A stretch of DNA of 64,000 nucleotides, from the NCBI GenBank assembly GCA_973895155.1, contig OZ316894.1:5790944-5854943 (forward strand), read 5' to 3'. The position numbers and the translations under genes were made by a program. Origin of the DNA: Marsupella aquatica. Its lineage: Eukaryota; Plantae; Marchantiophyta. Below the pieces are notes generated by a model. That model searched no databases and was not told where the DNA came from. It saw nothing but the letters and a program-made list of their open reading frames with translations. Below are positions 1 to 64,000 of this stretch, one piece after another. Each line of letters begins with the position of its first letter. Position 1 is the first letter of the stretch.

Positions 1-1773
1 GAAAAAGAGCACTTGCACCTGAGTCAGTCTAGTGATATCTTAGCCAGGTACACAAAACCCAATAATGTATACAAATTACCTCTTAGTAACCAGTTCGCTG
101 ATAAATTTGTTCCTATTCTTCTTGCTGTGATATGATTCACTTGGAGCTCGTTGGGTTTTGTGATTATTTTTATTTAATAGCAATGGACTAGACGCAGTTC
201 AATGTATAGGGGTTTGCCCACGTTTCACTTGTTCCTTAAAAGCATCTTATGCTAGAAAGTTATTCATTAGTGTGAGAATTATTTGTCGTTAAGGTGGTAT
301 CCACAATTCTCATGTGTAGGAAAGGATTCCAAGGTTGCAAAGCTTGCAATCAAGCAATCAAGATTGCTCTGGCCACCGACATGGTACCTTGAGGACAGAA
401 GTGGTGATGAAATAAGAGACAAGATACTTTTTGGACAGAAGTGTTGATGAATAAGAGACAAGATACTTTTTGGACAGAAGTGTTGATCTGTCAGGGTAGC
501 TTGGGACAGGAGTGTAAGGAACAGCATCCAAGCGTATCTCTCTGTATAGTCTAGTCTATCCAAGTTTGGCTTGTCCATGGGGGTTTCATGAACAATGTAT
601 CAGTCCATCCGGGCTTTAAGTGCAGAATACAAAGAAAACCAAAGTGTATATATTCAGGACACACCATACTGGTCCCTTGAAGGCAGGGCTTGCTCAGACC
701 ACCAATTTCCAGCTGTATCGTCAGGTAATATTGAGCAATCTTCCAACTCTTCGATCACCTACTAATTATGAGTATAGACTGAAGAGCCAATTTTCTTGGA
801 AAATCACCAAGTTCTGCCTTTACTGCTCATGCCAAGAAAATGTTTGCATCGTTCCACAGCTCATGCCAAGATTTTATATGGAAATATAGTTGACATGTCC
901 CACCAGCTCCTGACCATATTAGGCTCCCAATGCTCTATCGATATCTGTTATTCTTTTTGAGATCATGGAGCATGCTGAGTATGTGAACAAAGCAAAACGA
1001 AGTCATGCTGGCGCTCTAACTTGATATTCACTAATTCACAGGTCACTAGTACAACATGACATGCAAGGTTGTTCTAGGTGGTAAGAAAATCTTTAATCCC
1101 TAGGTAAAATACTCCACCTCATAGGGAAATACAAACTTCTTATGGAAAGGGCCAAACAGAGTACAAAAGAACAAACAAATGAGGTCCAAAGACTGCAAAA
1201 ACCAAACTCAAAAGAAAAGGACTCATGACTGACTTCTGAGACTGAGACTGTGCCCTAGTCCACTTACCGGAGCCTGATACAGTACATGCGTTAGCTTGTT
1301 TACTGAGGTAATCTTTCACTTCATCTCAAATCTCGGTTTGGGACCCAAATCTAGGGAACAACGGTACCTTAGCATCGTGCATGCAAGTACGAATTCAATT
1401 TTAAGGGGATTATGTACTAGCCCAAGTCAAGAGACAAGGGCTAGCTCCGTCATGCATACTTTACTTGCATGTGATGTTCACAACGGAGGGGCCAACTCAA
1501 GCCAAGATAATGTATTGTAGTAATGCGCAGTACCCAGCCGTGCTGCGCATGGGGAATCTCTCTAGGCTGAGCTATTGTCACCCAGATGGAAAGTTTGCCA
1601 GTGGCCTACTAACACTTGATACTTTAATTTGTTACTGGTTATGGACAAACAAACCTACCTATTCGGATGCAAGGTCCTGGCAATGGTAATTTATTTTTAA
1701 GCACGTGGATATTGCAATACTAAAAGTCAAGCCAGTAGGTCTTTGAGCATTTGTTCCTCACCGGCATTGTTAT

Positions 1774-1830
1774 GCACTCCCACACACGTTTGCACTCCCA
1801 CACACGTTTGCACTCCCACACACGTTTGCC
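1774..1830. repeat. Tandem repeat, 18-bp unit (gcactcccacacacgttt) x3
   Basis: Unit read directly three times. Confidence 0.9.
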
Positions 1831-2579
1831 CTTCCGTTGCTACATGAGCAATTGAATAAAATGTTTTGACAGTCAGCAGCCTGCTTACTCGTGAGGCTTT
1901 TCTCGCTGATTAAGGATTACAGAAAAAGTAGTCTTTGAAATTTCGTTTCTATCCAGCCAGGATAATTATACACATTGGCATTTGATCCCCTTTAAGAATC
2001 TCATGAAGATCATTTGATTCATGTTCGCCTTCCTTGTTTAGTGGTTTATTGAAGTCCAATTGAAACAGCCCCCGAAAGAGCCTGAGTGTAGTTTTGTTGC
2101 GGGACGGTTCAGTGGCTCTGAAACAGTTCTCTGACGTTGGCCTTTGTGGTGAAATTGAGGAAAGATATTTGTCGAAGTCTATTTGAATCTACTTTCGGAT
2201 ATCGCAGTGTCAATAAGCAAGTTTGTAATCATTCTGGAGAGTTATAGAATCAATGTTTGTGGTGGGCCTACGGCCAACACCTACCACAGTACGTTCCCAG
2301 TCGTTGCTCCAACTTCTTGGGAACTTATCGGAGCAGGATTCTTGGCGGTGTTATATACATAACAGGATTATTGGTATCAGATAAAGTCGATCAATTGAGT
2401 CTTGGAACCAGATATCTTGACGATTATAGAGGTTGACGTGGGCCCACAAACATTCCAGACTCCGCTATGACTTACAGAGTTACAGCATTTATTCTTATTT
2501 TTATTTGCATGCATTTGGACGGGGAAGGGGGCTTTACAAGAACTGGGGGCACAAATCATGTGACTGTTCACCCAGTGCG

Positions 2580-2657
2580 AACGTGAGGTCCGTTGCATAA
2601 TAACGTGAGGTCCGTTACATAATAACGTGAGGTCCGTTGCATAATAACGTGAGGTCC
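2580..2657. repeat. Tandem repeat, 22-bp unit (aacgtgaggtccgttgcataat) x~3.5
   Basis: Read directly; one substitution in copy 2. Confidence 0.9.
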
Positions 2658-3309
2658 AAATGAGTATGTTCGGTAGGGAGATAATAAATGCAAGACGTAC
2701 CGTCCCTGAATAGAAACTTACCAAGGTGTTAGGCCTCCCTTCGTTGAACCGCTCCAGAGGTGGTCTAAGTTTTTTTATTAAAATAATAGACACATCAGCA
2801 AATAGGGGCCCACTGTCTATCAGGTGATTACTTAGGATCATGGGTAATGGTTCACTATCAGGTGATTAGGATGGGTAATGGTTTTGCATAATATATTGTA
2901 CTCCAAGTTATGATTTTGGACTGTTGCATCATTTGAATGGCTAGGATTGCATCTTAGACTTCAAAAGAAAGAAGAAGAAAAAAATTGCCGCCTAGCTCTT
3001 GTAAAGCCGCCCTAAACACAAGTCTTTTGACAAACTGAGAATCACTTTCCCCTTGAACTAACTTTTTTCTCTATTTTTCTTGTTGTATTCATTACTTACC
3101 TCCCGACTTATCTGTGGGGCCCTGTCGATCACCCGGTTTGGGCACCTTTTGGTTTTAGTAGTGTGATATATACCATGGGAGCGAATGCAAGCCAGCTAGA
3201 TGGTCACTTCATTGGCCAATTGGCTTCAATGCAAAACCTTTCACATAAAACAAGCAGAGACCCCATAAGGCCAATTTACAAAAAAGAAAGAAAATACCAA
3301 TATATGTCA

Positions 3310-3640
3310 AAGTGCCACAAGGCCAAACCAGGAGACAGGGATCCCAAAGGCAAAGCAACCCAATAAAAGAAAAGGAAACAGAAGGGGGAAGGGCCCCAAG
3401 AAGACCCAAGAGATCAAACAAGGGAAGCAGTCCCTCACCACAACCAAGGAACAAGGACAAAAACCTAGAACCCCCAAAGGAGCAAAGTAGACTAAAACCC
3501 TATTGTGCAGAGAGTGAACTGAAAGGCCTAGTAAAGCTCCAGAATAAACCGCATAGGAGGGTCATAAAGTGAAATTTGTCTAGAGGCCCTACAACCAATT
3601 GCCTTGGCCCTACAAAAGATAGTGAAAGCCTGAGCCCTTT
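3310..3640. repeat. Degenerate dispersed repeat, copy 1 (copy 2 at ~4915-5225); possibly a decayed retroelement tail
   Basis: Shared blocks in the same order: acccaataaa, ggccccaagaagacc, agaataaaccgcataggag, ggcccta...tgccttggcc. Family assignment is a guess. Confidence 0.55.
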
Positions 3641-4212
3641 GAAGAGCCACAGAAACCCTCTGTCTAAAGAAGGCAGTAAAGACAGATACAGGAGAAATTT
3701 AAGGATAATATAGAAGAGGGGGATCATGGTCGTGTTGGAAGGCTGGGGGTGATGGGGGGCGACAGGGGATCGGTGACTGGGGAGGGGAGGGGAGGGCGAC
3801 GGGTTGAGAGAGGTGTCTAAGACAAGGGCTCAGTAAGTGGATACAGGGGGTTCCCAGGCAAGGGAGACAATAGAAGGGGCTGTGATTGGGTGCGTAAACC
3901 CAAAGAAGGGGGCAGTCTCAGAACAGTCAGAATCTGAAGGCAGCCTAGGCTCGAGGGTCTCACTGTATGGAGGGCTTGGACCTCCTGAAATGTAAGATTA
4001 AAAAAAAAAAAAAACCTGTATATATATAATGGAGTTAAAGCAAAATAGGTCCAGGGAGGGCAACCCCCCAAAAGGAGGACTTGCAAACCCCCAAAAGGAG
4101 CCAATGGGATAAAAGAGACAAGCATGTCAACTTGCTATAGCAAGCCAAACCGACTACAGTAGGGAGCCAAAAATATTAATATTTGTTATTTCTATGAAGC
4201 CTTGAAAAGTTT

Positions 4213-4358
4213 TAACTTGGCCCATGTGGGTGAGTTGGACCCACATTGTTCCTTTAAAAGTACTGACTTGGCCCATGTAGGTGAGTTGGACCCACATTGT
4301 TTCTTTAAAAGTTCTGACTTGGCCCATGCAGGTGAGTTGGGGTTGGACCCACATTGTT
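4213..4358. repeat. Tandem repeat, ~52-bp unit (acttggcccatg...gtgagttggacccacattgtt) x3
   Basis: Read directly. Confidence 0.85.
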
Positions 4359-4914
4359 ACGTACTAGGGTCAATTACTTAGCAGCCACCAATAAGAGAGA
4401 GCGGTTTCTGCTAGGGGAATTCTGCCACATGTAGTTGCTATTCTAGAAGTATCATGGCTATCCACCAACATCGTAAACCAAGCCAAGAGATAACTTACCT
4501 TGAACAAACAAACAGTAAATCGTTAAGAAAATTCATACCTGTATATAGTGCACTGTGAGGTGTGTGCGTTGCAAATGTTGGAAATTTGAAAGTTTACAGT
4601 GTAGATGATGGAAAAATACTGTAAAATTTTGTAGATAATTTGTCAAATTGTGTAGATAATTTGTCTTGCATCATTGAAGATGCCACAAATGGCGGCAAAA
4701 TTCACAACCTCAAGCAAGACATAGTGTCAGCTTAAGTGACTGATTGGATGGACAGCTTGAAGGTAAGCTCCAAGAATGATTGGTAGTAAGAATCGTATCC
4801 CATGCAATAATTATTACTTTTGAAGCAAGTACATTTTCTGGCACCTTGTATTTTCTTGTGCTTGAAATTATGGTTTTGTTTGTTTATTGACAAATGACAT
4901 CTTTGAATATAACA

Positions 4915-5225
4915 TAGCCCAAACAGGAATGCCCCAAACAGGGAGACATGGTCCCAGGGGCAAAAAGACCCAATAAAGAGAGGGGGTGTGGGGGGAAGGA
5001 AGAGGGGAAAAGGCCCCAAGAAGACCAACTGGTCCAACAAACCAAGGAGTCCCCCACAACAACAAGGGAACAAACACTAAAACAGAGAATTTATAAAGAA
5101 TCCAAGAGAACTAACACCCTATTGGGCCAAGAACTGAAAAACCTGATAGACCTCAAGAATAAACCGCATAGGAGTCTATAGGCCCTAAAACCTACTGCCT
5201 TGGCCTACGAAGGAGAGTGTGGATT
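4915..5225. repeat. Degenerate dispersed repeat, copy 2
   Basis: Collinear similarity to 3310-3640. Confidence 0.55.
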
Positions 5226-5403
5226 ATTTCACAAGAAGAAGATAACTTGGACAGGTATGTGCCTGTCTGGGGAGCCAGGGTTGTGCACTGGCATATTGGA
5301 CATGTTATATCTGCCCTTTGGTCCTACTGGTAGGGTCCCTAGGAGCTTAGAAGAAACCAGTAGTCCCACCATGACACCCCACACACACACACAGTCATCC
5401 TCT

Positions 5404-5529
5404 CCACACACTTTGTTCTAGAGCCTGGGACCTCTTTAGTTCTAGGCTAATCCCCTCACCAACTGCCTCCCCACACACCTTGTTCTAGAGCCTGGGACCT
5501 CTTTAGTTCTAGGCTAATCCCCTCACCAC
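5404..5529. repeat. Tandem duplication, ~68-bp unit x2
   Basis: ttgttctagagcctgggacctctttagttctaggctaatcccctcacca occurs twice. Confidence 0.9.
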
Positions 5530-5740
5530 CTGACCACAGCTAGTTGGTTGCTTTCCTTGCCTTTGGAACTAGTACCCTTTTGGTTTCCTGAGTCAAAAGT
5601 TGATTGTCTCTTTCTTAGTCTGTTAGTTGACAAAGTTTAACTATTCTTTTCGCATTGATTTCCACTCGTCCCACCATTCTGGAAGTTACTGCTATGATGG
5701 GCCACAATGTTTGACCTTGGTACTCCAAAGGACAAGGTAT

Positions 5741-5823
5741 GTTTTGATAGTGCCCAAAACAGTAAGCATTTCTGAGCACCTTTCTCTTCTAGAAAGGCTT
5801 ACTGTTTTGGGCACTATCAAAAC
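5741..5823. repeat. 83-bp hairpin with perfect 27-bp arms
   Basis: gttttgatagtgcccaaaacagtaagc (5741-5767) and its exact reverse complement (5797-5823). Confidence 0.9.
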
Positions 5824-8599
5824 CTCAGTTGCAACCATGCATCCAAGTATCTTGACTCACAGTATGATTATTAAAATGATGACATGCATGATGATTTTTT
5901 ATCATTTCATGAACCTTCAAAAAATGTGAATAAGGAATATATTATGGTGACAGTTTTATTGTCCTCTCCACTATTCACATTCAAAGAATGGGTAGTCGGG
6001 GCTAGTCCTTTTAAATTCTCCTCTATCCATGCCGAAAGGTTCTTATTTTCTCTTGTGAATTCGTCATGATCGCCTTCAGTCATCATAACTTTCACCTTTT
6101 TGTTACTTTACTGAATGATTGACTAAAGGGAAAACTGAACATCTACTATTGTGAATTTGCAGTTTACAATCATGACACATTGAACCTGGACAGGATACAA
6201 AATGCTCTATGCATTGAAATCAATGGTTTTTTAATCTAAATTTATATTGTTCTACTCAAATTGTACATTTCATAGACATTTCATAGATCCCATGCAACAG
6301 TATTATTTAAGTCATTGTGACCACATAGTTTGGTTTACGAGCCTGATGAATGATTGATGTTAGGAATGATAATATTTATATAGTTTTTAAATACATTGTC
6401 ATCAAAGATATTCTAATTTATAATAGTCATTATTTTTATTGTTTGTACAAATATGTCATGGTTTTTGGTATGTTCCCACCGTTTTTACTTTGTTACACTT
6501 ATCATCTTTATACTAAATTGTGGTGTATTTATAAATATGAAAAAAACATGGCAGTATTGTTAATTTGAATATCTTTAGTGGCCAATGGAATAATAGTGAA
6601 AACCAGATTGAAGTAACAGTTGCCCAGTCACATTAAATGGATTTTTGCAAGGATGTGAAGACATAGTCTCTTCCTTCAAGGATTGGTGGGGGATGGTTAA
6701 ATCCTAATCAAAGGAAGGACACTCGAGTTTCTAAGCACTTGACACTAGACACTCAAAATGGGATTCTGCAAGCATGTGCAGTAATAGCCTCTTCGTTGAG
6801 GATGGGTGGGGAAAGCTCAAACTTCAAGGACTTAATTAGTCACACAAAATTAATTTCTGAAAGCAGTGAAGAAACACCTCTTCCGTGTAAGGATGAGTGG
6901 GCGATGGTCGACTTTTAGCCAAAGGAAGGTATACTTGTGGCCGAGCATCATCGATTGTAAGTCGGGCCTCCATGTCTTGCTACTAAAGAATGCGTCTCAT
7001 AGTCATCCAGGCTGTGACTAGGAGACATGACTGCTGGGGGGGCATAGTAAGGTTTTAATTAGCGTACAATCTGTTTCTGCAAAGAACCAATGGGGCCCCC
7101 AGATACTATTGGTTCCCCAAGATACTAACAGCCATGGTCTCATGACGTACCTACTAAGGAATCCTCCACCAGGCTTTGCGTTCGTCACTTGGCTGGGGAA
7201 AATGCGTTGAAGGCATATGACTGTGCGGTCCTCACATGTTTGGGCAAACGTGACCAGCTCAGCGGACCTTGCCTTTCACTTCAAAATTTGGAATCCTGCT
7301 GAAGTAATAGTACCCACATGACCTGAGGTCACTCCACTAATTCACTCGACAGGATTTTGTGAGGCCAAACATCCGTTGAAGCATCAATTCCATCATCCAG
7401 ACACATGGCTGGCACCGACAGATCGCAATGACGCAACCGAGTTTTTGCAAATACCGTAGACAAAGGTCCCGCGTATTCCGTCTAGAGTCCGAATGCTGTC
7501 CAAGGGGAAAATAAAGCAAATAATCATTCACCACCAGCCAAGTGACTAAACGATTTTCTATACCTCCACCGCCTCAGAGGTGAGAGAAGGAGCATAACTA
7601 TCAAAAACAGACTGCGCAGAGGCCGGCGGACCAACTGATTGGCCACCAGAAGCAATGAGAAGTCCCTAAGCGTGAAGTCAGTCTCGGCCATAGAGAGTGC
7701 TATTGCAGGTTCCGGAAACGCAGCGGGATAGTCCCTGTTATGGAGATTCTGCAGAAAACTGAGTCAATGCTGTACTTAATGCCTTTTCACTTCTGAAAAG
7801 ATCTCACTTTGTTTTCAAGATTGTATAGTAATTCTATCTAATAAGGACTTTGCGACTTAGACAGACAACCCATACTTCTCACTACTCTCTGAAGGCACCG
7901 AAGTTATTTCTTATTTCTGAAGTAGGAGTGTTCTAGCCTAAATACAACGGCAATGCGGACCGACCTTCCACTACTGTCACAAGGGTACACAGGAGAGTTC
8001 TTCATCCCTAATACCGCAAAATCGCACACGGCCCTACTTGACAGGGGTTTCGAGCTTTGCAGCTTAAAGCAGAAAAGTCTTACGATGAAGCTTGAAAAGT
8101 CTCACCTACCCCAACAGGAAAATCCGAATACTTGAAGATGTGATTCATAACATAGCATCCGGCCATAAATAGACAGTCCCAAGTTTCTCAGGCACCACGA
8201 GCAGAACCACCCGGACTAAAACCACTCTTTCTTGGGCCAAAAATTTCAAGGAACCAAAAGCAATATTGAAAATCCGTTCATCCAAAAGATGAAAGCTATT
8301 CTTTCCATCCCCTGTAACAATCCCAATGAGACCTGAACACGAAATGGCGATTACTCATCACGTGGCTATACGTGCCACGTGTGAAAATAAATGCCCTCAG
8401 TGCCATTAGTGTCCGCTAATCTAAATAGTCTAGTCAGCAATAATGTCCTGCTCGGCAATGAATGTGCTTCGAAGATACGTTGAAAATGCTGCTGTCGTTG
8501 GGAATGACAGCTTCCCACAAGCTCACGTCGAATAGGATCGATGTTCCGCCAGATCAGGTAAACGAGGCTTCCACATGTGAATGTGTGGCTAGCAAAAGC

Positions 8600-11193
8600 T
8601 TACTGCAGCAATGCCTGTGCAAAAGCTAGGACACCTAGAGCGATCAGCATATACACGCTGGAAGTCGCAGCAGATTTTGTACCGTGGCTACCAGGAGAAC
8701 CTCCAGGAGCTAAAGACATAACAGTTGGAACTAGGTCAGAAATAGCCATTGATCAGATCTAAGATTGCACCACTAAAACCAGAAAATGCGCTCATATTCA
8801 GTCTCCTAACAAAATGACCGCAGTCCACAGTAAAGAAAATTGGCCGAATGCTTCAGTAAAACCCCATCGGCAAACGCAAGAAAGTCATTCTTTTGTGACA
8901 TTTCGTGTACCCTAAGTTGTACCATGTATCTGATGAGAAGGGAATTCAGGAAGTCCACAGTAAAAGTAACTTACGGCCGCTACATCACTTCCAAACTATT
9001 CATGCAAATCATTCCAACTTCTGTCTGCCTAAACAGAGGAAGTTTGGGTTTAAGACGTTACCTTCACTGCCAGTGGGAAGTCCTGAGGGAGTACTAACTG
9101 TAAACAGGAAAACACAAGAAGGTCAGGTGAGCCAGAAGCATCTTGGAAGAAACCAACGAGTATCTGTCCGCCGTTTAAGGGAGAGAACGCCGAAACCAGT
9201 TTATTGCCTAACGTACTAAAACTTGAGCGAAAAAGTGTAGTGCAGGGTAGGAAATTGGGCGATTACGAACCTCCAGCGCAATCACTGAGGGAGGCTGAAA
9301 CTTTGCACAACCCTGGGAGTTCCTGTAGACGTGTGGCGTTGACTGTCGATATGAGCGGCGAGTTAGCTAGAGAACACAAACACTGGGGCGCGGCAGAAAC
9401 AACGCTACCCAGACTGGTGCAGCACGAGTCACCCGGAGCGGAGGCCTTCATATTCAAGAAAGTCAAGCAACCTGATAGCGTAACGAGCTCAGAATTGCAG
9501 TCCGCAGCTGGTCCAGGTGCAACTGCAAAATCGTAGAGCTAATTGATTTAGCTCCTCTGAATCACTGAGGTTTGAATCAAACGGGTGAAACTCAAGAACA
9601 AGAATATACAGTATCACCCCAATGAATACGTCCCTCCCATTCCATCGCGCTTTTAATTAATAGATATCAAACATCACAATGGTGTGCGAAGACAATGACA
9701 AAGGGATTCAAACCTGAACTTCCTGGAGTCTCCACTGGGGCACCCACAATAGGAGCTACACATGTCAACAGAAACCCTTAATACATCACATTCGAAAATG
9801 CAGCACTCGACAGAATGCGGTGGACGTTGCTTGTCAAATCAAGACCACAACATGTACCGATGACTGTGTCTTACCTGGAACTGGCGTGAGTGAAGCAAAA
9901 GGAGTGGGTGCTGCACGACGACAAATGAAACAGGGTATTAAGAAAGCTGTTCCTTGAGCCCTCTGTAGAAGCATACCATCCAAGTGTAGCTCAAAGACGC
10001 ACATTCAACAAGCACATTAATGCTGAGCTAGTTGGCAGCTTTTTTTTTTTGGGGGGGGGAGGAAACTGTCGACTATTGTAAACCCAGAGAGTATCCTGGA
10101 CAAGCATCTCATAAGCCCGACTCGAATGTCTTTCTCCGTGGGACAAGAGGAAGTCTTTAACATTGCAGAATCTGAGCAATAAACGTTTACAGACTTCGGT
10201 CAAAGAGGTATGAGATATTTCCATACCAGGAGTTGGGAGTCTGCTCCTAGGCGCCGGAGCAGGAGCCAGCACTGTCAATCAAAAAACTTGACTTAGCGCT
10301 CACACACAGATAGGCGAAACATAATTTTAAGAGTGGTCAAGATGGCTGTGTCCGAGGAAGTTCGCTTAGAACATACCAGTTGCAATAGGTGCTGGGGCCG
10401 CGGAAGGTCCTAGAAATGCTGCAACCAACCACGCGAGAATAGATGTCAGCCTCCGACGAAAACTCTTACGTTCATGCATCAATCCAGAACATTTCTCTAG
10501 CAGAAGCTGTAAAGTACAGTTGTCTCTACAAACCAAGCCGACTAAAATTCAGGAGAGCCTCGTGACCCCGAACTTTCTGCACCGGTCCAGAATTCTTCAA
10601 GGTTACATCCTGTACTCTTGCACCACCTAACATTCCGTTATTACTGAAAACGCATACCTACATTTTCATGAACTTCCAAGACAATGTTTACCTCCCTCAC
10701 CATCATCGGTACAAGGTCATCTCACATTTCTACCATCCACAGAATTGAAAAATGGTTGGAAACTTAACTTCATGCACATCCAATGCCTAAAAGATCCAGA
10801 TACACGGCAGTACGACGTCCAGGCGAGATACATACCAAGGCAGTTGGAAGGACTGACGTTGTTCAAGCTGCACAATCCCGGCAGCTCCAGGGCACGAGTA
10901 TCGTTGACGCCGAGCGCAGCGCTTTGGTTAGCGAAGGCAGGAGAAATGAGCTGGCAGAGGCAGAAGGGGCTCGACTTAGAGACATTTGAGAGCGCGGCAC
11001 AGCATGTCGGAACGACCGTGCTCACAGAGCTGTTGGACAGAAAGTCCAAACATGGAAAGAGCTCGACAAGATCGCTAGTGCAATCTGGACCCGGGGCGGG
11101 AGCCGCCTGCCCTGCACTCAAGTGAGCATTAATCGCAATGCAGGCCGTGGCCACGAGTAAGACCAACCCCATTCTCGTCGCAATTCTCGCCAT
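8600..11193 (-). CDS. GPI-anchored lipid-transfer (LTPG/xylogen-like) protein with two 8-Cys domains, 306 aa, 8 exons: 11193-10836, 10418-10377, 10271-10227, 9910-9875, 9755-9714, 9522-9271, 9097-9062, 8709-8600
   Basis: Signal peptide MARIATRMGLVLLVATACIAINA. Domain 1 is C-x9-C..CC..CLC..C..C and domain 2 is DCNSELVTLSGC..CC..CLC..LC..DC. All introns are GT-AG, phase 1, giving 921 nt in frame. The C-terminus has small residues then a hydrophobic tail (SAATSSVYMLIALGVLAFAQALLQ*). Confidence 0.88.
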
Positions 11194-11275
11194 CGTTCGC
11201 TCACTCCAATGTATGTTCAAATGCAAAATCCCACTAACCAAGTACTCCAGAATGTGTCCTCCGCACGCGATGGGT

Positions 11276-11545
11276 CCCTTTTCGACTTCTCTTCAGCTCA
11301 GTCTCAGCTCAAGAAGACGATCCTTGCTCTTTCGGCTTCTGTACAGGTCAGTCTCAGCTGACGAACACGAGCAACCCGAGCTCAAGACGCAGCTCGTGAG
11401 CTCAGATTTATCAGCAATGCCACGGCGCACCGATCCCCTTTCGGCTCCTATTCAGCTCAGTCTCAGCTCCTATTCAGCTCAAGAACACAATCGCCTGCTC
11501 CTCTTCGGACTTCTGTAGAGCAGTCTCCACCCTGAGATTTATCAG
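11276..11545. repeat. Imperfect ~160-bp tandem duplication just upstream of the LTPG gene
   Basis: ttcagctcagtctcagctc...cttctgta...cagtctc...agatttatcag occurs twice. Confidence 0.65.
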
Positions 11546-11557
11546 TGCTTACAAAAT

Positions 11558-11890
11558 CTAGTGCTCCGGCGCAGTCAAGTCACTGGCCAGAATCCCAAAA
11601 TTCCAGCTCCCCCGATTTCGCCGGGTATTCAAACGATGGGTGTTGATGGCTGCTGCTGCTGCTGCTGCTGTGCTGCTCTTGGTCAGTGTGGGGTGGTGGC
11701 CTGGTGGGTAGGCTTTGATGGCAGTTGCGACTTCCGACTCCCACTCAAGAGTAACGACTACTTTTTTTGGCTTCTGTGGGACAAAAGCTGTCAACGCGGC
11801 GTGGATTTCAGAGAACTGCGTACAGACTACAGAGACTAGTATGACCGAGAGCAGGAATGGTACTGTGATTCTCCAGCTCAAACCGTACAT
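11558..11890 (-). CDS. Candidate small secreted protein (~110 aa), unverified
   Basis: Single ORF with a signal-peptide-like start (MYGLSWRITVPFLLSVILVSVVCTQFSEIHA); no recognised domain. Confidence 0.3.
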   Translation of the reverse strand: MYGLSWRITVPFLLSVILVSVVCTQFSEIHAALTAFVPQKPKKVVVTLEWESEVATAIKAYPPGHHPTLTKSSTAAAAAAAINTHRLNTRRNRGSWNFGILASDLTAPEH

Positions 11891-12041
11891 GGAAAACATA
11901 ATTTTACGTGGAAAAGCTCGAGTGGGCGGACCGTGAGAGGGCGAGCTCCGTAGAGAGTCGAACCACTACTTGTCTCGCCCGTGGTAGAGTACATGTTTGC
12001 AATAAATGCAACTCTTGGCTGTGTTGTCGAAAGTCTCTTTC

Positions 12042-12415
12042 ATCCATTTCGCTCTCTTCATCATGTGGCTTTTACAAGACGTTGGGGCACTTGTGAATCT
12101 TGTGATCCATTTCGCTCTCTTCATCATGTGGCTTTTACAAGACGTTGGGGCACTTGTGAAGTTGTGATCCAGTTTGCTCTCATCATGGATTTTAAAAGAC
12201 GTTGGGGCACTTGTGATCCATTTTGCTCTCATCATGGATTTTAAAAGACGTTGGGGCACTTGTGATCCATTTTGCTCTCATCATCATGTGGCTTTAACAA
12301 GCCGTTGGGGGCACTTGTCATACCATTTTGCTCTCATCATAGCTTTTCAAGATGTTGGGGCACTTGTGACTTTTTCTCATCAGGTGGCTTTGCACAGGTG
12401 GGGTACTTGTGACTA
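12042..12415. repeat. Minisatellite, ~45-62-bp units, ~7 copies, core gttggggcacttgtga...ctctcatcat
   Basis: Read directly; copies become more diverged towards the right. Confidence 0.9.
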
Positions 12416-14510
12416 CTTCTCACCCAAGTAAATCGAATGGCTCACTCCCAGTTCTAAAGATAGACTTCAGAACAAAAATCATGTGAAATAAACTTGATAG
12501 TTGCAAATCCTTAGAGAACGAAGGAGCCCAAGTTTTGGAATGTTTAAACCACCTTGGGTCAAAAATTCTATTCAATTGAAATTAACCCTCTTAGTTAGCA
12601 TGTCCATTGCTTGCCAGATGAGATTAGTAGGCACGATAAATGGATCATTGGGTCCTGAGTTCTTTCTTGTGAAGCCAACTGCATATGTTTCCACTCATTA
12701 CACTCTCTGTCCAATCTCAGAAGGAAAACAAATGGACCCCCACTTCTTCAGTCTCATGGTTTGCAAGTGAAACTAGCTTCTTCTTCTTCTTCTTCTCCTT
12801 CTTCTTTTTTTTGTTTTGTTTGGGGGTGGGGAGGAGAAAAAGGGCCTAGAGGGCCAAGTCCAATGAGCCAAATAAACCCATAAGGGTACCAGGCCTGTGA
12901 CCACTTTGGTCATACGAAGATTTCTTGGTTTGCAGTGAAACTAGCCTGTTCTTCATTTTTTATTTTTTATTTTATTTGGGGGCAAGGAAAAGAAGTTCAG
13001 CAGACTTAGTCTAGACAAGAAGAAACATGGACAGAAAATCAGGTAGGGAGGGATGGGGTCCAGCCATATTTGTGAAGCAAAGTTTTGCCTAATCCTACTT
13101 GGAAAAAGCTCTGGTTACACACAAAAAATGGAAAAAAAAATAAAAAATTTGCCTCTCCCCAGATCTAACAGAACTGCTTAAATCTAGGGAATTCAGACGG
13201 CCCACATGCATGTGTCACAAATATACAGAAACCATTTATATTTAGAGTAAAACTTTTGAATCTAGGGAAATCAGAATAATTCACATGGATGTGTCTCAGA
13301 TTTTATGACAGAAAGTACTCCATTCCAAGGGAAAAGAGAGAAGTTGTCACAACAGAAAATTTGATGAAAATCTTAATGTGGCCCTACCTTTTGCAAGGGA
13401 CTTGCTGCCGCACTTCCGGTTCCAAATCTGATTCCGGTTCTGAGTTTTGGCGGCACTTCGGGTTTGCCCGACTCTGCATGGACCCATGTTTTTCTGAAAG
13501 AATGCAGTGACTTGCAATACTACAGCAACCTTGCTTGGGTGACTGCAGGACACTTCTTCCTTGGTCAATTAGGAGGTGCAGGCAGGCTTTGCAAGCACAG
13601 CTTAGTTTGCTGGGATGGATATATTGTTGCCCCGATTGTTGCAATGCTGAGTTGAAGCATTGAGGCTTTCTCGTGAAGCAATGGGAAATGCTAGGGACAC
13701 TCGCCTAAGTGGGCATGGACACTCCGCTATAACCCTGGCAGGGGCTCAATGGGTCCAAGCAAGTCTCTTTCAAAGGGTGGGGTCTTGTCACTGTTTTTTT
13801 TTTTCCTGCCAGGGCCCCATCAAGTCTTTTCTTGGAAGTTGGCATTGACACTCCTCTGCCATAGTGCCATCCCGGTTTCCTCAAATAATTGATACCTACT
13901 AAAATTATGGATTTTATGTACTAAGCACTTTTAAGCGCTTGTGAAACATCCAAAGAATTTCGCCTTGTAAATTTTAAATACATTATAAGCATCTTTATGT
14001 AAACACTGTCATTTTGGTGTACATCTTAGTTTCAAAATTAAAACTTTACATGAGGACAGATACTAAATCAGGAGAACAATTTGTGAGTTTGACGTTGCGT
14101 CCGGCTTTGCCTTATTTCCTGGATTAAAAAACAAGTATAATTCCCTTCAGGAGCCAGGTTGGCATTAAGATATTAGGGGGTGTCAATGAGCGGCCCACAA
14201 AGACTTCCAAACAGGAGACCCCAAAATGTTCTAAATACTGTTACAGGTCTCATTCAGGAGAGAAATAAAGCCAATATCAACTTTGAGCCAAACCTTAAGG
14301 TTACAGTGCAGTTATGGCTATTAGGAGATTTCTTTAAAAATCTTGTGAACAGGGTGTTTTCACCTGCTTATCGCCTGAACCTGTATTGACATCCTTAGTA
14401 GGGTGCTGGGCACAGGTTAGACATGGGTAATTTTAGCTTGGTAGCAAACAGTAAAACATTATGTGTTATGACTGTCATAATTAGGGAAAAACCCCACTTG
14501 GATAGCAAAG

Positions 14511-14675
14511 TTTTTATTTTATTTTATTTTATAATTTATTTATAAATTTTAAGGGAAATCTGTGAAACCTCATAGAAAGGGGAGAGTCAGCCACAATAGT
14601 TGGGAAGAGTCACCCACAACAATTGAATCCAAGACCTATCAGTCTCTATTCAAGTGAGTTATCACAAAGTCTATA
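14511..14675 (-). mobile_element. tRNA-derived SINE-like element (same family as 42353-42484)
   Basis: The reverse complement has the B-box-like aggtcttggattcaat, the body ccctttctatgaggtttcacagatttcccttaaaattta and an A-rich tail, matching the copy at 42353. Confidence 0.65.
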
Positions 14676-14715
14676 TAACTAATGGCAAACAGAAAGGAGA
14701 ATTGGGGTCATTCCT

Positions 14716-14836
14716 TCCCGACTACTAGAATCCCCAGCTCCAGGTATTATGTCAAGACTATGAGTTTATGAACCTATGCAAACGAGGTCTTATTGCAATT
14801 GATTCAATGATTCCACTTGGGCGTGGTCAAAGAGAG
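14716..14836 (+). pseudogene. atpA: Decayed plastid atpA fragment (NUPT)
   Basis: Translates as SRLLESPAPGIMSRL*VYEPMQT(+1 fs)GLIAIDSMIPLGRGQRE, matching the CF1 alpha segment ESPAPGIISRRSVYEP(L/M)QTGLIAIDSMIPIGRGQRE. Confidence 0.85.
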
Positions 14837-15455
14837 TGCTAGACTTCTGGAGTGAAGTCTATAGACCATAACTCTCAATAGAGACAAAACTGTTAAGGAC
14901 AAAAGTGAAGAGCATTACAAAAACAAGGATGGGGGCAGAGATGAAGGGAAAATAGCATAGATTACTTTGCAAGGTGTTTTTTTTAATGTTATCTCTAAAT
15001 CAGGCTAGAGCACTAACAATACAAGAGAGAGCAGAAATCGTGAGACTCGCTAACAATAGTCTCCTTGCTAGGAACAATGCGTGCATGCTGGCATCATACA
15101 ATACCTACGTTTTACACACCCTAGGAATGATTTTTCCAAACGAGAAAATAGGCTGGACGACAGAAACACGAACAGGAAACCAACCTGGCAGGGAGGATGT
15201 GGGCTCATTAATGAGCCTCGAGCCCTCCCTGTCCTGCACTGCTTTGATGCTTTCTGTTGGGCATTGCCTCATTAAACCACAACGCGCCACTCAGACTCTT
15301 CTAGTCCTCTCAAAAAACTTACACTTGTCTTCTGTGCTGCATCATTCTGAACGTGACCCTTTTCCACTCACTCCCCATGGTCTCCACTCCCCAACTCACT
15401 GACAGGTCAACCTCAGCGGTTTCGTAAATTTACTCACTGGACGGCCGCACGACGC

Positions 15456-15600
15456 AGGTACGGATCTCTCACCTCCCGTTCTTCTCAGGGTTTTTTTGGT
15501 CTCAAATCAGATTTTTGTGTTTTGTTTGGAAGAGTAGGCACGGATCTCTCACCTCCCGTTCTTCTTGGGGTCTCAAATCAGATTTTTGTGTTTTGTTTGG
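15456..15600. repeat. Tandem duplication, ~79-bp unit x2
   Basis: acggatctctcacctcccgttcttct...gtctcaaatcagatttttgtgttttgtttgga occurs twice. Confidence 0.85.
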
Positions 15601-18600
15601 ATGAGTGATTCAATCTTCTTTATTGATGTCTCGAACAGATTTTCAGTTTTGAAGAGCACTAGAAACACATTCATCGGAGGTTGTTCTTGATTTTGACACT
15701 TGCGTTTCGAATAGTGGTACAATCTTATTTTACTAATGTCGCTAACAAACCTTCAACCTTCAAGATCACAAGAATCACATCCATCAGAGGTTTTTTTACT
15801 TGGGTTTTGACACTCCGGCTGCAGGGCTGGCGCATTTGCTCACATTCGGTCTGTATATTGTTTCGAACTGTGATTCAATCTTCGTTTTGAATGTCTCGAA
15901 CGGATCTTCATTCTTCAAGCCTGAACCACATCCATCAGAGGTATCTGTCGGGTTTGACACTTTGGCCTCAGGTTGAATTGTTCAAGCTCGAGTGGGTTTT
16001 GACAGAAAAGTGGGAAAGGGGTCCGTGAAGAACAATAATCACAGTCCTTGGGAACTCCATTCGAGAAACCTACTGGGGCTTTCTGTCAGCTTTCTTTAGT
16101 GAAGTTTTATTGGTTTTGATCGTTTCAGTGTGATTTCGCTCTTGTGTAAAAGCCAAGTTACATTGGTCCTTGTAGAAGATCTGGTAGAAGTCAATCGGTC
16201 CGCGTGGCTGGATATGTGATACGTGATTTATAAAGCTGTAGAATTCGCTCAACTTCCTAATTGGTGCTCGTACCCACCCGTCTTTCGTAGATCGAATTGT
16301 GATCCTTGTTGACTATGCTCCACTGCAATCGTGGCGGTCTCGAAGAGAGGGCACTTGAACATGTTCACCTTTCAAACTTGTACAGTAACTTGTAGCAGTT
16401 TGGAACTGTTGACGTGAAAACGTTTCGGAATTTTGGAGCAGCTTGACATCCGCAAACATCACTATAGAATGTGACGTTCAGGATGCAGCACAATACTGAT
16501 TGCCACTCACCGTAACGATATTCTGGAAGGGCCGTACACCAGTACAGTACGCCTGACTTGGAACAAAAGTCTAGCACGTCGTCGATCAACCAGACTGCTG
16601 ATACTCAGTCTCCTACTCTCAATGGCATTCACTGACTGTTGTCGAAAAAGCAGTCTCGGTGAGTGACCAATCGATCGGCCAGCTAAACATTCTACTTTGT
16701 ATGGTCCAATTGACCGGGAACTTATCGTGAAGGACACGAGAAGAAGATGAAGGAAACGACGCAGGTCCGATATTCTCTGGAGTTTGTGGTCTCCGGCCAT
16801 GAGGGTTTCGTCTCCCTTTGTGAGCTTCCCTGGAGTTTTACCATGTTTGGCGTAATTGATGGATTTGAGTGCAAAATCTTATTTCATTGCCAAAAGATGA
16901 ACATTGAAGGAACGAGACAGGAATCATCCCGGCGGCGCGAACCATCGTTTACAGAGTACAGACCGTTGGACGTCGACATAGTTAAGGCCTAAAGGGTGTA
17001 CACTAAAGCTCCATGAATAATCCACACTTGATTCATAGAATTGGCTATCGCTGTCCATTATGGTAATAATGATGTCTGAGCACATGATACAATACTGTCG
17101 ATGCTGAATCACTTCAAACCGTATTGTCCTGAGACAGGAATGCTTAGAAAGTGACTCCGTCTCAAAATTACGTACACCAACTCGAACGCTCGGTCTCACG
17201 GGCGAAACGAGCTGTATCAGAGAATGTGGATGAAAGCTACTTGGAGCACATGTCTGACAGTTACAGCAGTACGTCACGCACATTCAATTGAACTCCCGTT
17301 TGTGCTGAGCAAGGACATTTTATACTATTTTCTCCCGATGTGAGAATAGAAATCGAAGACCTAGACTCAAAGCTTGAAAATCGACCGAGGTCAAATCGCT
17401 GTCGGACCCCAAGTCTTCTTGAATTGGCAGAGGACTTCCTTGTCCAGTAGATTCCTGAAGCGAAAATCCCGGAGCAGTCCAGAGTACCACACTAGATAAT
17501 CCTTAAGAATTCGCAGAGGACTTCCTGGTCCAGTAGATTCCCTAAATAAAACCCCGAAGCCGTTTCGAAGGCATTACTGTGGTGCAATCAGCTAGAGTCA
17601 CCAGCAACTACAGCATGTCCGACATCAAGGAGCTCAGAATGGTTAGAAAGGTAGAAGATACCAAGAAAGAAGGCATTACATGAGGGCTTTCCATCGCCTC
17701 TAGGAGCATTTGACCAGGAATATAAATACACGATATCAGAAATGATGACCAATGAGGGGGGAATCCTGTTTGAAGAGTACCTCGATGTTTACTCATGAAA
17801 ACGGAGCTTGCTCAACCCGAAACTTATTAATAAGTGGTGTGAGTACCGTGGTCAACCATTTCCCCAACAGTGAATTGAAATTCGCTGTTACATCATCAGA
17901 GGCCTCGAGGACCTGACCAATCGATTTGCTTTCATCATCAATTCTACGTAAGGAGTTAGTATTGAAATTCGCTGTTACATCAAAGGTCTCGAGGATCTGA
18001 CCTGTCGATTTGCCATCATCATCAATTCTACGCAGGGAGTTGTTGTGCAGCAGCTCCACAAGACACAAGTTGGAATTATGATGAAGTTATGACAGCATTA
18101 TAAACTTGTAGAGACAGCTGGAGATACATTAATTGTTGTAACGAGGAAATGATAGGGAACTGCTGAGGAGTTTAATGCTGACTGGGAGTTGGTAGACGAT
18201 CTCCACCACATCTCCTTGCTCTGTACAGTAGTAAGATTTCTCAGTTTTGGCGATGTGGCCAATATCAGCTTTGATGGACCAGACGATGCTGAGTACACAG
18301 TTAGATCTCCCTATATTTCAAGATAACCATTAGATTGTGGCTAAGGGGGTCTGTGGGTAGGTGTGGGAAACTAGGTGGGTAGTGGAAAACAAAATACCTA
18401 GCCATATCTGGTCAAAAGTGGTAAAGAGTTTTGAGTGAGGCGAAATGTAGCCAATTTTAGCCACACAACAAAAACCTGGTTCCTCGCAGAGAGTAATTTG
18501 GAGGGGCCCAAATGTGCCAAATTCCACTCCTATTTTGGCTAAAATTGGTCACTATAAAGTTCCACTCCTTAAATCTAGGGACACAAATTTGAATAAATCT

Positions 18601-19756
18601 AGTAAGTTTATATAAAAATAATGTCAGCATGTTCTGGGCATTTCCTCCCTGACAAAAGGTACCGTTAGCCACAGTGACATGGTTCCCAGCCTCTTCTTCC
18701 ATATGCAACTGAAAGGTTGTTTGTTTGCTGCAGTGCTCTCTCCTCTCTTTCCAGCACAAGAGTAGCAAGTGTGAACCAAAGCCTTTAAAGTTTACACCCC
18801 TTATGGAAGACTTTTACTCGGACCCAAAGCCCTCAAACGCTATACCTCTCTAAGGAAGACTTTACAAGAACCCAAAAAAACCTTTACACCCCCCTAAGGC
18901 AGACTTTACAAGGACGAAGTCTACAAACTTCACACCCCGCAAGCAAGCAAGACTTTATAAGGACAAGTGGACAAAAGTTGAGAGGGGGCATTTATGTCCA
19001 CTATACCTGATCCATAGGTCTCATACAATGCACTTAAGAGTGTATGATCTCGAGAAGAAGCCTCGCTCCAAATCATATGGGATTGGGAGAAATACACTAC
19101 CATTGATCTCTCAACTTCATGGAAAGTCAAAGAATGGGCAGGTCACTTGATATGAACGGTTGGCATAAACTATGAAAACCAGGCCCGTGACCAAGGGGGG
19201 TTGGGTCACATTAGGCTGAACTACAAAGAGCAAGTATTAAATATACTTAGCTTATGTCACCAATGGGAGTGTCTTTAATAATAGCAAAAATTGGATTCAC
19301 GTTTCTATGATATATTATTCTTAGAAGTTTAGTTTTAAATAGGTATGATGAAATCATTATCTATGAATCAGGTCCAGCAGAAGTAAGCAAGCATACCAAA
19401 TCTCATCACTTTTTTTGGTGAAGAAACATAATAACTACAAGGTACAAATGGATCATTTTTTCTGTTTGGAAAAACATAACAAATACAAGGTAAAGAGCTA
19501 CAATAAGTGCTCTCTAATTATTCAAATAAAAATAGTTTTCAACTTGATGAAGGAAATAAGAGTATTGAACCCTAAATGTATCTAAAACACTAACTTTAAC
19601 CTTAGAGCATTCACTACCTAATCTGGAATAAATCATAGAGAATTAAATTATTTTATTTGCTCATCGTCAACCTTTCGTTGACGTATCAACGGACCAATAT
19701 CTGAAGAATGAACACAGTCGTAAGCAAAATATTTTTCAAACACTATATTGCATTAA

Positions 19757-20884
19757 TTTTTTATGCGTGATCCTGCTACATAATTGAGGCCAACTGCAAA
19801 TTCTGAACCACTCAAGTTAAGAACTGCTTTTTCAACAGTTGCACCTTGCGCCTTGTGAACTGTTATAGCATCAACAAATACTAAAGGAAATTGTTTTCTC
19901 GATTATGACTCGCGTCCATGTGATGTTTCTTTCTCCCATGTGACCAGAGATGGAGGTATAGGTACCAATGATATTCCATTTGAAGCATGCCAATATGTAG
20001 GGCCCTTATAATTTTTCATAGCTAAAAAAACAAGATCTGGTAAATTGTTGGCGGCATCTAAAGGATCCAACCATACAAGATCATGGACAGTCGCTGTAGT
20101 TCCATTGACATGACCTTCTTGCACCCAAAAGTTTTGGGTCAACATCACATTGGATCCTTTAGACAAAAGTATTTTTGTCACAAGACCTCCAACATCATCT
20201 ACACTACCTTTTAGGGCATCCCTCCCTCCTGTTGGATGATCAACAACCAAAATCCTAATAGGCAAACCACTATCTTTCAGAACTGATTCGTTGTAGATCA
20301 CAACATCTTTTTTTCTCGGATAGATTTGAATAGCATCCTTCATGTTCTCTAGTTCTTCTTGCGATAATTTCAAGCGTCCATTAAAATCCACTTTAAATCG
20401 TGTCACCATCAACTCCCAACCTTCACGTGTGCAACATCAATCACACAATCTTAGTAATAAGTCTCTAAACTTTATTTGCTCTTGGTCATTTCCCCCTTGG
20501 CGCATTACAGTTGATAAAATTGTGGAGACCTCAAATGAAAGATATGCTAATTTTCCTTGCAAGGCTTGATCAAGTGCATCTCCACCAAATTTGGATAGGT
20601 CCCCAAATAGAGGAGTGTTGCCCACCAAAGGAAGTTTCCCAAAATCCCCAAATAATATAATGGAAATTCCACCAATGAATTTATCTGAGGAATTATTAGA
20701 ATCATTTTTGCCAATGATTTGAACCCTACCATTGATTTTTCATCAATAATCAAGTATTGAATATGCTTCCAATGTTTTTGCAATTTTAAGAGTGCAGCTC
20801 CTTGCAAAGCCTCAAATTTTTGCATCGGTCTTATTGATAAGGCTGAATGAAAGGTTTGGCCCTTTATGGCATGAGCTACGACTC
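19757..20884 (-). pseudogene. PIF1-family helicase of a Helitron-type element, C-terminal part, frameshifted
   Basis: Motifs GQTFHSALSI, YLIIDEKSMVG, LFGDFGKLP, VMRQ, VMLTQNFWVQEGHVNGTT, QFPLVFVDAITVHKAQGATVEKA and YVAGSR, spread over several frames. Confidence 0.9.
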
Positions 20885-21438
20885 CTCGGGGGGTTGACTA
20901 TCAAAAATCTTAGGAACCACGTGCAATCCAAAATAGGTATTTTTCATAGAAATGAGCTAAATTTTTTAAAAGCGTAGGAAGAAAAAGAAGGTATTATAGA
21001 CCAATATTTATAGAATATTCTCTAATATATACTTTTTATAAAGTAAAATGGGTCATTAATATTGAAAATAAAGAATGTTTTTGGAATATTCCCATTATAA
21101 AATATGTGTGTTTATATTAGGCTAGGATCGCAGTGGTACCCCAAAATATACACTAGGCCTCATTCACAATTGGAGGACCCAAAAGGAACATCACACTCAG
21201 AAGTGACCATAGTTCATTATGCTTTAGGACATCATTTGTAAGGTGTAATGAGATGATATGCAAAATTTGATGTACTATACTTAATAAACATCCTGTAGGT
21301 TGGTAACATTAATTAAACTATCTAGCATTTGAGACTTTGAAGCTTTCCTTATATGTCCTTCAAAGATCGATAAAGGACTTGTCACGCAACGAGTCACATC
21401 ATTTCAGGACTCGAAAGGACTCTAAAACTTGCATTTTA

Positions 21439-21782
21439 TGTTAGATATTGCTCTAGTCTTGTGACTCTTGTGCTAACCACAGTTAGGCTAACTCGGGTTA
21501 GGACCTAGCTAAGGTTAGCGGTAGTGCTGTTGTGCATATAGCCAGGGCTGATGCCAGACCCTGGTGGAACTTAGGCTCATTGTTATGGAGCTAGTTGAGA
21601 GATAGGGAGAGCTTGTGCTGTGGATGCTTGGTATGGCCGGTCGGCCTAGAGTGCAGTAAAGCTCTTGTGTGTTCCCGTGGGCGTAGCCTCATGTGGAGGT
21701 GAACCACGTATCTCTCTGGGTCGACTATTGTGCGTTGGATGGTTCATGGGCTTGCCGTTGCGAATGTCGTCTATGCTCAACA
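21439..21782 (+). repeat. 5' LTR (344 bp)
   Basis: TGTTAG...TCAACA; 7 mismatches to the 3' LTR by eye (~2%). Confidence 0.97.
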
Positions 21783-21784
21783 AC

Positions 21785-21796
21785 TGGTATCAGAGC
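21785..21796 (+). promoter_or_regulatory. Primer-binding site (tRNA-iMet)
   Basis: TGGTATCAGAGC, 2 nt after the LTR. Confidence 0.95.
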
Positions 21797-23292
21797 ATGC
21801 CTGGGAGGTGATGAGGTTTTTTCGTGACAGGTTTTTCCAGCGTTCATTGTCAATGGTACATTTAGAGTTTCGTCGCATGAAACTTGATTGTGTGTGGCTG
21901 AGCGGATAGGTTAGTGAGAGGGCATTCTAACGGTGGTTAGAGCTCGCTGATCAGTATCCGTGGTGCGGAGGAATTGAAGTTTGCATCGTTCAGGGTTTAT
22001 TCGTGTTCGAGGGTATTTCGGGGGAGAAACCAGAGATCGTTTCTTCAACGGTGTGAGCTGTGCGGTGTGCAGGGCGTCGCATGTGATAGTTCAAGTTGAA
22101 GGTTGGAGCGTGCTGGTCATTTTGGTATCTAGTTTGCTGACGTTTGCGAAACAAGTTCGTCGTGACGAGTGAAGGAGGCGTTCTGGTTTTTTGACAAGCT
22201 ATGGTGCTTGTTTTTCCCTGAACCGGATTACTCGTAGTGACGCTTGACTCGAAGGAAGAAACGCAAAGTGCTGAGGCTCAACGAAGAGATCGTGGCGAGA
22301 CGGTCATTTTGAGTCCGGGATTGGCACTTGACGCGGAGTGAAGGCGACGCAACTGAAGTTCTTTCTCTGGTGGAGCTTCAGACGTGCCGGTGCAATTCGG
22401 AAACATTTTCATGTCGGCGGTCATCACTTTTCTCATTGGAAACCAAAGCGGAGGCGGCTGAGGTTTGTAACACGGCCTTTGTGTCATTTTTGGCACATTT
22501 TAAAGGTTAGTTTAGGGCATTTTTTGCCCCAATACGGCCCCAATACCCGACAAACCAGGTTCGCCATATGCCCCGGCGCGCACACCGGCCTCCCACACCC
22601 CTTTAAGCGCGAAAACGTGCTTTTTTGGGCCCAAATACGGCCAAAAACGCCCATATACGGCCCCAAAACATGAAAATACGCGCGTTTTGACCCCTTTAAA
22701 CATGTTTTTTCACGTTTTTTGTTGTTTACACGTGATTCTGGCCGCGAATACGCGCGCCTTTGCCAGGGGCTTTAAGACCCCTTTAGAGTGTGTTTTTCTG
22801 AAATTTTTTTTCTCTCCTCCTCCTCATTGGTTGTGCCTCATCCCGGGCCCTGTGACCCTCCGTTTTAACCGCTCCGACAGGGGGAACGGCCCCCTGTGAG
22901 CCCTATTGGACTGTGCGGGAATATTCCCAAAAAACAGAGAGCTGTTTTTCGGCCGTCACACAAAGATTCCGTCCGCCGCACGGTAATTTTTTTGGTTCTT
23001 TTTTGGTGAGGACGTTGCCACTGGAGTTGGCAACGTGGCGCACCGATCACATCGCAATTCCGACGACGGGTTATATGAGGTATTTTGGTTATTCTCCGAG
23101 GTGGTCAAAACGGGGGAGTTTCCCAAGGTTTTACCCACCCCGACCGAAATTTGAATAACTTTTTCGTCGAATTTTGATTTTGATTTTGGATTTCAGTATT
23201 GGACTCCTAGCTTCGTGGGCTACGCGGCGGTGTTGAGTTTTGAGTTTTATGAGAAGTTTCGAAAAAAGACGTTTTTTCGTGATTGTTTCATA

Positions 23293-26200
23293 TGAGTGAC
23301 TTGGAGGATACTGGAAGAATTGGCGTCGGTGGAGCTTCAGGATCGCGACGGTCAGACGGAGAGTCTAAGGAGGAGCTGCTACCATTTGAGGAGGAACTTA
23401 TAACACCGGTACGATCACCGGTGCGGCGTGCAGTGGAGGAAGCTGTGTTACTACCAGAGCTGTCGGTAGTAGGGAAGAAGAGGGAGATGGCTAGATTCGG
23501 AGGAGTGAAGTTTGAGGTGGAGAAGTACGATGGTTGTACTGATTACTTGCTCTGGGAGAAGCAAGTGAAAGGTGTTCTACGGGCCATGGGCTTAGCTCAT
23601 CTGCTTTCATCGCGAGAGCAGTATGATGGAGAGGAGGAGGATTTCAGTGAGGCAATGGAGACAGGAGCAGGTGATTGCTGTCAATGCAGTGATGTTATAT
23701 CTCAAGCTGCACATCATCAAGCAGTTGGATGATTATGCGGATTGCGCGTCACTGTTCAAGGCTCTAAGAGAGAAGTACTACCGAGAAGATGCGTCAGACC
23801 GGCTGTACAAGAAGTCTCTCTTGATGAGCCTCAGGCTCAAGGAAGGGAGCAAGATGCAGGATCACCTGGATGAGTTTGATAGTCTAGCGGTTGATCTGTC
23901 AAACCTGGGAAAAGGAGTTGAAGATGAGGATAAGGCCTTGCTTCTGCTAAGCTCCTTACCGCCGTCATATCAGGGCTTGAAACAGGTGCTCTTGTACAAA
24001 GATCTGAAGTCCATTTCGTATAATGAGGTGGTAAGCTCTTTACTGTCTGATGATGCTCAGAAGAAGCTGGGTCAATCACAGACAGCATCTTCTTCTGGCA
24101 CTACGCTCAATGTGAACAGGGGCAGAGCAACGCAGCGCACAAATGGGCAGAACAGGTTTAGATCTACATCACGGGGGAGATCTAAATCCAGAGGAAAATC
24201 GCAAGAGAGGAAACCTCTTGCATGTTGGAATTGTGGCAAGCCAGGCCAGATGAAAAGGGATTGTCGAGTAAAGGTCCCTACTGCCTCTGCTAACGCAACA
24301 TCGAGCTCGCATGAGGTAGATTTACTCGATGATGATGACATATTGTGATGTCAAGGTTATGCTCTCAACGTAGTGTCAAATCCAGGTAGTGATGACTGGA
24401 TTCTAGATAGTGCATGTACATTTCACATTTGCTCTAGAAGAGATTATTTCAGTTCTTACATGGTTTCCAACGGGTCAGTGTTGATGGGAAATGGAATCCC
24501 ATGTCAAGTTGTTGGACTTGGATCTGTACGATTTCAGATGTTTGATGGTGCTGTGAGAACATTGAGGAATGTGAGACATATTCTCAGCATGATGAAAAAT
24601 CTCATTTCACTTGGAGTTTTAGAGGCAAATGGCCATCAGTGGAGTTCTGCTAATGGTGTCCTTCAGGTTTCAACTAGTACTAAAGTTGTATTGAAGGGAA
24701 AGAGACATTGCAATCTATACGTTATGGAGGGCAGTGTAGTCTATGATAAAGCCAATGTAACCTTATCTCATGAGGAGACGGCCCGGCTGTGGCACTTCCG
24801 TTTGGGCCACATGAGTGAAAAAGGTTTGGTTATTCTTCAGAAGAAAGGATTACTTTCTAATTTGCAATCTTGTAAGTGGGAATTTTGTGAGCACTGTGTG
24901 CTAGGGAAGCAGCACAGGAAACCCTTCGGAGTTGGAACTCACACCAGCAAGGAGGTACTTGAGTATGTACATAGTGATGTGTGGGGTCCCGCCCCTACTC
25001 CCTCACATTCTGGACGGTTATACTATGTCACGTTCATTGACGATTACTCAAGGTATGTGTGGATATACTTTCTACACAATAAATCTGATGTTTTTGCCAC
25101 TTTTAAGGAGTGGAAAGCCCAAGTTGAAAATCAGACTGGTAATAAGGTGAGATATCTTCGATCGGATAACGGCGGTGAATACAGTTCCGGTGAATTTGGA
25201 ATATATTGTAAGGAGCAGGGGATTACCCGCCATCTCACAACAAGCTATACTCTTCAATAGAATGGTGTTTCTGAGAGACTCAACCGAACACTATTGGACC
25301 GCTCGAGGAGTATGTTGAGTCAATCATGCTTACCACATGAGTTTTGGGCTGAAGCTGTCAACACTGCAGCTTATTTGGTAAATTTTTCTCCATCCAGTTC
25401 TATTGGATTCAAGACGCCATTTGAAATGAGGTACGGGCGTCCAGCAGATTACTCACATCTGAGGATTTTTGGATGTGATGCGGCCTCATTTACAATTGGG
25501 TGTACCTCGTAGGAACCACTTTCAGGACTTAAAAACATGCTTTTTTAGTGAAAAATGACTTTCGTAACATGGAAAAATGTTCATCATGATTTTATCTCAA
25601 GACATTTAAGTTTAATTTTTTCACAAGACTATTTTACATGGTGTAATCTACCTCACCATCTAGATACATCAAATTTTCAACTGTTTTAAGGGATCCTCTT
25701 ATTGATGGCCCTAAATAAGCCAAAATTACTGATTATTTTTGTCCTGTACATAAAGGTTTAGTGTGTGTCACTATTTAAGTTTTGAAATATAAGATCATGC
25801 TATTAGTATGCATGCTTTGGTAAAATTTCTTTGTCTAAAATGCATTTTTTAGAGTCCTTTTGAGTCCTAAAATGATGTGACCCGTTGCGTGACAAGTCCT
25901 TTTATCAATCTTTGAAGGACATATAAAGAAAGCTTCAAAGTCTCAAATGCTAGATAGTTTAATGAATGTTACCAACTTATAGGATGTTTATTAAGTATAG
26001 TACATAAAATTTTCTATATCATCTCATTACACCCTAAAAATGATATCCTAAAGCATAATAAACTATGGTCAGTTTTGAGTGTGACGTTCCTTTTGGGTCC
26101 TCCAATTGTGAATGAGGCCATGCTTATGTGCTTACACTTTCCCAGCTTCGATCCAAGTTGGAGTCCAAGTCGAAGAAGTGCATTTTCCTTGGTTATCAGA

Positions 26201-28209
26201 AAGGTGTGAAGGGTTATAGGTTATGGGATCCAGTAACTTGTAAGCTAATTGTCAGTAGAGATGTGTCCTTTAATGAGTCCAGATCATCAAAGGAGGGGGA
26301 GAGTTCTCAGGACTCCCATACTGACAAGGGGAAATCTCCCATCCCGGACCGAGTTGAAGGGGAGATTAATCATGATGATGTTCATGACGGGAGAGATGGA
26401 GAAGCTCCGGGCTTGGAGCTGGTTCCTTTGATGGAACAAGAGGAGCAGATTGTTGCTGGGGTACCTCAAATTCAACCAGCAGCAGCAACAGATCAGCCTG
26501 AGTCATCTACTAGAAGAACTTCCAGTCGTTCTACTAGAGCTCCTACCAGGTATGGTCAATGGGCAGACTCATCTAAGCTAGATGATATTGACATTGCACC
26601 TGATGAAGATGATATGGCTTTGATCTTGGAAGAAGGAGAGCCTTCTTCGTATAGTGAGGCTTGTGCTTCAGAGCAGAAGCATGAGTGGAATGCAGCAATG
26701 CCGAGAGAGTTGCAATCTTTGAGTGACAACAAGACATGGGAGCTGGTGGAGCTTCCAAGAGGTCAACAAGTGGTGGACAGCAAGTGGATTTACAAGTTGA
26801 AGGACAGTCCTTCAGAGGGTGGAGATAAGATCTACAAGGCAAGGCTTGTTGCCAAGGGGTTCACTCAGGAGAAAGGAGTGGATTACAATGAGGTCTTTTC
26901 ACCGGTGGCTAAGTATTCCACAATTCGGATCTTGTGTCAACTTGTTGTGTTTTTTAATCTGGTGATGGATCAGATGGATGTTGTTACTGCTTTTCTCTAT
27001 GGCAACTTGGAAGAGATGATCTTCATGAGACAGCCACTAGGCTTTATGAAGAAGGGCCAAGAGAACTTAGTTTGCAGATTGCTCAAATCCTTGTATGGAT
27101 TGAAGCAGTCTCCCAGACAGTGGAACAAGCGGTTTGATGATTTCATGCTTGTTCAAGGTTTTACAAGGATGGTGTATGATCCTTGTGTGTATACGAAATC
27201 AGTCAAGAATGATGTATTTGGTTTCATCATTCTGGTGATCTATGTGGATGACATGCTAATTGTGGCTAAAGATCAATCTAAGGTTGACAGTCTCAAGGCA
27301 AAATTGAGCGCTGAATTCAGGATGAAGGATCTTGGTAAGGCCAAGAGGATCTTAGGGATGGAGATTTTTAGGAACTCTGAGACTGGACAGTTGTGCTTGA
27401 GTCAAGGCCAGTATGCGAGGAAAGTACTTGCACAATTCAACATGGAGAACTGTAAGCCAGTGAGTATTCCTTTAGCTTCACATTTCAAGTTATCATCGGC
27501 TTTCTCTCCTACGGATGCTGTGGAGAAAGGTCTGATGGCTAAGATTCCTTATGAGAAGGCAGTAGGCAGTCTGATGTATTTGATGACTTGTACTAGGCCT
27601 GACTTGGCCCTAGCGATGGGCAAGGTTAGCAGATTCATGTCAAATCCAGGGAAGGTACATTGGGAAGCTGTGAAATGGATTCTCAGGTATGTGAAGGGAA
27701 CACAGGACTATGGATTACTATTTGATAACAGATCAACTAGAACGTTAGTTGGCTATGTAGATTCTGACTATGGAGGCTGTCTGGATACAAGGAGATCTAC
27801 AACTGGGTTTGTATACACTCTTGGAGGAGGATGTATCAGTTGAAAATCTACCTTGCAGAAGTGCATATCTCAGTCTACTTCAGAAGCAGAGTATGTTGCA
27901 GCAGCAGAAGCTGCAAAGGAAGCAATTTGGTTGGATAAGTTGATCGCGGAGATGGGTTTAGAGCATGGAAAAATGACTCTAAACTGTGGTAGTCAGAGTG
28001 CTCTTCACTTGGCTGCTAATCAGGTGATGGATAGCAGGGTGAAGCACATTGATATCAGGTACCATTTTATCAGGCAAGCAGTGTCTGATAAAACTTTTGA
28101 GCTAGTCAAGATTGATGGAAAGCTCAATCCCGCTGATGCCTTTACCAAAGTGATTCTTTTGGAGAGTTTCTCAAAATACCGTGCTACTTTGCAGGTTTTG
28201 CAGTTGTAG
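23293..28209 (+). pseudogene. Copia gag-pol polyprotein, disrupted by a frameshift (~23630), stops (24348, 25260, 27843) and a MITE
   Basis: Gag KFEVEKYDG and zinc knuckle CWNCGKPGQMKRDC; protease WILDSACTFH; integrase LWHFRLGH..CEHC..VHSDVWGP..LRSDNGGEY; RT YKARLVAKGF, LYGLKQSPRQW, YVDDML; RNase H YVDSDY, SEAEY, KHIDIRYHFIR. Confidence 0.95.
25482..26119 (-). mobile_element. MITE copy 2 (638 bp), inserted in the copia integrase C-terminal region in opposite orientation to copy 1
   Basis: TIR GGCCTCATT(T/C)ACAATTGG; ATGC duplicated; removal restores the copia frame IFGCDAYVL. Confidence 0.95.
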
Positions 28210-28405
28210 TGCAAGTAGAGTTATTTAGCAATGTGTGACTATTTGTATATGGATTACTCATTCCTGTTAGGCTACGGCTTAGTTCTAGTTAACCCTTAGT
28301 TAACCCTTGTGGTTTTTAGGGGGAGACCTGGTTTGGTGATTGTCTAGAACTTCCTGTTGAGGATTCCATATGGTAGCATTTAGTCCAGTCCCCAAGACAA
28401 GAGTC

Positions 28406-28414
28406 AAGGGGGAG
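28406..28414 (+). promoter_or_regulatory. Polypurine tract
   Basis: AAGGGGGAG, 2 nt before the 3' LTR. Confidence 0.85.
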
Positions 28415-28416
28415 TT

Positions 28417-28760
28417 TGTTAGATATTGCTCTAGTCTTGTGACTCTTGTGCTAACCACAGTTAGGCTAACTCGGGTTAGGACCTAGCTAAGGTTAGCAGT
28501 AGTGCTGTTGTGCATATAACCAGGGCTGATGCCAGACCCTGGTGGAACTTAGGCTCATTGTTACGGAGCTAGTTGAGAGATAGGGAGAGCTTGTGTTGTG
28601 GATGCTTGGTATGGCCGGTCGGCCTAGAGTGTAGTAAAGCTCTTGTGTGTTCCCGTGGACGTAGCCTCATGTGGAGGTGAACCACGTATCTCTCTGTGTC
28701 GACTATTGTGCGTTGGATGGTTCATGGGCTTGCCGTTGCGAATGTCGTCTATGCTCAACA
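28417..28760 (+). repeat. 3' LTR (344 bp)
   Basis: Direct repeat of 21439-21782, followed by TTTTA. Confidence 0.97.
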
Positions 28761-29146
28761 TTTTAGACAATGAAATTTTACCAAGGCATGCATACTAATA
28801 GAATAATCTTATATTTTAAAACTCAAATATTGACACACACTAAACCTTTATGTACAGGACAAAAATAATCAATAATTTTGGCTTATTAAGGGCCATCAAT
28901 AATAGGATCCCTTAAAAAAGTTAAAAACTTGATTTATCTACATGATGAGGTAGGTTACACCATGTAAAATAGTCTTGTGAAAAAATTAGACTTAAATGTC
29001 TTGAGATAAAATCATGATGAAGCTTTTTCCATGTTACGAAAGTCATTTTTCACTAAAAAAGCATGTTTTTGAGTCCTGAAAGTGGTTCCTGTGAGGTACA
29101 CCCAATTGTGAATGAGGCCACTAAGTTAACCCCTCGAGTATGACTC

Positions 29147-29268
29147 CTGTGGGTGCAATTTGGATTAATGCGGATGACAAGTTTGGGTCTCTTTGTTGAG
29201 CTATACCATGTGAAATAGCTCCAATCAAGAAAGATTTTCCCGTTCCATCGACCCCATCAACAACTATG
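29147..29268 (-). pseudogene. N-terminal part of the same PIF1 helicase (Walker A and motif Ia)
   Basis: Reverse complement reads IVVDGVDGTGKSFL and LIQIAPTG, joining VVAHAIKGQTFHS at 20884. Confidence 0.85.
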
Positions 29269-30044
29269 TCGTCACTACCACCGGATAAAGCAAACTTGCA
29301 CTAGTTCAAAAGAATGCGATAAAAAACTGTCTATGAACGACCCTAATGATCAAGCGCGTCTCTCCAAGGCCACCTGAGCAAATGATATATGGGTCGCAAA
29401 CAATGCCTATGGCACCGCTTGCCCCAGAAAATATCTTTGAGGTCGCTGTGGCAAAAAAAAAGGCAAAAGAATAGGCAATGAGAGGGAGGAGGAGAGAGAG
29501 GAGAGGTGAGAGGAGGAAGAAAAAAGAGAATGAGGAGACTGAGGGATTTTTTTCCTTTTATGCTAATCTTGCCCTTAACTCTAATTATTTAATGTCATAC
29601 CTAATCAATGTTAATATTGTACTTACATCAATTAAAAGCCCACCTAACCCACTTAGCTTATGCTAATTTTATAACTACTCTAATTATAAAGACACCTAAG
29701 TAACTCATATTTAGTTCATGCTTTCAATCAGCGTATGTTAGTCTCGCAAGTGTAAGGAAAAAAGAGATGTAATTTGAAAGAAATATTTGTAAAAAATAAA
29801 TTATCCACTTCCTTTTTATATTCATCCCCTTCATTTACCTTAAGTGTTTCCAAAGATTAAAAGAAAATATAAATTCTCACTTACTATGATTCTTTCGAAA
29901 GAAGAAATAAATTAACGACGAGAGCCAATCTCGAGGGTAATTAATGCTAATCCGCATTGATTACCCTGTACGTGCTGCCAGCTGCCCGCTTGTGCTGGAT
30001 CTAATTTTAGGTTAAATACCTGGTGCAAAGGCATGTTGACATGA

Positions 30045-30125
30045 ATTGGGGAAAGGCTCACTGGTAGCTCAAACTCAGTTGGGGAGTGGGAGGTGCCGGG
30101 TTCAAATCCTGCTATCAACAAGAAT
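30045..30125 (+). mobile_element. Possible tRNA-derived SINE head
   Basis: tggtagctca followed by the B box ggttcaaatcc; no cloverleaf and no TSD found. Confidence 0.35.
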
Positions 30126-33020
30126 TCTTTTTAACATTCACCCCACCCAAAAAGTGGGGATCATTCATGCTAAGTAAAATTCAAAAAAATTGTGAGGGGG
30201 CGGGCAGTAGGTGCGGGCAGGCGTACCCGAGGCTCTTAATGAGCCTCGAAATCGCCTTTTGTCGTGAATAGAAATAACCCTTGTTCAAGGATGCTGTACA
30301 CAAGTACATACCCCTTTTCCCAAGGAAGAAACAAAACGGATTCAATAGCAATAAACACTCTCTAGAAAGAAACAAAGCATTAAATGCTCTCTCTCATCTC
30401 CTTTTGTCACATGTACAATACTCTGAGGAAAATATTTTACTCTCCTCAATGTAAGTCAAAAATGGACAATAAGTGAGATCTAGTTACAAAAGATAAACTA
30501 TAGCATACCAATGTATTGGAACCAAAGTATTTTGGGGCCATTTTTGGGCCCCCCATCACATCTACTGAAGTTTAGTTCAGCCAACGGGTAACTTGTACTA
30601 CATATAGTCTAGTTCATGCAGGATAGCACAACTTTCTCGTTAGGATCAACATTGTGAGTCTTTGTCTCACACTTACACAATTTTTGAAACCTGCAACAAC
30701 TGTAGGGCAAACAGTCAAAAGTAAACAGCCAAAAGTAAAAGATCCTTGCATGCATGGGTCCTTCCATACTTAGACAAATTTGGGGTCTAGATGTGTGAAG
30801 ACAACATCCATGTTGTCTTTGTTCCACACTTCCAGGACAATTCTTGAACATTGTAGTAGGGGGCTAACGGTCAAAGTAGAGGAATCATTCCATGTTTAGA
30901 CAAAGGAACAAAGAGAAATGTCAAAACATCATCAAACCCAGTGCATAGGCTGCGTGAAGCAACCTAAGGACAAACTGTATGGTAGAAATTCAAACTTGAA
31001 GACATGAATCATATTGTCTTCACTTAGAAACTTGCACTTTGCTCCATGGCTACCACTACTCCGCAGTTCCCCCCACAATATGGTTTGTCATTCAACTTGG
31101 TTTTGACTCTAAACTTTACAATAGCTCTTATTGGTGATAATATCAAGCTAAAGGTCCCTCTAGGAACTTTTGACACAAAAGTGTGGCAGAGGGGGCCTCG
31201 TTTGTAACAAAAGTTTCATAAGACGGGGCCTATCACACAAATTTGTTTTGGCAAGGGTCCTATCAAGCATGCATATAGTTACCTCATTGGTTAATGAGAT
31301 GACATCCCAACATCCATTGCGGACAATTCTTATGACATTTGATTGGGTCTACTTGGTGCTGCCTCATCCTTAGACTGCGGGGTCAAAATTTATACCAACT
31401 TCCTAAGAGGGGTTGGAGGATATCACCCTCCACCTAACGTCCATCACCTATATCTTGTGCCTCGTCTCGAGCTCTCCCTGATCACTTTTGCAATAACATC
31501 TTTTAATTTGACATGGAATCTTTTAAGCAATGACATCTTTTTTGCATTCCAACATCTTATGTGCAATGCACATGGTATTGAACATGACACAATAACTATA
31601 TGATCAAGATCACACATAATATGTCTCAATAACTACATTGCAAAGCCTATGTTTTCTTGCCTCGCCCTTGACATCTTTTCTTGCATTGACATCTTTTCTC
31701 CCCTCTACATCTTTTCTCAGCATGACTTCTTCCTCACCTTGACATCTTTTTTCACTTCAAGAATTTTTACTCACCTTGACATCTTTTGAGCAATGCACAA
31801 GCACGAGGCTAGTGCATAATATAATTTCTTCGGATCCTAGTTTCACTAACCACTAGGAAGACTGTGGTTGCTAGGACTGACATTTTCCTCGGCCCCCCAC
31901 TCCCACTAAAATATCTTTACGCCCCCTTTGTACTCCTTGTTATTATTTTTTGATCAATAAAAAATTCCCGAGTTGCTTCAAAAATGATGCTTTGGAAAAT
32001 ACTGTAGATCCTTCACACTATTATAAAATGTCAAAATTTGAAGGATTATAATTATGCCTCAATAGTTATAGGTTTCTTCAATCAAGTCAAAGAAAAAATT
32101 CACATGTCACTTCAAGCAAATTGCTTGGAGCCCAATTTGCTGCATTTTAGAAAGACGACTATCTATCAATATATGCCTATTTTACAAGATGACAAAAAGA
32201 AGAATATTTTATATATGCCTATTTGGCAAGACTATACCAACTGTATGTCTGCCCCGGCCACTAATATGATGACGAGCGTCACTACCTATTAGTGCTCCCC
32301 TTCTGGAAATCTAGTCCCGACCAACTATTCAATACACCACATTATTTACATATCATGCTAATATGCAAATGCGGGTTGCATAGTTGTAACGGATTTCTAA
32401 AAATTATCTCAAAACTAAATAAAAATGACCCTTGAATTGTTATCACGTTCAACCGTTTTACCTAAGAGTAGGGGCCCAAGGAAAAGTTTCAGTAACTATT
32501 TATATTTTGGACAAACCTGGTTGTCCCCACGGTAGTACTCCAACAATAAGTGTCAACATGAGAAAACTCAATCATTGTACTCCTCCATTGGGACCATATG
32601 AGCGTGATGCTCATGCACGCAGTTGCAGTGAACAGGTTGCTCCCAAGGCATTACACCCCCTAGTTAAGTCCTGCTAGGGTGATGGCCTTAGCCCTCTATT
32701 GGGAAGGCCAGAACCCTACCAGAAAAGCTACCTAATCCCAGTCACATGAATTTACTTTCAGGTGATTCTCCTTGCTATACTTTAGCATACAGGAAATGTC
32801 CACACCCCATTCCAATTTCTGAACTGTCCTCGTCATTGCAGGTGCCACCCATCTCTCCCACAAGGCAGTCATACCTGATCCACCCTCTTGTGGTAAGCCT
32901 GGTCTAACTTCCTACCATCAACCCATGATTTGGAACAACCGGTAGTTACAAGTAGCCGTCTTAAGCTGGCTATTCCATGGAGGTAGCTGTTCCATGAAGG
33001 TCTTATGTGACCAGAGTGCT

Positions 33021-33300
33021 GAGGCCAGTCTGCTATAACAGGGACTCTAAAACCTTAGAGTTGAGGGAAAAAAACTATGCCTGGAACTATCAGTTTTGGT
33101 CACCTTTCAGCAGTGTGCGGACACCGGTTTTTGTGTCCGCCACTTTTTTGCCAGGAATCTGAGGCCAGTCTGCTATAACAGGGCGTCTAAAACCTTAGAG
33201 TTGCGGGAGAAAAACTATGCCTGGAACTATCAGTTTTGGTCACTGTTCAGCAGTGTGCGGACACGGGTTTTTGTGTCCGCCACTTTTTTGCCGGGAATCT
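33021..33300. repeat. Tandem duplication, 140-bp unit x2
   Basis: Units start at 33021 and 33161 with a few mismatches; each contains a gcggacac/gtgtccgc stem. Confidence 0.92.
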
Positions 33301-34622
33301 GTCACTGACGATGACAGGAGGCAGCAATGCAACTTTTGAGACGCCTTAATAGGGCAGGAACTTCCTTCAGCAGCCCAGACCAAAACTCAACTTTTGGGCA
33401 CACTTTACCCAAGGGGTGTTTATTTTGAGCCAGGTTAACTCAAGATCATTGAATTTTTGATTTTGCTTGTTTTTCTAAAGGGAACTTGTGTTTGCACTGA
33501 CCAATTTTTGGTGCAGATGGTGATGCAATGGCCTTCCAAGTTGGTGGCAGTACCATTTTGGGGATCTCAAATTTTCAATCTGAATTGACAGAGAGAATTT
33601 GTTAAATACAGTGCAGACCAACTTCTACCTTTGCAAGGTGGCTATGAATTTTCCGCCGTTTGTTAATTTGGTAGGAACAAACACAGAACTCTTGCAGCCT
33701 TGTCATGTGAAGGGTCTTGCAGTTCTAAATCTGTCAGGAGGTCTGGGTCCATGTGGAATGGAACCAGTGCCAATGATTCTTGTGCACTAGCTCTTCACAA
33801 TCGTCCTGAGGGGAAAGTTTTGGCCCCATTGTTTATCTCAAGTTCTCAAACCTCGACTAATTAAAAGCCTGTAAGTTTTCTTTGCTACCTGCAGATCCAA
33901 TTTCATATCTGTCAAATTTCCCATACCCCCCGGCAAATAGTTCCGGACCAGGGTCCAATTGCGGCCAGAAACTAAAACAATTAGCCTGAGTACCGCTGCG
34001 TATTCAATCGTTTGAACCTGTAGAGCGGCGAGTACATTCAAAGTCCACTGCGCCATTTTCAAACACTCACCGTAGTACCCCAATCCCCATTTACACACTC
34101 ACCACCTACTTCAGGTATGCCACAAGTGCCATGGTCTATAGGCTTCGCAGTACGCGTTGAACAGTAGTTTTTGAACATGATTATATATTTAGATCTATAG
34201 GTCGTTTGTGTTTTGTTCTCTCTCTAAAGTAGAAATATTATGCTTTTGGAAAGTTCGTTGAGGAGAATTTTCTGGGCGCTAATGCCTGCCAGGAGTGGTA
34301 TCCGCGTCGGAAACGCCGGGGACAGTTGACCAAAGTACCTTTGGCTGATATTTTTTTAGTCTTTTATGAATCTGACTCACTGATTGCTTGACTTTCAGGA
34401 TCGGATTGGCACTTTTGAATACTTTTCCTGTTTGGGTTTGAGGTAGTGCTTTACTTTGAAGCTGCAAAGGTTTTTTTTAGTAGCCCTGGCCCCCGGGACT
34501 CACGTGATTGTGTTGATTGTACTTTTAGCGCCGTCTTGTTGCTGGGATTAGATCATCAGAGAGCGCAAGACTCTGTAAGAACCTCTCAACACCCTCAAAG
34601 CCTCCGGACCGCGATGTTTGGA

Positions 34623-34669
34623 GGAGATAATGGGAGGAGATAATGGGAGGAGATAATGGGAGGAGATAA
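34623..34669. repeat. 13-bp tandem repeat (ggagataatggga) x~3.5
   Basis: Read directly. Confidence 0.9.
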
Positions 34670-35570
34670 GAGCCGGACGATATGTACTAGTTTGTACAGG
34701 GTTGAAATCTTGCTTTGACGCTGTGCTTCAGCTGTTGAACACTTGAACCACCAGAACCTCGATGGAAATCATACTAGACGTCCTGCAGTTTGCAACTCTT
34801 GATTACAGTTTTCTCTTGCCATTTCATCTGGATCAAGTAAACTCTTACGTTATGCACGATATCTACTGAGCACTGTGGCTCCTGCCGAAGCTACTGTAAG
34901 TCGTACGTACCTTAATTTCACACTCAAGAAGAAGTGAATCAGTCTGTGTGAGTCGCATGCTTTTGCCATGCATCCGTGCCTGCTCAGTTAACAACGAGGA
35001 CCCTCGCTTTTCAAGAATACACATTTTCGACATACATATTGTCATATTGGTTGCAACGAGTCATTTCCATTTTCTTACATAATTAGTTGTACTTTGTTTC
35101 GTTTACTAGCTGCTATAGAACTTTGATCGGGCGCACATGTTTGTGGACGGTGCCAGGCCGAGATTAGCTCCAGATAAGGATTGACCAGAATGTTGAATTG
35201 TCTGCAATTGAGGATGTGCAGGCTGATTGTTGACCGTCCCAAGTTCAGAATTCTTGATCGGGATAGGAGCAAGAGAGCTAATTCAGCTGTATGTTTATGA
35301 AAGAATAGGGTCTTGGGGAAGGCAATGCATGATATATACCAGAGTGAAATCGAACGCTGCTGCAGCCCGAAAGATTGATTTCGTTGTCTGTCTCCCCTCG
35401 CCGTCCGAATTTTTCGTGATGGGTAGCTCGTATCCTGGAATTCGGCCTGTTCAAGACGACAATGTCAAAATTCTAAAAGGCCAGGATTGCTCTGATTGAT
35501 TCGTTCCTGATTGCACTACCTAGCATGAAACGGCCCGGAGCTGAAGCACACGGCATCGCATTCATCGGAA

Positions 35571-38500
35571 ATGAAAACTTCCAAGTACTTCAAAACAACG
35601 ACGACGTGGAATTGGAAAGCCATGTCCCGAAGCCGCAGAAACGTAATAGCCGGGGTCACGACGAAGTTGGATTACATTGCGTTCTCCCTCATAATGCTGT
35701 CTGGAATGTCGGGGTTGATAATCATGCTGTACAATGTCGCCTGTCACGGTTCTTCAAGTTTTGTGTGCAAAAGTCCTGACTGGGACAAGCAGAGAGGAAT
35801 GTGGATGGATCGGCACCCAACTCTGAGGCCACTCGAGGGCCAGCGGCCCAGAATTATGATGGTCACAGGTTCCTCTTCCCAACCGCGTGAGTCTGCAGTC
35901 TTGAATCGTGCTATTCTGCAGTCTGCAAAGAACAAAGTCGACTACTGTAGGTTGCATGACATTCCGCTCTACTACAGCACGGGTAACCCAGCTCGAAATG
36001 AAGAATTCAATGTCCGGTTCAGAGGTGACTGGTGGGTGACACTTCCTTTAATTCGGATGCTCATGCTCCAACATCCAGAGGTAAGCGACTGTAGCTTTCC
36101 AAGCATCATAGATCTGCCAAAGTATCTCACATTGATGCTTGCAATTGTGACCCTGCATATACTTCATCAATTCAGAGATTCGCATTTAATTTGTTAGAAG
36201 GCTTCGTCAATAAGATGAGTCGCTATATGTATCTCCAACAGAAGCTGAATTCTCTTCTGCATATTTACTAATGTCACCATTGTGATTGACTGTTGGCTAG
36301 GTATGATCATCATATATAGATCTGAACCAGAATTTACGTAATACCATTAAGGAGGTGGTCTAAGAATAACGAATTCAATCGAGATCCAGGGCTGTGTACG
36401 AAAAGTACAGTCGAAGTAGACTTGGACGTTGACCCTGCCAAATGGTTAGAACTCAATGTGGCGCTTAATTGTGGCAATGTAGAATCCTAGATTACAAGAT
36501 TCTTGTGCCACTCGCTAATATTCAAGGAGATCTTGAATTGATACCTTGTAAGTCCATGCATCTGATGTGGATTCTGATCCCAGTGCTTGATTCCGTTGCT
36601 TGATCAAATTTCGAGCCACCAAAAATGTGACTGGTCCCAGCTTAAATATTGGAAGTGTAAATCACGACTGAGGTTTCGTTTCAGATGTTAATCGAGGGCG
36701 CGAAGCCGTCATTCGTGTCTGCTTATTTGATGATATTCTTACTGCTTCCGACTCATCAACTCGAGCTGGACATCCTAAATGATCTCTGTTAAATTGTCGG
36801 TCAGGTGGAGTGGATGTGGTGGGTAGATGTAGACGCAGTGTTCACGGACATGTCTTTGGAGCCCCCATTTGCAGCCATCAAGCACCACAACTTGGTGTTA
36901 TTTCGCGAAAACCGCAGCGTCGTCAAGACGAATATCCACACTGGGAACTACCTGATCCGAAATTGCCAGTGGACTTTGGATCTCATTCGATTGTGGGAGA
37001 CCGCCAGCAGTACTACGAAGGCGGGTGATCATCATTTGTCCTCGTCAGCGAATGAATTTGCTGCTGCAAGGAAATTACCGAAAACATTTGACGCTCGCAA
37101 GTTGATGGTGACATCTCTAGTAGCTTATCCTCAGGATGATGCGGCCCACAAGGTAATAGAGACGGAGAGCTGGATAATTGTTGCACCTCATCTAGAGGAA
37201 CTGCAAGGGAACCTGCAGCAGAAGGAGGATCATGGCAAATTGCCTCTGGTGACACACTTTGCGGGCTGCATTCCATGCGGTACCTGCCCTCCCAACCATG
37301 GACAGCCAAAGGCGCCATTAACGGAGGAGCAACAGTCTCAGTACGTCTGCCTAGAGCAACTGGATCGCACATTTGACTTCGCAGACAACCAGGTATGGTA
37401 ATCACGGGATGCTGCAAGCAAAATTCGAGGTTTCTTAAGTTTCCCGAGTAGGTCCTGATCACCCATGCACAACTTTCATTTAGCTGTTGAACTCCAAAGC
37501 TCATCATAAGCGAGATAATTTATATATCCTGAAGCTGTGCCAGAAAGCAGAAAATTTCAGCTTTCACAGAGGATCTCACGCCAGTTTCATGGTCACCAAT
37601 CGCAGGACATTTCAATGATGAGTATATATATCTAGAATTCATTGGTACCAGGGTATACTCACTAGGGGTGGTTTGCATTGTACATTCTCTATCCAGATCT
37701 ATGGTCATTACGGCTTCCAACGACGTGCTCTAGGCAGCTCAAAGATGGAACCCTTTCAGAGCGTGGATGTGACGGAGGATAGGGCTGCAACAGATCATAG
37801 CCTAGAAGAGTTCAGCATGCTGCCCAAGATGATCCTCTGGGATGAGCTACGAAGTGCGCACAACGAAAAATCCGCTGTGGCTGGCACGACAGAAGAAGTG
37901 ATTCTCGTCAGCGGCTCATCTCCAGAACCCTGTCATCGAGCCGTCGGGGATCAAATTCTGGTCAGGTACGAGACTACACACAGTAAAACTGCTGCTGCTG
38001 TAGCGATTCAGGCAGCCACATCTTTTATGAACCTTCCAAATTTATCATACGTGAGCTGAATCTGTCTTCACACATGTGGTGGTCCATCTTACGATTACAT
38101 TAAAGTTCGTTCTACTACCGATATTCAGAATCGATGACTAAAATCTAGAGATTCTACTTTTTTGGAGAATTCGATCTGATCTAATTGAGATAAGTTGTAC
38201 AGTGCTATTGTGATTGGGATTTGAGATTGTTATATAAGGTTTGTCAGGGATTTATTTTAGCTTTCATAGTCCGTGGGCCTTGGGTTGGAGATTCACAGGG
38301 GATTGAAGAACAAAATCGATTACTGCCGTTTGCATGGAATCGAGATCTTCTACAACATGGCTGCGATAGCCAAGCACTTCACGGGTTGGTGATCTCAATG
38401 ACACATCTCTCTTCTTAAGTAGCCCATCACTACATCGAGAGTGGCCTACATCGATAATGGATGCGGCTTGTAGACTTCTTAAGTAGCCCATCACTTGACG

Positions 38501-40699
38501 TTAGGGATATATTTCCAACGTAGTTACCCCCTGGTACATGATAACCCCGTGCAAATTAGCTACAAGAAGGATTTTATTGTCTGTGTTTCCTGAATTGGAT
38601 GTACTCCTCTTTCCTCCCTTGATGGTTTAGGACCAATCGTTGACTTGCCTCCAGAAAATTAGAGAACTGACAGTACCTTAAGGTCGGTTAGCCCATCTAA
38701 CGGGAGAGCCAATACAACGACATTTAGCAAGGTATCAAATGGAATTTTCTGGCTCTTCGTCATGGAATTGTGTCTAGACTGAAATGGAAATAAGGCATTA
38801 ATTTGTATCGTTAGCCTTAGTTCTGACAGTGTATTGATTAACGTACTTTTTGCTTTAATTTATTTCTGTCTACTAATTCCTGACATTCAACTCATAGCAT
38901 GTTATCTACCAAAGCCTTGGCAAATCGCCTCAATTACAAAGCCACGTGTACTACTTAAAACCAAAACAAATTATCATGTACTCTAAACTTGTTGGGGAGT
39001 TTGAGAGTCTGGATTGATAGTTTGTTGAAATCAAGGGCTGCAAAACAAAATTGGTTGTTTGGTTTCAGGGTGGTGGTCTAAGCTTCCCTTGCTGAGGATG
39101 CTGATGCTTAAAAATCCAGGCGTAGAGTGGCTGTGGTGGATGGATAGCGATGCCGTGGTCACTGACATGGACTTTGAAATCCCGTTTAAAAGGTGTTTCC
39201 TTACTCTGACTTGTACTTTATGATTGCGAAGTCTCGATCAAAATTTCAAGATTTGTACACGGTATTTAATGTATCAGATTCAAAATTAGAGCACCGAACT
39301 GCCATCGCCATAGGAAAATGTTTCGAATGAAAGATCTTCCTCTAGTTGGTCTTAATGAAGTCTCCACTGGCAGTACACATTTTGTTGGACATCCACTTAT
39401 CGACAATCTTGCAAAAGATCTACGGAGATCTTTCAAAGAAAATAACCGATCCAAAAATGAAACAAAACCGGACAATTGATCAATTCGTTACAAGTTAATA
39501 CAGTAAGTTCTCTTACTACAATCATCATAGCGATGTCGGGACAATTAATCCCGTTTTCGAATCTTGGCTTTGCGGAGAAGAGTCTTAAGATGGAACCACA
39601 GAACCACCAATTACTTTCTGAGATAACTTTTTTGGTACCAGCTCTTGTTAAACTCCTCATGAGCTCCATTTGCAAAATAATGGAGAAATAGCAGAGAGAC
39701 TAATTTGAAGAACAACAAACGCTTTTCCAACCTTGTTTCTTGGCATCTTTGGTCATCCGATAGAACGCTTTTTGAGATTCTTGTAAACGAAGTACCCTCT
39801 TCCTTAAGTGGCGACTGTGCATATTTCTCCAAATAATCCGCTGTTAGTTGGTCACTCCTTTTCAAGCAAAGCCGAAATCTCGATTTCGTTGAAGTGACAA
39901 ACAATTCTGAATTCGATTGCTGAATTTTGCGGCTTGCATTAATTACTCAGCTATTCTGGAGAACCATTAGGAATGTACCTGAATGGTAGCTCTACTGCTC
40001 GAAGCTTTACGTCACTACCCGGACAGCTCAGCTTGGGACAATGAATATATATTGCTTTTCTGGCTCACATTGAATGATGCTTACCAAGTTGTAAGCTAGA
40101 TTGGAATTTGGATGTATGCTTGCAGCAGGTACAATGTTGACGGTGGCTACAACCTTGTAATATACGGGAACGAAAGTCTCTTGTACGACGAAAGGAGCTC
40201 TAAGGCGATCGACACCAGCAATTTTTTTATCAGAAACTGTCAATGGTCCATTGACCTCTTAGACAGGTGGGCTTCTTATGCTACCACCCCTGAGCTTAGA
40301 GAGAAGAATGAACAGGTTATCTCTACTTTTCTGAAGGACAGACAGCCGAATTGGGAGGCTGACGATCAATCTGTTCTAGTGTACATGCTCATCACTGAAG
40401 GGAAGAGGTGGTCAAGTAAAGTGCTATTGGAGAACACTGAGTTGGACATGAGTGGAAACTGGGAGTATTGGACTCCCAGATTTGGGGACAATGTGCCCCT
40501 TTTGTACAAACCTTTTGTGACCCATTTTGAAGGCTGCAAGCCTTGTGGAAAGCAAGTGAACGAGAAGTGTTTGACAGAGATGGACAGGACTTTTGATTTC
40601 GCCGACAATCAGGTTCTCGAATCAGCTGGGGTTTGTCATGAACACCTCGGATCTTCAAATATTGTTAGTTCTTGTAGCATACGACCAGAAATCAAGTGA
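35571..40699 (+). CDS. GT34 glycosyltransferase (xyloglucan xylosyltransferase / galactomannan galactosyltransferase family) with two tandem catalytic domains, ~715 aa; exons 35571-36080, 36805-37392, 37697-37965, 38299-38384, 39069-39192, 40129-40699
   Basis: N-terminal TM, then two sets of motifs: KNKVDYCRLH/KNKIDYCRLH, LPLIRMLMLQHPEVEWMWWVDVDA/LPLLRMLMLKNPGVEWLWWMDSDA, IRNCQW, VTHFxGCxPCG, DRTFDFADNQ. All introns are GT-AG and the 2148 nt are in frame. Start could be 35622. Confidence 0.88.
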
Positions 40700-42048
40700 A
40701 GAGTGGTGTGAGTATTGAAAAGTAGGATCACAAATATTTTTCCCACTCCCTGGGCCAGTCTAAAGGTTTCACTCTAAGCTGTATAGCTTAGTTCTAGAAT
40801 TTCTAGCAATTAATTAATTTAGTTAGATTATGTGGTGGTTGTTTGGGGGGGGGGGGGGGGGGATTACTGAGTGTACAAAATTGATTCAAACTACTTGAAA
40901 GAACCGTTGTTTGAGAATTTGATTGGAGTCATCACCTTCAGTCTTGCAATGGACAAAAAACCTAACAAAGCCTGACCAATTACAAACAAGGAAACCATGT
41001 GGCTTGGGAGATATCCACGATCATGGTTTATGGAGTGACAGGAGGTAGGATATTAATGTGAGGGGGGGGGAGGAGATGTATCCTGGTAGTAGGTTGATAA
41101 GTAAGTTTCACTGTACTGGAGAGTTAGGTGTATCCAAGACTACTGAAGTGTTTCAGGTTCAATGATTGACCAAAGAGGAACTTTAGGGAGGAAATCCTTG
41201 TGTAGAGTATAGAATTGTCAATCTTGAGAATCACTTGGGTCACAAAAGAATGCTTCAAGAAGAAGCTCATTATCCAAGCTTATATCCTATTATATTAGAT
41301 TAATTAATTTCAATTTATTATTCAAATTTTTTTTACATTGTTCTTCTTTTAGAATCCAAATTAATATTTTCTTTTCCCCAATGTATAATCTTGATCCCCC
41401 AAATCTACAATAAATGGTGTCAAAATGTACAACTTTCACTGCCCAAATGTACAATTCTTATGCCCAAAAATAAATATATATGAGTGCCCAAATGTCCAAA
41501 ACAACCAGGGACAACAAGCCCTTCTTAGTCTCAGTATTCCAAACAAGCTCTCTGCTACTGTGCAACTACCCAGGCCCTGCGGATTAAAAAGCATTGGCTA
41601 AATCTCCCAAGCTGTCTTCAAATCCCACTTACTAACCCCTAAACCCTAACACATGTCGCACACGCATGCATGTCAACCAACCTAGTCATATCCTATGTGA
41701 TGGCATTAATGCCTTTGATCACTATAAAATATTTTGCACTAAACTAGGGACCTCTAGGTCCACACTTCTTACCAACTCCGCTAAGTACCAAAGACTTGTA
41801 CAGCTTGATATCAACTCCACCCTCAAGACTAAAATTAGTAATTGTCTGTCCACCACTCCACTTACTTTTTTTGCCTGGTCTCCCTTTTCAGAGGACACCC
41901 AAAATCACCAAAAACAAAAACTGCTCACAAACTTCTACTAATCGAACAAGACCATGTTTAAAAGGAACTGCTCTCCTGGTTGCAACCAAGAAAATAGTTC
42001 TGAGTGTACACTGAGGGATTTTGGACGCCCAAGACCAGTGTCCAAAGC

Positions 42049-42150
42049 CTGGACTCTGCACCTCTAGTCTTCCCTGCCTTAAATGAAATAGTCTCCATTC
42101 TGGGAAGACTAGAGGTGCAGAGTCCAGTCTTCCCTGCCTTAAATGAAATA
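42049..42150. repeat. 26-bp perfect inverted repeat plus a 25-bp direct repeat
   Basis: 42049-42074 vs 42102-42127 inverted; 42066-42090 repeated at 42126-42150. Confidence 0.85.
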
Positions 42151-42352
42151 TCCTTTCTCCTCTCAGGTGCCATTTGGATCATTAAATCCCCATATGGCCC
42201 GTATAAGGTGAGTGTGGGCACACTTTAGGTGAAATAGTCTCCATTCTGGTTTTCCCTGAACAAATACTGACAATAAAATATCCTTTTGGGTTTAAATGGG
42301 CATTTGGATCATTGAATTGACCAGTATGGCCGGGATAGGATGAGTGTGGGGA

Positions 42353-42484
42353 CAGGCATGGCTGTGTGGTAGCTCTTTTGAGTGGACATTGACAGGTCTT
42401 GGGTTCAATAGTTGTGACTGAATATTCCCTTTCTGTGGGGCTTCACAGATTTCCCCTTAAAATTTAAATTAAAAAATATATATT
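42353..42484 (+). mobile_element. tRNA-derived SINE-like insertion with a 10-bp TSD
   Basis: AGTGTGGGGA at 42343-42352 and 42485-42494; B-box-like gggttcaat; AT-rich tail; an uninterrupted paralogous unit lies at ~42170-42250. Confidence 0.72.
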
Positions 42485-45400
42485 AGTGTGGGGAGACTTT
42501 TGGGTGAAATGGTCTCCATTCTGCATGACTGATTTGACAAAGGAGGAATGCAAAAAATTTATTTGTGAAAAAAATTAAGTTACTTGGCTACATGATGTCC
42601 CCTGAGTTGTTCACTTTACATACCAACATCCAGGGCAGTACATAAAAACCAGAACCTTGTTGTTTGCTTTGATCAGGGGCTCCATAGATAGGAACATGGT
42701 GGTGAAAAAGGAGGGAGGATGATGGGCATGTAGCTGAGTGGTTGAGCACTACCACAAGGAGGTCCGAAGTTGAATTCCTAGCTTGCACATGTTATTGAAT
42801 CTTCCAACATGGTATCCCAGAGGTCAGGATCAGAAAGCTCTCTTGAAGTGAGTGTTGGGAATGAACCACACTCAACCATAGATGGTGCAAGGGCATGTAG
42901 CTCAGCTGTGGATCATTAGCATGTACGTGGGGAGGTCCCACGTCCATGTTGTTGAAAGTGTCAATAAACATATCAAACAAGCATTTCGTTCCACACCCTA
43001 ATAAGAGTGCTAACGTGTGATCTAAGTCATGAAACCTGTCATGGATTCACGAAGTCCAGTCCCGTGCTTGGCTACCGATGCCGGAAGTCCCGATGCTTAT
43101 GCAGATGCTCTTTTGCAAGGTCTTGGCAGAAGAATCATTAATTATATAATGGACTCACAATTCTCAAGGTTTAAATCCCTTTTGTAGATAGTACTGGAGT
43201 TCTCATAGTGCTTTGGCATACATGTCTTGGCTTGATCCGGAGGTTCTCAAAGTCTCGCATTTCTTAGATTCGCCTCTGATCCCTACGAAACAATTGAAGC
43301 GCGTTGTGGGGTACGTTTATAAATCCGGCCCGGGCAGCTTTACTCCATTGCTTACTACGACTGGTTTCCATGTTAGAAACCTAGATTGCATCGCCCAATT
43401 CCGCAGAGAGTTACCATCTGTCTCCATCATGCACTCTATTTGACGCTCTAGATTATTGAGCCTCAGCGTATGGAAGTGTCTTGTAGCTACTAGGGTTGAG
43501 GTTAATGATTTTGAATTGCCTAATCCAAACAAGTAGCAATCATTAGAGCTTCGAAAGTATAGCCTAATCCAAACAAGTATCCATCCCATCATTCACTTCT
43601 ACTAGCTTAACGCCCTAGTTGGGTAACCAGCAAATCGACCCTCACAACATGGTCTAATAAAATGCAGAACAGACTTGAGTTCTTCTTCAGTGGCTGCCTG
43701 CCTAGAAACTGCTAAGTACCACGACACTTAGAATTAAGAATCATTTGATAAGTCAATGCGAGTGAAAAAGTCTTCTAAATTTAATCTCAAGCACGCGCCA
43801 TGCCTGGAATTGAGACCTCAAGACCACCGTCCATCAAACTCCAATGAGAGAACGAATATAGTCGAAGGTTGTGGGCGGAAATTTCGATGAACTGAGAGTC
43901 CACAAAAAGTGGGTGCCGACAATGCAATGCAAAAAGGGAAAATCTTCCTGTAAATCTTACGAAACGTAATGCCATTGCATCGGCGAGTCAGCCCCAGCTA
44001 CTTTGTTGGACAATCCCAAAAGCGAAGTTCGTTGATGGACCTCGTTCTGTCTGGATCGATCGATCGCTAAAAACTATTGATCACTGGGCGTGTTATTGAA
44101 TTAGTATATATGATTGAAAGGTAAATAATGAACCACTAATAGACAAGGGTCCGAAGCTTTATCTCTGATCAAAGTTGTATCCCACTCAATCGATGAAATT
44201 TGTCATCTAGCTTCGAACATTTTCAATGAGTTCGCCTTCGCCGAAACATGGGATGGTGACTACTGGACCAGTGTTGTTTCGCGTTCATTCAAGGCCTCAC
44301 CTGCCACCACTGTCCATTCATCCCTGTGCATGTCCGTGCAAGATTAATACGTTTACAAACGCTTGCTCAGTCTACTGTCAGTTTCCGTGATTATTACGCA
44401 ATCCGCAATTGTGCCCAAATTGTTTGAAATTCTAGACAGGTGGCACGTACGCAAGAGGGAAAACCAAAATCAGGGGAAGTCAGTGTAGCAATTGCACAAT
44501 TTTCCCCTTCATTGAGGAAAACGGGTAGTAACTTGAGTTCAATAGACATCTATTCTCTAAGTTTTGGTATGTTTCTCACATATTAAGTTTGTTTCCTCTC
44601 ACCATCCTGAATCTGTTCTGAAAGGGCTCACAACGGATTCCTCGTTTTAGCTAAAAACAGCAATGACTCTGCAGACTGCTGCGATGGTAACAGTTGCACT
44701 GATTTCCCTTTCCTGTTCAAATAGGTATATAAGCTTACCATTAAACGATCTTGATCACAACCAGTGCCACTAAGGTAGATCTTGTATATGCTAGGCTAGA
44801 AATATACCTCAATTCCACCATAAAAGATAGTTTGGACTTTAACTATAATCAAAGAGCTGGTCCTGTTTTGTCGCTCACCTCGTAGGATGGGTCCATACGC
44901 CTTGCTTTAGGACCTCTCGCAAAAGCAACAAAGTTGGCAATGTTGGCAATGTGAATATTTGTCACTGTATCACGAACTTTTTTCATCAACATTAACGGCA
45001 ATCAGAGGTACGAACTGTAATATTGGAGTTCTGACGAAAACCTTGCACGCCTTCCGTATATTTAATTAATTCCCGATGCGTGCAATGCAAATTACAAGAC
45101 TTTGTCAAGGATTTGCTATATATGGTCGGAACGTCAAAGGAATATGATTCCTCTCATCCTCGGGGATATCGGACACCGTCAAAGTTTCGCCCGCAAGAGG
45201 CATCCTGTAGCGCAATGACCGTGCTGCAAAGAAACAAAGATATTGGCAAGTGGTCAATCCATGGAGATTGACAGGAAGCACTCCACTCGGTGGATTGGCA
45301 GCTCAATCCACCGACAAAGCTCCAATGAAATCGAGATATGAGATACACTAATTGAATCGAGGATGCTCGGGACTGAAAAATCCTCACGATTGAAATTGAA

Positions 45401-46112
45401 GTACGTGCAACCGCGTGACATGAAAAGTTGAAGTGTTCATGATGGTCGTGCAATCCATCAGCAACCAATGAGTGGGATGGATACAAGTTGTGCTCAAAGA
45501 TTACGAATGTTACATTATAAACCATTACAAGCCTCGTATTCACAATCATTTCCCTTTTTCCAGAGTTTCTTGGTCCGACTACAGAAGGAGGGATAATCAT
45601 CATCCTGCGGTCAGACTTTCTGTACATGCCTACTACAATGAGTGTCTGGGGAAAAAAATCAAAGAGTCGTGTGCAGATGTCCCTGTGCAAATTTAAAGGA
45701 GCATGAGCGTTTGGGTTTCATCTTTTGCTTTATTCCATCGAAGAAAACTCAAGATGAAGCTTTAAAGCTAACTCAAAAATCAGGCTGCAGTTTCGAATAT
45801 GAGTATCTGAGCGCCCTGACTGGGCTTGAAATCTTTGCTAAACATCCTATGTCTCTCATATGTGCGTGCCGTCGGGTTTTTGTGCCAATTTGAACAAATA
45901 TACAGTGATCGAGACTAGTAATTACATGAGGGGACACTAAAATTAAAGCTTCTTGATGGAGATGTACGGGTTGACAAGATTTTGGCTGTGTTTCTATCTA
46001 CAGTAGGCTACCTGCCTTAGCCATTCAGATCAATGGGAATGTACATAATTACGTACATGATTACTTACAGGGCGGCTGGCTTTCAGAAGGTTCAGACGTT
46101 GAAGTACCTGGG

Positions 46113-48337
46113 CTAGTCCCATGGGTCTGTTGAGACGAAAGTTTGAGTCACTTGTCTCTGGTGAGGGATTTGTTGAGTTAGTTCCTTCCGATAAATATCC
46201 AGGGGAGTGTTCATCCTAGGCTCTACCCAAGAAAATGCATTCTCCAATGAATGGATCATTTTCATGGACTCCCCAGACTGAATGTTATTGCCGAAGTTAC
46301 TTCCCACAAATTGGGATCCTGATTGACAAGGGTTGATAATGCAGCTCACATAATCGAGAGCTCCCCTCGTGGACAGTTGATCCTGGACAAAGAAGTTCTG
46401 CAGTTCCGAAGGGTACATATCACTTGGTATATGTGATCGTTGTGGAAGGACGGTGCGTCTGACTGAGGAGGTGTCTTGAAGCAATTCCTGCATATTATTG
46501 GCAATTGTCGTTGGCCAGGTTGCCGTGGTTTGTTCCTGCTTCAGCTGCTGCTGTGGCTGCTGTACATGTGTAGCTGCTGCTGCGTATCCTCTAGAAGACA
46601 AGAAAGTGGGCGGTATATCCTGCGTTGTACGCTGCATTGAGCCCTCAACGTCCAAATCCTCCGACGTTGTGTCACTCCTCTCCTGAGAACTGGTATCATG
46701 GTCCAATTCAGGACTGGATATACATTCGGACCCTGGCATCACAAAATTGGGTGGAGAAGCGCCGATCAGAAATTGGTGGGGTTCCGTTATCTCCCATTGC
46801 TGACATGGCGGTGAGTGCCGCTGTGCAAGAGTACTTTTTTTGAAAATCTTGCACACAGCCCAAGTGTCCTGGACAAACATAGTCATGCCACAAGCCTCGT
46901 AAGATAATATACTGAAACATTTTCGATTACTCACATCGAATACATATATTCAAATCATCGAATCACTAAAGCTCCATCATTAATACTGGATATCTCGTAA
47001 TTCTGCTGCATCCCAAACCTGGAAGGATTGCTCTCCTGATGCCGTGCACCAACTTACTGGAGAAAATCCCACCTCAGCCGCCTGCATATATGGTTTCCTT
47101 GGATCTTTCAGAGGCAGACTGTAAAGGTCATGAAGCTGGGGTTTGGTATCCCATTTCAGTTGTCCCGGCCGGCATTGCTGTTGCGGAATGCATGCCTTAA
47201 CGTACATGAATTGCCCCACAATCCTAGGGTAGGAAGTTGTCTCATTTTCAACTAGTAGGAAAATCTTCTCATCAATATATTATACAAACCCAATTAAATC
47301 TATTTCTCGGTTTGCAAAGTGAAACTGCCTTCTCTTTGCCCCGAATTTCGACTAGCAGAAATATCTTGGCTGAGCTTGTCCTTTCTGGTAGGCTAAGTGT
47401 TCTCCCTTATCTACACCGGCAGAGACGGAAAGGGAAAAGAAATAAGGCAGTAAGTACAACAAAACAGCTTTGAAATTAACTACAAAAATTTTAAACACTC
47501 TCGTTTCTCAAACGGCCTGACACTGAAAACACTGTGTGGTAAAGACCTCACTTGCTGCACAGCGATCTCATCGCCTTGGACTCGACCGAGAGTGGAAGCT
47601 TCTGACGATGCTGGCATGCGGAACTCGTGCATCATCCAGTCGGTTTTAGTGCTCTTGGCTGCACGACCCGTGTAGAAGACCAACGACTTCTTCAGCCCGA
47701 TGCATTTCTTCGCATCGCTAGAGTAAATGGGCCTGTCTGTGCCTGTGGCCTTCCAAAAACCTGCGCCTGTCACTCGATTCGGTCGAGTGCTGTTCCTGTA
47801 CTTCCGATCTCTTGGGCAGAAGAAATACCACTCTTTCTCACCCTTCAGCGCAGACATATCTGCAGATTGATCGAAGAACAACGTAAGGGAGGGAATAAGA
47901 GTGCGCTGCGAAAGACTTTCTGCACTAATAAACCCAGAAAACATTATAACATTAAGCATTATGATAGCAGCGGAAGCGGAGCAACATGCTAGCTAATCAG
48001 GTCTTATTGTTTCCTGTGAAAGACTAGGGATAAACTTTAGATACGAAGGAACACAAATTGTTGCGTGTAATTATGTGGAAAACCCACTTGGAAGATCCCA
48101 GGGGTCGAACTTGTAGATGTCAAGCTGAGTGATGACGTCCACTGCAGGAGGTCTGTGCACAACCTGGCGACGCAGATAGTAGCCAACAAGTTCCTCATCG
48201 GTAGGATGGAACCGGAATCCAGGCATCACGCCGGCTCCTTGCCCTTGTCCTTGTTGCTGCTGCTGTGACCGCTGATCCATGACTTCAGCGTTACTATTGC
48301 CGCTACTATGATTGATAGGTGCCGTACTCACAAACAT
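46113..48337 (-). CDS. NAC transcription factor, FEZ/ANAC009-like, ~437 aa; exons 48337-48088, 47859-47552, 46868-46113
   Basis: [89 protein letters not shown]. Typical 3-exon NAC structure. Start could be 48280. Confidence 0.93.
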
Positions 48338-51272
48338 TCAAGCCACATATGCACACTAGGGCCTGCCTGGTTGCTCGGTACAAAATTGATTCCTCCCTCG
48401 ATCTGACTAATTAACAAAATGGAGCTGTAAAACCTATAATGTTAGGTACTATTTACTCACTCAGGCACGGATCGAAGCATTTGTACAAATATATGTATAC
48501 ATCAACAGTGGAAAGAAAAAAACTCCCAAATCTCTCAAAATCTACAAAAACACACTAGGTTACAAATGCTCACACAAAATGTACAAATGCAGTCGACAAT
48601 GACATCAACTTCTGATCCCTTCCTCAGAATTAGCTAAACAATCTCTTGCATGCCAACCGTGCCAAGGATTGGCAGCCAGGATGAAGCTAGTTGCCGAGGA
48701 AGGACTCACAAAGATGGCTGTTGCCTATGACTGCATGAACCAGAAATCAACGCGTTGTAGCGACTGGACCCCATGACTAAGCTGGTGTTACACATATGCA
48801 CCGCAAATGGACCGGACTGTGGAAAACAGCAGCACTACTACACCAAGTGAGGAACGTGAAATGTATGGACAGCTATCGTTGGTGTAGCTATATATGGGCT
48901 GAGGAAGTTTGAACAAGAAACGTATTTACAAGGCTATAATTTACAAGTAACAAACAGCCATCGAAAGGATGAGCATGCAGGAGAAGATCAAGGGGGACCT
49001 CAAAACTGTCTAAGCATATTAACAGGTCTTTGTGTGGTCAGAGAGAGACCGAGTGATAGAGGCAGACAGACTGTATGCCTGAAACAGTCTAATGCTGCGC
49101 TCTGATTATGGCAATCTCTAGTGAACATATACCCAGGCACCCGCCCAGGCAAGGCTCTCTCTTGTCTGTCTCAAGCGTTGTTAAGGAGTCCTCCTGGTTG
49201 CTGTCTGCATGGCCAGCTGGGCCCACTGTCTTGCAAGGAAGGCAGGACCACCAAGTTCTTCGTGGCAGGCATATATCAGAGGTGTGTTATGTGCAGGTGT
49301 ATATAATTTTTTAAATCAATTTTCGTTTGACGGTATATACCCTGAACTAGACAATATTCGTTATTGGTATATTGGGTTCATGGCCTCCCTTCTTTTAGAG
49401 TAATTAACAGTGTATCCTGTTTTAGTGCTCGCCCAGGAAGGGACAACAATCATGCACAATCCCAAAAATTAGTCCTATATGGAAATCTCTAGATTTAATG
49501 TGGCAACGGCAAGCACTGCGTTAACGTCATAATTCTATGACTGATTTATGATTCTGCTTTTGTGAAGATATTTTCCAAACTCAATGTAACGATACTGCAG
49601 CTGAAATAGTCTATCTCTGTCGAATTAATGCCCAAAAAATCTGTTCTGTCTATACCCAAATTGAATTGTTTCAAACCATTTTGTGCTTAGGCAACAGAAT
49701 GCTTTATTGCCTTCACAGTTGTAATAGAGAGTATTAAGCTTTTTTAGGTGTCACATGCACGATTTTCAGAATAGTGTTTTTGCATTGATTACATGCATGG
49801 ATTGTATTGCACACTTCCTCTGAAACTAGGACGTACCAAGTTGCTACCAAACTAATCTACCCCTGGCTTGAATGAGTCTCTTCCTCTAATTTGAAGGTCT
49901 GGGCGGGGGTCTGAGAAGTTTCACTAGATGAACGGTCAACGATCTAAGGGAGTGTGAATTACATGAAGCCACTGGTCACGAGTACGCTTTTGTCCAGCAG
50001 TTTGTCCAGCTTTGTTTGAAACACTTCGGATGTGAAGTTTGCTCGGTCACAAAATTTCTTTGTTATATTTCGATCAAGTAATAATGAAATTTTTTCCAAG
50101 ATCATCTCTCAGAGTCTAGGCCCCTGTGGTCATACTTAAGCAAAAATAATAATTTTAATATGGTGTTATAACTAAGCGGTAACTGAATCTCAAGACTACC
50201 AAACTTGGATCTTAGATTTTTCATTTTATCGACTCTGATTTTATCACACGCTCTGACTTGTTGCATACATAAATTATTGATGCACAAGCAAAGTTGAAAC
50301 GACAGCATTCATCAGTTTTAGTAGAGATCCCTACGCCTGTTGCCATGTGTGGTGAATTGAAATCGAGCTTTTCTTTTCTTTTCGTTTTATGGAACCTAAG
50401 GGAAACTCCAGACAGATCGAAGAACCGGCCAGGCCGTGCAACTGGCCAGAAAGAATTTGAGTTTGTTTCCTCTAAGATATCTAAATCTGATGTATGGCCT
50501 TTTCTCAAATTGAAAATTGTCTTTGAAAATTGCCTTTTTCACTGTCAGGTTGCAAAACTTAGTAACTGGAGCTCTAGAGAGTTTTTATATGGTCTCCACC
50601 AACAGCATCTGAAAGATACTGACATTAGAATAACTACCGCCTCCATTTTTGGGGGAATCAAGCTCAAGAGATTCTTAAAGCAAACGACGAGCGTAAACAG
50701 GAGATTTGGGGGACCAAAACGTTGATTTCTACAGTTTTCACATGAAACAACAATTGAATCGTCGTTCAGAAAACAAAGACTAGAGACGATTTCCTAAAAA
50801 CGGCGATGCTAGTTCATGTCCTACTTTTACCCGGCAGCCATGCACCTTTACTTATAATTATTCAGGCTGGTCAAGATTTCCGACTCCTGGCTCACAAAAC
50901 GTGCACAATGTCGGAGCAGCTAGCCCTTGATTGAAAAATAAACTATAATGCTGCACTCCAGGAGTGAAAGGTTTCAGCAAGTTGCAAAACAAGACAACGT
51001 ACAGACTGCTCAAAAGTTGTGACGAAAAGATCTAGATATGAAAGAAGAAATGAGAAGCGCAGGTATGTCTTCGTGTATAGGAGAGAAATATTGACATTGT
51101 CCACGAGGTCAAGAAGAGCCTTTCGGTCCCTTCCTCATGCTTTCGCCCAGCTAATAATGTCCCTCCTTCCTCAGCCTGGAATGATGTACGTCGGTGGTCA
51201 AATCCCACATGCAGTCCACCGTGCATAAGTGCACGTGTATAACTGCAAGGTGATCCTGTCTTTCCTAATTGC

Positions 51273-51459
51273 AGCTTCTTTTGTAGGTGCACCCAACGCA
51301 GTTTTTCTAAGTGCATCTTGGCCATCACAGGGCCATCACTAGACGACAATTATATAATTAGGTACCTATGCACCTCTATAATTGTCCCTTAGTGATGGCC
51401 CCTGTGATGGCCACGATGCACTTAGAAAAACTGCATTGGGTGCATCTACAAAAAAAGCT
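51273..51459. repeat. ~187-bp fold-back hairpin (~80-bp arms)
   Basis: tgtaggtgcacccaacgcagtttttctaagtgcatcttggccatcacagggccatcact pairs with agtgatggcccctgtgatggccacgatgcacttagaaaaactgcattgggtgcatctaca. Confidence 0.9.
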
Positions 51460-51564
51460 ATCACTAAACCACAAATATACAAGTGCCTATTGTGGATACC
51501 CCCCTTTAAACATAGTACACAATGAACATCTTGTGATAATGGAAAATGGGGGAGCAATAAAGCT

Positions 51565-52248
51565 CATCCCAGTCCCCACCCAATGTTGTTACCCGCTCTG
51601 GCCCAAGTTTGTCAAAACATAAACCAGTATTCTACCATTTTGTCACCTGCTCCGGCCCCATCAACTTTGGGTTTATGTTTTAATTGGCATTGTTCACTTG
51701 TTGTCACATGCTCCGGCCCAATCAACTTTGTGTCATCTATTTCTTTCCTGTGTAGTCGTGGTTTATGTTCTGGAAACACTTCGTTCCAACAGTCAGAGTT
51801 ATGCTTGCTTTGTAAGAGAGTCTAAGTGTTGTAGAGCCTAGAACTTTGGTTAAGAGTCATGATTGATAGAGTTTTGGTTAATGTTCTGTCAAATGCTTGT
51901 TCTCTGACTATGGAGTTGTGGTTTATGTTTTGGCAACACTTCTTTCCAATGGAGTCATGCCTATTTAGTAATCAAGTTTAAGTGTTCACGCAAAGCCTAG
52001 TACTTTGGATGAGAGTCATAATGAATGATATAGTCTTAGTTTACGTTCTGGTAAACTTGGGCCGGAGCGGGCAGTAGCATCAGGGACCTGGGCCAAAGCG
52101 AGCAACAACAAGTGGGTGCCAGAAAATAAACCTGAAGTCGATGGCACAAAGTTGATCAGGCTAGAATGGGTGACACAACAGTAGAGTCTTGGCTAATGTT
52201 TTGACAAACTTGGGCTGGAGCGGGCAGCAGAATTAATGGGACTAGATT
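51565..52248. mobile_element. Old non-autonomous TIR element with ~100-bp degenerate TIRs and internal sub-repeats
   Basis: cccgctctggcccaagtttgtcaaaacat...tgtcacc...atcaacttt at the left is mirrored at 52145-52245; no clear TSD. Confidence 0.65.
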
Positions 52249-55200
52249 TAAGGTGTGGTTCTCTTCATGAACTACTCAATGTTTGTCTGAGGATAATTTA
52301 AAGCTTATACTCCTGGTACCCCTAGTGTTCATACTACTGCGGGTACTACTGATGATGTTGGAGAAGTGCGTGAAACTACTCAGTGCTTTGACAGGCTACA
52401 CTTATTAATATGTGCACATTACCTGACAGCACATATCTAGCAAAGAAGTGCAAATCAATCTCTCATTCAGTTATTGCAGTTATTTCCTATGATTGCACTT
52501 ATAGTGCGCCAGTGCACATCGTGCATAAGATCATGGTCAACGCTTCTCCACATGAGGATGCACTGGCTGCAAAACAATCAAAATTGTAAAGGTGTTAATC
52601 CATTTTGGCAAGTACTTTGGACTTTCTGTGTCAATCCATCCCAACTTTGGAATCCATCTGGGCTTCACAGGAAACCCCTCAGTCCATCCGGCTTTATATT
52701 CCAGTACCCACAACCTGTTAGAGGCCAGGATATATGGGTGCATTATGCAACTGGAGAGAGTTGTTGAGATTGGTGGGATATTAATTTACTCATGCCATCC
52801 TTCTATGAGACTCAGATTACTCATGGTAGCTATAGAATCAACAACAAACAATGCAACACATATTTGGGACGTCTACATGTGGACTATAAACACGTTTGTG
52901 CAAGAAACGAAGCTGCAGCATACCAAAGAAAAGTATTAAAATTTATTGAAGTTGTGAACTAACCATACAGTCATACCAAACAGTACGTCCCCAGTATTCT
53001 TTTGAGAGTCCCATGTAAGATTTCAAATTTTCTTAAGGGATGCTACACCAAATCAGCAAGAGGATCAAGTGATATGCTAATTAAACGTTGTCCAAATTAA
53101 TGCTCACTCAGCATATGATTGTCTGTTCTAACTCTAGTTTATTTAAGAATAAGAAGATTTTTCTGAAAAAACAACAAACTTAAACAAACCCCTAAGACAA
53201 ATTAGGCATTCAATTAACAGCCAACCCTGAGTTTCATGAGTTTATAATCTTTTGGCCTCAATGAAAGGTAAACTCTTTTGTAAACTCTTTTGTCACTCTA
53301 TTCATTAAAAGTGTATTTTTTGGCTGATTTTTAGGCCCCTAAATGTTCATTTTTTAGTTGCTAAATGTACTTACAGTCACCTTTTTACACTAAAATGTAC
53401 ACTATAGACAGTGAAATACCCTAATTTAAACCTAAATGGTTAACTGTAATTTGAGGGGGCAAAACTAAGGATCTTTACTAGAAGGCATCTAGTAAAGAGT
53501 CTAGTCCTAGCTCATTTACGAAAGATGAACATGAAAGAATGTCTAAATATGGCCATGACCTTTTTTGCTTGCCCGAATGTACATTTTTCGAAAGCGGAAA
53601 GTACACTTTATATTGCACTGTAAAGGTTCATAAACCATTCAATAATGATTCACTTTTGATGAATAGATGGAATTTTTGTCAACCCACCCAGTTAAGTGTT
53701 AACAAAGATAAGACCCTACCAAAATCTTGTATCCATGCCTAAAAGGCTACTATCAACCAAGGAGTACTTCGAAAGATATCAAGATTCACTTGATTAAAAT
53801 GTAGGTACTGGTTTGGAATCCTGCCAAATATTTATTATTTATTTCAATTGACTCTGTAGCACCGATCCCTTGCCTAGCATCACTGCACCTGAAGCAATTC
53901 AATATACCATCCTGCGGGGAATAAAACTTACTAGTAAAGTAGTAAATTTTTTACGGTCATTCCCCAACGTCCAATTGAAAGCTTTAAAAAAAGGCTTAAT
54001 TTTAAGTAAATTAAAGTAAGGAAGTTGACGCTCAAATGGATCACCCACATTTTACGTCAGTTAGGACTTATTACTTGAAACTTATTCCTTCATAGTCTTA
54101 CTCATATTTATTAGATTAGTTCTAGGGCCCAGTTAGTAATTGCCTTAATAGTGTCTTGACATATCCTTGTATTCACCCTGGGTACACAACTGCCCATCTC
54201 ATATGACATTAAAAGTTTTTAAATCTTGACAATGGATTTCTATGTCTTTCCATTTTAGTTACTATAGAAATTGGGAACCCAATTTCTATGTCTTTTTAAA
54301 TTATAAATATTTTCAATTATATAATTTTGAAAATTTTATTTTCAAAGTTTCTCTGCAAAAACATTTACAGAATATTTTTAATGTCATACTGAAGAACCCA
54401 GCTTTTATTGGAATAGACTTCTAACTAAGGCTATATAATAATGTAGACCCCTGGTTGCTTTCATTAAAGTTGCTTACCTAGTAGAATATTGTTTTACTTG
54501 ACTTAAAGAACCCCAGAAATCAAAAGGATGGTGCCCTGGTTACGTATCTTTGTTTAAAGATACTATACGATTAATTTTCAACAATCCTCCATGGATTAAG
54601 GAAATAATATAGCATGTTCATGCCTCTTTTTTTCTCTTTTTTTGTCTTGTAGTGATATGTAATTCATTTAATTTATTTTATCACTGCAACACTACCGACC
54701 CCTTTTGCGAACCCCGTCCCATCGCAACTAACAAAGGACCAAATTATGAAATTCCGGCATTTGCGAAACGCTACGCATCGCAACCCTTTCGCATTCTTTG
54801 AAACCCACAGCTTCGCAATCGGACTTTCGCAACCCCTTCGCAACACCTTCGCACACTGCGAAACTTATTTTATCGCACATAAATCACATTTATGCGATCT
54901 CGACAGACTCTTTATCGGTTTGCGACGCGCTCTGAACTATAACTTATTTGCGAAGCTGTTGTCTTGACAATTCCTTTGCCATTCATATGGTATCGCATAA
55001 CTGCGTCAGTCAGGGTGTCGCACAATTGCGGAACCAAAAGTATCGCAATGTTCCAATACTCAATGTATGGCAAGTTTGCGATAGTATGGCGTTCGCATGT
55101 GTTTCGCAAGGATAGTTTGAGGGCTGGGTTTTGTATATTTGGGTTCATAATTGGGTTGGGGTCTTATTGCTCCACATGAAGATACCAAAGCAAAACTTTA

Positions 55201-55326
55201 TATATGCCAAAAATCCCTGAATGTACAAAAATTAGGGTTTTCTAAAACCCTATGGGGTATCAAATACCAAGACACTGTCCTTTGACTAATCCATATGCCA
55301 TATGGAGTGAACTACATCTGCATCCT

Positions 55327-57380
55327 CTAGAATGGAGCCCGCCTACTCCTCTTTGCTGGCCTCTTCCCCTTGTCCTTCTTGCTTTGGGCGGGACGAGCTG
55401 GACGGGAGGGGGGTGGTGGCGGTGGTGGCGGTGGTGGTGGTGCCTGCTGCTCCTCCCCATCTGGCTCATCCTCATCATCTTCATCATCCTCATCATCATC
55501 CTCCTGGTCTCCTGGTGTGCTAGGTGTGGCAGCACTCCCTGCCCCTCTGGACCCACTCGTGGTGGCCCCGGTAGTGTCCCCATCATCAGCGCCGCTATCC
55601 TCCTCACTGCTATCCTCACTCCCCTCCTGCTCCTCCTTATCCTACTTCCATGTCACAAGGTTAATTCGGGTTTAGGGTTAATAGGAAAAATGTATAAACC
55701 TTATAAATGGAATGGGTGCGGGTTTAGAAAGGGTACTACAAATCACTCACACTAGCCAACTCTGCATCAACCAACTCAAAGAGATGTCTGGCCCCATGCT
55801 CTGCCCCTATCTCCATCTCCTTTGTTGTTATCTTGCGGCGGTACCTCTTATACTACCACAAAAAAATGAAACACCAAAACATAAGGGGCCCGGGTTAGTA
55901 ACTAAGGGTACTTAAGCAAAAAAGGAATCCTAAAAAGGATAAAAAGGGTACCCTAACCAGAAAAAAACCCCATTACCCTAACAAACATTTGTCACTCGAC
56001 ACTAAATGTTTTTCAAAATGAAACAAGCTTTGCAAAACTCCCACCTTCGCAAATTCAAATATATTTAAGTTTGCGAAATAGACTGCGAATCGGATTGCTT
56101 CGCAATGGCTTCGCAAACCTTACGGGAAAAAGGTTATAATAGAGTTTGCAAAACAATTGCGAGGCAACCCGCTTCGCAATTGTTTCGCAAACTGTGCTTT
56201 TAAAAAAATCCGAGAAATGGCTAAGGCACGCAATGTGTCAGGGTGACCTAAAACGAAAGGGGAGGCCATAAGGGGTAAAGCAGAGGTCTGCGAGGGGCAT
56301 TGCAGGCAAGCAAACAACAATTGAAGGCAAAGGAAAAGAAGCAGGGGAGGAGGGGAGAGGACTCACGAAGGTTGCTTTCAGGCCAGGAAGTCCACCTTGC
56401 CCCATCTTGTGTGTGGTCTTGGGGCGTTTGCTGACTCGGTTTGCTGCAAGGATGAACTTCTGGGGTGGTGTCCCCACTTCATCCACGATGTGCTGAGAGA
56501 CCTTCTCAGCCAATGCCTTGAGGTCTTTGTCTGACTTCCCGGCCTGAAGTGCCTTGGCCTCCTTCTCCTTCCAGAATTGGAGGTCCTTGGCTGCTTTCAG
56601 CTGCACCTCGACCTTATAGAACGCGTTCCACACATCCTCTGTGAATTGCACTGGCCTCCTCACGTTCCTGTACTCCTGCAAGCTTGCCAGGTAGGCCCTC
56701 ACCTTCCTCCTATCATGGTATCGTGCTTGAGACATTGAATTCGAAATTCTATCTGCAAGCCACTGGTCATCAATCTCTGCTCCATTTCTGAATGAATCTT
56801 TGACCTGAGTCATTACTTTCCTCTGCTCTGATCTGCTTAGTTTCCCCCAATCAACACCTCGTGCAAAGCTAGTCCTCACAGCAAGCCTGATAGTGCTCTT
56901 TGCCCCAGTGTAGGCCAACTCAGTAGGAATGCCCTCAACCAAGGCAATCAATGGCAGCTTCTTCCTCTCTTCCTCCTTTTTCCGCTGCGCCTCATGTTGT
57001 GCTCGAATCTCATCTCGTTCCTCCCTTCTCCTCTTCTTTTCGAGGGCTGCAGGAGAGAGTACTCCTGCCTTAGCCCTCTCCTCCTTCTTTCATTTCTTCT
57101 CTCTGGCCTTCTCCTCAGCTGCAGCCTTTGCCTCTTTCTCCCTCTGAGCCTGCCCTGCTGCAACCCCGGTTTGCAAAGCTTGCCCTAGAATTGCACTCAA
57201 AGAAGCAATCCCAGCTGGTGTACTCAAATCCAAATGGCTCAGCTGTGTGGCATTGAGATGCTCGGCCATCAAATTCGTCCATTGATTACTCTCCTCATTC
57301 CTGTTCCCTCCATTGCCATTGCCACTCCCACTCCCACTTGCCCCTGCCCCATCCCCTCCACGCCCTCCACTAGAATCCAT
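55327..57380 (-). pseudogene. TnpA-like (ORF2) protein of the CACTA element, ~476 aa; exons 57380-56367, 55852-55751, 55641-55327; one in-frame TGA at 57090-57092
   Basis: The 57380 and 56951 ORFs share a frame. It has a coiled coil, W..L....RK..M, EDVWNAF and HKMGQGG motifs reminiscent of Ptta/En-Spm TnpA, phase-0 GT-AG introns, and an acidic / poly-Pro / basic NLS-like tail. Confidence 0.7.
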
Positions 57381-58746
57381 AGCTATCCAACACCAAGCGC
57401 GCGCAAGCTCTCCTCCTGCCCTCCCTCACTTCAAAAAACGTCGAATGGGCCTCGTAACCCGGCGGGAAGGTCCAAATGCCCAGACAAAACACATTTGCGA
57501 CGCAGTCTGAATCGCAATTTGCGAATCAGCCCGCTTCGCAACTAGTATCTCAACTTTCCAAAACCAATGCGAAACCACACGCTTCACAAAGCCTTTGCAA
57601 AGCTGTAGAGACACGAAAAAACGCTCTCGGGCTCTGTTTTTCCGAAGCTGTTGCGAAACATTTTGCTTCGCAAATAATGTGACCAAATTCTGAAGCAGGT
57701 TGCGAAGCAGGTCGGTTCTCAATATCGTGGCAATTCCTGGCGAATTTTTTTTTCACATTCTTTCCCTCCTCCTTTTGTTTAGGCCATGTAAGTTATACTA
57801 TGCCCTTTTGTGTAATTAAGAAATTCCGCCGTTTCAAATCTCGGCGTTTGTTAGGGTTGGGTCTTGGATGAAGCTGGTTTTTTTAGGGGTTAAAAGCGAG
57901 ATTACCAGTCAAACCTTCCGTTTTTTAAGCTATACATGGTGTGGGTGTAGGCTAATTTTGATAAGAGTTGGGTTTTGGTTTAAAATTAATAAGTGAGGAA
58001 AGGGTTTAGGATTAAAGTTGGGTTTGGGTTTAGGGTTTAAGTCTTTAATTTTGGGTTTAAGCAGGGTTTGCATTTATGGTTGTAGGCTTTTAGGGTTCAA
58101 GCAAGGGTTTAGGGTTTAAAACAAAAGAGAGGAAGGGGATTGGGAGTGAGGGTCTAGGTTTTTGTAATAGGTCAGAGGTTTGGGGGTGAGGGTTTGGAAA
58201 AGGCAAAGCAAGGTTAGATGAGATTAATGTTTTAGTTGTTTTACCATGGGTTTTATGGGTTTTAATGGGTTTTATGGATCTTTTGGGTTTTAATGGTTTT
58301 TCCATGGGTTTTATGCTAACAAAGGAGGAGGAGCTATAACAACTTGCAGGGTGCGGCACTTTTGCATGAATTGATACTAGCTAATGCGTATGCATCGTGA
58401 GAGCCCGGGCATCTGGAGGTACGGACTAAAATAGATGGGTCTAGTTAGGCTTATTCATGTAATTAAAATTTTTGGTTCCCACTATCTATAAAGAGGACAT
58501 GTATGTAAGGTGTTCGCTTTGTGTACTTGCAACTTTTCTCATACTTCCAGATTCGGTTCATTATTTTAGAGCCACAAGACCTATTGGCACCGCTGAGCCT
58601 GGGTCTCAGAAAGGTATTTTTTAGTGTTCCTTTTGTGTTTGGTTTCATGTCATCATTACTTGAGAACTTACATTTGTCCAGCTTGATATTGTGATGTTAT
58701 TTGGTAATAACCCCTAACTTGCAAATTATACATCTTTGTAGGGGCA

Positions 58747-59897
58747 ATGTCTTCATCTTTTGAGATCTCCACCATAGATTCTTCCTCCTCCGATGAAGAT
58801 ATACCACCTCCTCCTCAACCTCACACGACTGCACCTCCTCCTCGTGGTCCACCCCGTCAGCTTTGCCAATGTGCCAAATGCGTGGGTCAGGTTTCCCAAA
58901 AGTCCTATATATGCACCCAGCATATTGAGAGATATGGACGTTACGTACGTCATACAACAGGGGCTTCCTCATCCCATGTGGTAAGTGTTTACGCCTTAGT
59001 TTCTACCCTATTTCCACATCGCAATGGTGAAGGTTTTTAATTTCACACCTCTTGTTGTTTGTTTTGGTTTGGGTGCAATAGGTATCTAGTAGGCCTAGAC
59101 CTGCGGCATCAGCACCTTATGTCCCATCACAAGGTGTTCTAGATGCTATAGGCAATGCATTCTCACAAGCCTTGGGTCTAGCAACAGCCCCCTCCAGTCC
59201 TAGGGCAGTTGGGGGTGTGCCTGTTGTCCCAAGAGGGAGAAAGCATTCCAAGAGATGGCCCCGAGGGGATACTGATTTGTACAAGGCAGTGGTTACCGGT
59301 AGGTGGGGTGATTGTGAGTTTACTGGCAGATGTGTTCCTATCATCAAGGACTGGGATCCCCAGACTCTTGGTTTGCCACAAGAGCTTTCCTATGGTGAGG
59401 AGGTAGAGGTTTGGGGAAGACGTTGGGTTATCAAACCTTCCACACTTGGGGATAGACATGGCTATGGAGTTTTTGCTTGTGAAGACATCATTGTGGATAC
59501 CGAGAGTGGTAGTGGTGGACGCGGTCGAGAAGGACCTACATTGTTTCCTTATGGTGGACCCATCTACAAGAGAAGACATTGGAACATGATCCTTGCACAA
59601 CATCCTGAGTGGAAGACTTATGCCTTGGAGTTAGATACTTTTGATGGAAACACTAGGAGGTATAGTGAGCAGCGGGTGATAGATGGGGACCCCATACAAA
59701 CTGGGAATATAGCTGGTTTCATAAATAGTACTGTGGGGACTCGCCCCAAGCGTAGGAAAAATTGTGAGTGGGTTTTCATTCAGGGTCCTCCACCAGCCCC
59801 TTATGGCCAGACATATCATCATGACCATTGTCTGGTTGTAGCTACTAGGACCATTCACTCAGGTGATGAGTTGTTTACTCACTATGTGTGGGATTAG
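58747..59897 (+). CDS. SET-domain (lysine methyltransferase-like) protein inside the CACTA element, 349 aa; exons 58747-58980 and 59082-59897
   Basis: IKPSTLGDRHGYGVFACEDI, LFPYGG, YALE, VIDG, GNIAGFINS, NCEWV, VVATRTIHSGDELFTHY in SET order. Phase-0 intron gtaagt...caatag; no stops or frameshifts. Confidence 0.82.
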
Positions 59898-60040
59898 AAA
59901 ATGACCATACACATGGCGTTTGGCCACATTTTGTATTTACACCAGTACCGATATTATTTCATGTTTGCACACCCCCATATATTCTTCTACATGTTGTAAC
60001 TATTTGCTTTGTAACTTTCAATTGTTTGCATTGTTTTTAG

Positions 60041-63000
60041 AATGTGCGACCCTCTCAAAATATGTTACCGCGGAGATTGAGAGCAGCATATCGGGAAATG
60101 GGTATGCCGGAAGAAGGACAAGGCTCTGAGTCACATTCCTCATCAAGTGACAGTGGAAGCAACAACCCTGATCGCAATGTACCCAGAACATATGAACAGG
60201 TTATTGATGACCAAGATAGAGCCATGGATGATTTTATGGTTGATTGGTTTAGTGTTGACGTCCCTGGTGATGATGTTGAGGTGTCTGCTGATCAAGGAGG
60301 TCATGTGCCCCCCAATGATCCACGACCAAGACATACCCCCGAGGGACAGCGCCAATGGGAGGAAGCAGAGGAACATGCCCGAACTCCTATCTATGAGGGT
60401 GCTCGTTTGAGTCATCTTTCTGCTATCTTGGGGTTGATGAATCTACAGGCCAAACACAAGGCAAGCAATGCCTTGTTATCTGATATGTTTGCACTTTGCC
60501 ATGACCTTATGTTACCTTCTGGCAATGTGTTGCCAGGAACTTGGAAGGAGGCCAAGCGTGTTCTCTCATCAATTGGCATGGAATATCATATCATTCATGC
60601 ATGTGTGAATGATTGCATGACTGTTATTTCATGGGGCCGATGAGAAGAAGACACAGTGTACTGAATGTCATGAGCCACGGTATGACCCCAACATGATTAC
60701 AAAGAAGGTGCCAAGAAAAGCTGTTCGTTGGTTTCCCATCATTCCTCGGTTGTTGCACATGTACAGGTGTTCTGATTTGGCAGAGTTGATGGTATGGCAT
60801 AAGACTCATCGATCAGAGCCTGGTGTTATGCGGTTGCCAATTGACTCTCCTGCAGTCAAACATATTGAGGAAACATGGCCAGACTTTGCACATGATCCTC
60901 GTCATGTGAGGTTGGGATTGGCATCTGATGGGGTTAGTCCTCATGCCCTTGGAGGCAAGGGAAGACCTACATCAGTTTGGCATGTGGTTGTGATGAATTA
61001 CAACCTTCCACCATGGCTATCCATGAAGAAGGGGTTCCTCTTGCTGTCTTTGATTATTCCAGGTCCAAAAAAGGTGAAGAACTTTGGCACTTATTTGGCA
61101 CTATTGATTGGAGAACTCCAAAAACTGTGGGGTGGAGTGTGGGCATATGATGGCAGGAAAAATACAGGAGGCATTCCACGTGTATTTAAATTGAGAGGGG
61201 TCGTTTGTTGGACAATGCATGACTATCCTGGTAAGATGACTTTTTGACCATATGCCACCCTTCTTTGATATGCTCTTTAATATACTTGTTTGTCATGTGA
61301 CAACCCTAACATTTAGTCTGGTTTTATTTTTGGTGTAACCAGGGTTTGGCTTTGTCTCTGGATTGCAAACTCAGGGGTACAAAGCTTGCTCCACCTGTGG
61401 TCCACAATTGCAAGATATGGCAATTTGGTCCCCATGGCTTAGGAAGATTGTTTACATTGGGCATACAAAGTTTCTTCCGATGGGGCATGAGATGAGGTCT
61501 GACCCACTTTTATTTTCCTCCTTTGACATGCCCCTTGGTGATATGCGGGAAATTCCGGAACCAACAACTTTTGGGCATTGGAAGTCACTAGCTGATAGGG
61601 TGGCAGACCCTGATGATCCCCTCACCTTTGATGGTACTGGGTTGACGAGGTGGAGTATACTAGCCAGTTTGCCCTATTGGTCAGAGTTGAAGATCCGCCA
61701 TCTTTTAGACCCCATGCACATAGAGGCAAATGTGGGGAAGGCGTTGATAGCTCATTTTTATGGGGAGAAGGACACTAACTTCAGGGAGGCATGTGAAGAG
61801 TTGGAAATGCATCCAGATGTATGGGTACAAGTTGATCCTGCCACAGGTTTGGAACATCGTCCTTCTGCTCCTTGGGTGCTTAGTGTTGGCCAAAGACGTG
61901 AATTCCGGAATCGTATAGGGGAGATGCGGTTTCCTACAGGCTATGGTGCCAATTTGAGGAAAGCTTTTGGGATAGAGGACAATCACAAATGGCCACGGTA
62001 TCTCAAGACACATGACTATCACCGCTTATTGCAGCATATATTGCCAGTGGCAATTATAGGGTTGGGGACCAAAGAAGTGCAAGATGCCATTTGGTCATTG
62101 GGTCGTTTGTTGAGATGGATATGCTCAAAGGAGATATATGTGGAAGAGATTCCTGGAATGGAGGTATTGGCTGCTGAGGTGGTTTGCAAGTTGGAGAAGG
62201 CCCTCCCTCCTTCCTTATTTGATTGTCAGGTTCATTTACTTGTGCATCTTGTGAGGGAGGTTGCCATTGCTGGTCCAGTTCATTGTCGATGGATGTACTG
62301 GCTTGAGCGTTACATGTCAGTCTTGAAGGCTTATGTACGTAACCGTGCACGAGTGGAGGGAAGCATAGCTACAGGATACTTGGCTGCAGAGAGCATGTTT
62401 TATTGTTGTAACATCTTGGCCACCATTGATCGGACTTTACCACGTACTTGGATGGAGGAGAGGCAAGAGGAGGAGGACCATTTAACAGGAGCAACAAAAA
62501 CACGCATGCTTACATCAACAGAGTGGACACAGTTGAATACATTCATGTTGAGTAATAGCAATGTCATGGATGAATGGAGGGAGTTTTATGACAATGCCAA
62601 AAGAATGAGTCAAAGGGCAAGGATTTTTCCTAAGTTGCATGAGTTTATGAAGGAAAAGTTGGTTGAGTTGGATGGCATTTTGGCACAAGGAGGAGATGTC
62701 TCACAGTTTCCTACTATGACAAATGACATTCGGACCATTGTTCATGGCCCTTTGAGAGTGGTAACATCCAAGACGGCCATGTGGACCCAAGGGAGACACT
62801 TCAGGTTTCACTAGTTCCTAACCTTGTTTTCCATGTTCATGTACTACTACTTAAGATATAGTAATCATTTTACTTAAGATAAGTGTGTTTTTCTCTTTTG
62901 GTATGAAAGGTTCCTCATAACATGATTAGTGTTTTTTGTGTAGTAGTAACAATATATGGGTCTTGTTAATTTCAGGATTTCTTCCCTTGATGAGAAGAGG

Positions 63001-63453
63001 GCTCGTACTTTTGATTGTGGAGTTCAAGGGCAGTTTTGTCAGGACTCCCGGAGTAGCCGACATGACAGGAACATTGTTCGTGATGTTGTGCCACACTATG
63101 GAAAGATTTTGGTGGTCTCATATGACAACCAATCTAAGTTTGAGGAGTATGTCTTCAAGTGCAAGTGGTTCAAAGTGAACCTTGTTGGTAATAATCGCAC
63201 TGTACTCCAAGATGAGAGTGGGTTTACACGGTTGAGGATAAGTGCCACTAGTTTTCAAGCATCTCATTGGCAAACGTCAGAGCCATTTAGTTTCCCATCT
63301 CACTTGGAGCAATGTTTCTACGTTCCATACCCCTTAGACCCAGAGTGGTCACTTGTCATCACATATGTGCCACGGTCTCGTTCCATTGTTTCAGACAAGC
63401 CAGACACTATTTTTGTGTCAGATGTAGAGGACATTGAAGGTGACCAAGTGTGA
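60041..63453 (+). pseudogene. CACTA TnpD transposase; exons (58747-58980), 60041-61230, 61343-62804, 62976-63453; one frameshift at ~60620
   Basis: IHACVNDC, CTECHEPRY, FPIIPRL, DPRHVRLGLASDG, YNLPPW, HDYP, RHLLDPMHIEANV, LKTHDYH, HLLVHL, GPVHCRWMYWLERY, NRARVEGSI, FKCKWF, QCFYVPYP (Transposase_21/DUF4218/DUF4216 order). Confidence 0.93.
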
Positions 63454-64000
63454 GAGACACTTATGGATATTTAAACCAAAAATCTATATCATGGATTGTT
63501 CATGTTGTTTCTTAATTAATATTTCATACACCATTAGTGTCGTAGGTATTTTCATTTTGGACTCCTACTTTCAAAAGAGGTCATGCATATAAGTGACATG
63601 GGTACTCCCTCCCTTATCCCTCCTCCCTCTTTGAACCCAAACTCTCCTTCCTCTTCCAAAAACTCCATAGCTTTTTCTCCTCCCTCCCTCTTCGCTAAAG
63701 TCTCTCCTATTTTTAGTAAACCCTCTTTGGACTCCCTTCTTCCTCCGTCCCTCATCCACCTTCCAACTCCCTTCCTCCCTCTTTCACCTTTCACCTCCCT
63801 CCCTCCTCCTCCCCCATTCAAACTCTAACCTAGATGCACACACAAGTCTAACATAAACGTTTGCGAACTGTTTGCGAAACTAAACAAATCCCAACCAAAT
63901 CGCAATTCTGCCATTTAAACCGTTTCTCAATTATTCCATACTATACGCTTCACTATTTTGCGATATCCAGACCATCCCACCTTTACCATCCACATCGTTT

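Follow-up and report, generated by a model that had tools for sequence, protein, structure and literature searches.

Organization of the CACTA element

The window, by which we mean the whole 64,000-nt stretch of Marsupella aquatica DNA analysed here, contains a CACTA (En/Spm) transposon with its left terminus at position 54690, where the sequence reads CACTACCG; the right terminus lies beyond the window. The Sphagnum-type relatives, which form one family of loci mostly 90–96% alike over the region, begin with CACTACAACAAC next to three unrelated flanks, and CACTACAA is found in all four of the Sphagnum-type loci that reach the left end, with three different flanks. The sequence common to the loci L027 and L014 ends without TAGTG. 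Repeats of the TTGCGAA type, of the kind expected in the subterminal regions of a CACTA element, are present at both ends and internally (Table 1). Viral contigs and prokaryote genomes were scanned and gave no relative.

The minus-strand gene at 56362–57380, possibly a TnpA-like accessory factor, is 52–64% identical to the Sphagnum-type loci over its main stretch and is a single open frame in L031, and the window's copy has an in-frame stop at 57090–57092. A Pfam search with this gene gave nothing at E <0.07. An acidic frame like the one at 55327–55641 is also found in L027, and exons with a donor that resemble the small upstream candidate on the plus strand occur in L001, L007 and L027.

Table 1. 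Features of the element within the window.
Feature	Position	Strand	Remarks
CACTA left terminus	54690..54702	+	CACTACCGACCCC, caa directly before
Subterminal TTGCGAA/TTCGCAA repeats	54704..55109	.	Read from the sequence
Further TTGCGAA/TTCGCAA clusters	56029-56190, 57495-57725, 63860-63981
Acidic Pro-rich frame	55327..55641	-	Probably belongs to the minus-strand gene as a later exon
Divergent conserved gene	56362..57380	-	Possibly a TnpA-like accessory factor
TATAAA	58487..58492	+	Candidate promoter element; motif from the sequence, function presumed
Small upstream exon candidate	58551..58613	+	cag|ATT...AAG|gtattt, probably 5' UTR
First coding exon	58747..58980	+	78 aa, CxCxxC-x13-H-x4-G module, phase-0 donor gtaagt
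Intron to SET acceptor	58981..59081	+	101 nt, read from the sequence
SET exon	59082..59897	+	271 codons + stop; profile, fold, motifs
U-rich spacer	59898..60040	+	Predicted SET 3' UTR/poly(A) region; in the other isoform, end of the transposase intron
TnpD exon 2	60041..61230	+	Begins NVRPSQN ahead of ATG 60062
TnpD exon 3	61343..62804	+	End of PF02992, and PF13960
TnpD exon 4	62976..63453	+	PF13952, stop 63451-63453

The Cys/His exon

A first-pass annotation of this DNA had described a first exon with a Cys/His module that ends in phase 0 at gtaagt. The boundaries hold, as the exon runs for 234 nt from an ATG at 58747 to GTG|gtaagt. The Cys-to-His spacing of x12 given there was mistaken, the sequence having x13, and while the exon is the first coding one, it is probably not the first of the transcript: an acceptor, tttgtag|GGGCAATG, is seen at 58741/58742, with the upstream exon at 58551–58613.

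The same annotation had pointed to PF13963 as the domain to look for. In the window's exon no PF13963 match was found at E up to 10, but in two distant homologues, the locus L036 (E 0.022) and the protein P0196 (E 0.031), it was the sole Pfam match of the module, in both cases below the cut-off and over profile positions 32–61/64. The module evolves under a dN/dS of 0.09–0.11, and it occurs together with SET in gene models of Riccia sorocarpa and in one Logan ORF. When the 78-aa exon was compared with longer proteins, none of 128 candidates matched at E 0.001, in a search weak enough to miss the known carriers P0001 and P0005 as well; an Atlas search with the exon gave no usable match, and the module alignment, searched against PDB sequences, retrieved weak SET matches only.

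The SET exon

Joining the Cys/His exon to the acceptor caatag|GTA at 59082 gives the 349-aa product (78 + 271 aa) that had been claimed. The second part of this product matches PF00856 (E 5e-6; 27.3 bits, cut-off 22.4), and its predicted structure (pLDDT 92.5, superseding a poor first model from 14 sequences with pLDDT 55.5) has the SET fold: Foldseek returned SETD8 at E 4e-7, and a structure match (VIA) gave Z 12.1 with an rmsd of 2.6 over 124 residues. The best profile match in the PDB was LegAS4 (E 1.4e-7). As fold matches, SET1, EZH2, SET7/9 and SET8 lie within 1 Z unit of each other, and thus the fold does not point to a substrate.

GxG, YxG, the motif III Asn and the terminal Tyr are the motifs with known roles in SET domains. 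The second Gly of GxG is conserved in 76/76 sequences, the motif III Asn in 70/77 and the terminal Tyr in 63/67, and the protein terminates three residues past this Tyr. Profile, fold and motifs thus place it in the SET superfamily. It departs from the canonical histone SET subfamilies SET1, EZH2, SET2, SUV39 and SET8 in the NH motif, where the usual His is replaced by Ser in 73/77 sequences, and in having no flanking pre-/post-SET or partner domains. We consider it likely that the domain is an active methyltransferase. The same two isoforms could instead include a SET protein that methylates a non-histone substrate, for instance TnpD or the accessory protein of the minus strand, or one that is catalytically dead and serves as a binder or decoy. 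The loss of the NH-motif His, the missing post-SET cysteines, the identity of at most 25% to any solved SET domain with no subfamily preferred, and the putative status of any DNA binding by the Cys/His module are all consistent with this. On the other hand, conservation across 77 diverse sequences extends to the Gly and Asn of the SAM site and to the terminal Tyr, LegAS4 also lacks the His (YINFS) and has yet been solved with a histone H3 peptide, and PR domains, which match at Z about 10–11, are also without the NH-motif His, so we regard a non-histone or dead SET protein as unlikely.

The SET domain is under purifying selection, with dN/dS 0.20–0.23 at dS about 0.8. Gene-fragment capture is known in CACTA elements, and the exon could in principle be such Pack-CACTA cargo, a piece of a host gene in neutral decay. 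A dN/dS of about 0.2 at this dS contradicts neutral decay, and the exon has 319 representatives at 50% clustering and the same position in lineages whose SET sequences are 31% identical, which makes captured cargo barely conceivable. The SET tree comprises 73 of the 77 rows, with four short rows omitted, and is midpoint-rooted with no outgroup, for which reason we read neither origin nor direction from it. One database cluster has 360 members, many labelled 'SET domain-containing protein' in Sphagnum; such entries probably stem from transposons and not from chromatin genes of the host. As a lead only, an Atlas search with P0005 returned Streptophyta SET clusters and one viral cluster (0.92, 158 shared features).

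Splice sites and their conservation

According to rough scores, with weights of our own, the donor at 58980 is the strongest GT between 58747 and 60020, and the acceptors of SET and TnpD hold the two top ranks among 77 AGs. We compared three lineages, namely the window, the Sphagnum-type family and the distant locus L036, in which SET is 31% and TnpD 41–49% identical. Conservation of both acceptors in other copies had been proposed as a check, and all three lineages preserve the donor as well as both acceptors in phase 0. In the Sphagnum-type family the donor is a GT in phase 0 in each of the 18 loci that cover it, the SET acceptor is AG in 19/25 (TAA in 2, with 4 unscored), and the TnpD acceptor is TAG in register in 19/21, with one TAA and one shifted by a codon. 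L036 has the same exon order with all three splice sites in phase 0, and by the same rough scores its acceptors rank first and second of 60 AGs. The junction 58980–59082 is also present in the NCBI gene models P0001 (Calypogeia fissa) and P0005 (Sphagnum jensenii). Among the joints listed for the best rows, from contigs of four runs in which introns are retained, neither 58980–59082 nor 58980–60041 was found. Both junctions are predictions from sequence comparison and from gene models of undocumented basis; comparison supports the model of a shared exon with alternative terminal exons well.

In the window the SET product appears to need an upstream exon, because its sole Met (residue 169) follows both the GxG (126) and YGG (157) motifs; in P0001 the first Met past the junction (113) comes before GxG (136). 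One could imagine that the Cys/His exon is spliced to the transposase only, and that SET is made from an internal promoter with a start of its own, or hardly at all. The Sphagnum-type SET exon has a Met at codon 4, where many 263-aa database models begin, and L036 has an ATG directly after the TnpD acceptor, so splicing is not forced at the respective end in these lineages. In the window, however, no in-frame ATG other than Met169 occurs between the donor and 59600, although the domain evolves under purifying selection; the phase-0 SET acceptor is found in all three lineages, and AG-bounded starts of the SET exon are visible also in L038, L040 and L042. An independent start of SET therefore seems very unlikely. 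In seven loci (L038–L044) SET was seen with no detectable module or transposase in the DNA examined.

The first-pass annotation had placed SET as an alternative terminal exon within intron 1 of the transposase. The layout and the conserved phase-0 sites agree with this, and the splicing itself is predicted. The spacer behind SET has no poly(A) hexamer, only TGTA words, and shows no detectable homology to the Sphagnum-type spacer, 61/300 shuffles scoring equally high. A single Cys/His-SET-TnpD fusion, made through a donor within the SET exon, is drawn in four gene models (P0028, P0114, P0180 and P0192), but these differ in their junction, and P0028, P0114 and P0192 cut SET ahead of the terminal Tyr. 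No shared strong phase-0 donor was found in the SET exon and spacer, the shared GTs near the SET end (59764 and 59863) are in phase 1 and incompatible with the phase-0 acceptor, and the SET stop is conserved, so that we hold a fusion to be highly improbable and retain the alternative terminal exon.

The transposase exons

PF02992, PF13960 and PF13952 all score above their cut-offs in the TnpD exons, as expected of a CACTA transposase, and we take codons at 60927, 61221 and 62305 to be the candidate D, D and E. The acceptor tttttag|AAT at 60041, reported with a TnpD of ~1120 aa, is indeed in phase 0, but the frame is closed in the window's copy: with the Cys/His exon joined to 60041, a stop at 60641–60643 is reached after 278 aa, because of 4 extra nt near 60618. 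Once these are removed the frame is 1119 aa long, and contigs that lack them make up 58–75% of the summed depth in all four runs. The window's copy cannot make the full transposase and is thus not an intact autonomous element.

TnpD has a dN/dS of 0.12–0.16, and its first 21 codons 0.10–0.13. The codons ahead of ATG 60062 differ between NVRPSQN and NIRPSED by 7 bases, none of them at second codon positions, and adjoin an unrelated spacer. In abundant subfamilies of the runs a second-position change, 60057 A>C, is present in these codons; in other subfamilies the alignment begins exactly at 60038, at the TnpD acceptor. TnpD, too, appears to need the upstream exon, because the pre-ATG codons are conserved and the neighbouring spacer is not. 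This bears on the possibility that the Cys/His exon is part of the SET gene only, with TnpD as a separate gene that has its own promoter and starts at ATG 60062. Database TnpD proteins (P0118–P0123) start at or after the equivalent Met, the module is found in 0/7 TnpD proteins tested, the L036 acceptor reads ag|ATG, and in Arabidopsis some EN/SPM families have separate tandem genes, as described in the accessible part of the source (PMC13547354). The database proteins, however, derive from contigs of ENA, JGI and Logan and stop at the first intron, so they look like single-exon calls. Furthermore, conservation extends to the acceptor and the seven codons before the ATG, the interval from the SET stop to the acceptor is just 143 nt, and the module resembles the transposase-associated domain. 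We give a separate TnpD gene little credence.

Discussion

In this CACTA element a SET-fold exon lies between the Cys/His exon and those of the transposase. We favor, and find reasonably probable, that two proteins are made from one transcription unit. A choice between two phase-0 acceptors would yield either a 349-aa Cys/His-SET protein, a predicted lysine methyltransferase, or a Cys/His-TnpD protein of roughly 1119 aa. Very probably, use of the near acceptor and a poly(A) site in the spacer would give the SET mRNA, and skipping to 60041 the TnpD mRNA. The most likely history is that the SET exon entered a phase-0 intron located after the N-terminal module of the transposase and has been retained since. 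We speculate, at slightly less than even chances, that the putative SET writer methylates histones on the element's own copies and in this way resists silencing, with the module common to the transposase as its guide. In the accessible text on Spm, sequence-specific binding is assigned to the DNA-binding domain of TnpA, not to the Cys/His module (10.64898/2026.08.24.746577).

More tentatively still, a CACTA lineage of long standing in mosses, liverworts and perhaps gymnosperms might alternate between mobility and histone-mark writing by terminal-exon choice, with the putative zinc module on either product, and could be the first land-plant transposon with a self-addressed, catalytic writer of chromatin marks. 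If true, a high-copy bryophyte CACTA family with a SET enzyme inside its transposase gene would offer a direct and testable example of chromatin marks written by a transposon, and splicing would act as a switch between mobility and self-regulation.

Comparison with known systems

SET-carrying transposons and alternative splicing in En/Spm are each known already. No report of SET nested within the transposase gene was found in the literature covered, Repbase Reports and supplements, which may list such families, being outside this scope. The SET domain shares its fold, GxG, YxG, motif III Asn and terminal Tyr with SETD8, SET7/9, SET1, LegAS4 and the PR domains of PRDM proteins. Unlike minimal SET domains, to which it is at most 25% identical, it has an extra N-terminal beta hairpin and inserts; it has neither pre-SET nor post-SET zinc clusters and fits no one subfamily.

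In maize En/Spm and Arabidopsis ATENSPM3/7 a single gene is alternatively spliced to give TnpA and TnpD, according to the accessible parts of the sources (PMC13547354; 10.64898/2026.08.24.746577; PMC1636069). Like these, the present element is a CACTA element in which one transcription unit, here predicted, would encode a transposase and a regulator. As far as those descriptions go, it differs in that the second product is a SET-fold enzyme rather than TnpA, in that SET is encoded ahead of the catalytic exons and would have its N-terminal module in common with the transposase, and in that a possible TnpA-like gene is separate and on the opposite strand.

A further counterpart is PAG2 of Plavaka, an EnSpm-superfamily transposon of the red alga Bostrychia, which likewise carries a SET domain and is proposed to modulate transcription (10.1101/2025.02.11.637652). 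The accessible description has PAG2 as an accessory gene of its own, belonging to a cassette of three genes and including an N6-adenine methylase domain; going by that description, the SET domain here is set apart by the missing methylase partner (PF00856 stands alone in the SET exon, P0001 and P0005), its position inside the transposase gene and its land-plant CACTA host element. Transposon-borne SET domains are also known from the HarbingerS and MuDR SET families of Phytophthora and from SET-carrying Helitrons (cited in PMC12730594; 10.1101/2025.02.11.637652). These belong to other superfamilies and hosts, the transposase here being PF02992, and the accessible passages do not mention a shared exon.

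Finally, VANC of the VANDAL elements and TnpA are plant anti-silencing factors encoded by the element itself and, like the putative SET protein here, proposed to alter the chromatin of cognate copies. In the accessible accounts they are sequence-specific binders that induce hypomethylation, none of them described as a methyltransferase, whereas the element in the window would supply a putative catalytic writer with putative targeting.

Two possible in-frame joins of one Cys/His exon

We find that the Cys/His exon (234 nt, 78 aa) carries LCQCAKC-x13-HIERYG, not the x12 spacing of the first-pass annotation; its phase-0 end at gtaagt is as described there. Joined to the acceptor at 59082 it encodes the proposed 349-aa product, ending at 59897, and the SET exon matches PF00856 above cut-off. 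The phase-0 join to 60041 also stands, but the frame that had been taken as open stops after 278 aa in the window copy. The transposase TnpD has four predicted exons (3364 nt in total, the first exon counted in) and reaches 1119 aa only when 4 nt near 60618 are omitted. These 4 nt are absent from contigs with 58-75% of the summed depth there in each of four public runs, and the Sphagnum-type metagenome loci L011, L027 and L029 read through in a single frame; the length of about 1120 aa given earlier thus suits the family and not the window copy.

The exon had been labelled the first, and it is a coding exon with an ATG; since a splice acceptor lies immediately ahead of ATG 58747 and a small candidate exon further upstream, untranslated exons are suggested before it. 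The small exon would join the ATG exon in frame in the window and in L027, with codon-like conservation across about ten codons; Sphagnum-type copies have a stop in its frame.

Features in and around the CACTA element (window positions)
Feature	Position	Strand	Basis or detail
Second CACTA-type end	54645-54654		reverse complement CACTACAAGA
Element left end	54690		starts CACTACCG
Divergent gene, stop in window copy	56362-57380	-	sequence, comparison
Small upstream exon candidate	58551-58613	+	sequence, comparison
Cys/His exon	58747-58980	+	
SET exon	59082-59897	+	
TnpD	from 60041	+	Pfam matches PF02992, PF13960, PF13952

Splice-site conservation

A metagenome scan retained 44 loci out of 171 candidates. 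Thirty-five (L001-L035) resemble Sphagnum proteins and, being close kin, were counted as one lineage; the transposase starts directly after SET in 21 of the 35. The donor is a phase-0 GT in 18/18 covering loci, the SET acceptor AG in 19 of 25 (TAA in two, four unscored) and the TnpD acceptor an in-register TAG in 19 of 21 (TAA in one, one codon off in another). A third lineage, the distant locus L036 (SET 31%, TnpD 41-49% identical), has CWCRLC-x13-H, a phase-0 donor, tag/GTC to SET and cag/ATG to TnpD. By a rough score of our own, the two acceptors rank first and second among the 77 AGs of the window, the 78 of L007 and the 60 of L036, and first and third of 66 in L029.

Apparent dependence of each product on the shared exon

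Only one Met, residue 169, occurs in the window's SET exon; it lies behind both GxG and YGG, and between the donor and 59600 there is no further in-frame ATG. NCBI gene models of Calypogeia and Sphagnum, of unstated basis, use the same junction into SET. In the Sphagnum type a Met at codon 4 weakens the start-codon argument. Ahead of ATG 60062 stand seven codons, NVRPSQN in the window against NIRPSED for the Sphagnum type; they differ at 7 bases, none of them a second position, and the preceding spacer is no more alike between the two than shuffles are (61 of 300). A second-position change at 60057 in abundant run subfamilies counts against these codons being coding. No strong phase-0 donor common to the lineages was found inside SET or the spacer. 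The transposase-associated domain PF13963 is the only Pfam match, below cut-off, of the module homologues in L036 and a Riccia model; the window's exon, thought earlier to resemble this domain, gave no match to it, nor did the module versions of P0001 (Calypogeia fissa), P0005 (Sphagnum jensenii), L001, or the database proteins P0037, P0134, P0135, P0147 and P0165. Taken together, the start-codon, pre-ATG codon, donor and PF13963 evidence makes alternative terminal exons the distinctly probable arrangement, and both products seem to depend on the shared exon. In P0134, a 423-aa Logan protein from a 2141-nt contig, a single frame holds both the Cys/His module and SET; its source may be a transcript already spliced or a form without introns.

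The SET domain and a proposed mechanism

Compared with the Sphagnum type, the SET core evolves at dN/dS 0.20-0.23, TnpD at 0.12-0.16 and the Cys/His part at 0.09-0.11, so SET is not, on substitution patterns, decaying cargo. At E 0.001 a profile search for the family reached 319 representatives, 150 of which were listed; among 20 proteins looked up (19 SET hits and one transposase), seven have an organism assigned, namely Riccia sorocarpa (five), Calypogeia fissa and Ginkgo biloba (one each). The structure predicted from 77 sequences (pLDDT 92.5) matches SET domains without a favoured subfamily (Foldseek SETD8, E 4e-7; VIA Z 11.6-12.1 against SET1, EZH2, SET7/9 and SET8). The GxG and YxG motifs are kept, as are the Asn of motif III and the terminal Tyr, and the usual motif III His is Ser in 73/77. 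As the best PDB profile match, a SET effector of bacterial origin whose solved structure includes an H3 peptide, is likewise without that His, the change need not, by analogy, imply a dead enzyme.

We propose that, most likely, one promoter near 58490 drives a transcript carrying the Cys/His exon. Splicing to the near acceptor, with the transcript ending in the spacer, would give the SET form, and splicing to the far acceptor, with SET removed as intron, the TnpD form. The SET protein is predicted to be a likely lysine methyltransferase; it may instead act on a substrate other than a histone, or serve in some way that involves no catalysis. For a lysine-methylating SET protein, the most economical role would be to shield the element's own chromatin from silencing, much as described for VANC and TnpA. 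Guidance of SET by the shared module would be the weakest step of this proposal.

The surrounding element and its relatives

TTGCGAA-type repeats lie near both element ends and internally; the right end is beyond the window. The second CACTA-type end is 35 nt ahead of the left end, and no partner for it was found within the window. The divergent gene is conserved, bordered by TTGCGAA repeat clusters, and interrupted in the window by an in-frame stop (57090-57092) at which L031 is open; a Pfam search gave it no significant family. Sphagnum-type transposases (L011, L027, L029, L024) have an extra intron of ~150 nt where the window exon is continuous (~61940). CpG o/e is depleted to 0.23-0.35 in the SET and TnpD exons (59082-62804), consistent with past methylation of the element body, and is 1.3 at the left end.

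The nearest named proteins are from Calypogeia fissa (74% across the SET exon) and Sphagnum (65%), which points to a bryophyte host. Among P0001, P0037, P0005 and P0135, the proteins of the liverwort Calypogeia and the moss Sphagnum are 62% identical; for Calypogeia against Riccia, also a liverwort, identity in the SET core is 43%. In a midpoint-rooted tree of 73 rows, a 13-row clade (97/95) unites window, Calypogeia and Sphagnum. Horizontal transfer between the Calypogeia and Sphagnum lineages is possible; old paralogous families would account for the closeness as well. The Ginkgo biloba protein Gb_21150 (P0220) belongs to the SET family (E 3e-18) and clusters in this midpoint-rooted tree with the SET-bearing loci L036 and L038/L039/L042 (100/97).

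Elsewhere in the window, frames at 23596-27840, which from their motifs we take to be Ty1/copia-like, lie within 21156-29119 and are accompanied by repeats of about 340-360 nt. Host-like genes at 35529-37398, 40100-40696, 46116-47992, 10720-11292 and 19906-20436 are presumably two galactosyltransferase-like frames, a NAC-like factor, a lipid-transfer-like protein and a PIF1-helicase-like fragment.

Comparison with known systems

We conclude that the SET-in-transposase arrangement is real; the window adds a family in which SET seems unable to start independently, alongside the distant locus L036. Our literature search, to which Repbase Reports and supplements may add, turned up no description of a land-plant CACTA whose transposase gene contains a nested SET exon, or has its first coding exon in common with one; the portions consulted of PMC4158355 and PMC11982613 do not mention a SET-bearing CACTA. 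TnpA and TnpD are known to arise by alternative splicing in maize Spm and Arabidopsis ENSPM3/7 (PMC13547354; 10.64898/2026.08.24.746577; PMC1636069), and SET domains are described from HarbingerS, from Helitrons and from oomycete MuDR (PMC12730594) and, inside the EnSpm superfamily, in the red-algal Plavaka PAG2 (10.1101/2025.02.11.637652).
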